Assembly (NCBI GenBank): GCA_045598825.1
Contig: JAZRUX010000018.1
Span: 6,343 to 70,342, forward strand
DNA length: 64,000 bases
Origin: Mycoplasmoidaceae bacterium
Lineage (GTDB): Bacteria; Bacillota_I; Bacilli_A; Mycoplasmatales; Mycoplasmoidaceae
Direction: 5' to 3'
Shown one piece after another: positions 1 to 64,000 of the stretch. How positions within the stretch are numbered: the first letter of the stretch is position 1; each line of letters begins with the position of its first letter. A program made the translations under genes and the position numbers. The notes beneath the pieces were generated by a model that did no database searches, was not told the DNA's origin, and saw only the letters and a program-made list of their open reading frames with translations.

Positions 1-380
1 TTCCAGAATCTTGTTTTTATACCTCTAACATGACTGGTGAATTGTGGATACCAGATAATATGACTCAACTTGGTCAATATTCTTGTGCACTTTTAACTGC
101 AATTTCAGCAATTTCATTGCATAGTGGTTTATTTTTAAACTTTAGATCTTTACAAAATATGTTGTCATTGAGTTGTATTGATTTAACTCGAGTTACTTCA
201 ATTGCTCAATTTCCTACTTCACCATTTGAGGGCGTCTTTGAATGCACAAATCCTAGGAGAGTAACTCAGATTGAAGTCCTTCTTAAAGAAGATAACCCCG
301 ATAGTGATGAAGATTGAATGAATTATCTTGTAAAAAAGGCTTTGCCTAAAGATATGATTAAAATAACTCGTGTTAAATAG
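1..380 (+). CDS. 3' end of a BspA-type leucine-rich-repeat surface protein gene (5' end lies outside the window)
   Basis: The frame is open from the window edge (same frame as ORF 30..317). It reads through one in-frame TGA (318-320) to TAG 378-380. LRR-like Leu/Ile/Cys spacing (..SCALLTAISAISLHSG.., ..LSLSCIDLTRVTSIAQFP..) matches the other LRR proteins in this window. Confidence 0.55.
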
Positions 381-387
381 TGTTTAT

Positions 388-416
388 AAAAATGTCTTAC
401 AAGGCATTTTTATTTT
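388..416. terminator. Hairpin terminator shared by two convergent genes
   Basis: Imperfect hairpin AAAAATGTCTT/AAGGCATTTTT with an A-run on one side and a T-run on the other. It lies between the TAG at 380 and the rsmG stop at 410-412. Confidence 0.45.
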
Positions 417-1087
417 TTATAATCAAACCCTTTGATTATTTTTTTATAGTCACGTGGGTATTTTGGATCAGTCTTGCTAAATTTCTTAGCAATAATTGTA
501 TAGAAATCAATTCCTTCATCTTCAAGATGGTCAATGGCTAAAAGGTTTGCAGATAGTTGTTTAAGTTCTTTTTCTAGGTTTCTAACTTCTTCTTTATAGT
601 TTTTACCCTTTGGGATAACAACTAGTCCATCTGATTTAGCATAAGGTGTTAATAATTCAACAATCACTTCAACTGGAGCAACAGCCTTAGCTGTTACCAT
701 GTCAAATTGACGACTTTTAGAAGTTTGTTCTATTCTTTGACAAATTATTTCAACATTACTTAAGTGTAATCTCTTAGTAAGTTGTTTTAAGAATTCACAC
801 TTCTTGTGGCTAGCTTCCACTATTGTTAACTTTATGTTAGGGAAGAACAATTTAATGGCAAATCCCGGAATTCCGCTACCAGATCCAACATCTAATACTG
901 TTTTAACAGTATCGAAGTCAATAAGACGATAAACCATTATGGAATGTCAAAAGTATTTTGACCAGATAACATCATCCTTGTCTAATCTTGTTAGATTCAT
1001 TTTCGCATTTTGTTCTTGCAAAAAAGATTTATAAGCATCTAGTTGGTTAGATAGCTTATCTTTGTTAATGTTTGATATTTCAAACAT
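410..1087 (-). CDS. rsmG: 16S rRNA m7G527 methyltransferase RsmG (GidB)
   Basis: ORF 410..937 carries the SAM-binding motif VLDVGSGSGIPGF. The frame continues upstream through TGA 947-949 to ATG 1085-1087 (MFEISNINKDKLSNQLDAYKSFLQEQNAKMNLTRL..). TAA stop. It sits downstream of mnmG, as in most bacteria. Confidence 0.9.
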
Positions 1088-1115
1088 CTTTATAGTTTTG
1101 TCAATGAATTCGTTT

Positions 1116-2966
1116 TTAGTCATGTTTCTTACTTTTATTTGTTATATAGTTTTTTATGATTGCGATATCAACTAAATTAATTCCTGAGATTCGGCTAGCT
1201 TGTTCCAAATCTTGAGGCATAATGCGGTTTAATTTGTCAATTGCTTCCAATGTTAAATTAGGAACTTCTTTATAATTCTTAATATCTATCAAGGAACATT
1301 TAGCCAAGTTAGACAATTTTTTAATTGTCTTTAGTTGGTTAGCAATGTAACCTTCAAACTTAATACTGATATCAATCTTCTTACAAATATCTGGATTAAT
1401 ATTCTTGACCTTGCAAGCTAGCAAAACATCTAATGATTTTACTTCAGGTCTTTTAATTAATTGATATAAAGTATAGTTACCACATTGGTATTGTTTTAAT
1501 AGTTTCTTAACTTGGTGAACTTTATGTTCCTTCAAATATTCAATTTGGCGGCTAAAGATTTGCATATTCTTTTTATAAGCAACATAAACTTCTTTTTTTA
1601 CTAAACCGATTTTCTTGCCATATTCAATTAAACGTTCTTGTGCATTATCATTTCTTAAATATAGACGATGTTCAGCACGAGAAGTTAGCAATCGATAAGG
1701 TTCAGTAATACCTTTGGTCATAATATCATCAGTTAATACGCCAAGGTATGCTTCTGAACGTTTTAGAACTAATGGTTCTTTCTTTTTAATGCTTAATATA
1801 GCATTAATACCAGCTAACAGCCCTTGACCAGCTGCTTCTTCATAACCACTAGTTCCATTAATTTGCCCAGCACAAAATAAACCTTTGATGTTCTTTAACT
1901 CAAAATTAAGTTTTAATTGAGTTGGGTCAATTGCATCATATTCTATGGCATAGGCATATTTTAAAAATACGGCATTTTCTAAACCAGCTACAGAATGAAT
2001 AATCTTTTCTTGAGTTTCACGATCAAAGCTAGTTGATAACCCTTGAAGATACATTGAATCTCAGCTTGCTGATTCAGGTTCAACAAAGACTTGGTGTCGT
2101 TCTTTATCGGCAAAACGCATTACCTTATCTTCGATACTTGGGCAATACCGAGGACCAATTGAATGAATTCGTCCAGAATACATTGCTGATTTAGAAATGT
2201 TATCTCGAATAATCTTATGTGTCTTTTCGTTAGTGTATGTTAAATGACAGACAGTTTGCATATCATAAGGCAAGAATGTTGGTTGATAATGTTCAAATGA
2301 TAATAAATCATTTGTCCCCGGCTCGACTTGCATCTTACTAAAGTCGATGCTTGATTTTAAAATACGAGGTGGAGTTCCAGTTTTTAAACGAATTAATTTA
2401 ATACCATTTTCTACCATACTATCTGACAGATAGTTAGCACCCTGTTGACCACTTGGTCCTTCATGGTGCTGTTCTTGGCCACGATGACAAATTGGTTTTA
2501 AATATGTACCAGTTGTTAAGACCATTGTTTTACATTTATATGTATCCTTACCACATCTAACACCTTTTAAAACTTTATCTTTGATAATAAGCTCTCTTGC
2601 TTCATCAATAATTAAAGTTAGGTTTTTCTGATTTTTAATTGCATTCACTCAAAAATCATGATATTTAACTTTATCAATTTGTGCACGAAGTGCTCAAACA
2701 CCAGCACCCTTGGCAGCGTTTAAAAGTTTCATTTGCAATTGAGCTTTGTCTGTGGCAATAGCTTGCATGCCACCTAGAGCATCAATTTCTCTTGTCACTA
2801 CACCTTTAGCTGGCCCACCAACTGATGGATTGCATGGTGTGTCACCGATATGTTCCTCATTTAATGTAATTAGGGCAGTTTTCTTGCCTAAATTAGAAGC
2901 CGCAAAAGCAGCTTCTAGTCCAGCGTGTCCAGCTCCGATAACAATTACATCAAATGTTTTTAACAT
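1116..2966 (-). CDS. mnmG: tRNA uridine 5-carboxymethylaminomethyl modification enzyme MnmG (GidA)
   Basis: Pieces 1116..2054, 2061..2648 and 2694..3038 share one frame and are joined by TGA codons. N-terminus [20 protein letters not shown] (FAD-binding GxGxxG) places the ATG at 2964-2966. 616 aa. Confidence 0.95.
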
Positions 2967-2981
2967 AATCAATATATTATA

Positions 2982-3012
2982 AAACAAATAAAAAATAGGA
3001 ATTAATCCTATT
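2982..3012 (-). terminator. Hairpin terminator after the LRR lipoprotein gene, directly followed by the mnmG -10 box
   Basis: On the minus strand: AATAGGA-TTAAT-TCCTATT, then TTTTTATTTG, then TATAAT about 9 nt before the mnmG ATG. Confidence 0.45.
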
Positions 3013-3018
3013 TCTATT

Positions 3019-4542
3019 TTAAACATATTCAGGAACAATTGGTTTATTAGCTATGTATTCATCTTTTAGTGTTTGTTGTATTTTTCTAAGCAATGTGCCA
3101 TCGTCTTTTAATGCAACATTGATTTTAACTGTTATGACCTCAACTGAAGGATCAGAGCCACAATCAGCAAACAAGAGGTTTGCCTTTTGAGTAAATAAAG
3201 GGTTTTCTGCAGACGTTATTCTTGAAAAATCAAGAACTGATAGATATTTGCAACCTTCAAAAACTGCATCCTCACAAAGTGGCAGATTATCTGGAAATGA
3301 AATTGATGTAATATTAGTTGTAGAAAATGCATATTCACGTAATGATTCACATACTAGGTCATTCGCAGCAGGCTCATGTTCATATACAGGGATGTATACA
3401 TCTCCAGAAATAGGTGTGTTGTGAAATGTATGTTTGCCAATTTCTCATAATTGAGAATCTTCAGGAATAATTAATTTACCTTTACATTTGTTATTTTCAG
3501 CAAATGCATATCCATCTCCAAGTTCTTCTCCAGCACCACCAATTCTTTCAAGAGTGGTTGGGAAAACATAGTTACCAGTAAATGGACAATGATAAAATGC
3601 ATATGAAGAGACACTTCTTACACCTTCTTTTAATATACAATCACCTGTAAATGTGCAATCTCGAAATGCAGATTGCCCAATAAGTCCTAACTTGCATGGT
3701 GCTGAATCATTAGGATTTCCAATATAAAAGCGTGTAAACTTAATATTTCGGAAGGCAGAATCATAAATAGTCTGAAGATTACTAGGTATATAGCAATCAC
3801 CAATGAATGGTGCATTCATAAATGCAAATTCATTAATTGATTTCAATTTTGATTCTTTTGCACCTCATGATGAGTCAAGGAGCAAATATTTCATTGTTTC
3901 TGGAATTACTGTTTGACCAGATTTGCAGAATGCATCTGCACCGATTTTTGTTACTTTTTCCGGAATAATTAGGAATGTGCATTCCTCGAAATGTGAATTT
4001 TCTTTAAACCCTTTTAAAATAACATCATCACCATCTTCTTCTAAAACAAAATGTTCTTCAGTTGTTGGCTTTGGTACATCAAGGACATAAGGGTCAAATA
4101 AAATGATGGATTTAGATGCGTCGTCCTTAGTTATGTTTATTTTGATAGTAAATTTATATGTATCAACTATTCCATATTCTTGAGCTTGAGCTTGAATAAA
4201 ACCAACTTTAAATTCAATAAATCGGTCTGTAGCGGCAACTGTTACATGACTATTTTCCTTTACTTCAAGATAATGAACGTCTTTTTCTTTGCTATTTTTA
4301 GCCGAATTAATAGAAATATCAAGTGTCTCACCACCGCTAAAGTCAATTAAATTAAAACGATATAGAGCTGTTAATTTCTCAGTTCCGTTGTTGCTATATA
4401 CATAATTTACCTTTCATTCAGGATCAACCGAAATGCCAACATTTAATGAACCAGTACTACAACTTGTTAATGAAATAAGTGGTGTTGCTGAGCAAAAAAA
4501 CACTCCAGCAGTTATTAATGGTAATAATTTAAATTTTTTCAT
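3019..4542 (-). CDS. Surface lipoprotein with BspA-type (LRR_5-like) leucine-rich repeats, 507 aa
   Basis: ATG 4540-4542. [28 protein letters not shown] is a signal peptide plus lipobox. The frame of ORF 3445..3846 reads through TGA codons to TAA 3019-3021 (length is a multiple of 3). LRR units include ..[31 protein letters not shown].., ..[15 protein letters not shown].. and ..[14 protein letters not shown].. Confidence 0.8.
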
Positions 4543-4570
4543 AATTCAACTCTCTATTTATTATAACAAA

Positions 4571-4592
4571 TAAAAAATAGCACACGTGCTAT
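4571..4592 (-). terminator. Hairpin plus T-run 167 nt downstream of the preceding stop and 30 nt upstream of the next start
   Basis: On the minus strand: ATAGCAC-GT-GTGCTAT followed by TTTTTTATTTG and TTATAAT. Confidence 0.4.
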
Positions 4593-4758
4593 ATTATAGT
4601 ATGTTTACAGTTGGTTTTGAACAAACACATGTTGTGTCAGAACGTTGCGTCTTACCGTTTGTCATATTTAAATGCGAGTTTATGTTTTTATGGGTATTTC
4701 TTAGACACTATTAAAGCAAAAGACGTATTAAACTACATAAAAAAGTTTGTGAATTAAC

Positions 4759-6969
4759 TTATTTATCGTTTAAACCGCAAACACCATCAATGCATTGAAT
4801 TTCTGTTGCTTGTACTTCATCAAGTCATCCTGGTTCACGATCAACGGTTTTTCATGTTTCAATAGTTCCTAAAAAATTAAAACCATGTGAGCCTTCAGGC
4901 CCAGAAGTATTAGATAATGCACGGCAAGAGCGAAATGCAAAAGCACCAATATATGTGACAGAAGCGGAGATAGTGAATGTTGTTAGACCATAACAGTCTT
5001 GAAAACAAAGCTGCCCAATATGTGTAACATTACGCCCAATTTTGATTGAAGTTAGACTTTCACAACTGTCAAAAGCAGCATTTTCAATAGTTGTGACACT
5101 ATCAGGAATATTAATTGAAGCAAGGTGAAAACACATCCAAAAAGATCGATATCCAATAGTTACAACACTACTAGGGATAGTAACTGTTACAACAGAATAA
5201 GGGTGCCACTCCTCCGTATCAACGAATGCATTTGTGCCAATAGAAGTAACTGTATAAATTTTTTCATTATTTCTAACATACATTGGTATAAATACATTAA
5301 CAGATGTGCCAATGTATTTAGTAAGTGTGGCTTCTTTTTTGACATCATCAAATGACCATTCAAAATCTGTTGCAGGTGTCGGAACATTAATAGTTAAATT
5401 AATTACACTTGTATAAATAGGATTAGCAAAATTTGCTTTAACCTTAAAAATGTACGTTCCCTCAGACGCTTCATTAGTCCAATATACCTTGCCATAATCA
5501 TCTATCTTAATTCAATCAGGAAGCGGACTGAATGGTTGTGCACTTTCAAGTGATAAGGCGACAGGGACAACTTCTCCTGCAGAGTCTTTTACTACTCACG
5601 GATCAACATCTGAACCTGCTGCTTTTCATTCTCCATTTAAAGTTCTAGCTCCACCAGAAATAGTGTAAGGTGTTAGGTAAATGTCACAAATACCATCACT
5701 GCATTGAATTTGTGTTGCTTTTGTACCTTTATGTCAATTTTCCCTACAGGCAACATTTTTCCATTGTTCCATAGTTCCTAAAAATTCAAAACCATATGAG
5801 TCATCAGGGCCCGAAGCGTCAGTCAAGCCAGAGCAGCCTTCAAAAGCACTGACACCAATAGTTTTAACAGATTGAGGTATAGTTATTGTTGTTAATTTTG
5901 AACGGTCTTTGAAAGCTTCATCACCAATAGTTGTAACTTTGCTCCCCTCTGCAAATGTTACATTTGCAAGACCAATTGTATCACCAAAGCAACCTCTGTT
6001 AAGTGAAACAACATCATATGCTTCACCTTCAAAATCGACTGATACTGGTATTATTACGGTTTCAATTGCAGTGTCATAAGGTTGATGAACCACTGCCTCT
6101 TTGTAGCTTTTATATATTCAATATTCGAGTGTACCATCATTGGCAGTCTCTACCTTAATAAATTTAACTGTTATATTGATGTCGCCTGTGATTTTATATT
6201 TATCTGGGTCAACAATTTCACCATTGACATAATAACCACATTTTCTATCAAAATATCATTTCCCTAATTCTATATCATCAGATGGTTGTGGATTGATTAT
6301 TTCTTCAAGGGATGATAAATAAGTTCCAGATGTTACATCAGGAATTGAAGATACAGCAATTTCACCTTCACCTTCAGTATTTAATGTAATAGTGCACTTT
6401 TCTAATTCAGTAAACTTGATAGTAATTGTAACATCAGAAGCAATTTGATATTCATCTGGATTGGCTGCTTGTCCATCAATATAATAACCATCTTGATCAA
6501 CAAAGTCTCATCCTTCATCAGGTTGAGGATTAATTTGGTTTTTAAGATCCTTTAAATAAGTTCCAACTGGCACATTAGTAATTGGTCCTTGACTAATACT
6601 TCCTTGGCCTTGTTTATTTAATGTAATTGTATACTTTTCCAATGCAGTAAACTTAACAGTTATTTTAACATCAGAAGTAATTTGATATTCATCTGGATTA
6701 ACAACTGATCCATTTACGTAATAACCATTTAACCTATCGAATCTTCAACCATCAGCGGCACGAGGATGAATTTGATCTTCAAGTTCATTTAGATAAGTTC
6801 CAGATGGTACATCAGTAATTGACCTTTGGCCAATCCCTCCTTGTCCATCTGTTGCTAATATGACCATGTAAGTTATATTTTGATTACAACTAACCAAACT
6901 TGTTAATGGCATAATTGTAATTGTTGTTAAACTAGCAACTAATATTTTTATCTTTTTTAACTGCTTCAT
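4759..6969 (-). CDS. Modular surface lipoprotein, 736 aa: 3 Flg_new-like repeats, a BspA-type LRR module, an Ig-like spacer and a second LRR module
   Basis: ORFs 6745..6969, 5734..6093 and 4852..5283 all equal 4759 mod 3. Hand translation of the gaps found only TGA codons, no TAA/TAG. MKQLKKIKILVASLTTITIMPLTSLVSC is a signal peptide plus lipobox. TAA at 4759-4761. Confidence 0.8.
6175..6879 (-). repeat. Three tandem 76-82-codon repeats (Listeria-Bacteroides repeat / Flg_new-like) inside the lipoprotein gene
   Basis: The protein repeats contain ..VP.GTYL..L...I.P.......W.F......YY.(N/D)G....PD.Y.I..D..IT.KF.. The nucleotide string TTGATATTCATCTGGATT recurs at about 6451 and 6681. Confidence 0.7.
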
Positions 6970-6998
6970 TCTATATATAAATAATTATATAAAAAAAT

Positions 6999-7022
6999 AA
7001 AACTAGGTTAAACCTAGTTTTT
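6999..7022. terminator. Palindromic hairpin AAAACTAGGTTAAACCTAGTTTT (copy 1 of 3) after tRNA-Gln
   Basis: Stem CTAGGT/ACCTAG flanked by an A-run and a T-run. It lies just 3' of the tRNA on the minus strand and about 30 nt upstream of the lipoprotein ATG at 6969. Confidence 0.5.
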
Positions 7023-7024
7023 AA

Positions 7025-7099
7025 TGGCTGGAACAGTAGGATTCGAACCTACACATGCAAGGGTCAGAACCTTGTGCCTTTCCGTTTGGCTATGTTCCA
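7025..7099 (-). tRNA. tRNA-Gln, anticodon CUG
   Basis: The reverse complement TGGAACATAGCCAAACGGAAAGGCACAAGGTTCTGACCCTTGCATGTGTAGGTTCGAATCCTACTGTTCCAGCCA folds as a cloverleaf. Anticodon stem CAAGG/CCTTG with loop TTCTGAC; T-loop TTCGAAT; U1-A72; discriminator G; CCA is encoded. Confidence 0.8.
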
Positions 7100-7109
7100 A
7101 TAAAAAACA

Positions 7110-9326
7110 TTATGCTTGTTTTTTCTTACGTGGGTGTTCTTTTCTATATTTTTTGCTAAAAATATATGCAAAGGCATTTTGAATGTGCTTAGTTGGAATG
7201 CCTTTTCATTTACCTAGTTGAGCTTCTCGTGGGTCAACATCTAATCTTGTTAATGAGATAACAAGTGATGCTCAAATTGCACCAACTAGTACACCAAGCA
7301 ATGCTTTCCAACAATCTTGTGCCATTATAAAGTATGAAATTGTTCCACCTTCAGGGCAGATTGCTACCCCTCCAAAGACCCAACTCATTAAACCAGCAAT
7401 GCCGGCACCAGAAATGAAACCAATTCACATTTTAGGTTGTTTTGCTACAAATGGTATAGCACCTTCGGTGACACCACAGATTCCAAGAATTGTATTAGTT
7501 GGGCCAGCAGCACGGTCTTCTTTTGTATATTTTTGTGGGAACAACAATGTCGTTAAAGCAATTGAGAATGGTGGAATTAATGAACCAGCAATGTTGCTTG
7601 CCATAATAGTTTGGGCAATAAGCATTTTGTTTGGATCACCACTTTCGATTGCTGAATTCATATATCCCATAGTAAATAAGTGAGCGGCTTTGTTGATTGG
7701 CCCACCCATATCAATGGAGGTTAGAGCACCAACCAAGATGCACACTAACCACAACTGATTAATTCCATTTAATTTGTCAAGACCTAACGATATGCCATAT
7801 GAAATAAATGAGAATGGAGTATTCATTAGTAGCATGAAGATTGCCATTGAAGCAGTTGTTACTAATGACATTAGCAACAAGTCTCTAATACCATGTAATG
7901 TTTTTGGAAATTTGTTAAATGCCTTTCGATAGCCTAAAGTACAATAACCTGCTGCAAATCCACCAATTAACCCACCAAGGAAACCGGGAGCAGAATCAAC
8001 TGCTAATTGTGCAAAATAAGGTAATGTAGCGTCTTTAATACCATTAATGCCAACGTCGATAAATCACATTAGGTTAAAACCTACACTGACTTGTTGAGCG
8101 CCTTTATCTGGGCTCCAACCTGCTCATAAGATCATTGTTGTTGCAGCCATTCCAGCAAAAAAACCAGAAACTAAACCTTGCTTACCAGCAATCGAGTACG
8201 ATATGAAACCTGCCAGAACCGGAACCATTAAAGCCATAACTAGGTTTGAACCTAGCATATGGAAGATCATAGCTGCCAGGTTGCGTTGGCCAAATAGTGG
8301 GTCAGTATTGCCAACACCCATAGCACCATCAATAATATATGATATTGCTAATAGGATACCACCAGCAACAATGAATGGTAGCATATGACTAATACCAGAC
8401 ATTAAGTGCTTATAGATTTGGTGTCCAATTGATGGTCGATCACCAAATGTTTCCATTTTGCCCATTTTAGTTTTAGTATTATCTAAGATAGATGTATATG
8501 TTGGCACGTCTTTTTCTAATGAACGTTTAATTAAACCTTTAGCATCTTTTATTGCTCTTGATGTGCTGACAGAAACAAGTTTCTTGCCATTGAAACGCTC
8601 CATTTGCACACCAATGTCGGCAGCAACAATGACTACTTCGGCATATTTGATATCTTCATCAGTTAAGAAGTTTTTTGGGTTTGCACCTTGGGTTTCTACC
8701 TTAATAGAAATTCTCATTTCTTGAGCTGCCTTATCTAAAGCTTCTTGCGCCATATAAGTATGGGCAATACCAGTTGGACAAGCAGTTACAGCAACAATAC
8801 GAGCATGCTTAACTGTGTGTTCTTGTGTTTTTCTTGCAACTTCTTGTTTAGCTTTTTCTTCAATGATACGCTTTTCTTCGCAATCATCAATGATTTTCAA
8901 TAATTCTTCTCCATTTTTTGCTTTTAACAAAGAGTCTTTGAATTCTGGATGCATTAGCATTGATGACAATCTTGCTAGAACATCAAGGTGAATATTATCT
9001 TTAGAATCAGGAGCAGCAATCATAAACAATAATTGAACTGGTTCACCATCTAGCGAATCAAAGTTAACTCCATCCCTAATTACCATTACTGCTAATCTAG
9101 GAGCGGAAACAGACTTTGATTTAAAGTGAGGAATTGCTATTCCTTCACCTACTCCAGTAGATGATTGTTTTTCACGATTAAAAACACCTTCGGTAAAGAT
9201 TTTAACATCACTTAATACACCTGTTTTTTCCATTAAACTAACGGCTTGCTTGATAGCATCTTCCTTATCTTTGCAAACGGCATTTAGGTTAATGGCTTCT
9301 TTGATTATTAACGATGTGATTTTCAT
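7110..9326 (-). CDS. fruA: PTS fructose-family enzyme IIABC
   Basis: Pieces 7425..7880 and 8124..9326, plus short unlisted pieces, share one frame from ATG 9324-9326 to TAA 7110-7112 (738 aa). Domains: EIIA of the Fru/Mtl type (..GVGEGIAIPH..), EIIB-Fru (..VTACPTGIAHTYMA..) and a multi-pass EIIC. Confidence 0.8.
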
Positions 9327-9329
9327 TTT

Positions 9330-9351
9330 ATAATTATATTAATATAATTAT
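9330..9351. promoter_or_regulatory. 22-bp perfect palindrome that fills the 29-bp fruA/nagB divergent spacer (mirrored TATAAT boxes, possible operator)
   Basis: ATAATTATATT|AATATAATTAT equals its own reverse complement. A TATAAT hexamer lies 6-7 nt before each of the two start codons. Confidence 0.6.
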
Positions 9352-9355
9352 TTTT

Positions 9356-10066
9356 ATGGAAGTTAAAATTTTATCAATCTCTGAAATCTATCAAGAAGTA
9401 TCCACCACTATTGTTAGTTTAATCAACAAAAAGCCAAAAGCTATTTTAGGTTTAGCTACTGGTGGAACCGCTATCGGTGTTTATGAACAATTAGTTAAAG
9501 CATATAAAGATAAAAAAGTTTCATTTAAAAACGTTAAATCATTTAATTTAGATGAATATTATCCAATTGAACAATCTAACCCCCAATCATACCGTTCATA
9601 TATGAACCATAACTTTTTTGACCATGTTGACATCAATAAAATCAATACTTTCTTTCCATCTATTGATAACTTTGAAAAATATGACCAAGTTATTGGAGTT
9701 GAAGGTGGAATTGATTTTCAAATTCTTGGTATTGGTTCAAATGGCCATATTGCTTTCAATGAACCAGGTACAAGTTTCAATAGTTTAACCCATATTGTTA
9801 AATTAGCTGATTCAACAATTAAAGATAATGCCAGATTCTTTAATAACCAAATCAAACTAGTCCCAACGCAAGCCATCTCAATGGGTTTGAGAACAATTAT
9901 GAATGCTAGACAAATCGTTTTAATTGCTACAGGAAAAAATAAAGCAAAGGTAATTAAACAATTAATTGAGCAAGAAGCAAGTGTTGATTTGCCTGCTTCA
10001 ATTTTAAAAACTCATCCTAATGTCACAATTTATTTAGATGAAGATGCAGCAAGTTTATTATGTTAA
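9356..10066 (+). CDS. nagB: Glucosamine-6-phosphate deaminase
   Basis: Uninterrupted 236-aa ORF with ..LGLATGGTAIGVYEQL.., ..FNLDEYYP.. and ..GIGSNGHIAFNEPG.. Confidence 0.92.
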   Translation: MEVKILSISEIYQEVSTTIVSLINKKPKAILGLATGGTAIGVYEQLVKAYKDKKVSFKNVKSFNLDEYYPIEQSNPQSYRSYMNHNFFDHVDINKINTFFPSIDNFEKYDQVIGVEGGIDFQILGIGSNGHIAFNEPGTSFNSLTHIVKLADSTIKDNARFFNNQIKLVPTQAISMGLRTIMNARQIVLIATGKNKAKVIKQLIEQEASVDLPASILKTHPNVTIYLDEDAASLLC

Positions 10067-11178
10067 GCTTTAGAAACACAAACATTTATTTAAACAACAA
10101 AAAAATAGTTAAAGGAAATATGACCATCAAGGATGGTAAGTTTTTAATAACTAAATCAGGCAACGGGCAATGTTTACCTTCAAAATACATAATTGTTCCT
10201 GGCTTTATTGAAGAACACTTGCATGGTGCAAATGGCAGCGATGTTATGGATGCAACTCCACAAGCTTTAAGCAACATTGCTAAAGCATTAGTTAAAGATG
10301 GTGTTACAAGTTGATGTCCAACGACAATGACAATGTCTAAACATGGAATCATCAAAGCTTTAAAAAACATTGCCAACAAGAAAAACAATAAAAATGAAGC
10401 TGAGATTGTTGGTATTCACTTGGAGGGTCCTTTTATATCTATAGATAAAAAAGGAGCACAAGAAGCAAAATATATTTTGCAACCAAATATTAGAGATTTA
10501 AATCTATTTTTAAAATCAGCAAAAGGCAAAATTAAAATAATTACACTACAAATTGAAGATTGCCCCTTATCATTTATTAAATATTTAAAAAGTAAAAACA
10601 TCGTTGTATCAGTTGGACATTCAATGGCAAATGGTAAAGATGTTATCAAGGCCTATACTGCTGGATTAAGATGTTCAACTCACACATACAATGCGATGCA
10701 AAAAATTGTTGATACAAAGATAGGAATCATTGGCCAGCTTTTATTACATAAAGATATGTATGCTGAGTTGATCTTAGATTTAAAACATGTTTCTAAACAT
10801 CAAGCATTAGCTTTAAAAAAACACAAGAATTTAATTTTAATCACCGATTCTAATGAAGCAAGATTTATGCCTGAAGGGAAATATAAATTAGGTACAAATG
10901 ACATATATGTCAAGAATGGAGTTTGTACAACAAAGCAAGGTCAACTTGCTGGTTCAGTATTAACTATTCCTCAAGCGTTAAGAAATGCTAGAAAAGTGTT
11001 TGGCTATTCTTTTACAAGATGCATAGATTTGGTTTGTAAGAATCCTGCTAACAATTTACACTTAAAAGATTGTGGTATTATTAAAAATAATAGCAAAGCT
11101 AACTTTGTCATTATTGATAAAAACTTTAATGTTTACCAAACATATATTGATGGCAAATTAGTTTATTCAAAAAAATAA
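10060..11178 (+). CDS. nagA: N-acetylglucosamine-6-phosphate deacetylase
   Basis: Pieces 10060..10314 and 10327..11178 are in frame, joined by TGA at 10312-10314. Contains ..GFIEEHLHGANGSDVMD.. and ..HLEGPFIS.. Overlaps nagB by 7 nt (ATGTTAA). Confidence 0.9.
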
Positions 11179-11202
11179 AAACAGGCAGTGTTGCCTGTTT
11201 TC
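11179..11202. terminator. Bidirectional terminator between nagA and rnpB
   Basis: AAAAACAGGCA-GTGT-TGCCTGTTTT, with a run of A upstream and a run of T downstream. Confidence 0.6.
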
Positions 11203-11570
11203 CCTTGCCTAACATAACCCATGTTCTGTCTTGGTCAATCATTTATCTATAAAGCAATTTGGTGCCTTATGGGCATAGTCTTGATGCTTCATCCTCTAGA
11301 TTATTCAATTCTAATCTAGAGATTCCCTTACCAAAATTTAGGTTTCTTGCCTGTGGGGTTTACCGCGTTTCATCTATGTGTTTCCACCTAGCTCGTCTCT
11401 GTGGTACTATTAAAGCTTTCTCATGGTCTTGCGACTTTAGATAGAGCTTTCCGTCATTGGGATGCTGTGACTTATTGATTAATCACACACAATCACTACA
11501 AGGTTAACACCTTGTGCAAGCATGGAGTTTCCTCTATTGTTGCCAACAGCGATTGACTGTTAGGCGATAG
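11203..11570 (-). ncRNA. rnpB: RNase P RNA
   Basis: The minus strand carries the conserved blocks AGAGGAAACTCCATGC near the 5' end, GGTAAACCCCAC internally and ACAGAACATGGGTTATG near the 3' end. P1 pairing is GCCTAACA/TGTTAGGC. About 368 nt, with no credible ORF. Confidence 0.88.
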
Positions 11571-11579
11571 GATTATACA

Positions 11580-14500
11580 CTAAAACAATCGCATTTGATC
11601 ATCTTGGTCTAAATTATCTAATACACCAAGGTCTTTTAATTTACTAATTAATGTTGTCGATAGTTTAGTTCGTTTTTGTAAATCAGCAATTGAACTAAAT
11701 GGTCGTTCTTTTCTAGCTTCAACTATAGAAATGGCTACTTCTTTGCCTAAACCATCAAGACTTGTAAATGGTGCAAGGATAGTTTTGTCTTCAGGAATAA
11801 AATCAGTGGCTTTTGATTTATTAATATCTATATTAAGTACTTTAATGCCACGGGCAAACATTTCCAAACAAACCTCAAAAATTGGAATTAAATCAATTTG
11901 TTTATTTGAAAGTTTAGTTGCAGCATTTTTATCTTTTACACGAGCTTTATAGTCTTCGTATACTCGCTTAACTTCTTGTGGTCCTTTAATAACAGTTTCA
12001 ATGTCAAAAACATCAGAACGAATTGAAAACCAAACGGCATAGAATTCAGTTGGATAATATACTTTATATCATGCTGTCCTAATTGCATCTAGAACATAGG
12101 CAGTAGCGTGAGCTTTAGGGAATAAATATTGAATCTTTTTACATGAATCAATATATCATTGTGGTACTTTTGCATCAATCATTTCTTTTTCATATTGTGC
12201 AGAGACACCTTTGCCTTTACGAATTTTTTCAACCGCTTGGAAAGCATGGACATAGTCCATTCCACAGTCAATTAAGAATTGGAAGATGTTTTCACGGCAG
12301 GCAGCAACCTGTGATAATTGAGCTCCATTGGCTATGGCAACTTCAGCATTGCCTTGTCATACACCAGTTCCATGGCTTAAACCAGAGATACGAATTAGAT
12401 CACCAATACCTGTTGGTTTAGTTTTTAAAACAATTTTTCTAGTATTATTCGTGCCAAATTCTGGCAGAGCCATTGTTGCTAATTGTTCTTGATTGTAATT
12501 CGGATCAACAATATTCAACCCTTTACTATTAGTAAACAATTGTAAAACCTTTTCATCATGGTTCGGAATTGTTCGTGGGTCAATGTGAGTAATATCATGT
12601 AAGTGTTTTAAAATGGTTGGTTCATCATGTCCAAGGATATCAAATTTTAACAAGTTATCATGGATTGATTCAAATGGGAAGTGAGTTGTGTATCATCCTT
12701 TAGTTTTATCATTAGATGGATAGTTAAAGGCTGTAAATTCAGTAATATCATGTTCTTGCGGAACAACGATAATACCTCCTGGGTGTTGCCCAGTTGTTCG
12801 TTTTACCCCAACACATTTAGTTGCCAAAGCATTAACTAATGCATTAGATGGATGTGAGTTAGGATCGATTTGCTCATAATATGATTTAACAAAACCAATA
12901 GCTGTTTTTTCAGCAACCGTACCAATTGTTCCAGCTCTAAATGCATGATCATAACCAAACATATCACGAATAAATTCGTGTGCTTTGCTTTGATATTCAC
13001 CAGAAAAGTTCAGATCAATATCAGGAACTTTATCAGCTTTGAAGCCAAGGAATGATTCAAATGGAATGTTGTGTCCATCACGAATCATTTCAGTTTGACA
13101 TTTAGGACATTTTTTTGGTGGCAAGTCAAAACCATCCACATTTTTATCTGGATATGGTTCATAATGTTGACACTTTGGACAATAATAATGTGGTGGGAGT
13201 GGGTTTACTTCGGAAATATTTGATAAGAAAGCAACTAATGATGATCCAACTGATCCTCGTGATCCAACTAAATAACCATCATTATTTGATTTTTCAATTA
13301 ATAAGTGACTAATTCAGTAAATTACGGCATAACCGTTACCACAAATACCGTTTAATTCTTTATTAATACGGTCAACAATTGCTTGATCAAGTGGATCGCC
13401 GTAAAGTTTCTTAGCAGTTTTCCAAACTAAATTTTTTAGTTTTTCTTCTGCTCCTGGCATGTCAGGTTTACATAAAGCATTATCACCTTCTTTAATTGGG
13501 ACAACCTTTTCAATGCTTTGAGCAAATGCTTGCGGATTGTTAATAACAATATCTTTAATTAATTGACGATGTTCAACAAATTTAAATGCATCTGTCATTT
13601 CTTTTGTTGTTAGGCAGTGCAAGTCAGGAACAAAGGTTGATCCATCATGACGATATAAACCATTACGTTTACCACCTAATTGTTTTGTGTAAACATAAAT
13701 TTCATGATATTGACGCTCATATGGCATTAGATAGTAAGCGTCAGAAACAGCACAAACTTTCTTTTCCAACTTTATTGCACTATCAATAATTTTCTTTATT
13801 GCATTAGTTGCATCAGCTTGAGTTATTTTCTCTTGAACGGCTAAGTGCTCAATATTTTTAGCCGGAGCAACAAAGATATAGTCATATTTTTTAATCTTTT
13901 CATTTAATAAGGATTGCGTTTCACTTATTGCACTATCTCATATGTCACCATCAAACGGATTATTACAAATAATCAAATTGTTGCGATATTGTTCAAAGTC
14001 TTCAAAATGCAATCTTGGTTGGCCATTGCTTAAGACAGTTACTTCATCGTCATCGTCTTTTTGGTATAGTTGTTTTGTTAATGACAAACTTAATAATTTA
14101 AACAAATCTTGTAAACCTTGTTGGTTTTTTACATAAACATCAACAGCATAACCACGACGACTAGCACGGAGTGCAGCCGTTTGTAGCTTTTCATTAATTT
14201 CATTAATGTTATGAATGTTTTCTTGGGATGTTAATCGTTTAATAAAATATTTTCATACTTCTAATAGATATTCACTATCCTTGTCGGCACGGTGAGCTTC
14301 TAGTGGATTGTATTCTAAATGTAGTTTACCAACCAATGTTCCTAATGTATGCTTTGCAAATTTTTTATTTAGAGCATGGGAAATTTCTAATGTATCGATT
14401 AAACAATTATTGATTGGTTCAACTTCAAATCGTTCACATAGTTTGTTTAAGAAGTTTAAATCGAAACGAATACCATTATGTGCAATTAAAACATCATTGC

Positions 14501-15992
14501 TAATTCATTCCTTTATTTTTAGTAAAGCTTCTTTTTGCGAAATAGCATTATCCACCATTTCATTAGTAATGTGGCTCATGTTAATAGCAACATTAGTTAA
14601 AGCTTTAGTTGGTTTAACAAAGAAATCAATTCGCTCAACTACCATTCCATTCTTAAAACGAATGGCTCCAAATTCAATTAAATCATCATATTGCGGGTAT
14701 AAACCAGTTGTTTCAATATCAAAGACAACATAATCGGCATCAATAATTGGTTTATCAATTGGATTAACAACAATTGGTATCTTTTTTTCGATAACTTGGA
14801 ACTCACAACCATAGATTGGTTTAATATTTGGAAACTTCTTCGAAGCAGCAAAAATATCTGGGATAGATTGAACATTTTCTTTTTCAATAATTCCAACGCT
14901 TGTGTATCCACATGCGTTAGCATGTTCAAATATTTTTTCTGCGGAATCGATTCCTTCATAAGCGGTCATATTAGAGTGAATTAAAAGTTCAGTTCGTTTA
15001 TTTTCTACCTCATCTTTAGGAACTAAATAGTCAGGTCGTTTCGCATGACACATTTTAGTAATACGCCCAACCGCTTCAAATGCTGTTTTCTCATTCGTTT
15101 CAATTTTACAATTGATATTAACTCATTGACCAGCCTTAAAGGTATTAATATAGTCAAGTGGCATTTCTTTTCTTTTATTATTTGCAGGGAAACGTGGGGT
15201 TTTATATGCAAATAATGAACATCGTAATGCCCCACCAGTGTAATCATAGATTAGATAGTTATAAATAGTCAAGGCTGGGTTTTTTCTTGAGGGTTTAATT
15301 TCAACTTTAACAATTTCACCAGCAATATTAACAAATGATTCTTTCATTTCATCATCAATATCACGCATATCAATAAAATCACCTGATACACGGAACATAC
15401 GATCATATTGCTCAACTTCACCCAACATTTGTTGGCTTTGAGCAATTAGTTTATTGATATCTTTTTGACGTGCATTTTCGTCCTCAAGAATTTTGTTTTG
15501 TTTTTCTTTATTTAATTCTGACACAATCTTTTTAATTAAAAAGTGTGCATTTTTTAAATATGCAAGAAGGTTACTTTGAATAATATTAATTTGTTCAAGT
15601 TCAGATGATGTTACATAGCGAATTACCATGACATCATCATCACCAATTCGGTAATTACCTGGTTTTAATAAATCTTGTAAAATATATGAATTAGGATAAT
15701 TCTTTTTTAATCAGTTTTGTACATATTCATCTAGTTTTGAATAATCTTCAACCACATTATCAGACTTGATAATAACTTCAAGATTTTCATTGGGTAAAGA
15801 AGACAATTTATTGTAGATTCTTGTTGGCAAAACCTTTGCAGCAATAACATAAATTGTTACTTTACTATTGCTTTCTTCTGGCATTTCAATACCAAAATCA
15901 CAAAACTCACTAATTAACTGAATTTCGTCTTCAGTTAATATTTTTGTTTGTAGAAAAAAATCTTTAATATATTCTTTAGGAACCTTGTACAT
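11580..15992 (-). CDS. polC: DNA polymerase III alpha subunit, PolC type
   Basis: Seven listed pieces (11580, 12357, 12693, 13314, 14505, 15123, 15711) share one frame. 1470 aa. Exonuclease motif [14 protein letters not shown] and polymerase core motifs, and a C-terminal HhH region. TAG stop. Confidence 0.97.
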
Positions 15993-16003
15993 AAGATAAA
16001 AAA

Positions 16004-16037
16004 ATTATATAAAAAATAAATACTTTTAGTATTTATT
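16004..16037 (-). terminator. Hairpin after dxr, followed by the polC -10 box
   Basis: On the minus strand: AATAAATACT-AAA-AGTATTTATT, then TTTTTATATAAT about 13 nt before the polC ATG. Confidence 0.5.
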
Positions 16038-17127
16038 TTCAATATTTTATTGAGGCTAAACGACAATGGGTGTCAAATTCATATATTTCATCGATAGTTT
16101 TGATTGGTTTTAGTTTAATTTTCTTTATTGCATTTTCAATATAATCTGGAATTTGGTCAAAGCGTAGCATCTTTTCTTTAAATAATTCGATAGCGACTTC
16201 ATCAGCAGCTGTCATAATTATTCCCAATGAATGAGTTTTATCATTCATTACATCATAAGCTCATTTTATTGGCTTAATATCATTCATCTTTGTTAAGATG
16301 TTTGTAGCGAAATTGGCTTGTTCTGACTTTGTTAATTGATATTGGAAGTCAGTTAAGGCTCATGCAATTGGGCTTGTCATTAATGGCTTTGAATGTGAAA
16401 AGATAAACTGGCCATTATTTAGCATAATTGCCGAGTGAATTAGAGATGTTTTGTCTAATAACACACTAATTTTATTAGTGTGAAAGTATCAATATGCTTC
16501 AATCACTTCAAAGCATTTATTCATTAAAGTGTTTGAATCAATTGTAATTTTATTGCCCATTGACCAATTTTTATGAGCAATAGCTTGTTCGTATGTAACT
16601 TTTGCTTTATCTTTTTTTGATGCCTTTAGATATTTACCACCTGAACCAGTGATAAAAATTTGATTAACATCTTGATCATTAGTTTTAAGTAGTTGATAAT
16701 ATAGGTTAGAATGTTCAGAATCAATTGGCAGAACTTTAATGTTGTATTTTTTAGCATAGCTAAAGATATATCAGCCAGCCACAACGACTGATTCCTTATT
16801 AGCTAATGCAAGATCAACTTTATTATGTAATGTTGCTAGTGTACCTTTTAAACCAGCAAAACCAACAATAGCATTAACGACTAAATCTGGTTTAACTTTC
16901 TTAATTAGTTCATCAAAACTAGCAGTATTGCCATGAATAACATTGCTTGAACAATAAAAGTATTGAATCTTATTTTGCTTTATTGTCGTTTTAGCTAACT
17001 TGATATTGTTATGGAAACTACAACCAACAATTTGGTAACCAAGCTTTTTAGCTAAAGTTACAGTTTGTTGTCCAATAGAACCAGTTATTCCTAGAATACA
17101 AAGTTTACGGCAGGTTTTACGTCTCAT
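16033..17127 (-). CDS. dxr: 1-deoxy-D-xylulose 5-phosphate reductoisomerase
   Basis: ILGITGSIGQQT (NADPH site). Hand translation of the middle part gives PIDSEHS, ITGSGG and HKNWSMGNKITIDSNTLMNK. Pieces 16039 and 16771 are in frame. The listed end (TGA 16039-16041) is read through to TAA 16033-16035. Confidence 0.88.
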
Positions 17128-18224
17128 AGGAACTTCAATCCTTCAGCTTGGCCAAAGCCAAGTAGCATAATTAGTTGAAGAATAACTGTTACCAAGAAAT
17201 AGAAAGAGAATGTAAAGATTAGAGCATCTAATCGGTCAAGCATTCCACCATGACCTGGAATTAAATTGCTAAAGTCTTTAATGTTGAAACGACGTTTAAT
17301 AAAACTAAAGAATAAATCACCAGAAATACTAACTGCCATTATTGCTAATGTTGCCCCAATATAAATAGCTCAGAAATATGGCTGATGATTAATTAATGTT
17401 GTGCCATCTTGGGCAAACATTGAACAAGTTTGACAACCAAGGAATCGATATAATGTGTGATCTAGGTTTTCAGCACCTGGAATAAACATTAGACCAAATA
17501 AGCCAAGGATAATGACTAATGTTAGGCTGCAACCACATAAGATTCCTTCTCATGTTTTCTTTGGACTAACATGTGGTGCCATTTTGTGCCGTCCAAACTT
17601 CACACCACCTAAATATGCAAACACATCTGTTAATGTACTTGTGCCCAATAAAAAGACATAAGTTGTTCATGTGTGAATGATGGTTGTGTAGATTAAACCA
17701 ATGATGAATGTGTTTAATACAAACACAAGGATTGGGAATCAAACCCTTGTTCTCTTGCCAACATAGGTGATATGTCGAGCCATAATAATTCAAACCAATG
17801 TTGAAATAATTGTAAAGACAACAATGGCAATAACACTAACTAACAGATAAAGGGTAAATGAGTTATTGACTTGTTCAGTTGGATAATCAATTAAATCTAA
17901 TTTGGCACAGATCAAATAAATTCCCATTCCAATCAAAACAGAAAACAACTGGACAACAGTATAAATAAATATAGCTTTATTTTTAGGAAAACACAAATTG
18001 GTTAGCTCTTGTGCAACAAAGAAAATGATTGGTACAATCATTAGGATGTTAAAGAACATTAAAGTGAATTGCACTTGTCATTGATCTTTAACTGGACTAA
18101 ACCAATTCGGGTTAGAAAAGAACAAGAATAATAGATATAGAATATAGAATGAACAAACAAAAACACCTGACTTTGAACGTTCAGAAAGAGTTTTTCTTTG
18201 CTCATCGATTCTTTTCTTGTTCAT
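17091..18224 (-). CDS. cdsA: Phosphatidate cytidylyltransferase
   Basis: ..PGHGGMLDRLDALIF.. signature. Pieces 17124..17339 and 17790..18074 are in frame. ATG at 18222-18224. TGA 17124-17126 is a sense codon in code 4, so the frame runs on to TAG 17091-17093. Confidence 0.85.
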
Positions 18225-18228
18225 AAAA

Positions 18229-18783
18229 CTATAAAGACATTAAGTCTTTTTCTTTATTTGCAAAAATATCTTCTAATTTTTTATTAGCTTCTTTTGTTAC
18301 CTTATTTAGTTGATCTTCAAAGTAACGAATATCGTCATCAGAAACATCTGGTGCACGTTTATACTTTGCTTGTACGTCTTGACGTACAGCACGAAGCTTC
18401 TGCATTGCTTGATTGTAATACTCTTTTGCTTTCTTAACTGCTTCACGACGTGTTTCTTCAGTTAAAGGAGCAAAGATAATACGAATACAATCAGGGTTAA
18501 CTTGCGGATTAACTTTGTATTCGCTTTCAGCAAGTGCTTTGGCAATATCACGAATTAAACTACGATCATATGGTTTAATTAGTAATTGACGCGCATCAAC
18601 TGCTGATACATTGGCAAGTTGCATTAATGGTGTTTTTTCACCATAAGCATCAACTCGTAGTTGGTTAAACATATTAGGATTAACTCTTCCAGAGTTGATT
18701 TTTTGAAATTCATTTTGTAGATAAGTAAAAACTGTTTGAGCATTTCTGTCAAATTCAGCTTTTAAAACATTTCAGTCAATCAT
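18229..18783 (-). CDS. frr: Ribosome recycling factor
   Basis: ORF 18229..18672 extends upstream through one TGA to ATG 18781-18783 (MIDWNVLKAEF..). 184 aa. AAGGAG lies upstream. Confidence 0.93.
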
Positions 18784-18792
18784 ACAAACTCC

Positions 18793-19497
18793 TTATTTGT
18801 GAATATGAGTAAATTTAGATTGTTTTTTATAAGTCTTTAAAATGTTGTCTTTTGCAAGAACATCAAAGACATAAATATCAATATTGTTTTCCATACAAAG
18901 GGTTAATGCAGATAAATCCATTACCCCAAGTTCTTGACTTATAGCGTCAAGGAAAGTTAATTGTTTATAGAATTTTGCTTTTTTATTTTTTCTTGGATCA
19001 GCAGAATATACACCATCAACACCATCTTTACCCATTAGGATGACATCAGCATGCATATCGATTGCACGAATTGCACATGCTGTATCAGTTGTGAAGAATG
19101 GATGTCCTGTTCCACCAACAAAGATAATAATTTTACCAGCAGCTAAATCATCATTGATTTTATCAATGGCAATCTTGTGAGTAATCTTGTCAACTTCTAA
19201 TGCAGAATAGATTTCAGCTTTTACGCCAAGTTTGTGTAGCGTTTCTTTAAAAGCCAATCCATTCATTACTGTTGATAACATTCCCATGTAGTCAGCGTTA
19301 GCACGTCTAAACGCACGGTCTTTTGTCATATTGCCACGTCAAATGTTACCGCCACCTAACACTAAACCAACTGATGCCGTTTTATTTAAAACTGCTAATT
19401 GTTTTGATAGGGCTAATAATTTTGCGTTATCGTAGATATCGTTTTTTAAACCCTTTATTGCACCACCAGAAATTTTTACTAAAATTCGCTTTTTCAT
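18793..19497 (-). CDS. pyrH: UMP kinase
   Basis: ORF 18793..19329 extends through a TGA to ATG 19495-19497 (MKKRILVKISGGAIKG..). 234 aa. Confidence 0.93.
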
Positions 19498-20378
19498 TAC
19501 TTAGTTCCCATTTGTTGTGCTACTTCAGCAGCAAAGTCTTGTTGTTTCTTTTCAATTCCTTCACCAACTTCATAACGAGCAAAAGCAATAATCTTTGCAC
19601 CGTTTCCCATTAGGATTTTGCCTACTGTAACTCCAGGTTCAAAATCGAATTCTTGGTTGCATAGACAAACTTCAGCAAGCCTCTTTTGTAGTCGACCTTC
19701 AACAATTTTTTTAATAAATTGTGCAGGTTGGTTGCCATTCTTAGCTGCATTTTCAAGAACTTGTTTTTCAGAACTAACCCAGTTAGCATCAACTTGGTTT
19801 GAGTTAATAAATTTAGGGTTGTTTGCAACAATATGCATTGCAATTTGCTTTTTAAGTTTTTCATCAACTTTAGTATCAAAAGCAACAATACTTGCATATT
19901 TCTTATTGTTGTGTTGGTAGAAACCTAGATCTTGACCATCTTGTTTGTCGATTCTTCCAAATCTTCTTAGAGAAATCTTTTCACCTGTTTTTCCACTTAA
20001 GCTATCAATTGCAGTTGAAACAATTTCACCATCTGAAAGTTTTAATGACTTAACAACTTCTACATCTTTGCAGTATGAGTTATTAATTGCCGCAACGATA
20101 TCGTTGCATAGTTTTGTAAATGCTTCAGATTTAGCAGTGAAATCTGTTTGTGTGTTAATTTCAAGAATATATGCACCTTTTGTATCAACACCGGCTAAAA
20201 CAACGCCTTCAGCTGCAATTGCTCCGGCTTTCTTAGCAGCCTTTGCAAGGCCTCTTTCTCTTAAGAATTTAGCTGCTTCGTCTAAGTTGTCACCACATTT
20301 AATTAGAGCAACTTTGCAATCAACAAAACCAGCTTGTGTCATATCTCTTAATTGTTTAATTAATTTAGCATCAGCCAT
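19497..20378 (-). CDS. tsf: Elongation factor Ts
   Basis: Uninterrupted 293-aa ORF with LIKQLRDMTQAGFVDCKVAL.. and other typical EF-Ts motifs. Confidence 0.95.
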   Translation of the reverse strand: MADAKLIKQLRDMTQAGFVDCKVALIKCGDNLDEAAKFLRERGLAKAAKKAGAIAAEGVVLAGVDTKGAYILEINTQTDFTAKSEAFTKLCNDIVAAINNSYCKDVEVVKSLKLSDGEIVSTAIDSLSGKTGEKISLRRFGRIDKQDGQDLGFYQHNNKKYASIVAFDTKVDEKLKKQIAMHIVANNPKFINSNQVDANWVSSEKQVLENAAKNGNQPAQFIKKIVEGRLQKRLAEVCLCNQEFDFEPGVTVGKILMGNGAKIIAFARYEVGEGIEKKQQDFAAEVAQQMGTK

Positions 20379-20434
20379 TTTTTACCTCTACATTTTATGT
20401 TTTAATATATTATATAATTAAACATATTATTTAT

Positions 20435-21979
20435 ATGAATAAGAATAAGATAATTATTTCTGGAATTATTGCCTTCTTGCTTCTACTTGGAATTGCGGGT
20501 GCAATTTTGTTATTTATCTTTGTTCATATTCTATGACCATTAATCATTGGACTAGTCGTTGTTTTGCTTTTGGAAATAGGTTTTTCCTTCCGAATCGTGG
20601 TTTCACCACGAAACCCTTATGCAAAAGCAAGTTGGATGATTACAATCTTAGTTTTACCAGTGATTGGAATGTTTATTTTTATCATCTTCGGTGTTTATCC
20701 ATTAAAAAAACGTCAACGAAAAGCATATTTAGAACAACAACACCTTGTTCTTGATAAAGAAAATTTTCATTTTAGCCAACAGGTTATGGAAGATGATAAA
20801 CTTTCATGGATTTTCAACTATGGAATTAAACATCAATATAAACCAGTTAGCAAAGATAACGATATCCGTATTATCAAAGATAATACAGAGTTATTTGAAG
20901 AATCAATTAAGTTAATTCGTTCAGCCAAAAGTTATATTAACGTTCAAAGCTACATTTTTAGTTACAATGGATTTTGATCTAAAATCTTTTTCACCGAATT
21001 AATTAAAAAAGCTAACGAAGGCGTGAAGGTTCGATTAATCTATGACTGATTAGGTGCTTATCACCGTATTAATAATAAGATCTTTAATGAATTAACTGAA
21101 TATGGCGTAGAAGTTGCTTGTTTTAACCCAAGAGGTTTAACTAAGTTTAAAGGATCAACAAACTATCGTTTACACTCTAAATTTTTAATTGTTGACAACA
21201 AAGTTGCATTGTATGGTGGTAGTAACTTTGCTGATGAATATTTATCAATGAATCGTAAAAGTTCACACTGAAAAGATTTGAATTTCATTGTTAAAGGTCC
21301 AATTGTAAATACGATGAATGTAACTTTTGTTAATTATTGAACAGTTTTTTGTAAAACAAAGGATACAAAGTCAAGTCGACAAAATTTATTAAATGATTCT
21401 GAAATAATATTTCAGCAACAAAAATTTGACGAATCAAATGTTTATTCTCAACTATTAGTTTTTGAACCAGATTTTAATGAATTTGCCCTGGAAAATGCCT
21501 TATTGCATATCATTTTCAACGCCAAGAAATCCATTAAGATTATTACCCCATATTTTATGCCACCAAATAGTGTATTGGAAGCATTAAAAACTGCTCACAA
21601 AAATGGTATAAAAATTGAATTGATTGGTCACAGCAAAAACCAACCGTATGTACAAATGTTAAACCGTGAAAATAATAAAAAATTAATAGACATAAACATT
21701 CCTGTTTATGAATATGATGGCTATTTGCATGCTAAATGTTTGATCATTGATGATGAATATGTTTTAACTGGTTCATGTAATGTTGATTGACGATCAATAT
21801 ATCTTGACTTTGAGTCAGAAATGGTTGTTTACAATAAAGAATTTACAAAGCAAATTATTGAGTTCTATAACGAAACAAAAGAAAACTCAACTTTACAAAC
21901 TAGTCAAATCATTCAAAAGAAGTTAACTCCGCTTTGAAGATTAGCCTTAAAAATTGACTTTGCTCGTACATTATTGTAA
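20435..21979 (+). CDS. cls: Cardiolipin synthase (phospholipase D family, two HKD motifs)
   Basis: ATG 20435. N-terminal TM helices. HSKFLIVDNKVALYGGSNF and LHAKCLIIDDEYVLTGSCNVD. Pieces 20564 and 21503 are in frame. TAA at 21977-21979. Confidence 0.85.
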
Positions 21980-22018
21980 ATTTTTAAATTTTTAGGTAAA
22001 TATATCATTGGGGGACCA

Positions 22019-22501
22019 ATGAATACAAATCTAGGAATGTATATCGAACAATTGGTTGATCGAACCATTGTTTATTATCAAATTAACCATTTAGGATTAT
22101 TAGAAAAACGTCAAATACCTATTAAGGTTTTAAAGCATATTAATGAAACAACTATTGTTGCAAAGCTTGTAGCAAAAGCAAAAGTAGATTATTTTGGTTA
22201 CTTAAATAACCATTACATTGAGATGGAATGCAAACAAACAAAACATGAATACTTTGATATTGCTTTAATAAAACATCATCAACTTAATTATTTAAAAGAG
22301 ATTGATAGTTGTGGTTATGCTAGCTATTTATTAATCTATTTTGAAAAATATGACAAAGTAATAGCTTTGTCTTATCAACAATTATTAAATTGTAGAAAAT
22401 TAGCAAAGAAAAATGCCCTGCCATTTTCAATTGTGGCAGAGCAAGGGAAAGAAATTGAAATTATTTATCCAGGAATTTTAAATCTTAAAGATTTATTTTA
22501 A
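22019..22501 (+). CDS. recU: Holliday junction resolvase RecU
   Basis: 160-aa ORF with ..KVDYFGYLNNHYIEMECKQTK.. and ..HQLNYLKEI.. The 3' end overlaps the convergent isomerase gene by 9 nt. Confidence 0.85.
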   Translation: MNTNLGMYIEQLVDRTIVYYQINHLGLLEKRQIPIKVLKHINETTIVAKLVAKAKVDYFGYLNNHYIEMECKQTKHEYFDIALIKHHQLNYLKEIDSCGYASYLLIYFEKYDKVIALSYQQLLNCRKLAKKNALPFSIVAEQGKEIEIIYPGILNLKDLF

Positions 22502-23455
22502 TTCATCAGGAACAATGATTCCCTTTTCCAATTTAATTTCTTTGAATCGGTTGATGTCAAAACCGAAACCATAGTTATCAATACATTTATATGTGTTTGT
22601 GATTTTTGGTGCAGTTTCTAAATAAGTATCAACTGTTTTAAGAGCTTCTTCTTTAGAAGAGAACTTAGAACCCATGATTAAAGTATTAGAACCATAAATT
22701 TCACGAGCAACTTTTGCATTATCAGGAATCATGCAAACACATGCACGGATACCCTTAAACTTGTTCAAGCTGTTTGCCATACCCATTCCAGTTCAGCAAA
22801 AACCAATAGCAAAACTTACTTCTGGGATATGCTTTGCCATTGCTAATCCAAACATTGAATAGTGTGTAGAATCTAATGAGTGTGTACCAACATCAATTAC
22901 TTCGTAACCTTTTGTAATTAAGTGTTCCTTAACCGCCTCTTTTAGTGCAAAGCCAGCATGGTCAGAACCAACAACAACTTTTTTATTGCCAGAAGCAAAA
23001 GTCAATGGTCTGTCACAAACTGTAAATGGGGCATGAACCATTTGCAATCTTGTTACATGCCTTCCTGCTTCAAATTCAGATACACAGAAGGCATTAATAA
23101 TATTATTAAGTCTTTCAGGTTGAATACGTTTTAATGGAATAATACAAACTTTTGAATTGTTATGTGCACGAATTAAATTGGCACTATATTCATCAAAAGC
23201 TGATGTAGCAACAAGACCTTTTTGTTTAGAAATAAACAAGAATGGACCATATGCATAATCATCAATTATAATGAAGCGACGGAATTTTCCATGAGTTCAA
23301 TCAGCATAAGCTTGTTTGAAAACTTCATGTCAATTTTGGTCATTGTAATAAGTAATTAAATCTTGACTTTCAGCAAGATTTCTGTTTTCTTTAATAACGG
23401 GCAAAATATTATATATTTTGTCAATATTTTCTTTTATTAATACTTTAATTTTCAT
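22493..23455 (-). CDS. Fused two-domain sugar-phosphate isomerase (LacA-like N-terminal half, LacB/RpiB-like C-terminal half)
   Basis: Pieces 22493..22786 and 22793..23239 are in frame and extend to ATG 23453-23455 (320 aa). C-terminal half: VVVGSDHAGFALK.. and ..GFCWTGMGMANSLNKFKGIRA. N-terminal half: IIIDDYAYGPFLFISKQKGLVATSAFDEYSANLIRAHNN.. and ..FEAGRHVTR. Confidence 0.75.
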
Positions 23456-23499
23456 ATATATTAATTATATAAAAAAGATAAAAAAAGACAAAAATACAC

Positions 23500-26400
23500 A
23501 TGATTTCTAAAGTATTACAAGAGAAACGTAAGAATTTACTTGAACTAAATAAAAACAGTCTTGAGATGTTTTTATCGAAAGGATTTATTAACATTTTAAA
23601 GTTCATTGACCGTGAACAATTAATAAATTTTGCTCAAGATCCAAATGCATTTGAAATAAAAATAGAACTTTCAACAGTTATCGATGCAACATCAGGCATT
23701 TTAAGCACATGCCAAACTAATAATGACTTGAAAGCAAGGATTGAACAGTTACATCTTGATTATGATACAAGCAAAATTGATCTTCAAAATGGAACACAAG
23801 CACAACGAGTTAATATTATCAACTCAATCACTAAAGATATGATAAGTGAATTTAAACAAATTCACAAGATGTGTAAATTAGCTACTGATGAATTCTATGA
23901 TTCAGGGAAATGATGTTTGTGATTGTGTTTTGGTGTCTTAGAAACCTCATTAACAACAGTTATTTCCACTGACAAACTAAATGTTCGTGCTCCATTGTTA
24001 GCTTTACCAGTAGCGGTAAAAAAGATTTCAGATTCAACTTACACTCTTTATAAAAGAGAGAAGGAATTTAATAGTAATGAAATCCTAAGGATTTATTTAA
24101 AAGATAAACTAAATGTTACTTATATAGATCAAACTGAACTAGAACAAATTACTTCAGTTGAACAAACATTGCAAAATATTGCAACCAAATTACCTAATTG
24201 TAGTTTTAACAATGATATTCACAATCTAACATTTGTAAAGAAAGCAGATTATAAAACAATTGACCAATCAAAGATTGATAATGTTTGTGTTCTTGCTTCA
24301 ATTGATCCAGTGGGTGGAAAAATGTTGGAAGACTATGATCACATTTTAGCTAGTGATTATGAGTTCCCACAAGAAAATCTAATGTTTACTAATCATGGAT
24401 TAGATCAACTTATTTATGAGAATGACAACATTTTAGAATTAGGTCGTTTATTGAATGTTAACCAAAAGAAAGCCGTTGTTGCTAGTCTAAAGACTAACAC
24501 ATTAATCTATGGCCCTCCTGGAACAGGTAAGTCAGAAGTTGTCACAAGTATTATTGCAAATAACATTAACCAAGGATTTAATGTTTTAATTTCTTCTGAG
24601 AAGAAAGCAGCGTTAGATGTTATTATTGATCGTCTTGATGCATTAAAGACAATTACGATCTCAATCAACCCTGAAGATATTGATGCATTCTATGACCGTT
24701 TAATTAACTTAAATGAAGAAATAGTTAATGCTAACCAAATTAACTTTAGTACTGACAAACCTTCATATTTAAAATTGATTACATATGTAAAGAGTTTATT
24801 AGATATTGCAAATGACCAAACGAAAACATCCGCTTTAAAGCAATTGCAAAACAAGCAAGAACATCAAGCACAAACAGCAAGTAAAACTGTGCTTGAAAGC
24901 ATGCTTAATAAAATTAACTCAGGTAAATGGACTGTACAAGATTTTGCAAAATATCTTTATGCATTCCACCATGTGGCAAAGATTCTTACTAAATACTATC
25001 CTTTAACTTCATTAATGACTCATGTCTTCAGACAAGAAGAAGTTGATCGAGCCTTAACAGCAATTGGTAAGACAGACAAAATTAATCGTAAGTTTTCAAT
25101 TATGGATAACTTTGTTAAACGAAACAAAACCCGTTCAAACTTAATTGCCCACAAAGTTGAAACTGAAGAAATTGCTCAACTTGATGAAATGATGAATGCC
25201 TTACTATATGTAAAAGAAAATGGTTCCATTCCATTCTTTATCAATTATCAAGAATGAAAACCAACAATTGAGCAAAACACACCAGAATCATTAATTAACC
25301 AACTTGATATCAACCAAACACAAAATGAGGATAGCTTTGCCTCATTATTTGATAATATCAATAATGGAAAACTTCTTTACTCATATTTAGATGATTATTG
25401 GACAAATAGCTTAAATAAAGCAGCAACTGCTGCAAAGTTAATTAAAGATAAATATCTTTGAGAACTTAAACAGAAGTTCATTAATGATGCAACAATGCAG
25501 GCAAAATGAATTGAAATGATTAAGAAAGCACATTTACCAACTAAGATAAATGTTGCACGTTTCATTAAGGAATATTATTCAATTTTGCGTTTTGTCTTCC
25601 CAATTTGAATCTTATCACCAGATAATGTTGCCAATTACATTCCATTAAATGAACACGAATTTGCTGTCGGCATCTTTGATGAAGCAAGCCAAATGCGAGT
25701 AGAACGATCTATTCCATTAATTTATCGTTGTACACGAAGTATTGTTTCTGGTGATGATAAACAATTGCGCCCTAGTCGTTTCTTCGCTGCAAATATCTCA
25801 ATTGATACAGAAGAATTAACTTCGGAAGAAGAATTAGACAATGTCGAATCATTGCTTGATAAAGCAAAGATTGCTAACTGATCAAGTTTTACATTATCTA
25901 ATCACTACCGTTCAAATAGTGAAGAACTTATTAACTTTAGTAATAAGTACATTTATGAAAATAAATTACTTTGTATTACAAAGAATGGCTCAATTAATGC
26001 TAAACCCATAGAAGTAGTACAAATGCCTGAAACTACAGTTTATGACCGTTCAACTAACACAAACCCTGATGAGGCTAAGAAAGTGGTTGATATCGTTAAA
26101 TCATCAGAGCAATATAAAAAGATTGTTATCATTACTTTTAATCAAAAACAAGCTGATTTAATTGAACAAATGTGCTTCCAATTCCCATTCTTAACCGCTA
26201 GGTTAGAAGCAGATACAATTAGAATTAGATCAATTGAAAATGTTCAAGGCGATGAAGCTGACCTTGTTGTTATATCAACAACATTTGGTACTGATGCTGC
26301 TGGTAAGTTTATTCAAAACTTTGGTCCAGTTGGGCAAGCTGGTGGCAAAAACCGTATTAATGTTATGGTAACAAGAGCAAAGGAAAAGATGATTGTTGTT

Positions 26401-26850
26401 AAATCATTTAAATCTGATGCTATTACATCAACTAATAACGAAAACCTTTACATCTTGAAGATGTTCTTGTTCTATATTGAAAATTTACAAGAGAACAAGA
26501 ACATTATTGTTGGTGAGACAGCTACAACTTTAGATAAACCAATTACGCAAACAGTGGCAGTGCAATTATCTAACTTGTTAACCCCATTAGAAGTTAAAAC
26601 AAATTATGGTATTGGTTCGCATTGTTTTAATATTGCTATATTAAACCAAGGCAAAGTTGAATTATTAATTTTGATTGATGATAATACTGATTTCAAATCA
26701 AAACAAGCTTCCAACATGTGAGTTGATTCATTTGATCAACAAAAGTATTATGTTGATCGAGGATATAAAATTCTTCGTTTCAATGAGATTGAATGGTCGT
26801 TTGCTAAGCCAAAGATAATTGAAAAAATCAAGTTGTTATTAAACAAATAA
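23500..26850 (+). CDS. Large SF1 helicase of the Upf1/DNA2-NAM7 type with a C-terminal nuclease-like tail, 1116 aa
   Basis: Pieces 23500, 23923, 25693 and 26023 share one frame. Motifs: Walker A LIYGPPGTGKSE, FDEASQM, VSGDDKQLRP, NHYRS, VQGDEADLVVIS, NRINVMVTRAK. The tail is ..DRGYKILRFNEIEWSF.. TAA at 26848-26850. Confidence 0.85.
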
Positions 26851-26895
26851 AAAAAGAACCAAAAGATTCTTTTTTTGTTTTATATAAGAAATGAA

Positions 26896-27054
26896 TTAGT
26901 CTGTTGAAGAAACTAGTTCCATTTTTTTACCACACTTAGGACATTTTGGTGCGATACCTCTTAACATCCCAGTTTTTGTCTTTGTAAAGCCGCATTTAGA
27001 ACATTTGTATGTACTAGATGCTGCAGCTTTAGCATTGTTTGAAAAAAATCCCAT
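26896..27054 (-). CDS. Small zinc-ribbon protein, 52 aa
   Basis: ATG 27052-27054 preceded by AAAGGA. Sequence MGFFSNNAKAAASSTYKCSKCGFTKTKTGMLRGIAPKCPKCGKKMELVSSTD has two CxxC pairs. TAA stop. It falls below the ORF-track size cutoff. Confidence 0.5.
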   Translation of the reverse strand: MGFFSNNAKAAASSTYKCSKCGFTKTKTGMLRGIAPKCPKCGKKMELVSSTD

Positions 27055-27076
27055 TTTCTATCCTTTCTAACGTGAT

Positions 27077-27090
27077 TATATATATATATA
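27077..27090. repeat. (TA)7 microsatellite in the promoter region of the zinc-ribbon gene
   Basis: TATATATATATATA read directly, 23 nt upstream of the ATG at 27054. Confidence 0.9.
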
Positions 27091-27114
27091 AAATTGAGCA
27101 AAAACCTAACATTT

Positions 27115-27147
27115 AAAACAAAAAGAAGCCCGGCCGAGCTTCTTTTT
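27115..27147 (-). terminator. tuf terminator
   Basis: AAGAAGC-CCGGCCGA-GCTTCTT stem with a T-run on the minus strand, 20 nt after the tuf stop. Confidence 0.6.
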
Positions 27148-27167
27148 ATAAAATATTTGAAGAAAAA

Positions 27168-28352
27168 TTAAGCAATAATTTCAATAACGTTACCAGCACC
27201 TACTGTGTGTCCACCTTCTCTAATAGAGAATTTTGAACCTTTTTCAATTGCTACTGGAGCAATTAATTCAACAGTAATTTCTGCGTTGTCACCAGGCATG
27301 ATCATGTCAACACCTTGTGCAAGTTCGATTGAACCTGTAACGTCTGTAGTTCTAAAGTAGAATTGAGGTCTGTAACCTTGATGGAATGCAGTGTGACGTC
27401 CACCTTCTTCTTTCTTTAGAGCATAAATTTGCGCTTTAAATTTCTTGTATGGTTTAATTGAACCAGTCTTAGCTAATACTTGACCACGTTCAACATCTTC
27501 ACGGTTTACACCACGAAGTAAGATACCAGCGTTGTCACCAGCAATAGCTGAGTCTAGAGTTTTTCTAAACATTTCAATACCAGTTACAACAACTTTTCTT
27601 GTTGGTCTTAAACCAACGATTTCTACTTCATCATTTAACTTAATTTCACCACGTTCAACACGTCCTGTTACAACAGTACCACGACCTGTAATAGTGAAAA
27701 TGTCTTCGATTGGAAGTAAGAATGGTTTGTCAGTTTCTCTTACTGGGTCAGGAATGTATGAGTCAACAGCATCCATTAATTCTTGGATCTTAGCTTCTCA
27801 TTCAGGTTTACCTTGTAAAGCACCTAAAGCTGATCCAAAGATCATTGGAACGTTGTCACCATCAAATCCATAACTTGTTAGTAAGTCTCTGATGTCCATT
27901 TCAACTAGTTCTTTAACTTCGTTGTCAGTTACAACGTCACATTTGTTAACAAAGACAACGATTTTTGGAACACCTACTTGTCTTGCAAGTAAGATGTGTT
28001 CTCTTGTTTGAGGCATAGCACCATCTGAAGCAGCTACTACTAGAATAGCTCCATCCATTTGTGCAGCACCAGTGATCATGTTTTTAACATAGTCAGCGTG
28101 CCCTGGACAGTCAACGTGTGCATAGTGTCTTTTTGCAGTTTCATATTCTACGTGTGATGTATTAATAGTAATACCACGAGCTTTTTCTTCTGGAGCACTA
28201 TCAATTGATGCATAGTCTCTTGCTTGTGCTAAACCATTTTTTGCTAAGTACGTACAAATAGCAGCAGTTAATGTTGTTTTACCGTGGTCAATGTGGCCAA
28301 TAGTACCAATATTAACGTGTGGTTTAGTACGATCGAATTTTCCGATTGCCAT
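27168..28352 (-). CDS. tuf: Elongation factor Tu
   Basis: Pieces 27168..27776 and 27798..28352 are in frame, joined at TGA 27798-27800 (..[16 protein letters not shown]..). 394 aa. [17 protein letters not shown] and NKCD motifs. Confidence 0.98.
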
Positions 28353-28468
28353 ATTATTTTTCTCCTTATTTTTTAATATGTATATTTATTATATAAGTAA
28401 TTTAGATTTTTAATAAAAAATACCACAATTAGATGTTGTTTGTTAAAATATAAATATAGGAGAAAACA

Positions 28469-29644
28469 ATGAAGAAAACGAAATTATTACCAATAATTGG
28501 TGTGCCAGCGTTAATGGCAACACTGATTCCAACTGTGGTTTCATGTAACCCAACGCCAGTTGACCCAACTGATGAAGAAGAAATCATTATGCCTGATATA
28601 GCTAGTGACACAAAATATAAATATGAAGAAGAATATGGTGCTTATTCTTACGTGTTAATTAGAGGTTGTCAATGAATTAACCCACAACACGAATATGACG
28701 ATTTATTTGCTGAAGCTACACTAGATGGAGATATTTCATTAATAACTGAAATCATCCCAAAGAATGACAATACATTCGATGTGAAAGTTATACTTGATGA
28801 AGAAAAAAATTGCTATGTAAGTGGAACAACATTAAATTTTGACTTGTCAATCGATGTATATAATGAAGAAACAGGAGAATGAGAACAATTATCTGATACT
28901 AAGCAATATTCAATAACTTTAAATGAACATATTGAAGTCACTGACGTTTTTTATGAGCCAGCTAAAGAAGCTTATGAACCAATAACTGGATTCCAAATAT
29001 ATATATTAAATGGTGGAAATCAAATAACTAGTGAAGAACTAGACAAAGATGATATTACATTTGTTGAGGATCTTCCAGAAGATATGGCAATTGATGAAAA
29101 TAGTATCCTTGGTGAAGTCGAGACAAACGAATATTATTGTTTATTAACTATAAATTTTCAATTTCAAAATCCTGTAACAAATTATGAAGGTTTAGATTTA
29201 AATGCAACAATAAAATTAGAGTGTCAAGAAGGGAAAGAATTAGAACTTAAGGAACAATTAAAAGCATTCTCTAAACCAATTATCGATGGTAGCTGAAGTG
29301 AAATAACTAAACCAACAAAGATAATTAAAAGTAAAGATAATATATATGAAGGAGATGCAAATGCGGGAACTTTTGAATGAATAAATCCAAAAAAAGATAC
29401 GCAAACAGCTGGTGATTTGAGTTGAGAATTTAAACAGGAAAAACTAGATGAATTAGGTATTGTTTCAGTTGAAGTTACACCAACAACCAAAACAGAAAAA
29501 TCTGTTCATTTCAAATTTACTACAAATGATGCAGTTGTGGGAAAAGAATTTTCTTTAGAAATTACAGTTTTGTATAAAGATTTAACTAGGGAAATAAAAT
29601 CAAATATAGCTGATTATTCATTCCCATTCATTCTAGCAGAATAA
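28469..29644 (+). CDS. Lipoprotein of unknown function, 391 aa
   Basis: AGGAGA SD. MKKTKLLPIIGVPALMATLIPTVVSC lipobox. Pieces 28469 and 29084 are in frame, with 5 TGA read-throughs. TAA at 29642-29644. Confidence 0.75.
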
Positions 29645-29668
29645 AAAAGAGGGTTGCCTCTTTTTTTA
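29644..29668. terminator. Terminator shared by the convergent lipoprotein and clpB genes
   Basis: AAAAAGAGG-GTTG-CCTCTTTTTTT. The clpB stop (29666-29668) lies in the T-run. Confidence 0.55.
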
Positions 29669-31801
29669 GCTTCCAAACGGGTAAACTGAAACTTTCTTTG
29701 TTTTAACATCTATACCTAATTCATATTTCTTGTTATGTTTTAGATTATTAGAAATAATTTCATTAGCTAAAACATTTTCAATGTTTCTTTGGATAAAACG
29801 TTTGATTGGCCTTGCACCAAAAGCAGGTTCATAGGCTTCTTTTGCAACTCATTCAATAATTTTTCTATCAAAGTTGATATTGTATTCTTGATCAGACAAG
29901 CGAGTTGACAGTTCATTTAATTGTGTCTTGACAATTTCCTTAATATTATCTTGGCTTAATGAATTAAAGACAATTAGTTCATCAATTCGGTTAATGAATT
30001 CTGGTCTTAATCTTAACTTGATTTCATCCAGAACTTTTTGTTTATTACCGTCTAAAACATATTGTCCACCAATATTAGATGTCATAATGATAATTGTATT
30101 TTTAAAGTTAACATATCGTCCATGACTATCTTTCAATTGGCCATCATCTAGTACTTGTAATAAGATGTTTAAAACATCAACATGGGCTTTTTCAATTTCA
30201 TCAAATAGAACAACTGAATATGGCTTTGTTCTAACTGCATCAGTTAATAAACCACCTTGTTCATAACCAATATAACCAGCTGGTGCACCAATTAGTTTAC
30301 TAACCGTATGCTTTTCCATATATTCAGACATATCAAATCGAATCATTTGTTTTTCTGAATCAAACATGTTTAAAGCTAAAGCTTTAGCTAATTGAGTTTT
30401 TCCTACACCGGTTGGTCCTAAGAATAAGAATGAACCAATTGGACGGTTTGGGTCATTAATACCAGCTCGTCCTCTTAAGACAGCTGAAGCAACTAAATCA
30501 ACCGCTTCATCCTGACCTTTAACTGTTTTCTTAATATCATCAGCTAAATTATTCAATTTAGTTTGTTCAGATTGAAGTAACTTATTTAAAGGAATATTAG
30601 TTGTTTGTGAAATGACTTCGGCAACTTCATTAATAGTAACTGAATCAGAGAAATTGTGACCTGAAGCGTTTTTTTCAAATTCTTCTTCAAACTTCTTTAA
30701 TTCTTTAGAGTGAGCAGGGATTTGAACATATAACAATTTACTTGCTTTTTCAAATTCGCCTTCTTGTTGAAGTCGTTCAGCTTCAGCTTTCTCATTATCT
30801 AATTTAGTCTTCAGATCATTGATCTTTTTATGTTCATCTTTATTCTTATTTCATTCTGATAATGCTTTGTCTTGCACTTTCTTTAAATCAGCAAGTTGTT
30901 TTTCGATATCTTTTAAGTTCTTCTTTGATTTATCATCTTCTTCTTTACTTAAAGCAGCTTTTGCTGTTTCAAGATAAATAATTTCACGATTACGTTTGTC
31001 AAGTTCAGGTGGCAATGAATGGAATTGTGTTTTTACCTTAGCTGCAGCTTCATCGATTAAGTCTATGGACTTATCTGGTAAATAACGATCTGAGATATAA
31101 CGATCAGATAAATTGACTGCGGCAACAAGTGCAGAGTCATGAATTTTTACCTGGTGGAATAATTCTCATCGTTCCTTTAATCCACGCATGATTGTTAAAG
31201 CCTCTTCCTTAGTTGGTTCAGTTACTAGAACTTTTTGCATTCTTCGTTCAAGAGCTGAATCTTTTTCAATATATTGACGATATTCATTTATTGTTGTCGC
31301 ACCAATAACTTTAATCTCACCACGAGCCATCATTGGTTTTAAAATGTTGGCAGCATCCATTGAGCTGCCACCTGATGTTTTACCAGTGCCGACTAGTTGA
31401 TGGATTTCATCAATAAATAATATGATGTTGCCATCAGATTCTTTTACTTGCTTAATAACATTATTAAGACGTTGTTCAAATTGTCCTTGGAAACTAGCAC
31501 CAGCAATTAAACTAGCCATTGATAGTTCATATACTTCCTTACCAATAAGGTTATTTGGTACATCCTTATTAACTATTCTTTGGGCAAAACCTTCAACAAT
31601 TGCAGTTTTACCAACACCTGATTCACCAATTAATACTGGATTATTCTTGGTCTTTCTAGAGATTATTTCAATTAATCTTCTAATCTCTTTTTCACGTCCA
31701 ATAATAGGATCAACTTTGTTGTCCTTAACATCTTGTGTGATGTTTCTGCCAAATTGTTTTAGGGCATTTTCATCATCTGGTTTTTGATAATTAAATTCCA
31801 T
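29666..31801 (-). CDS. clpB: Chaperone ClpB (short form without the N-terminal domain)
   Basis: Pieces 29849..30736 and 31166..31801 are in frame. 711 aa. Two AAA+ modules (GESGVGKTA and GPTGVGKTQ) and a coiled-coil middle domain. Confidence 0.95.
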
Positions 31802-31837
31802 AATTTATTACCTCACTATAACCATTATACACAAAAA

Positions 31838-31864
31838 TTAGCACTCTTACCAACAAAGTGCTAA
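31838..31864. promoter_or_regulatory. CIRCE (HrcA operator) upstream of clpB
   Basis: TTAGCACTC-TTACCAACA-AAGTGCTAA, 37 nt upstream of the clpB ATG. Confidence 0.85.
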
Positions 31865-31882
31865 TTTATTGTTTTAATTAAA

Positions 31883-31902
31883 AAAGATAAGTTACTTATC
31901 TT
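31883..31902 (-). terminator. Hairpin at the end of the phosphoesterase gene
   Basis: AAGATAAGT-AA-CTTATCTT with a T-run on the minus strand. It overlaps the TAA at 31892-31894. Confidence 0.45.
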
Positions 31903-33307
31903 TCTTTTGAGTTTTGGCTTTATTTATTACCTTATTATGGATAAAGAAACCAAAATAAGTAAAACTTCCAGCCGTTAGTAATATTGTGGAAATACGAATA
32001 ATGATAGTAATTGGCAAAGCATTCTTATATGTTAATAAACGAGTTTTATTTCATAAAATGTCTTGGATTGAGTCTAAGGCACCTGTTAGTTGGTTATAAC
32101 GATTTGAGATTGTTGTATTTTGGTTAACTTGTATTTGATATGATGTTGCTCCATCAAGAAATCCACATATTGTGTTATCAACAATATATGAAGCAATAAC
32201 ATATGCAGCTACACCACCATCGGTTCGTGTGTTGTAAGTGTTATATTGTAATCCTAATGAATACATTAGTGTTACACCTTTATATGTTAATGAGAAGTTA
32301 TTAACATGATCGTGACCAAAAACTGAAGTTGCCTTCGTTTCTTTAGCGTTTTCAACTAGAACATCAAACAATCCTGACTTTTCGTTCGTATCATAGCAGA
32401 TAGGTTCTTGTTTTATTCCAAAGTTAAATTTTACATCTGGGGTATTGTCTTTTTTATCTCATGCTTCTTGCATTTCAATAAAAGGAATGTGACTAAATGT
32501 AAAGATCTCAGGAAGTTTACCTTGTTGTCTTGTTTTTTCTATTTGAGTTTTGAATCAATCAACAAATGCATCATTCTTTTCCATTATTGCTTCGCAATCA
32601 AAGAAGAATAATGAATTAAGAATTTTGTTATTACTACCTAATACTTCAATAAAGTTAGTTCCATATCCATATGTTTCGGGTTTGTTTGGATCAAAGACAC
32701 ACGAGCGAGCTAAACAATGCTCTGCTGGTAGTGCACTTTCTGAAAATATTCCTGATAAGGTATTGAATGCTTCCTTGCGGCTATCTCAGTATTCATACCC
32801 TCTTCCTTCTCACCCTTGGCCATCGTGATTACCAAGAACAAAAGTTCAATATTGATTTCTTTCTTTGAAGAAGTTAACAAGCTTTTCTTGCCAAACATTG
32901 TTATAAACATTAACAATGTTATCACCTAATAAAATAACTAGATCGGGTTGCTCTTTCTTAATAATTTGATCTAAAACATCAAATACAAAAGCATCATTAT
33001 TAGTACTATCATTAAGATGGAAATCAGACACTGTTATTAATTTGAAATCATCAATTCTATTTCCTGATTCATCTTCTTTTCAAATTTTCATTGGCTCATT
33101 ATCTTGTGCTTCTTGCACAACAACTTTGCCACTAGTTGTTGGATTATTGTCAATTGGCCCTAGAATAACATTTGGATTTAATTTTATTTTCATTGCAATT
33201 CAAAAACCAAAAATAGCTGCCATTATAACCATTACAACACAGGCAATAATAAACAATGGGCCTTTTGCACTAAATAATTTATTATTTTTCTTACTTTGTT
33301 TTTTCAT
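31892..33307 (-). CDS. Membrane-anchored calcineurin-like metallophosphoesterase, 471 aa
   Basis: Pieces 32051, 32846 and 33200 share one frame. Start is MKKQSKKNNKLF followed by a TM helix. Motifs VSDFHLND, LLGDN, LGNHD and GHDH. A C-terminal TM helix is present. Confidence 0.75.
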
Positions 33308-33321
33308 ATTGACTATTATAA

Positions 33322-33355
33322 ACAAAAAACCTAGCTGATTCCGTTCAACTAGGTT
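33322..33355 (-). terminator. Hairpin after tRNA-Arg, followed by the -10 box of the phosphoesterase gene
   Basis: On the minus strand: AACCTAG-14 nt-CTAGGTT, then TTTTTGTTTATAAT 9 nt before the ATG at 33307. Confidence 0.45.
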
Positions 33356-33360
33356 CTTAA

Positions 33361-33437
33361 TGGCGCGCCAGAGAGGATTCGAACCTCCGACCACGCGCTT
33401 AGAAGGCGCGTACTCTATCCAACTGAGCTACTGGCAC
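33361..33437 (-). tRNA. tRNA-Arg, anticodon UCU
   Basis: The reverse complement GTGCCAGTAGCTCAGTTGGATAGAGTACGCGCCTTCTAAGCGCGTGGTCGGAGGTTCGAATCCTCTCTGGCGCGCCA folds as a full cloverleaf. Anticodon loop CTTCTAA. CCA is encoded. Confidence 0.9.
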
Positions 33438-33543
33438 AGTGCTAATGTATTATAACACAAATTATACTTTAGGTTATTATCTTATTATGTAATTATTACT
33501 TTTATACTTTATAATTTAATCACTTGTAAAAGAGGTAAACAAA

Positions 33544-34878
33544 ATGAAAATTTTATCTGTTAAAAACAATAAAAATGATTGTACATTTGAAATTGAATTA
33601 GATGCTAAGCCATGAAAGACTAGCATAGCTAACGAAAAGAAAAATATAGCTAAAAACATTCAAATTCAAGGTTTTCGAAAAGGACATGTTCCACAAGCTG
33701 AAATTGACAAACGTGTTTCAAAGCAAGATGTAGCAATGCGCGCTTTAGAACGTAATCAAAATAAAATGGTTCAAGATATTCTTGCATCAAAAGAGTTTAA
33801 AGATTCAGACTGTATTGATTCAGTTAGTCGTATGGAAATTACTAAACTTGAACCAACACCAGTTGTTAAAGTTAGCTTTGAATTAGTCCCAGAAGTTGAA
33901 GGTTTTTCTGAAAAAGATGTCAAGGACATTGTTATTCCAGCTTATGATGAACCAAAAGTTCCAGAAAATTTAGTAAAACAACAAATTAGAATGATGATTA
34001 AACCTGATGCAATGGTATCAGTTAAAAAAAGTGGAGTTGTTGCCAAAGGTGATATTGCTGTTATTGACTTTAAAGGATTTGTTGATGGCAAAGCATTTAA
34101 AGGTGGAGAAGGCAAAAACTTTGAACTAGAAATTGGTTCAAAATCATTTATTGACAACTTTGAAGATCAATTAATTGGTTGCAAAAAAGGCAATAAGAAA
34201 GATGTTAATGTTACTTTTCCAAAAGAATATGGAGCAAAAGATCTTGCTGGCAAACCTGCTAAATTCGAAGTAGTTATTAATGAAATTAAAGAAATTGAAT
34301 ATCCGGAAATTACTAAAGAATACTGCAAGAAATTTGGTATGGAATGTGCAAATATGACTGAACTTGAAAAACATATCAAAGGTTTATTTGAACAAGAAAC
34401 TCAAATGCGTTACCAAGATATGGCAATTCGTATTATCAATGAAGCCATTAGTAAAAAAGCTAAACTTAATTACTATCCTCGCAGCTTAATTGAAATGCAC
34501 AAGCGCCAAATTGTTAATCAATACGAACAAGAAGCTAAACGTGCTGGCTTTAAAACTGTTGATCAATACAAGAAAGCTCTTGGATTAGATAACAAGAAGT
34601 TTGAAGAAGTATTAGATAAATCTGCTCGTCAAACTCTAGCTGTAGCAATGGTTTATGAAAAACTAATTGAAAATTATAAGTTAAAAGTAACTGAAGCTGA
34701 TATAAAAGATTATTTAAGTAAACTAACTCGATACTTAAATGGTAATGAAAAGCAAGCTAAAGAAATGTATGAGAAGAACAAAGATTATGCAGATAGCAAC
34801 ATACTAAGAGATAAGCTTTTCAAAAAACTTGTAACTGAAGCTAAAAAAGACAAACCAAAGGCAAAGAAAAGTAAATAA
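33544..34878 (+). CDS. tig: Trigger factor
   Basis: ATG 33544 (MKILSVKNNKNDCTFEIELDAKPW..) joins ORF 33736..34878 in frame through TGA. ..GFRKGHVP.. motif and an FKBP-type middle domain. 444 aa. Confidence 0.93.
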
Positions 34879-34924
34879 GAAAAATCTTATTTATTTTTTT
34901 GTTTTTTAAATATTTTAAAATAAA

Positions 34925-34951
34925 TTAGCACTCTAACCAAAAAAGTGCTAA
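34925..34951. promoter_or_regulatory. CIRCE (HrcA operator) upstream of lon
   Basis: TTAGCACTC-TAACCAAAA-AAGTGCTAA, 20 nt upstream of the lon ATG and followed by AGGAGG. Confidence 0.85.
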
Positions 34952-34971
34952 AATATAGTTAGGAGGTTATT

Positions 34972-37341
34972 ATGAAAAGCTCAAATAACAAAAACTTATT
35001 AATCACTCGAGGGGTAATATGTTTCCCTAATATTGAGAAAGATATTGAAATTGCTAGAGAAGCATCAATTAATGTAATTAATGATGCTTATGACAAAGGC
35101 AATAAGGAAATCATCATTACAGCTCAAATTAATCCCAAGTTAGATACAGTAAAGAAGATTGATGAAATCTATAATATTGGTGTTATTGCTAAAATTACTA
35201 AGATTTCTCGTTCTGACAATGAAATAACTATTACAGTCACGCCTAAAGCAAGAGTTTTAATTAGTAATATTAATATTGATAGTAGCAAGAATCTAACTAA
35301 ATGTGAATTTACTGAGATTAATGATCAACAACTATATAAGATCGATGAATCAAAGGAATTTGATACATTATTAGAGTTATTAAACCGATATGATCAAAAG
35401 ATTACAGCACGTATTCGTGATGTTATCATTGAAAATGAAAAGAAAAATAAACAAAATGATTTTATCGATATTGTTTATCAAATTGCTGACTTGATGCCAA
35501 TCCATTTTGATCAAAAGCAACAAATCTTAGCTTTAAACACTCTACCATTAAAGATTGACGCTTTAACTGGTTTATTATCTAATCCAGCTGATTTAAGCAA
35601 AGTAGAAAAAGATATTAATAGAAAATTAAACGAAAGTTTAAGCAAACAACAACGTGAATTTTATTTACGAGAAAAGATGAGAACAATTAAGGAAGAACTT
35701 GGTGAAATCTCATCACGAGAGAATGATTCAACGATGTTTAGAAAAAAACTTCGTGAAAATCCTTATCCAAAACAAATAAAAGAAAAACTAGAATCAGAAA
35801 TTAACCATCTAGAATCTTCTAACCCACAAGAATCTTCAATGATCAGAACATATATTGAATGATTATTGAATATTCCTTGGTGACAAGAAAATAAAGACAA
35901 TAATGACTTTAACAAAGTTAAAAAGACACTAGATACTAGTCACTATGGTCTAGAAAAGGTTAAAGAAAGAATTGTTGAATACTTAGCTGTTCGTGCTAAA
36001 AGTAAAAATACAAAAGCACCAATTATCTGTTTAGTTGGTCCACCTGGTGTTGGCAAGTCATCATTAGCTAAATCAATTGCTGATGCTTTAAACAAACCAT
36101 TTGTTAAAATGGCTCTTGGTGGAGTTAAAGATGAATCAGAAATTCGTGGACACCGTCGAACATATTTAGGTTCAATGCCTGGGCGTATTATCAAAGCTAT
36201 GAAAAAAGCTGGGGTTGTTAACCCATTATTCTTATTAGATGAAATCGATAAGATGTCTTCAGACCAACGTGGTGATCCTGCTTCAGCAATGTTAGAAGTA
36301 CTAGATCCAGAACAAAACTCAAGATTTAGTGATAACTATATTGAAGAAGACTATGATTTATCAAAAGTCATGTTTGTGGCAACAGCTAACTATGCTGAAC
36401 AAATTCCAGCAGCATTATATGACCGTCTTGAAATCATTGAATTAACTTCATATACAGAATTAGAAAAGCTAGCTATTGCTAAGAAATACTTAATTCCTAA
36501 AGTATTAAAAGATTCAGGTTTAACTAATAAGGATCTATCATTCAAAGATGATGCATTAATGTTTATCATCCGACATTACACACAAGAAGCTGGTGTAAGA
36601 GAGCTTGAAAGAATGATTCGCAAAATTGCCAGAAAGTTAGTTGTTGAACAGTTAACTAATAAAAAGAAAACAACTAAAGTAATTGACAAGGTTGAAGCTA
36701 AGTTCTACTTAGACAAAGAAATCTATGAATACAACATTAAAGAAAAAGTAAGCATTCCTGGTGTTGTTAATGGTATGGCATATACTTCAGCAGGTGGTGA
36801 TTTACTACAAATTGAAGTAACACACTATAAAGGCAAAGGTGGTGTTAACATCACTGGTAACTTAAAGGAAACAATGAAGGAATCTGCACAAGTAGCTTTA
36901 GCTTTTGTTAAAGCTAATGCAAAACGATTTGGTATTAAAGATATTGATTTTGCTAAAACAGATATTCATATCCATGTTCCAACTGGTGGGGTACCAAAAG
37001 ATGGACCATCTGCTGGTGTAACATTGACAACAGCCATCATTTCTGCATTGAGTAATCGTCCAGTTAAATCAACATTATCAATGACTGGTGAAATCACTTT
37101 ACGTGGTAAAGTCTTAATTATTGGTGGGGTAAAAGAAAAGACAATCTCAGCTCACCGTGGTGGAGTTAATACCATCATTATTCCAGCCAGAGATGAGCGT
37201 TTCTTAAAAGATGTCCCACCAGAAGTAAAAGACAACATTACAGTTTACCTAGTGGAACACTATGATGAAATCTATAATATTGTCTTTAATGGTAAACCTT
37301 TAAAAGAAACAAAAATCATTAAAGGCAAGAATGTAAAATAA
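34972..37341 (+). CDS. lon: ATP-dependent Lon protease
   Basis: Pieces 34972..35862 and 36109..37341 are in frame. 789 aa. Walker A GPPGVGKSS and catalytic ..PKDGPSAGVT.. Confidence 0.97.
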
Positions 37342-37366
37342 AAAACCTGGTTGACCCAGGTTTTTT
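37340..37366. terminator. Bidirectional terminator between lon and the surface-protein operon
   Basis: AAAAACCTGG-TTGAC-CCAGGTTTTTT. Confidence 0.65.
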
Positions 37367-39385
37367 CTATGCAAAGTAATATGATGTATTTGCTGATGGT
37401 GTATAAGCACTAGGATGATCTGCTGTTTCTTGGAACATATTACTTATATTTAATTGTGAATATCCTGAATTTGGAACAGCCCAAATTAGATTTCTACTTT
37501 GTCCTGATGTATAAGTATGAAGGCTAGTGCACCCAGCAAACATCATTGAACAACATTCAGTTGTAATTGATGTTAATCTTAGTCCAGCACTAGTTAAAGA
37601 AGTGCAACCACTAAACATATATTTATAACATTCTTGTGCCGGTGTTGCAGCAATTAATGTTGATGCTGTTTGTAAGCTAGTGCAACCACTAAACATTGAT
37701 TTACAACATTTCATTCCCAATGTTATTGAACCTGTTTGTGGGAATGCTGGAGTGACTGTTAAGCCTGTACAATTTTCGAACATTTCTTCATAGCAAGAAT
37801 TGCCTCATTGCGTTGCTGGCAATACTGGCAAAGTGCCAGTAAGACCTGTACAATTTTTAAACATTTGATAATAACAATAATCAGGTAGTTCTGTCGCACT
37901 CAATGACAAAGTAGTAGTAAGTGCATAGCAGTTACAGAACATAAATTCATAACACCTTGTCGCAAGTGTTGTAGCAGGTAATGCTGGTGCAGTTTCTAAT
38001 TTATGACAATTATAGAACATTCCCGCATAGCATCCTTCAGCTAAACTTGTTGAAGCTAAAGTTGGTGCTTTAACTAGGTTAATACAACCATAAAACATTT
38101 GATTATAGCAATTAGCAGCCATTTCATCTGCTGGTAAGTTAAGATTGCTTATGTCTTCAAGAACTTCGCAAACTGAAAACATATTAGAATAGCAATATGG
38201 TGCTAACTTTGTTGCGGGTAGTAAGTCTACTGCAATTTCACCTAATCCTAATTTCTTGCAACCTTCAAACATTGCACAATAACATGCAGTAGTTAGTTCA
38301 GTTGCAGGAAGGAACTGGTAAGGTAATGATTCCAAACCAGAACAACCTTCAAACATACTATAGTAACAACAACTTGAAAGTGTTCCATTAGGATTTGATT
38401 CAGTCTTACCAGCTGGCAATAATCCCTTAGGAATTGTTTTTAATCCTGAACAATTCATAAACATTCCACGATAGCAATATGCTCCATTGTAGTTAGTTTC
38501 ATCTGGATCATCTAATGTTGTATCAGGCAACAATGATGATGGGAAGTCAGTTAATCGTCGACAATTATAGAACATGTAAGCATATGAGTAGTTCTTTAAG
38601 TGTGTTGATGGTAAGAAGTTAGTAGAAATAGACACAATACCTGAACATTCTTCAAATAATTTATAGAAGCAATAGTCGTTAGGTATTGGTTCCTCACTAG
38701 GGTCTTCAGGAACCTTGCCATTATCAAGTAATGTCATAACATTACCATTTAAGCTAACAGCTCCACTAATTGAGAATGATGTATAGTCGACATCACTAGT
38801 ATTAAATCCATCTTGGTTGTCACCTTTGAAATATAACACTTCACCAGACTTAAGATGTATTGTATCACCATTTGTATATTTAGGCCAACTAATACCATCT
38901 TTAGAATAATAAACAGTTGGAGCCTTAGTCAAATCACCATGAGTGATCATCGAAACATCTGAGTCTCTAATTGCTTGTAGTCCAACACAAGTTTGAAGCT
39001 CGATATCAACATCAAAATGTGGATAAAGAGTCAAACCATCTGCTGGAATAATATCATTGTTATTCATTCGATGGTATCCATCCTCATCTCATGTTTCTCA
39101 ATAAGAGAATATATAACCATCTAGTGTTGCTATCGGTTGTGAAACTGTTGAAAACTGTCTTCCAACTTTGGCTTTAACATTGGTTGAACCAATAAATTCA
39201 ACATCATCTTGCCCTTCTGATTTTTTTTCAAATTTAACAGAGGTATATTGAACTGTTAATGGTTTATTAGTTTCGAACTTAGTAGGAACAAGAGACAATT
39301 GACTTGCTGCAATTATTCCAGCTGTAAGAGATGTTAATCCTAATGTGGATGCAGCTAATAAACTAATTTTTGTTTTCTTTTTCAT
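37367..39385 (-). CDS. Surface protein A of the CY/MF 26-residue-repeat family (672 aa; signal peptide but no lipobox Cys)
   Basis: ORFs 37367..37783, 37805..39067 and 39098..39385 share one frame, joined by TGA. N-terminal Flg_new-like domain, then a conserved ..LYFKGDNQDGF.. and ..NGNVMTLLDNG.. domain, then about 14 repeats of ..LPAT.L...CY..MF..C..L.. TAG stop. Confidence 0.8.
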
Positions 39386-39395
39386 ACTCTATCTC

Positions 39396-41744
39396 CTATC
39401 TGTATCCTCATGTTTCATTTTTTCCTGGAGTATCAAGATTAAACATTTTAGTAACCGCATCAGTCGGGATTGTTTTGTTAGGAACATTCCAAACTTCATA
39501 TGAATAATACCAATTATTAAAAGTAATTTTTGAAGTGTGCCCCCTTTGACTATCAGACAAAGCATACATTTGGAAACAACATTCAACGGCAAAATCTTCT
39601 AAATGAATTTTGCCAACAGTTGTTAAGTTCCAACAATATTGGAACATCATGTAATAACAACCAACAGTAGCACTAGTAGCGTATAGTTCAGGTGATGATG
39701 TTAATGAATGACAATCATAAAACATGGCTCTACAACAATAATTAGCAAGAATGATTGATTCCTCAGCACTTGGTTCAGGAAATATAGGTGGATTCACTAA
39801 TGATGAACAATTAAAGAACATACTACTATAACAAAAGTTTTTAAGTACTTTGCTTGGTAAATTAGGTGCAGTAGCCAAGTTTGTACAATCTGCGAACATA
39901 CCAGCATAGCATCCAGCAGACAAATCAGTCATAGGTAAGAATGTTGGTGAAACATCTCTAATTGCTACTTCACCAGTAAATAGATTGTTAAAACAGTATG
40001 CATAGTTAGAATCTTCAGATAATTCAGTTAAACCCGTTAATTCACCTCGGCAGTCATCTAACAACCCCATAATATCACCGCCAATATTTACTTGTGATGA
40101 ATCATCAAAAGCAAAGTGGGCATATGATGAGCTAGGACTACTTTTTGGTGTAAAACCATGAATATTATCACCCTTAATATATATCTTTGAACCCTGTGCT
40201 AAATCAACAGCAACACTAGCTTGCATTGTATGCCATGAAGCACCAGTATCAGTTGAATATGAGAATTGTGGTAATGATCCTGCACCAACAAAGTCTCATG
40301 AAACGGATGTTGCTGTGACAGCTTCAACATACATAGTATTACTTAATGTAATATCTTTAAATTCCATTGGAAAGAATGCTTTGACGCCTGTTCCGTCCGT
40401 TGCTTGTGCACAAATATCAACATTACCAGGACGAATTCCAGTAACAACACCACTTTCTGGGTTAACTGTTGCTACCCGAGTATCACTTGAGTATCAGTTA
40501 ATATGTTGTGATGGTGTTGGTTCATCATTTTTTTCAGGATCTACATGTGATGGTGTAGCAACAAGTTGATAAGGATGATTCAATGAAAAGACATAATCAG
40601 TAGGATCTTGAGCATACATAAGATCAGTACATGCAATACTAATATCTGTTGTTGTAACCTTAACTGACCAATTAGAAGGAATTGGAATAGGTGATGTAGC
40701 TTCTTGCGATTGATCATAAACTATTTCACCAGTTGAAGCTACATCATCTAGTCAATTTGTAAAGCAGTTACAATCACCACCAGTATATGCTAATCTAACC
40801 ATATTTAATGAAGAGCATCCAGCAAATAATTCATTGTAGCAAAAAGCTTGCGATGCATTAGAATCGTTTTCTGGTAGCAATGCAGTAGCTGGTAAATAAG
40901 GTGCAGTAATGATTGATGTACAGCCACTAAACAATCCATCATAACAATGTTCAGTTAATGTTATGGCAGGTAAAAATGTGTCAGACACATATTTAATTGC
41001 AGGGTTTCCTTCTAATAAATGATAGAAACAATAATCATTTGGAATATAGTCACTTGGAAGACCTTCTTCATCTTTTCCTGTGCCATCATTAATCAAACCC
41101 ATAACATCTCCACTTATGTTAATGGCTGGAGCAGGGTCTTCTGCACCAGTAAAGGAAATTGTAGTGTAGTCTGAATCACTTGTGCTAAACCCACTTTGAT
41201 TGTCTCCTTTTATGAAGATGTTTTGCCCTGGGAATAATTCCAAACCTTCTGCAGGAAATTCTGGTCAATCATCTTTACCATAATTTTGTGTATAGTGAAT
41301 GTCTGGATTAGAGTCACCATGATTTACTATTTTAATTGTTGTTGTTTCAATCGCTGAAATACCAACACAATTAGCTAGAATTATTTGATCTTCAAATACC
41401 GGATAAACCTTCATGTCTTTAGTGATTGGAGTATTTCATTCAATCTTTGTTGGGATATCTGGTTCAAGATCTAATGTTCAGTATGCAAATTTTGCATTTT
41501 CTTTAATGGCGATAGGTTGCATTACCGTAGCAAATTGTCGACCAACCTTTGCTTTTACAACTGCTGTTCCTTTGATTGTTACACCTTCTGGTGCACAAAA
41601 TGTTACAGTTGTATATTCAACTGAATCTGGTTCTTCAACATCTTGTTTTTGCGTTGTTACACAAGAAACTAATGTAGGAGTAGCAACAGCAAATGCAGTT
41701 GCTAAACTAATTAAAGGAATAATAAATGATTTATTTTTTTTCAT
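39396..41744 (-). CDS. Surface lipoprotein B of the same family, with two complete modules separated by a Big_2-like domain (782 aa)
   Basis: ORFs 39408..40226, 40752..41243 and 41478..41744 all equal 39396 mod 3. Codon-by-codon reading of 40227-40751 and 41244-41477 found only TGA interruptions. MKKNKSFIIPLISLATAFAVATPTLVSC lipobox. TAG at 39396-39398. Confidence 0.8.
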
Positions 41745-41757
41745 CTTTTCCTCCTAA

Positions 41758-44415
41758 TTACTGATGAAGTAAACGTCAGTTTCCATCAGTAGTGTATTGT
41801 AATTCGCCAAATTTACCAATAATGTCACCAGCAGCACTACCAGCAATAGTTATTCCAGTGCTATGACATAATGGTTCTTCTTCTGTATCAGATGCAAACG
41901 ATAATGATAAACCACCATCAGTTTTAAAGTTAATTGCATCAGTATTGATAGTAACAGTGCTTACCATATTATCACAGTTTTGCATGAATTCATTACCAAC
42001 TGATTGGACTGTTTCACTAATTGTTAAATTTTGGTTAAATGCACGACATGAATTTAAGAACTCATCACCAATTTTTTCAAGTGATGTTGGCATGTGTAGT
42101 GGAGTAATCTTTGGAACAGTTGCAGTTGAACCATTATTAAATGTACTACATGCTGCTAAGAAGTCATCGCCAATTTCTACGATACTATCAGGCAATACCA
42201 ATGTTTGGTTAAATGCCATTATGACTGGTGTAGATGCAAAAGCATCACCAGCAATAAAGTTGTCACCTATTAATACACACTTGCTGTTTTCAGTAAATGT
42301 AATTGGTGAGTTAAAGATGATGCAACCATGTAAGAAATTGTCACGAATAGCAGTAACATTATCACCAATAAATAGTTCTGTATCAAAAGTCTCTTTTGGC
42401 AATGGATCTCTTACTGGGGTTCGACCTAGAGGTGTATATTCAATACCGCCCATACCACTAGTAGATGATAAAGATTCAGCATCAAATTCCGCTCAAACAG
42501 TAGCACCTGGGTTTGTTGGATCAATAATTTTTCCTCAAATACCATCTGAGTCAATATATGGTGGTTGAACTGTAATTGTCTTAGTTGCTACAGCATTGCC
42601 GGTAGCAGTAGATGTTGCAGTGATTGTTGCAATACCTTTACTGTCAAGACCAGTAATTAACCTACCATCCGTATCTTCATCAAATATAGGTGCCGTGCCT
42701 TCTCAGCCAGCACTTGTAGCAACGCTTCATTCTACTTCTACTGGATTACCGCTAACATATTCCAAAGCTTCAAACAAAATTTGTGGATGTGATGCTACAA
42801 CAACATCATCACCATCAATAATGATTGGAGTGTCTGCTTGTGGTTCAATATTTAATGTTATTTCAGCAGGAGATAGGTATAATGTTGAATTGTATGTTAT
42901 GCCAACATAGAATGAATATTCTATTGCTTCAATTTCATCATTTCATGTAACAATACCATTAGGTATACTTAAACCAGGAATTGTTAACTCCTGTCTTTCA
43001 GCGTCCCTAAAGGAGTAAGTTAGTCCAGTACTAATTTCAGCTCCATTTTTTAATAATGTTCAAGGTGTTGCATCATGTCCAATTGACCCTTGTTTTCCAG
43101 TTAATAATGTTGATCCACCAGTCACAACATATTTGTCTGCTGGGTTAACATATAAATGAATATCTGGAGATTGAGTTGTAATGCTCTTATATGTTGTTTG
43201 GACATTAAATACCATTTCACTACCAACAGCGACATTTGTTCCTCAAGACACTTTCCCAGTCTTATTATCTATTTGAACACCAGTTGGTGGTGTTCCAACA
43301 ATACTAATTGTTTCTCCTTCAACATCACGTCCATTTTCTTTTAATTGTCAAGCACCATCATCAGCTCCAGCAACGCCAGCTTGAGCAGTCAATGAAACTG
43401 AACCACCAACAAGTTGATATACATCGGCTGGATTAACAGTAAGTGATATTTGCGGAGATGTTTGAACTACTTTACCAGCAATGCTCGCAGCTATAGTAAA
43501 TGTGTATGGATTAGCTGATGTTTCTATTTCATTTGTTCAAGTAACAACGCCTGTTTTAATGTCGACACCTTTCGGTTTAGTCCCCTGGATTGTATATGTT
43601 ACATCATCTTTAACTTCTCCACCGTTTTTTAGTAATGTTCAAGTTCCTGCATCGCCACCAGCAACACCAGCTTGTGCTGTAAGCGATATAGATCCACCTG
43701 TTAATGTATAAATAACCTGCGGTTGAATGTTTAGTGTAACACTAACTCTTGCTTTTTCAACATTTTCAACATAAGCAACAACACTAAAAGTTGCTGGTCC
43801 TGATTTTGTAGTTTCAGAAGCGTTTCATGAAACCTGTCCATTGTTAATAACAATGCTATAATCAGTAATATCACCCACAACAGCATATGTTGCACCTTCC
43901 ACAGGAGTTATTCCTTTCTTCAAAACCCAAATTCCTGTGTCAGTTCCAACATTTTGGTATGTTGCTTCTATGTATGTGTTTCCACCTTCTAATGTAAATA
44001 CATCTGGTTTATCTTCGTTAACGTCTAAAACGATTGGTTCACTTTCACAAGATAAACCATCAACCGTTTTAACAACAATAACAAATGTATAAGCCTTTGC
44101 TACATCAATTTCTTTTCATTGAATTATGTGATCATTATTTAATTCAATTATGCCCGAAACATCGCCATCATCTAATGATTTAATTTCAGTACTATCTCAT
44201 TGTTCATAAGGAATTTCTTCATCATTGTTCTTTAGCACTCATTTTGTGCTATCTTTACCAGCTGTGTTAATTGATGTTGTTAATCTTGTGTTACCACCGG
44301 TTAGTTCCAATTTATTAGTAACAAATGAACAAGTACAGCCAACTGCTGGAATAACAGTTGCTGTAGTTGCACATATGCCACAAACAATCGGAATTAATTT
44401 TGTTTTCTTAATCAT
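41758..44415 (-). CDS. Surface lipoprotein C: five Ig-like repeats, a Big_2-like domain and C-terminal BspA-type LRR units (885 aa)
   Basis: ATG 44413-44415 preceded by GGAG. MIKKTKLIPIVCGICATTATVIPAVGCTC lipobox. Hand translation from 44415 to ORF 41776..42453 sums to exactly 885 codons, with TGA about every 50 codons. TAA at 41758-41760. Confidence 0.75.
42826..44313 (-). repeat. Five tandem 96-106-codon repeats inside gene C
   Basis: The repeats share L.GG....LTAQAGVAG.D.G.W.L..NG..V.....Y.I.G....GV.I...TG.V.W.....(Y/F).F, which is He_PIG-like (putative Ig). Confidence 0.65.
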
Positions 44416-44474
44416 AAAATATCTCCATTCTTTATGGTTTCTAATTTATTTATATATTATTAAATAAAAAATGC

Positions 44475-44501
44475 AAAAAAATATAGACAGTCTATATTTT
44501 T
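44475..44501 (-). terminator. ackA terminator
   Basis: AAAAATATAGA-CAG-TCTATATTTTT. Confidence 0.55.
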
Positions 44502-44516
44502 AATTTGCTTTAGTTA

Positions 44517-45701
44517 TTATTTTGCTAGGGCTTTTACATCGCCAGCAATCATTAATTCTTCGTTTGTTCTTACTCTAAATAATCGAACATCTGAACCAGT
44601 AGCAGTTACTTCTAAATAATCACCATATTTTTCATGATTTTTAGCTGAGTCATACTTTAAATTCATAAGTTTAACACGGTCACAAACACCTTCTAATAAA
44701 TCTGGGTCATTTTCACCACATCCAGCAGTGAAAACAATTGCATCAACTTTGCCAATTTCATTTGCATATTGTACAACATAATTAGCAATACGTTGAAGTT
44801 GAATTTCTCTTGCTAAAATAGCATTTTTATCGCCTTGTTTTGCTTTAGCAATTACATCTCGTGAATCGCTACTTCCAGCAATACCTAACATTCCCGCTTT
44901 TTTGTTTAATTCAGCATTAATTTGTTCACCAGTCAACCCTTGGGTTAATAGGTAGGTACAAACTGATGCATCAATATCACCACATCTTGTTCCCATCAAT
45001 AAACCTTGTAATGGGCTTAACCCCATAGTTGTGTCATATGATTTGCCATCTTTAATAGCACAAATTGATGCACCATTACCAATATGACAAACCACTAAAT
45101 TAGGGTTTTTCTTGCCAAGTACTTCTTCCATTTTCTTTACAATGTAACGGTAGCTAGTACCATGGAAACCATATTTCTTAATTTCATATTTTTCTGTTGT
45201 TTGACGATCTAAACCATAGTCAGAGTTAACAGCAGGAATTGTTGAGTGATATGATGTATCAAAGACACCAACATTGTATGCATTTGGTACTAATTTTTTA
45301 AAGACTTTAATTACTGTTGTTTCACATGGATTGTGTAATGGGGCAATCTTGCCATATTCAATAGCTTTATTTAAGATTGCTTCATCATCAACAATTGTTG
45401 ATTCTTTAAAGAATTTACCACCCATTGCAATACGGTGACCAATACCAACAATATCATTTAAGTCTTCAATAACTTTTAATTCTTTTAATGCATCAAGAGC
45501 AATTTGCACGGCAGCAGTATGATCTGGCATTGGTGCATCTTTTTCAATTGTTTGTCCTTGAGCTGTTTTAACTTTAATGTGACCATCAACAAAGATACGT
45601 TCACATAATCCATTGGCAAATTCAGTTAAATTTTCATAGTCATATACACGAAATTTAATTGAACTTGAACCAGCATTAATAACTAATATTTTCTTGTTCA
45701 T
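44517..45701 (-). CDS. ackA: Acetate kinase
   Basis: MNKKILVINAGSSSIKF.. starts at codon 53 of ORF 44517..45857. 394 aa. AGGA lies upstream. Confidence 0.93.
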   Translation of the reverse strand: MNKKILVINAGSSSIKFRVYDYENLTEFANGLCERIFVDGHIKVKTAQGQTIEKDAPMPDHTAAVQIALDALKELKVIEDLNDIVGIGHRIAMGGKFFKESTIVDDEAILNKAIEYGKIAPLHNPCETTVIKVFKKLVPNAYNVGVFDTSYHSTIPAVNSDYGLDRQTTEKYEIKKYGFHGTSYRYIVKKMEEVLGKKNPNLVVCHIGNGASICAIKDGKSYDTTMGLSPLQGLLMGTRCGDIDASVCTYLLTQGLTGEQINAELNKKAGMLGIAGSSDSRDVIAKAKQGDKNAILAREIQLQRIANYVVQYANEIGKVDAIVFTAGCGENDPDLLEGVCDRVKLMNLKYDSAKNHEKYGDYLEVTATGSDVRLFRVRTNEELMIAGDVKALAK

Positions 45702-45908
45702 AATTTTCCTATCTAATAAGAAAATTATAAACGTTATTTTAATTTTTATGCATAATAAAGATACAGAAATTATGTTTATTAGTATAATAAACATATCGCA
45801 ATTATGAAAGGATAAATATGACAAGTGAATCGACACAGTTAGATCAAGGTGATGCATTTATCCTTACATTGCTTTAATCTTTCTTGATTTGCTTAGCATG
45901 GTAACAAC

Positions 45909-48617
45909 ATGTCTAAGAGACAACAACGAAGAGAAAAAAGAAAACTATATATTACCCAAAAGCAAGGTCAGTTTCTAGTTGAACAAGCAACGAAACAACC
46001 TAAAGCTTTATTAAACGATTTTGAGACTTCAGAAAATGGTTTAAGAGAAGAACAACTAGAAGCAAAATACAATAAATATGGTTTAAACACTATTGCTAAT
46101 AAGAATAAGGTAACATGGTATAAAACACTATTTAGTGCTTTTGTTACACCATTTACTGGTATCTTATTAGTCGTTGCACTTTTAAGTGTTTTACTACCAT
46201 ATTGAAGTGGTGATGGGATTCAACTAGAACAATGAGTGTCATTTGGAATTATCATGGGAATGATTGTTCTATCAGGCACACTAAACTTTGTTCAAAACTT
46301 TAAATCAGGCAAGGCTAGTGAAAAGTTAAATGAAATGATTAATACCACTGCCGCAGTAGAACGAGCTGGTATTAAAAAGGAAATCCCAATTGAACAAATT
46401 GTTCCAGGTGACATTATTCACTTAGCAGCAGGTGACATGGTTCCAGCTGATATGCGTCTTTTATATGCAAAAGACTTATTTATTACCCAATCAGCATTAA
46501 CAGGTGAATCTGAACCTGTAGAAAAGACAGCATTAATTCCAGAAAAAGTTACTAATGCATTGCACTGTAACAATATATGTTTTATGGGAACCACTGTTGC
46601 TTCAGGTTCAGCATATGGCATTGCTGTCCAAACAGGTAAAAATACATTTTTAGGTAAAGTTGCCAAAGCTGTAGGAGCAAGACGTCCACAAACTAGCTTT
46701 GACAAAGGTATTAAGAAAGTTAGTCACATTATTCTAATAACAATGGCAATTATGTGTCTAATTATCTTTATTATTAAAGGTTTAAGAAACCAATTTGGTG
46801 GTTATGATTTATTTGGTAAAAACCCTTGAGTTGAAGCCTTAACCTTCTCTTTAGCTGCAGCCATTGCTATTATTCCAGAAATGCTACCAATGATTATTAC
46901 TTTGAACCTCACTAAGGAAGCAATTAAATTTAGTAAACAAAAAGCCATTATTAAAAACGTTAATGCGATCCAAACATTTGGAGCAATGGACGTTTTATGC
47001 ACCGACAAGACTGGAACATTAACTGAAGACCACATTATCTTACAAGAACATTTGAATGTTCAAGGCAAAGAAGATGAAAAGGTTTTATTATATGGTTGTG
47101 TAAACTCATACCACCAAACTGGTTTAAAGAACCTTATTGATAAAGCTATTGTTGAGCGTGCTCAACAAAAGAAAATAATGGATAAAGTTCAAATGTATAA
47201 AAAGGTTGATGAAATCCCTTTTGACTTTGAACGAAGAAGAATGTCCATTATTGTTGCTGATGAACAAGGCACTAAAACCTTAATTACTAAAGGTGCAAGT
47301 GAAGAAATTATAAATGTTTGTTCAAAGATTTTAGTTGGTGATAAAGTAGTTGATCTTGATAAAGATTGAACTAATAAGATAAAGAAACAAATTACTGAAT
47401 TAAATGATAATGGGATGCGAGTAATTTGTGTTGCAATAAACCATGAACCTTTATTAAAAAACGAAGCATTTTCTGATGAAGACGAAAGAGATTTAATGTT
47501 AGTTGGGTATATTGCTCTATTAGACCCCCCAAAGATGTCAGCTAAAGCTGCTGTTAAAGATTTAATTGCAAAAGGTGTTGCAATTAAGATCTTAACTGGT
47601 GACAATGAAAAAGTAACAAAATACATTTGTCGTCAATTAGGTTTAGGTTCAGTCAAAGTATTGTTAGGCGATGATATTGATAAATTGGACTTTGACCAAT
47701 TAAAAGAAAAAGTCAAAGAAACAACAATCTTTGCTAAACTATCACCTGAACAAAAAGCAAACATTGTTTTAGCTTTAAAAGCTAATAAACATGTTGTTGG
47801 ATATATGGGTGATGGAATTAATGATGCTCCAGCAATGCGAGCAGCAGATATTGCTATTTCAGTTGATACTGCAGTTGATATTGCAAAAGAGTCAGCTGAT
47901 GTTATCTTGCTAGAGAAAGATCTAGAAATATTAGGTAATGGTGCATTACAAGGAAGAAGAACATTTGCTAACATTATGAAATATATCAAGATTTCATTAA
48001 GTAGCAATTTTGGTAATATGCTATCAATGTTAGTGGCAGCACTATGGTTGCCATTCAACCCATTAATGCCAATCCAAATCATCTTCATGAACTTGTTCTA
48101 TGACTTTACACAACTATCCATCCCTTGGGATGCAATTGATAATAAGTTCTTGCAAACACCAAAGAATTGGAATGCGATGTCCATTATTAAGTTCATGGTG
48201 ATTTTAGGACCAATTAGTACTATCTTTGATGTAATTACCTTTGTTATCTTATTCTTTGCCTTTGGTTATAACAACCCTGAACAAGTGATGTTATTCAATG
48301 CTGGATGATTTATTGAGGCAGCAGTTAGTCAAACGGTAATTATTCACGTTTTACGAAGTCGAAGAACTGCATTCATTAAAACTAACCCTTCATTACCAGT
48401 CGTATTAGCTACAACTGGTTCAATGTTGTTCTTAGGGGCAACACCATTCATTCCTGGTTTAAACCTTGGTTTACAATTTGTTAGACAACCAGGAGTAACA
48501 TGTTATATCAATCCATGATATTGGTTAGCATTACTTGGAATCATTATTGGTTATATCATAGTAACAGAGTCAACAAAACGACTATATATGAAAGTTAACC
48601 ACAATGAGTGAATATAA
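45909..48617 (+). CDS. mgtA: P-type ATPase, Mg2+-importing (MgtA-like)
   Basis: Pieces 45909, 46236, 46881 and 47415 share one frame. 902 aa. Motifs DKTGTLT, TGDN and GDGINDAPA. An in-frame TAG 5 codons upstream of the ATG fixes the start. Confidence 0.85.
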
Positions 48618-48643
48618 TATAATCTATAAATATTGGTAAAACT

Positions 48644-49117
48644 ATGGAAAAAACTAAAAAAACTAAATTAACCTTTATCTTATTAGGTGCATTTCTAGCT
48701 ACAGCTTTATTCTTTGCTACAATCTTTACTGTCATTTGTGCCTTTAGACAAAATGATAATGTTTTAGGTTACTATATTACTGCAACTATTTTACAAATAG
48801 TTACTGCAACATTATCATTCTTCTTTATGTTCTTTGGTGATAGCTTATTTAATTATTGAAAGCAATGAAAGTCTTATAATGCAAAACCAACAATCTTCTA
48901 TCCTTTTATTGCAACAATCCTTGCTGGTGGAGCAAGTTTATTTGCTTTAATGGCTGGTTTTATTGATAGTGGATGATCAATTGCCCCAGGTGCAAGTGCA
49001 GTGATTAATACTTCCGCTTATTTAATGGAATTTGCATTTATAGCAGGAGCAATCCCAAGCATCATCATGCTACCAATGTTCTTTGACCGTAATAAAAATA
49101 TCAAATTAAAAAAATAA
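48644..49117 (+). CDS. Small integral membrane protein, 157 aa
   Basis: ORF 48644..48859 continues through 3 TGA codons to TAA 49115-49117. Four predicted hydrophobic helices. It lies 26 nt after mgtA. Confidence 0.55.
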
Positions 49118-49140
49118 AGAGGTTAAACCTCTTTTTTTAT
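49112..49140. terminator. Bidirectional terminator
   Basis: AAGAGGT-TAA-ACCTCTTTTTTT between two convergent genes. Confidence 0.55.
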
Positions 49141-50762
49141 TTTTTGCCAATGAATCTCATGTGTTCAATACATGATAATGTTACGGCTATCACACCATCC
49201 ATTGTTCCAGTATATAGAGTTTCTTGTGTATCGTGCATGTTATGAATTTCTGCACCGATAGAAACCATGTTTAATTCTGGATTGAAGTGTTTAAATCAAG
49301 ATACTTCAAGACCACCATGTAAGTGTCGTGTTGTTCATTTAACGCCTTTACTTTCAAATGCTTCCTTTGCAATATTAATGAAGCTTTGATCTTCATCACC
49401 AGGTCATCCATAATACATATTGCGCATTTGGTAATGATCTAGATCGTCAGAGCCAAGGTATGTCTTTGCCATCTTACGACTTTCTTCAATAATCTTTTGA
49501 ATATGTTCGTTGTTGCAACTACGACATAATACTTGTAGTTCCATGCTTGGGTTACATCAGACATCCTTGCCACCTTCCTTAGTGTTATCATAACGGATAT
49601 AGATTGGCCCCATGTTACCACTTGTTTCAACTCAGCCCATTTCTTTATTCTTTCATGTATATGGTCCAAACATTAATTCACAAATTAAGTTAACAATGTT
49701 TGTACTTGTTTCATGAGAGAATGGACGGATTTCAACATTATCTGGTAATTTTGCAATTTCAGTTTGGATCTTTAAACCAGTTTCAGCTGGGAAATCATGA
49801 CGAATTTGTTTATCATGGTCAGCTACAATTTTTTGTACTTCTTCAAAACTTAAGTTTGTGCAGAACGTTGCAAATGAGTGTGTATGTAATAAGTTTGAAC
49901 CATCAGAGTCTGGTGAAGCATATTCAATAATTCTAAAAGAATCATTTGAATTGATGTCTCTTAAAATTTCACCAACTAATCTAACTGCAGTTGCATGTGT
50001 TGCAATTCAGTCACCATCGTGTCCACCTAATAATCCTGATAGATTAATTGTGAAAACATTTAATTTAGTATCTAATGGTTTAGTTTCCAAATCTTTTGGA
50101 ACTGTATAGAAGGAAATTACTGCGCCAGCAGTTGAAATAATAATTTCACCATCAAATGAGTTATCGTTATTAATTAAATATTTAAAACCTTGAACTGGAC
50201 TACCTTTTTCACCATTTTTAGTTAAACCAAGGTATGATGCACCGATCATTCCTTCTTCTTCATCAGTTGTAACGATACAACGAATTGGTCCGTGTTTAAA
50301 GTTGTCTGATTTAGTAATGGCTAACATTGTGCCAATACCAATTCCATTATCAGCACCTAATGATGTTTGGTTGCCTAATGATGTTAAAGTACCATTGTCA
50401 TGGTATTCTAGTTCTACTCCACTAGCTTGCATTTGATTATGAACATCATCGTTTGTAAAAGCAATAACCATATCCATGTGAGCTTGTAGAATGATTGGTT
50501 CATTTCCTTCTAATGCTGGAGCATTAGCTGGAACATCTCATCAAATGTTTCCACTTGATTCGTTTGGATTAAGTGCATCGTTAACTAAATTAGCACGGTA
50601 TTGATCTTCATATACCTCGGTGCCAGGACGTAGTTCTCTTACACGTTCTTTTAAGTAGTCACAAATTCTTCTTGTTCTGAAACTTGGACGATATACTCTT
50701 GACAAAAGCTCAAACTCTTTTAAAGCTTCAGCCTTAATTTCATCTAATATTTCTGGTGTCAT
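49137..50762 (-). CDS. pepD: Xaa-His dipeptidase (PepD, M20 family)
   Basis: Pieces 50007..50477 and 50541..50762 are in frame and extend to TAA 49137-49139 (541 aa). Motifs ..LQAHMDMV.., ..GADNGIGIG.., ..TTDEEEGMIGA.. and C-terminal ..SIGAEIHNMHDTQE.. Confidence 0.8.
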
Positions 50763-50809
50763 AATTTTTCCTTACGTAAATTACTAATAATTATAATAGA
50801 TAACACCAA

Positions 50810-50841
50810 AAAAATAAAAACTAGAGTTTACTCTAGTTTTA
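50810..50841 (-). terminator. Terminator after the DUF31 peptidase gene
   Basis: AAAAACTAGAGT-TT-ACTCTAGTTTT, overlapping the TAA at 50839-50841. Confidence 0.5.
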
Positions 50842-51807
50842 AATATATGGTTCAACAAAGTTTTTATCTATTGAATTGAAAATGCTAAAGAAAGGCTGAA
50901 ATTGTTTTAATCACATATCAGCTATCCCACCCCAATAAATTGCAACAACTTGTCATTCACCTTCAATTTTACCAATTAGCATTGAGCCAGATGATCCCTC
51001 AGGCAATCAATCTAATGGTACATGATAATCATTGGCAAAATTGTATGTTGGTGCAACATCATAAACTTTATCTTCAACAATTTCATGAATGTTTCCAGGA
51101 ATATCTTTTGGCCAATGCGTAAGATAGTTGTCAAATAATTCATTATATTTTCATACTGCCTTGTTATTGCTATTAACAGGGTAACCTGCAACATATGATT
51201 CTACATCTAAATACTCTTTTTCGTTGTCAACCTGAAAAGTTTTTGTAATGTATCCTTTTTCATTGTTATAAAAATTTAAATAATCTAAATTTGCTTTTGG
51301 TTGTCCTTGTGGTTTACCAAAGTTAACTTTGACTACATAAAAATCAATTGCATGTTCTAGATTTTTATCAAAAGTAAAATTTTCTTCATCTTCAATTTCA
51401 TATTTTGAAAAAGGTTGATAATCAGTTAAAGCTAATCCTTCGCTACTATCACTGCAACCATAGTAATAACCAAATGTGCCAGGTTTAGTCTCAGCACAAA
51501 CTTGGTTTTGTCCATCAATGACATGTCAATTTGTAGCAATTCAATATTCATAATCGTCATTGATATCTTTTGTAACATCTGATATCACTCAAGCAGTTCC
51601 TCATACAACACTAGCTCAACCAGGTTGATCGATCTTTTCACCAATGGCCATAATAGAAAAAGTACGGTGAAAAATATATTCTTTTGCAGTTTCTTCAGTT
51701 GTTGGTTCTGGTTCAGGTTCGGGTTGAACTGGATTACAACTAACAAAACATAAAGTATACGGTAAGAGAATTGATGAAAATAAACTAACAATATGCTTGT
51801 GCTTCAT
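50839..51807 (-). CDS. Lipoprotein with a trypsin-like serine peptidase domain (mycoplasma DUF31-type), 322 aa
   Basis: MKHKHIVSLFSSILLPYTLCFVSC lipobox, then a PEPEPEP linker. ..GTAWVISD.., ..WIATNWHV.. (His) and ..LPEGSSGSM.. (Ser). The frame of ORF 51616..51807 reads through TGA to TAA. Confidence 0.65.
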
Positions 51808-51860
51808 ATTTTTATTTTAAATCTTTTTTCGGAAAATAAATAATTTATAATTATTTACAT

Positions 51861-53063
51861 ATGAGAAAAATACCAATTATATTACCTAGTTTGTTTGTGG
51901 CTGCCTTAACACCGACAATAACTTTGAGCAGTTGCTCTAATTCTACATTTGTTGTAACACTTTATGCTGATAAAGGTTCTTTTGGCGAATCAAAAAGTAT
52001 TACATTAACTGGAGTTCCAAAAAATACCAAATTAAAGGATATTAAAGGTTATGTAACACCTTATTTATCTGGCGATGATTTCCGTGGTTGAATTGACAGT
52101 GAAAATAATTATGTTAATGAAAATGATTGCATTAATAAAAATTTATTGCTAAAAGCAACATATGATAGTGATTTCCCTGTTGCTGTTGATAATTTTGAAA
52201 CTGATCCATGAGCAACGATATGTCATTATGCAAACCAAGGTTTAGGTATTTTATGTGCAGCATATAGACAACCTGCTTCTTGATTTGTTGGCAAGGAAAG
52301 AACGATAAGTGTTAATCAATTAAATCACAAAGTACTTGTTGTTGGGACAAACAATGAAACTTATGTTAAAGATGGTGGTCTTAACTTTGCTGCATTAACT
52401 TTCCAATTCAAAAATTTATTATCGCGTTCTGATGGGCTTAGTTTAGGTGTGCCTTGGTCCTCTGGTGGTGATAATATAAACTATGATTATTGAAATTCAG
52501 CATTATGTCACTCATTAAATGGCTCAGATCCAGAATGACATGATCCTGACATAGATAAAAATGCATTTGAAATGATTGAACTAGATAATGCTGAATGGGC
52601 TGACAGCATTAAAGCAGTCAAACAAACTCATAATGTTTGCAAAACTCTACCAACTGAACCGGGAGAAAAAATACCTTGAGAACTTGAAACCCATGAAGAA
52701 AAGGTTTTTTGCCCAACAATTTCTAATTATTTTTCACAAAAAGGCATTGAAGAAACTAGATGAGATCCAATTACTAGATGAGATTACCAATTATATTGTG
52801 CTGAAGGAAAACAATTCCAATACTATGCACAAAATATCATTTTTGATAGTTGCATCGGTGAAGAAGGGACAACAAAGCTTTTCCATAAATTAAAATTGTA
52901 TAACTGCGGTGGGGGTTGTGATGACTATATTGTTGGTACTCCAGTATTAAGCAAACTTGACGCAATCTGGATTGTTCATGATGAAGAGAAAGATTATGGT
53001 AGTTTTTATCAACATTGAGAAGCTAAAAATGGTGGAGCAGTAGCACCATGCTTTTGCATATAG
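51861..53063 (+). CDS. Lipoprotein, paralog 1 (400 aa, ends ..APCFCI)
   Basis: ORF 51861..52091 carries a lipobox (TLSSC). The frame reads through about 8 TGA codons to TAG 53061-53063. Confidence 0.75.
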
Positions 53064-53077
53064 GAGGATCGAAAATT

Positions 53078-54265
53078 ATGAAAAAATTATTTGTTTTAAC
53101 TTCAAGTATCATAACAACTTTTGCGGCTGCAACAATTAGTTCATGTTCTAACCAATCAAGCAGTATTGCTGTTACCCTATATGCAGGTGATGTGGGGACA
53201 TTTGGTCAAACAAGATCATTGTACCTAACAGATTTTGATGCTGGAACAGTATTAAAAGACATTGCTAATTACACCGAGCCAGAATCAGATTATGAATTTT
53301 TGGGTTGAGTTGACGATAACGGTAATGAAATTAAACCTGATACTATTATCAACTCAAGTTTGTTCTTAAGAGCACATTATTCTATTCCACAAGCTGATGA
53401 TTTTACTACTGATCCGTGGTCAACTGTTATTTATTATGCAAACCAAGGATTGGATGCTTTATGCAAAGCATATAGCAAAACACCAGATGATTTTATTGGC
53501 ATGAAAAGAATTTTAAAGATTAATGGTTTGGACCACAAAGTAATGGTTGTTGGAACAAACAATGAAAAATATGAAAAAAATGGTATTGGCCAAATTGCAG
53601 CATTAACATTCCAGTTTGTTACATGTATTTCTAAACAAGATAATGATGGTTTAGCAACTTTTTATGATGGTGAACAACCTATTTTTGATTATTGAAACTC
53701 ACTTTTATGAAATGCATTAAATGGCACCAATGTTCGTTGATCTGATCCCACTATTAGAAAGAGTGTGGCTGAGATGGTTGCAGATGATGAACCATTGGTA
53801 AGCAAAAATATTAAAGAAGTATATCGTGGTGTTAATTCTAGCACAATGGTTTCTCCGAATTATTATCCTTGACACTTAGATACAAGAAAAACAAAGTTTT
53901 TCGAACCAACATTAGCAAACTATTTTTCTGATAAAGGGATAACTGACACTGGTTATGGCGAAGAGTTAACCGACTTATTTAAAAGCCAAGAGGCTATGCA
54001 AAGATGCATGGATGAAGGCGATCAATATCAATATTATGCTTTGGAAGGTAATATTGAAGACAACATATTAACAACTTCTAAGCCTCCAGATTATTACAAA
54101 TGTTTAATTTGCACAACTGTAGATGGCCGTGGTGCAGTAAAATACCATCTTACTTCACCAGTAATCGATGAAAATAATCATAATTGATTTATAGAAGGGG
54201 AAGAACTTCGTGCTAATTTTACTTATGAATCCTCTTGCTGTGTCGTTCCATGCTTCTGCATTTAG
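53078..54265 (+). CDS. Lipoprotein, paralog 2 (395 aa, ends ..VPCFCI)
   Basis: AGGAGG lies 8 nt before ATG 53078. MKKLFVLTSSIITTFAAATISSC lipobox. Pieces 53360 and 53996 are in frame. TAG at 54263-54265. Confidence 0.75.
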
Positions 54266-54286
54266 ACTAAAAAAGGTAACTGGTTT

Positions 54287-54736
54287 TTATTTATATTTGG
54301 TTTGCCAATTTGATCGTTGACTATATCAATCTTTTCATGTTGCTTTTGCTACTTTTAAATTAAGTGTTTTATAATTACCACAACTTGTTGGATTTTGTCC
54401 TGGCATGATTTTAGCTGTAGTTATGAATTTATCGCATTTATCTAAAGATGTTTTTAATCATACCAAATTCTTCTTGCCACCTACAACTAAATAGAATCCA
54501 GTTTGGCACCCCATTGGGCCAAAATATATTTTTTCAGAATAGTTATTAGTGTAGAAGGTGGCAAGCAAGTGTTCTAATGAATGCATTGCAACATTTGATA
54601 AATAGTTGCCCTTGTTTGGTGTCTTGAAACGTAAATCAAAGGTTGTGATTACCAAATTCTTTATTTGTTTTTGATCATGCAAATAAATTCCAGGTTGTAA
54701 TTTTGTATGGTTAATTTTAAATGATCGAATAAGCAT
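54287..54736 (-). CDS. luxS: S-ribosylhomocysteine lyase
   Basis: ..HSLEHLLA.. (HxxEH metal site), ..FDLRFKTPN.. and ..GPMGCQTGFY.. ORF 54458..54736 extends through TGA codons to TAA 54287-54289. 149 aa. Confidence 0.85.
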
Positions 54737-54742
54737 ATGTAC

Positions 54743-57451
54743 CTAATACATTGAAAATAAATTAAAATTACAATTATTTCTATCATTAAGTGGTGTCACC
54801 ATAATGTCGAAATTACAATTTTTAAATTCTTCCTTTGTAAGTTGGTTAGTGCCAAATATCGCATACGTCTGATATACTGGTGGATATAAACTACCAATAC
54901 CGTTAATGTATACATAAGTGTTTTCAAAATCTATATCAACAAAATTATAAATTGACAGAAGATCAACAAGATTACCAACACCAAACATAAAACCTCATAC
55001 AGAGTCCCTATGAATATGCCAATTTTTTGTATCTACGTGTAAATGGTATTGTTGTCCTGCAACAACATCAATTTGCTGGTCACTTTTAATTGCATCCACT
55101 GTGGTCGTCACCATATCAAACATAAATTCATTGTTTAGCAATACATTTTTTGTATTGTCTAATGGATCAACAAAATCAACAAATGCATCAATAATACAGT
55201 CAACTTGGAATCCGCTTTGCTCGGCATTCATTATTGAAGTATCAACAGTTATTGTGTTGTTTTCTCAATCAAATAAAATTCCTTCTACATTGTATCAATT
55301 GTGTTGCCTAATAGAAAAACCTATAAATTCATAATTCTCTTCTATATTGTCGACATGAAATTTTATTTCATTTGCTGTATTTTCGATGACGTCTAAAGTT
55401 GCTCCTTTGCATTTACTAGTATCAATTTTCCAGTAGTTGTTTTCTTTAGGCGCATGAATTGTAAAATCAGTTTTTGGGACTATGACATCACCACTTTCAG
55501 AATCAACAAATGTTAATGAAAAGTGTTTTTCTTGAGTTAGATCTAATGATTGGCCTCAATCCAACAATAAAGTCTGCATAAAAACACCATCCACATAAGT
55601 TCTACCGGTTGGAGAATAGTTGTCTATAGAAAAAGCTGGCATAGGTAACCCATCACTTGATTCAAATATGAATGTCAAATTTTCAAAGGATGAATAGTTG
55701 CCAGAAAAAATGTAATCGTGTATTCTTGTTTTAGTTTCACCTTCTGGCATTGTTAAATCTGTATTTATTCTATATGGTGTGATGTTTGATAATAAGAAAA
55801 TAGACATTGTTTCTTGATTTGCAATTACTATGTCATTCTTTTTGACAATAGGAGCGAATAAATAGTAATTGTCCCATTTAGTGAGATCAAATTTTTCGTT
55901 CCACTCATATGTAATATCAAAATAATGTGTTCCATCATTAGCTGATTCTATCATTTGCGAATGTTCAACTATAATGTTAGGAGCAGGAAGAGGCGTTTGT
56001 TCTCCTGGCCATTCAACAGTTAATAATGGTTTTGACTCAGATCCTGTTTCTCCCGGAACTCTAAAATCGAAATTTGTCTCATAATTTGTAATTGTTAATT
56101 GCGGTTTATCATCATTAATAACTGGTGATCGCTCACCGGCTTGTGTAGCAATTACATAGTCACCAATTTTTACTTCAACATCAAGTGTAGACAAAAATGT
56201 TTTATTTAAGTACATAAATAACTCAATATTTGAGTCTACTAATTGACTAATACTATTAACTGTAACATCAAGATCAAATGTAGTTGTTTTATCTTGTAAT
56301 ACTTCAATGTTACATATTTCAGTTGATACAACAATTAATGAATCATTTGTTTGATTGTTACAGCCTACAAATTCTATTTGATCATAACTATCTTCACTAA
56401 ACTCAAAGTTAGCTTTAAACCCAGCTAAATGAACTTGACTCATGTTTGTCAAATTTGCGGTTTTACTGACACCTAACGTATCTATTGTCTTAGATGTTTC
56501 AGCAAAGTGCAAAGTTAACTCTTTTGACATTTCTGGTTCATCAACACCATCAATGTTAAATTGAATATTACACTTATGATTTTTATGATCATATGATGAT
56601 ACATCATACTCAATGTATATATCAAATGTAGATTTATTAAAGTTGTCATTAACAATATTGACTATTGTTGCAGTTGCAGACTCATTTGCACCATTTGGTC
56701 AATAAATTGTTGGAGTTACATCTATTTCTCTTAAATTGAAATTAGATTTAAAACCCCTAAATAGGAAACCAACTTTTTCTTGCCCAATAACACTATCAAC
56801 TTGAGTTGGAACATATTCATCATCAATATGTTCTATTTCAGGTAATGCTTGAACATCAACTTGAATTCTGTTTTGACTCTCAATGGTTGTTTTATAACCC
56901 ACACATTGGGCATAAACTTCAATTATCCCAATACCTATTGGTTTTAAAACATTATCTTCAAATATAGCTACTCCAGGGTTGGTTGTTTTAAATTCTATGC
57001 TTTTTTCTGCTTGCTCTGGATAAACAACAGCATCAAATTCTAAAACTTCATTATCGTATAAAATAGTTGGATTAGTTTGCCCTTTATTATATGAAATACT
57101 AATTGTTTGTGGAACTAGTATGGTTACAACATTAATACGGATAGCACTATTTTTTATTTCAGAAGCAGGGATTGTTAAAACACCATCATTATGTAGTTCA
57201 AAAGGCTTTTGAGTTTTATCAATAAAATAACTTGATTTTTCTTCGTGAATTGCATAACCGCTAGTAGCAGTGATTTTTATTTTAAAATCATTACCTTTTT
57301 CTTGTGAAATCAATTCATAAGTAAAATTACCTTTGTTTATAGTTCATTGGTAATTTGGCAATATATGTTGTGTATTACAACTAGACAAGACTGTAATTGG
57401 CAAAGTACTAATGCCTATTAAACTTATTAATGCAAACTTCCACTTTTTCAT
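54743..57451 (-). CDS. Large lipoprotein of unknown function with an N-terminal Big_2-like domain, 902 aa
   Basis: Pieces 54743, 54995, 55556 and 56699 share one frame. ATG at 57449-57451. MKKWKFALISLIGISTLPITVLSSC lipobox. TAG stop 6 nt before the luxS ATG. Confidence 0.75.
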
Positions 57452-57531
57452 AGATTACCTCTAATTTGATTATATTAAAGTCTTATTTAATATTTATATA
57501 TTTATTAATATAATAATCTAAAGGAGATAAT

Positions 57532-57840
57532 ATGGCAAAAAAGAAAAAACAAAATAGACATGAGCACCACGTTGTTCCCAACAAAGAAGGTGGATGAGAC
57601 GTTAAAATTAATAACGCTGGACACCGTACTTACCATACTAGAAAAAAATCAACTGCTATTAAAAAAGCACGTGCTATTTCTAGAAAACACAAAACTGAAT
57701 TGGTAATTCACAAAGCTACAGGGCAAATTGAAGTTAAAAACTCACACAAAATTGTTCGTCGTGGAAAACCAGGACCAAAGCCTAAAAAACACAAAAAAGC
57801 CAAAAAAGCTAGACGTACTAAAAAGGCTAAAAGAAGATAA
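57532..57840 (+). CDS. Small basic protein, DUF2188-like core with a poly-Lys/Arg tail, 102 aa
   Basis: AAAGGAGA SD. MAKKKKQNRHEHHVVPNKEGGWDVKINNAGHRTYHTRKKSTAIKKARAISRKHKTELVIHKATGQIEVKN.. followed by ..RRGKPGPKPKKHKKAKKARRTKKAKRR. One internal TGA. Confidence 0.6.
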
Positions 57841-57842
57841 TT

Positions 57843-57868
57843 AAAACTAGGTTAAACCTAGTTTTTTT
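57843..57868. terminator. Palindromic hairpin AAAACTAGGTTAAACCTAGTTTT (copy 2 of 3)
   Basis: It directly follows the TAA at 57840, and lies 27 nt before the ATG of the next lipoprotein gene. Confidence 0.55.
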
Positions 57869-57894
57869 ATTGAATAAGTTATAATTATTGGATT

Positions 57895-58497
57895 ATGAAA
57901 AAGGTTTTAAAATTATTAATTCCTGCTACAACACTACTTGTTCCAGTGAGCGCTGTTGGTTGTTCGTGTAGCACAACTTTTGTTGCCTTTCCTGAGGAAT
58001 ATCTAAATATTAACTCATCCAATGTACTATTGGGTTTTAAAGAAAGTTATGACTCACAAGATAAATTGCAAGGTTACAATACACTAACTATTCCAGCAAA
58101 AATAACAACATTACAAGATGGTACTTTTGCCTATGATGGCAAGAGTGTTCAAGATGGTTCTTTAGCCATCAAGAAGGTTGACTATGAAGGCGAAGATAAC
58201 TCTTGCACAAAATTCGGCAATAGTTCATTTTCTGGATGCATAAATCTAGAAACTGTAATTTTCCCACCTAACTTTACAAGTACGGATGAAAATTTATTTG
58301 GTGGATGTAAAAGTCTTTCAACATTAGACTTTTCCCATGTTATAGGAGAACTACTATTTAAAGATACTATGTTTACTTATGATTATGCTATCAAAGGAAA
58401 AATAATCATAACTAAAAAAGATCAGGTTTTTGCTAAAAGTCTTTTGGAAAAATTAATGGATGCAGGGTGTAAATGGGATATAGAAGAAGTTAAGTAA
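57895..58497 (+). CDS. Small BspA-type LRR lipoprotein, 200 aa
   Basis: Uninterrupted ORF. LLVPVSAVGCSC lipobox. ..FGNSSFSGCINLETVIFP.. and ..LFGGCKSLSTLDFS.. Confidence 0.8.
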   Translation: MKKVLKLLIPATTLLVPVSAVGCSCSTTFVAFPEEYLNINSSNVLLGFKESYDSQDKLQGYNTLTIPAKITTLQDGTFAYDGKSVQDGSLAIKKVDYEGEDNSCTKFGNSSFSGCINLETVIFPPNFTSTDENLFGGCKSLSTLDFSHVIGELLFKDTMFTYDYAIKGKIIITKKDQVFAKSLLEKLMDAGCKWDIEEVK

Positions 58498-58598
58498 TAC
58501 TTAACTTTTTTTATTCATCATTCATTTTTTCTTAAATTTTCTAATTTTTAGGTAAATATACATATGGGAGAACCCTACGATGTAGGGTTAATATTTTC

Positions 58599-58967
58599 AT
58601 GGAAAATTTTGTCAAAAACTATTCATATAATCAAGTTATCGAAGAGCATGACGTCTTGATTATGACACAACAAGAATATTTAACAAATAAAGAACAACTA
58701 GACAATCCAAAGATGATTGTCTGTGTTAATCGTCAAGGTGGAATTAAAGAGCCAAAGATTCCTAAATGATTCCAATCATATAAGAAAGAAAATGATGCTA
58801 AATTTGAACAAATTAGTGCAAAGTTTGAACAGATAGATGAAAAGTTTGAACAAATGAATAATCAAATGCCGCAATGGTTTAAAATATGGCATGAACAAGA
58901 GTTTAAACCACTTATCATTGATGTTTCAAATATTAAGGAAGTTTTAAAGAAAAATAATCTTCACTAA
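58599..58967 (+). CDS. Hypothetical coiled-coil protein, 122 aa
   Basis: ATG 58599, one TGA, TAA 58965-58967. Heptad-like ..AKFEQISAKFEQIDEKFEQMNNQ.. No SD lies close to the ATG. Confidence 0.45.
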
Positions 58968-59009
58968 TAAAATAGTCTTGAAATAGTAACAAGGATTTAT
59001 AATTAATTA

Positions 59010-60335
59010 ATGCGTACAAATTTTAAAAGAAATATATTATCTACCATTTTTATGCCAATGTCATTATTGGCTATTGCTCCTATTTTACCAACAACTTTAT
59101 CAAGTTGTAGTAATGATAAAATCTCAGCTGGAACAATGTTTGCTCATATTCAAGAAGCAAGCGAAATGACATATTACATTCGATCAACTAATGCAAACAT
59201 CCCAGATTTATGATACTCAACTGATAAATGTATTACTTGAAATCAATTAATACCAACACAAGAAACAGATATGGAATATCAGGTTAAAGTCGCTTTACCG
59301 GCTAATTGTACTGTATATTTTAAAGGCAACAACCCACAAGGTTGATGCAAAGATGAATATGATGAAGCGACAATTAGAATTAATTCCCCTTTCTCAATTG
59401 GTGGTAATGTAATGTCATTGCTAGACAATGGCAAAGGTGAATTAAGAAAAATCCCTAATCCATATTGCTTCCGTTATTTATTTAATACTGCAACAAGGCT
59501 TATTGCTGTTGAAAATGATTTCTTACCAGCTACTGAATTACAACTTGGGTGCTACCAAAGTTTATTTAAAGACTGTCACAATTTAATTGTGCCACCAGCC
59601 TTACCAGCAACAACGTGTTCTCCATATTGTTATCATCGAATGTTTATGGCTTGTCAATCATTAACAAGAGTACCATCATTACCAGCAATGCAACTTGCTA
59701 AATATTGTTATAAGGAAATGTTCTGAAGTTGTATCAGTCTTCCTTCTTTAGCAAAGGAAAATATGTTACCAGCTAGAGAAATGGCTGAAGGGTGCTATGA
59801 ACGAATGTTTCAACAATGCATTGCTTTAGGTAGATTAATTATTCCAACATTGTTACCAGCGACAAAACTTGCTAACCGTTGTTATTATGGGATGTTTGGT
59901 GATTGTGAAAATCTATCTATTGTTCCCTTGCTACCAGCAACAGATTTAGCAGAGGAATGCTATTCCTTCATGTTTGATGATTGTGACCGATTAGTTGATG
60001 TATCAAAATCTTTGTTTTTAAGAGCAACGGTTCTAAAACCAAAATGCTATCGTGATATGTTTCTTGATTGCAAAAATCTTGAAGTTGGTCCAACAATTGT
60101 TGAAGCAACAACTGCAGAACAATGTTATGAAGAAATGTTCCAAGGTTGCCAATCATTAACACAGATTGAAGTTCATTTTCATCATTGAAATGGCAATGCT
60201 ACCAATGACTGAGTTGCTAATAGCGATGATTATGACTTTCCAGCATCAGGAACATTTAAATGCCCGGTTGATTTACCACAAACACGTGGCACTAGTTTTA
60301 TCCCTGAGGGTTGAACCATTGAAACATTTGAATAA
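59010..60335 (+). CDS. Lipoprotein of the CY/MF 26-residue-repeat family (single module, 441 aa)
   Basis: Pieces 59010, 59412 and 59763 share one frame. TTLSSC lipobox. ..VYFKGNNPQGW.., ..IGGNVMSLLDNGKGE.. and about 9 repeats of ..LPAT.L...CY..MF..C..L.. TAA at 60333-60335. Confidence 0.8.
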
Positions 60336-60364
60336 AAAAAGACGAAACGATCGTCTTTTTATTT
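60335..60364 (+). terminator. Terminator
   Basis: AAAAAGACGA-AACGA-TCGTCTTTTTATTTT. Confidence 0.6.
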
Positions 60365-60408
60365 TAACCAACTATAAAAATGTTGGAATTAATATTTTTT
60401 ATATGTAC

Positions 60409-60894
60409 TTAAACTTCCTTTATTCCAAAGAAAGAGAAATAATATTCTCCACTTACTTCAGCTTCTGGTGCAACAGTAATATAGCAATCTAGCCGACTGC
60501 AGTTTCTAATCTTTTCTATTTCTGCTGCATCTTTGAAATTGATGTTCACATAAGGGAACGGCTGTCCAGACAATTCACCTTTAACTTCTTCTCCTTTATC
60601 AGTAGTGAATTTAAAGTCTTGGTCAAATTTGACTTCTCCTAAATCTTCATCCTTTTTGGTAATGATAAATGAAAATTTTGAATATTTTTCTACAACTTTT
60701 CATGCATTCATATCAATAGTGAAGGTATATTTTGCCCCTGGTTCTATCTCATATGTTTGCTTAGTGCAAATAATTGCACCATAGTCGGTTTGTGTATACT
60801 TATCAAGAACAATACCAGATTTGTTACAACTTACCAATGTAACGATTGGAGCTACAGACGTAGCTAATAATGTTGGAATTAATATCTTTTTCAT
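60409..60894 (-). CDS. Small lipoprotein, 161 aa
   Basis: MKKILIPTLLATSVAPIVTLVSC lipobox. ORF 60700..60894 extends through one TGA to TAA 60409-60411. Confidence 0.65.
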
Positions 60895-60977
60895 ATAAAT
60901 ATTATATCTCTTTATTTGTTAAAGAGATGTTTGGTGACAAAGTCAAAAGACAAAAAGTTTAATTGTTTTTAGCAATT

Positions 60978-61463
60978 CTATGAATCATTTAAAATTGCAA
61001 ATCTAATTGCACCAATATCTTTGTTTAAAACAAAGCTAATTTGCACTTCACCAGTTAATTTAAATGGAATGCCGTCTTTAGCATAAACTCCAAAATAAGG
61101 ATAATCGTAGCCCCATCCACCTTCTTCAAACTTTTCAGGGTCCATTTCATTAAAAGATTGGTTATTAACTGCCACTCTTTTAAAGGTTGGTACCATTTTT
61201 TTATCAGTAGTATCAAAAAATAAAACTATTAATGGAGTTTCTTGTATTTTCTTTACTTTTGATAAATTAGTTGTTACTGTATATAAAGTATCTTTCTTTA
61301 GTTGTAATAAACTTGATTCAAATGTAAAGTTATCATCAGTATCAGTCTTTAACTCGGTAGTGATCACATTGCCAAGGTAAGAATTGCAGCTTGCTATAGA
61401 AGTTGTTGCAGCAACAACCGAAATAGTAGCAAATAATGGAGTAAATAACTTGATTATTTTCAT
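60978..61463 (-). CDS. Small lipoprotein, about 161 aa
   Basis: ORF 60978..61478. The likely start is MKIIKLFTPLFATISVVAATTSIASC (ATG 61461-61463). TAG stop. Confidence 0.65.
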   Translation of the reverse strand: MKIIKLFTPLFATISVVAATTSIASCNSYLGNVITTELKTDTDDNFTFESSLLQLKKDTLYTVTTNLSKVKKIQETPLIVLFFDTTDKKMVPTFKRVAVNNQSFNEMDPEKFEEGGWGYDYPYFGVYAKDGIPFKLTGEVQISFVLNKDIGAIRFAILNDS

Positions 61464-61512
61464 ATTTACATTATACACTTATATAAATCTTTTTGATAAG
61501 AATAGACATAAC

Positions 61513-61536
61513 AAAACTAGGTAAACCTAGTTTTTT
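61513..61536. repeat. Palindromic hairpin AAAACTAGGTAAACCTAGTTTT (copy 3 of 3), here inside a divergent promoter region
   Basis: Same stem sequence as at 6999 and 57843. No gene ends next to this copy. TATAAT and the ATG of the large LRR gene follow within 22-28 nt. Confidence 0.6.
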
Positions 61537-61556
61537 GCTGTTTCTTTCTTTATAAT

Positions 61557-64000
61557 ATGGGTATGAAAAGAAAGTTATTTATAACGTTAGCAACAATGCC
61601 TTTTGTTGCTTCACCAATTGCTTCATTAATATCATGTTCTAATGCAGCAGAAAAAATTACCATTGCAATTCAAACAGATGAATTTGGAGTAATTGTTAAA
61701 TCATCACTAATTGTAGACAAAGGACAATGCTTTGGTGATATCAAGGACGATTTAGCTGCTTGTGTCGAAGCTAAATACACATACAAATTTGCCAAATGGG
61801 TTAATAACAAAGGCGAAGAAATTAAAGATGATTTTAACATCAATGAAGATAATTTTATTGCTAAAGCACTATTTGACAAAATACAAATTGATATTAATGT
61901 AACTTGTGATCAAGAACATGGACAAGTAATCAGTCCAGTGTTTAAGGCACCAATGGGATCATTATTTAAAGACATCAAACCAGATTTGGTTGAATGTATT
62001 AGAGTAGATAATAGTGGTTATTGATTTGATAAATGAGTTAATGAAAACAAGCAAGAAATTAATGACGATTTAGAAATTGTTGAATCATTTTCAGCTAATG
62101 CAACATTTACAAATCAAACATATGACATAACCATTACTGCTGATGAACATGGTTTTATATCAGAAAATTTATTTCATTGTCCTCAAGGAACAAAGTTTGG
62201 AACAATTAAACCTTACATCAACCGATATGTAAGACCTATCTATGCTGATAAAGAATTATATGAATTTGATAAATGGGTTGATGCCACAACAGGTTTAGAA
62301 ATTGGTGATGACAAACAAATCGATAGTGCTTTGACAGTTAAAGCATTATTTAAGAAACAACAAGCTACTTTATCTATTTCTTGTGGTATTCATGGTAAAG
62401 TTGTTCACTCAACATGAAAAGTTGATCGTCATACTAAGTATGAAACAAATAAAGATGACTTAATTGCTTGCATTGAAATATCAAATCCACAATTCGCTGT
62501 TGATCGTTTTGAAAATGAACAAGGTGAAGTTATTAATGATTGATATGAATTTGTACAAGATGAAAAAATTACTGCAATTATTGAATTAGCTCCATTTACT
62601 ATTGGTGATTTTGTTTACCGTTTAGGTGAACCTAATGGTTATGCAACAGTTATTGGTTATATTGGTGACAATACTGAAATAGAAGTCCCTGGTTCAATTG
62701 AAGATGAAAAAGGTATCAATCATACAGTTATTGCTGCAGCTGACGGTCTTTTTGGCGAAAACACAAATATAACTAAAGTAACACTTCCCGAATCTTTAAT
62801 CCATCTTGGGAAAGATATGTTTTACACATGCACAAAATTGCAACTAGTAACAATTAGCAAAAATGTTACTGTTTTACCAGAACGTTGTTTTAAAAACTGC
62901 TATGAGCTAGTCGATGTTGCAATTATTGATGATGAAACAGGAAAGGTAAAAGAAATAAAAGATGCTTGTTTTCAGTATTGTTCAAAAGCAGAATTCAGTT
63001 CATTACCAAGTACAGTGGAAATATTAGGAAATCAAACATTCCAAGGTTGTGAAAAACTAACTTCAGTTAGCCTTCCTAATATTAAATCAGCTGGAACTGA
63101 ATGCTTTCGATCATGTTCTAATCTGAACAAGATTACAATCCCTTCAACTTGAGAAGTTATTGGCAAGGGTTGTTTTGAAGCTTGTGAAGCATTAACAACA
63201 GTTGACACAACTGACGGAAAAAACAGTCAACTAAGAATTCTAAGTGTTGATGCATTTAGGGGATGTCACAATTTAGTAGACATTACTATCCCTGATGCAG
63301 TAGAGCGAATCGAAGACAATTGCTTTGACAATTGTTCTGGTTTACGACATGTTGTCTTCCCTCAAGGTTTAAAGCAAATTGGAAGCGAAGCATTTGCATA
63401 TTGCCCAAAATTAGAAAATACAAGAACAGGTGGAGCACCTGGTGTGGAATATGAAGGGACATCACAAGAATGAGAAAATGTAAAGAAAATTCGTGATAGT
63501 TTCCGTGACACACCTGCCACTGACGTTACATGTGCTGATGAAGTTGTAGTAAGCATTATTCCTGATGATATAACAGTAAGAATCCATATTTTGGATCCAC
63601 ATAATGGTTCTGTTTTAAAACAAACATTGGATGTACCTGTTGATGCAACATTCCAATTTGTTGAAGATCACTGTGATATTAACCACTGTGTTAAACCAGA
63701 TACTGGTTATAGCATCAAATATTGAGTATACGAAAATGGATTAAACATTCGTTATAACGAAGTTATTTCAACCAATATTACATGTAAACCAATCATTGTA
63801 AAAGAATATACTCCTTCAGATAATGATGACATCACTTATGGTCTAGATGATGAGGATCATACTGCTATTGCATTATCACATAATAGAGACTGCCCAGAAG
63901 AAGAAATCATTCCTGAAACAATCACTGCTGATGGACAAAACTATACTGTTACTGCTATTGGGCCCGAATATTCAGCCCAATCAGCTCAAGGCATTAAAAG
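61557..64000 (+). CDS. Very large modular LRR lipoprotein (5' part; continues past the window end)
   Basis: MGMKRKLFITLATMPFVASPIASLISC lipobox. ORFs 61557 and 62817 are in frame. Four Flg_new-like repeats, BspA-type LRR units (..CFKNCYELVDV.., ..TFQGCEKLTSV.., ..CFRSCSNLNKI.., ..CFEACEALTTV..), a cap motif YEGTSQEWENV, a fifth Flg_new-like repeat and the start of a second LRR block. Confidence 0.8.

Follow-up and report, generated by a model that had tools for sequence, protein, structure and literature searches.

The question raised by this 64-kb window (i.e., the whole stretch of DNA analyzed) is what the three adjoining genes placed between ackA and lon, designated C, B and A, encode, and whether they represent, as the first-pass annotation had proposed, an inserted module without any characterized counterpart in mollicutes. 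The best explanation, to which we assign a probability of roughly 0.7, is a conserved accessory operon for three BspA-like (TpLRR/LRR_5-type) LRR surface proteins, the host being an uncultured gut member of Mycoplasmoidaceae that uses genetic code 4 and belongs to Candidatus Hennigella or sits close to it. The analysis establishes how the genes are organized, which family their products belong to, how A folds, that the synteny is conserved, which relatives have or lack the locus, and that its codon composition is native; co-transcription, export, lipidation and an adhesion or ligand-binding role of the encoded proteins are inferred.

Gene Layout and Transcription Signals

Under genetic code 4, in which TGA encodes Trp, the locus consists of three intact minus-strand ORFs with no interruptions; gene-calling under table 11 breaks up all three, and lon as well. 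The genes and the signals around them are as follows:

41758-44415, minus strand: gene C, 885 aa, table-4 ORF, identical to P0121
39396-41744, minus strand: gene B, 782 aa, table-4 ORF
37367-39385, minus strand: gene A, 672 aa, table-4 ORF, identical to P0001
41750-41755, minus strand: Shine-Dalgarno (SD) motif AGGAGG for B, within the 13-nt C/B spacer
39393-39396, minus strand: SD motif GGAG for A, overlapping the TAG stop of B
44416-44516, minus strand: ackA-C spacer, 101 nt, presumed operon promoter region
44481-44497, within the ackA-C spacer: ackA's own terminator hairpin (RNA fold), with a T run after it
44454-44459 and 44443-44448, within the ackA-C spacer: -10-like hexamers TAATAT and TAAATT (sequence)
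44423-44426, within the ackA-C spacer: SD motif GGAG of C (sequence)
37340-37366, bidirectional: intrinsic terminator of lon and gene A, 11 pairs, -14.9 kcal/mol

Coordinates, protein lengths, the 13- and 10-nt gaps (C/B and B/A, respectively) and both junction SD motifs are exactly as the first-pass annotation had given them, while its epithet "giant" is overstated, a 902-aa lipoprotein being encoded in the same window. As the three genes share one strand, are separated by tiny spacers with SD motifs, and contain no convincing internal terminator, they look like a single transcription unit for surface proteins, and the recurrence of C-B-A in relatives lends the operon claim further support. 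The terminator scan of the region returned the hairpin at 37340-37366 as the sole strong terminator-like one, in line with the single terminator common to lon that had been proposed; the other candidate, weak and intragenic (43776-43796, n = 1), is within chance (3.8 expected per region). An equivalent of this hairpin also lies 3' of lon in L004, L005, L006 and L007, and the ackA terminator hairpin 5' of C is likewise seen in L004 and L007. Promoter-like matches were at chance level (41 found vs 43.7 expected), a result that speaks neither for nor against internal promoters. Joint transcription of C, B and A would presumably start within the 101-nt spacer, past the ackA terminator, and translation would re-initiate at the SD motifs on or beside the preceding stop codons.

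Domain Architecture and Family Membership

A, B and C all belong to the BspA-like/TpLRR (Pfam LRR_5) surface-protein superfamily. Gene A encodes a signal peptide without a lipobox, a Flg_new-like domain, a KGDN beta-sandwich, a Cys-laddered LRR solenoid of 13 repeats and a C-terminal cap, whereas B runs from a Flg_new-like domain through a first module (KGDN beta-sandwich, three LRRs and cap) and a Big_2 domain to a second module (KGDN beta-sandwich and four LRRs):

38711-38998, minus strand: KGDN/Asp-box beta-sandwich of A, aa 130-225 (model strands 134-213)
37466-38677, minus strand: LRR solenoid of A, 13 repeats, consensus LPATTLAxxCYxxMFxGCTSLTxAP, period ~26
39302-39304, minus strand: codon 28 of A, AGT (Ser), a single base from TGT; most orthologues carry the lipobox Cys at this position
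41037-41384, minus strand: KGDN/Asp-box beta-sandwich of B, copy 1, aa 121-236 (alignment A4)
40383-40523, minus strand: Big_2 of B, aa 408-454, PF02368, 28.1 bits vs cut-off 22.8
40005-40343, minus strand: KGDN/Asp-box beta-sandwich of B, copy 2, aa 468-580, containing YSTDTGASW (alignment A4)

The Cys-laddered 26-residue repeats described earlier are indeed there, CYxxMFxxC occurring 13 times in A, mostly 26 residues apart, and 3 + 4 times in B; at the DNA level the solenoid of A contains repeats spaced by 78-81 nt (families D1-D4 and D7). This 26-residue variant is poorly captured by LRR_5 and TIGR02167: A reaches 27.9 bits against the Pfam cut-off of 27.7 for the former and 28.9 against 30 for the latter, and B has no direct match to Pfam LRR_5. 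Nine of the 20 aligned homologues match LRR_5 (best E 4.6e-21), and the AlphaFold model of A (pLDDT 85.2, pTM 0.79) adopts an LRR solenoid, for which the top fold match in the PDB is 4h09_A, a BspA-type LRR protein (E 1.7e-4). The KGDN...GNVM.LLD domain of A and B is real and conserved (alignment A4), a search with its profile yielding 7,978 representative proteins (E <= 1e-3), and in A it lies outside every Pfam and NCBIfam model; the "Flg_new-like" label of the preceding domain, on the other hand, has a weak best match to the InlB B-repeat (E 0.09-0.15) as its sole basis. Sequence comparison identifies B as a paralogue of A with an internal duplication: its two KGDN+LRR modules align with each other at 36.8% identity (E 3e-28), a duplication missed by the first-pass annotation, and the N-terminal one aligns with A at 36% (E 5e-49). 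Above the Pfam threshold, Big_2 was found in B only within the operon, and it is also recorded in the B orthologues of L001, L002 and L090.

C encodes a predicted lipoprotein in which a divergent BspA-type LRR domain lies distal to a long Ig-like stalk:

44335-44415, minus strand: signal peptide and lipobox of C, aa 1-27, AVGC, Cys27
42838-44304, minus strand: five tandem Ig-like repeats of ~96 aa, aa 38-526, with He_PIG/cadherin-like motif features
42565-42837, minus strand: conserved beta-rich domain, aa 527-617, earlier labeled "Big_2-like"
41911-42402, minus strand: C-terminal divergent LRR_5 (BspA-type) repeats, ~aa 672-835

The lipobox, the five Ig-like repeats and the BspA-type LRR (divergent here) of the initial description of C stand, but its Big_2 does not, as no match above the Pfam threshold exists in C: the aa 527-617 domain, although conserved in four orthologues (alignment A6), does not match Pfam Big_2, and its best PDB match, a sialidase Ig-like linker, is non-significant (E 0.5). 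The Ig-like repeats start at aa 38, 142, 238, 335 and 431, share invariant G, D, W, W and F (alignment A5) and are mirrored by 288-291-nt spacing of the DNA repeats (family D6); they match Pfam He_PIG below threshold (E 0.015) and no PDB sequence significantly. The LRR_5 score of C itself (20.9 bits) is under the 27.7 cut-off, while its orthologues score 32.1 (L007) or 27.0-27.3 bits (L004 and L008), some also reaching Flg_new, and the orthologue profile A7 has 11 database matches, each of them with PF13306. The structure model of C is unreliable (pLDDT 31).

Members of the family are not limited to the operon, the window holding at least three further BspA-like lipoprotein genes:

59010-60335, plus strand: unlinked fourth A/B paralogue, a 441-aa lipoprotein with KGDN, LRR and a GIPxGW-type cap
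3019-4542 and 4759-6969, minus strand: two canonical BspA-type LRR_5 lipoprotein genes (LRR_5 96.6 and 136.4 bits)

The former aligns with aa 156-490 of A at 37% identity (E 7e-55), and the latter two show that the family has expanded in this genome; an Ig repeat of the gene at 4759-6969 weakly resembles those of C.

The sequence patterns reported for the N-termini, namely lipoboxes in C (AVGC, Cys27) and B (LVSC, Cys28) and a lipobox-free signal peptide in A, were borne out, which makes B, like C, a putative lipoprotein; the lipoprotein at 57895 shares the AVGC|S lipobox of C. The signal region of A has no Cys because a single codon differs (AGT vs TGT), and of the 13 A orthologues aligned, nine have a clear lipobox, as do the A genes inspected in L004, L007, L008, L088 and L091; P0090, like A here, is without one.

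Synteny and Evolution of the Locus

At least six other gut Mycoplasmoidaceae assemblies of the Ca. Hennigella clade (L004, L007, L008, L088, L090 and L091) share the arrangement ackA-C-B-A-lon, with gaps of 2-19 nt, L088 having two C-like genes, and L089 has a B-A pair. C-B-A is absent from L005, L006 and L009, each a sister of carrier genomes; L005 and L006 lack all three genes together, and in the closely related L005 lon directly adjoins ackA. Such adjacency had been set beforehand as a check on the notion of an "inserted island", and to this extent the notion holds; the codon composition proposed as a further check, however, is native (GC3 of 0.16-0.20 vs 0.203 +/- 0.029 elsewhere in the window, with all of the operon's extra GC at codon position 2) and speaks against recent insertion. 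Both deep branches of the clade have the locus at one and the same site and sister genomes lack it, which fits an ancestral locus with repeated loss better than a recent arrival. Orthologue identities are 25-51% for C/B/A (31-41% for C in L001/L007, L004, L008, L088, L090 and L091) whereas Lon reaches 91-92% and AckA 89-91%. The locus is therefore old, fast-evolving and dispensable.

Proposed Function and Alternative Explanations

As a conserved accessory operon of BspA-like proteins, the locus might work as follows: C, B and A would be exported by Sec, C and B would be lipid-anchored via Cys27 and Cys28, and A, its codon for the lipobox Cys having turned into AGT, would in this genome retain no more than a signal of the uncleaved or SPase-I type. 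Spacer domains (Ig-like or Flg_new-like, and beta-sandwich) may keep the LRR solenoids clear of the membrane, and the solenoids may recognize ligands presented by the host mucosa or by other gut microbes.

A possible, though unlikely, alternative is a tandem array of independent, immunodominant variable surface antigens serving antigenic diversity or as decoys, their co-transcription being incidental. The extreme divergence (25-51% vs 91% identity for neighbor genes), the repeated loss in sister genomes, repeats gained and lost as modules, the exchange of anchor types, several family members per genome and the phase variability of BspA-like genes in Ca. Mycoplasma girerdii (PMC5476646) all agree with it. 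Against it, no SSRs or homopolymers above genome background were found within or 5' of the genes (the longest tracts being A/T runs of 8 and one (AT)4, and TRF returning nothing relevant for the operon), the DNA repeats have diverged to 60-79% identity, which makes them poor recombination substrates, and the strictly conserved domain order argues for a retained function.

We consider it improbable that C and B are the anchored subunits of a dedicated heteromeric adhesion complex with A as a secreted or peripheral third subunit, the tight operon keeping the stoichiometry, which is close to the "anchored complex with a secreted partner" suggested by the first-pass annotation. The C-B-A order with tiny spacers in at least seven assemblies, the joint absence of all three genes from L005 and L006, and the lack of a lipobox in A here and in P0090 would suit such a complex; most A orthologues being lipoproteins, with only one base separating A from them, nevertheless weakens the idea of a secreted partner. 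Moreover, C orthologues have either a lipobox (L007) or an N-terminal transmembrane helix (L004, L008 and L090), so the anchoring pattern is no conserved design; together with the two C-like genes of L088 these swaps indicate that the composition is not fixed, and the paralogue at 59010 stands alone.

Glycan binding or nutrient capture, with the Asp-box beta-sandwich and LRR binding host or dietary polysaccharides and no protein receptors, appears quite improbable as an overall reading, even if the sandwich could bind glycan instead of protein. Its SxDxGxxW Asp-box-like hairpin motif, weak best matches of the KGDN domain to carbohydrate-binding beta-sandwiches (CBM25, E 0.12; F5_F8_type_C and CHB_HEX_C in relatives) and BACON domains in relatives point that way, yet all of these three matches are non-significant and no glycoside hydrolase or sugar transporter genes lie beside the operon. 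Finally, a recent horizontal arrival of PARCEL-type (DUF285/TIGR02167) repeat genes as a mobile island, in keeping with the near-threshold TIGR02167 score of A (above threshold in relatives P0198 and P0128), the spread of the module across phyla with T9SS tails, BACON, Rib and Big_3 domains, and the variable content of the lon-ackA site, is highly improbable given the native GC3, the ancestral presence implied by the same site in both deep branches, the lack of dyad symmetry at the repeat period, and the fact that no integrase, transposase, tRNA target or flanking direct repeats were found at the site.

Comparison with Known Systems

Listeria InlA/InlB, which are invasion proteins, resemble the conserved BspA-like operon in being surface-anchored and in combining an LRR solenoid with Ig-like/B-repeat (Flg_new) domains, the InlB B-repeat being what the N-terminal domain of A matches best, albeit non-significantly, among PDB sequences; internalins, however, have the 22-residue LRR subtype and another domain order. 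The structural-genomics BspA-type LRR proteins of gut bacteria, EUBVEN_01088 (PDB 4h09) and BT_1240 (PDB 3sb4, also among the fold matches of the A model, E 0.37), show low TM-scores (0.19-0.31), since A has extra N-terminal domains and a different repeat length and curvature, and 13% sequence identity.

DUF285/PARCEL repeat lipoproteins are known from the M. mycoides and M. agalactiae groups (e.g., LppQ; PMC2996958) and share with the operon a 25-26-residue period starting with MFxxCxxL on mollicute lipoproteins, as well as a patchy distribution across phyla. The HMM scores nonetheless stay under the cut-off (28.9 and 16.2 bits vs 30), the second half of the repeat is LPATTL here vs W/N-rich in PARCEL, and neither palindromic coding DNA nor mobile-element association was seen in the operon.

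According to the summaries in PMC4206474 and PMC2843621, Tannerella forsythia BspA, which with Treponema denticola LrrA is a prototype TpLRR adhesin, acts in adhesion, invasion and TLR2 signaling. Both prototypes have in common with the operon an LRR_5-type solenoid plus Big_2 on a surface protein and Cys at the usual Asn-ladder position (AFxxC/MFxxC). BspA has its 23-residue repeats N-terminally and Big_2 C-terminally, on a Gram-negative surface, whereas in A and B the repeats are 26 residues long, contain two Cys each and follow the Asp-box beta-sandwich, and C has its LRR at the C-terminus.

Within mollicutes, Ca. Mycoplasma girerdii, also an uncultured, host-associated one, has 26-28 BspA-like genes, with expression shown (PMC4206474, PMC5476646, PMC9239101), which leaves the view that no such system is characterized in this group unsupported. 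Its family (compared by description) resembles the operon in comprising expanded TpLRR/LRR_5 surface proteins of very variable length that are part of the variable gene set and presumably interact with the host or partner microbes. In girerdii most of the proteins are anchored by a C-terminal transmembrane segment, and several are phase-variable via dinucleotide repeats, while those of the operon have N-terminal lipoboxes (an N-terminal transmembrane helix in some C orthologues), no phase-variation repeats, and a conserved three-gene arrangement at a fixed site. The operon is thus an adhesin-like gene cluster of the known BspA-like type rather than a new kind of system.

Organization of the predicted C-B-A operon

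Retranslation of the region between ackA and lon with genetic code 4 (TGA = Trp) returned three uninterrupted open reading frames, with exactly the boundaries that the first-pass annotation had assigned to them:

41758-44415, minus strand: gene C, 885 aa (table 4 ORF)
39396-41744, minus strand: gene B, 782 aa (table 4 ORF)
37367-39385, minus strand: gene A, 672 aa (table 4 ORF)

ORF calling with table 11 splits the region and lon into many pieces, and table 4 was used instead. The host's use of code 4 is evident in the surroundings as well, where lon (34972-37341) and an MgtA-like ATPase gene (45909-48617) are fragmented under table 11 just as C, B and A are, so any table 11 annotation of this contig would label such genes pseudogenes.

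The spacers of 13 nt (C/B) and 10 nt (B/A) proposed earlier hold, as do the SD motifs at both junctions (AGGAGG at 41750-41755; GGAG at 39393-39396, overlapping the stop codon of B) and the terminator common to the convergent lon and gene A (37340-37366), which was the sole strong terminator-like hairpin found; one weak intragenic terminator candidate was seen in the operon, a count within chance expectation. The ackA-C spacer (101 nt) contains ackA's own hairpin with a T run (44481-44497), -10-like hexamers and a GGAG 7 nt ahead of the ATG of gene C, and the promoter scan was uninformative, as promoter-like matches stayed at chance level and were no more frequent than in shuffled sequence. 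In sequence and synteny, C-B-A has the marks of an operon: a common strand, short spacers, no internal terminator and a conserved arrangement. The longest ORF of ackA itself (44517-45857, minus strand) begins 52 codons too early; since its orthologues are 394 aa long and start with MNKKILVINAGSSS, the real ackA start is at 45701.

At the DNA level, the protein repeats of A, B and C appear only as diverged 78-81-nt and 288-291-nt repeats. A8 runs occur on the coding strand at 41734-41741 (codons 2-4 of B) and 39221-39228 (the FEKKSE segment of A), at a density equal to the genome background, and are the only conceivable slippage sites within the operon. Two antisense ORFs lie over gene C under table 4 (41726-42910, plus strand, 394 aa, and 43181-43711, plus strand, 176 aa), and such long ORFs most likely arise as artefacts, the code having just two stop codons; the PARCEL paper (PMC2996958) likewise mentions ORFs on the strand opposite repeat genes. 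No RNA families or tRNAs were found in the C-B-A region; elsewhere in the window, there are a class B RNase P RNA (11211-11564, minus strand, 226 bits), a tRNA-Gln(CTG) (7025-7099, minus strand) and a tRNA-Arg(TCT) (33361-33437, minus strand).

Repeat architecture and family assignment

Judged by sequence and by a predicted fold, all three products can be assigned to the BspA-like LRR surface proteins, which follows from the LRR_5 match and fold of A, the homology between A and B, and the matches of C orthologues. A barely reached the gathering score of Pfam LRR_5 (PF13306, “BspA type leucine-rich repeat”; 27.9 bits versus 27.7); the model was matched by 9 of the 20 aligned A homologues (best E 4.6e-21), and a database search with A returned more than 3,100 relatives, many of which have PF13306 annotated. 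The confident AlphaFold model of A built from this 20-sequence alignment (pLDDT 85.2, pTM 0.79) opens with a leader predicted to be disordered (aa 1-44), on which follow a small beta domain (aa 47-124), a beta-sandwich (aa 134-213) and a long non-helical solenoid up to about residue 640. Its top PDB match in Foldseek was 4h09_A (E 1.7e-4), an LRR protein of the BspA type from Eubacterium ventriosum, with InlA (Internalin A) and other LRR proteins next, and A is the only one of the three for which an LRR solenoid was found in a predicted model.

B is a paralogue of A (N-terminal modules 36% identical, E 5e-49) with an internal duplication (aa 123-313 versus aa 467-649, 36.8% identity, E 3e-28), between the two modules of which sits a Big_2 domain (PF02368, aa 408-454) scoring 28.1 bits versus a gathering score of 22.8; no match of B to Pfam LRR_5 was found. 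The Cys-laddered repeats noticed previously were recovered as CYxxMFxxC motifs about 26 residues apart (13 in A, 3 + 4 in B), and their consensus, LPATTLAxxCYxxMFxGCTSLTxAP, spans 26 residues versus the ~23-residue ...IgxxAFxxCxxL... of BspA-like proteins: the MFxxCxxL core of the BspA type is kept, whereas the period and the second Cys differ. The N-terminal domain of A and B labelled “Flg_new-like” gave no Pfam PF09479 match at E<=1, let alone one at the gathering score; all that speaks for the label is its best PDB sequence match, a weak one to the InlB B-repeat 2y5p (E 0.09 and 0.15), and a profile of the domain (A3) found nothing significant in the PDB. The predicted beta domain of A (aa 47-124) is compatible with Flg_new or an InlB B-repeat.

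A homologue search with C, which is low-complexity and divergent, found C alone, and its orthologues were recovered by tblastn at syntenic loci (L-numbers below denote loci or contigs of other assemblies). C comprises a lipobox, five Ig-like repeats of ~96 aa each, the number counted at first sight, a conserved beta-rich domain and C-terminal LRR_5-like repeats resembling the ~23-residue BspA-type consensus (e.g., LPDSIVEIGDDFLAACSTFN). The BspA-type LRR proposed for C draws its support from the orthologues and not from C itself, which scores 20.9 bits, below the LRR_5 cut-off, whereas the L007 orthologue reaches 32.1 bits; two further ones stand at 27.3 and 27.0 bits; PF13306 is present on 11/11 database matches of a profile built from the orthologous C C-termini. 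A scan of metagenome contigs with the C C-terminal profile gave three weak, uninformative matches. The Ig-like repeats match Pfam He_PIG at E 0.015 only, and their profile (A5) found nothing significant in the PDB; the same holds for the profile (A6) of the domain previously called Big_2-like, which has no Pfam Big_2 match. Flg_new is above its gathering score in the L008 orthologue of C (27.8 bits versus 27), and an alignment-free structure prediction of C was too poor to use (pLDDT 31).

Three further BspA-like genes are found in the window:

3019-4542, minus strand: canonical LRR_5 lipoprotein gene (LRR_5, 96.6 bits)
4759-6969, minus strand: canonical LRR_5 lipoprotein gene (LRR_5, 136.4 bits)
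59010-60335: stand-alone A-like paralogue (homology to A)

The 4759-6969 protein also carries three Flg_new_2/InlK_D3-like repeats, together with an Ig repeat that bears a weak similarity to the Ig-like repeats of C. The A-like paralogue falls within what looks like a surface-protein-rich region (50839-61463) with at least eight lipoprotein genes (at 50839, 51861, 53048, 54743, 57895, 59010, 60409 and 60978), among which a 902-aa lipoprotein (54743-57451, minus strand, lipobox LSSC) is more orphan than the C-B-A trio, having no Pfam match at E<=0.1.

The KGDN beta-sandwich domain

The region (I/L)(Y/F)(I/F)KGDN...G(N/D)(V/I)M.L(L/I)(D/N), which had been singled out as a conserved domain of A and B, is indeed conserved and forms a beta-sandwich of ~100 residues in the A model, with an Asp-box-like SxDxGxxW hairpin motif (e.g., YSKDGISW, YSTDTGASW). 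It is covered by no Pfam or NCBIfam model, and its profile (A4) found nothing significant in the PDB (best match CBM25, E 0.12). Against 1.84 billion representative proteins, the same profile matched 7,978 at E<=1e-3 and 2,147 at E<=1e-10, with up to 40 copies per protein and host proteins of up to 6,226 aa. That this is a widespread domain of ~8,000 representative protein clusters with no curated model can be said with more certainty than that C, B and A form one organelle (see below). Sampled relatives carry LRR_5, above-threshold TIGR02167, BACON, a T9SS sorting tail, Big_3 and Rib domains alongside it, and one homologue lies on a contig with TonB-dependent receptor genes, from which we infer that the module of beta-sandwich, 26-residue LRRs and GIPxGW-type cap is probably shared across phyla.

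Predicted membrane anchoring

The lipoboxes of C (AVGC, Cys27) and B (LVSC, Cys28), and their lack in A (IAAS), were borne out with the lipobox pattern [LVI][ASTVI][GAS]C of Lgt/Lsp substrates. Codon 28 of A is AGT (Ser), one base away from TGT, and a lipobox Cys is found there in 9 of the 13 aligned orthologues. The A genes of L004, L007, L008, L088 and L091 encode a lipobox, the A protein of L089 (P0090) also goes without the Cys, and database proteins P0003 and P0008 are ambiguous. Orthologues of C have a lipobox in L007 and in both copies of L088, and an N-terminal cytoplasmic segment followed by a transmembrane helix in L004, L008 and L090. As most A orthologues have a lipobox and the anchors of C switch, “two lipoproteins plus one secreted partner”, read initially as the design of the system, is not a system property and is confined to the present genome.

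Conservation and evolution of the lon-ackA locus

In a scan of one genome per species with the Lon N-terminus as the query, the closest relatives (Lon 91-92% identical) were Mycoplasmoidaceae MAGs, including Candidatus Hennigella equi from horse faeces; Candidatus Hennigella has been described from diverse mammalian guts (PMC8957277). The order ackA-C-B-A, with lon converging on it and spacers of 2-19 nt, recurs in L004 (CP185407.1), L007 (= L001) and L008 and in the Logan contigs L088 (which has two C-like genes), L090 and L091, and L089 has a B-A pair in a different context; spacers of this length were counted in seven assemblies. The lon-ackA adjacency without the trio that the first-pass annotation suggested looking for is seen in L005 (CP185406.1), where the two stop codons are ~26 nt apart and share one hairpin; the trio is likewise absent from L009 and from the site in L006 (Ca. 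H. equi), which holds a 125-aa FlK/4HBT hotdog-thioesterase-like gene (12368-12745, plus strand) and a 215-aa lipoprotein instead. Genes for such a 125-aa thioesterase also lie between lon and the operon in L088 (12256-12633) and L091 (6383-6760), which makes the lon-ackA junction a place of repeated change in gene content.

In the Lon neighbour-joining tree, carriers pair with non-carriers as sisters (L004 with, L005 without; L007 with, L006 without; L008 with, L009 without), and both deep branches of the clade contain the locus; on this single-gene tree, the simplest reading is that it was there ancestrally and has been lost several times. GC3 of the three genes (0.196, 0.174 and 0.160) is native (rest of the window 0.203 +/- 0.029), their extra overall GC lying entirely at codon position 2 and stemming from amino acid composition, and no mobility gene, tRNA or flanking repeat was found at the operon site. 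The junction is therefore a variable spot, yet the operon did not arrive there recently as foreign DNA, contrary to the insertion implied by the first-pass annotation; recent horizontal acquisition was rejected on GC3 and phylogenetic distribution. Orthologues of A, B and C are 25-51% identical versus 91-92% for Lon and 89-91% for AckA; the three proteins evolve very fast.

Among the relatives, a ToxN-type toxin gene near tuf (L001, 18409-18954) and an AbiEii gene near ackA (L002, 528-1385) possibly belong to modules for abortive infection or to toxin-antitoxin systems, an unusual possession for genomes of this small size; at the equivalent positions of the window, no such genes were seen.

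Proposed mode of action and alternative readings

In the best-supported reading, drawn by analogy with known family members in transcription, localisation and binding, C, B and A would be co-transcribed from the ackA-C spacer, with translation coupled at both junctions, and the products would be exported and then anchored, displaying LRR solenoids on Ig-like or beta-sandwich spacers; the solenoids may bind ligands carried by the mucosa of the host or by nearby microbes. The proteins evolve fast and the locus is dispensable.

A more ambitious reading takes C, B and A for one heteromeric surface organelle, a multi-subunit LRR adhesin specific to Hennigella-clade gut mollicutes and with no described counterpart, in which C would be the stalked anchor, and B and A the paralogous ligand-binding arms. 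In its favour are a C-B-A order that is strictly kept, junctions with translational coupling and a trio that is present or lost as a whole, but anchoring and composition vary and a stand-alone paralogue exists, and we regard it as improbable. There are weak hints that the Asp-box sandwich might bind glycans. An antigenic-variation array would agree with the divergence of the proteins, but the lack of simple-sequence repeats argues against phase switching, and phase variation was rejected for this reason. The near-threshold HMM match that might suggest PARCEL-type mobile cargo is outweighed by the lack of palindromic DNA, the native GC3 and the ancestral placement.

For the operon, gene structure, family membership, the fold of A, synteny and composition are documented here, and no new type of system emerges from them. 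The finding adds a second mollicute lineage, beside Ca. M. girerdii, with a multi-gene family of BspA-like LRR proteins, one trio of which is retained as a fixed operon at a variable lon-ackA site, and draws attention to a common beta-sandwich domain for which no curated model exists. As this gut mollicute clade is uncultured and metagenome-only, surface proteins are the main clue to host or partner attachment, and the trio offers something definite on which to study expression, localisation and binding, as well as a presence/absence marker across related species.

Relation to known systems

The earlier view that nothing comparable is known in mollicutes has to be given up, as the BspA-like family of Ca. 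M. girerdii and DUF285/PARCEL lipoproteins had already been described (PMC4206474, PMC9239101, PMC2996958). The closest described systems are this family, with high expression of its genes when Ca. M. girerdii lives together with Trichomonas (PMC9239101), the prototype TpLRR adhesins BspA and LrrA, and the DUF285/PARCEL lipoproteins of ruminant mycoplasmas (PMC2996958). Adhesion, invasion and TLR2 signalling are mediated by BspA of Tannerella forsythia, according to the summaries in PMC4206474 and PMC2843621.

The likeness to PARCEL proteins lies in the motifs of A, mostly 26 residues apart (25-26 in PARCEL), and in the presence of a signal peptide or lipobox. A and B, however, score 28.9 and 16.2 bits with NCBIfam TIGR02167 (“PARCEL repeat”), below the cut-off of 30 and with only model positions 1-12 matched, whereas some relatives pass it, P0198 with 49.9 bits and P0128 with 47.8 bits; no DUF285 Pfam match was found in A, B or C; and PARCEL palindromic coding DNA was not seen, as the inverted repeats span long distances, are 70-94% complementary and do not follow the 78-nt period. 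Specific to this case are the retention of three genes as a fixed operon at a single chromosomal position within a clade of gut mollicutes, a 26-residue two-Cys repeat variant intermediate between LRR_5 and TIGR02167, and an Asp-box beta-sandwich that lacks a curated model.
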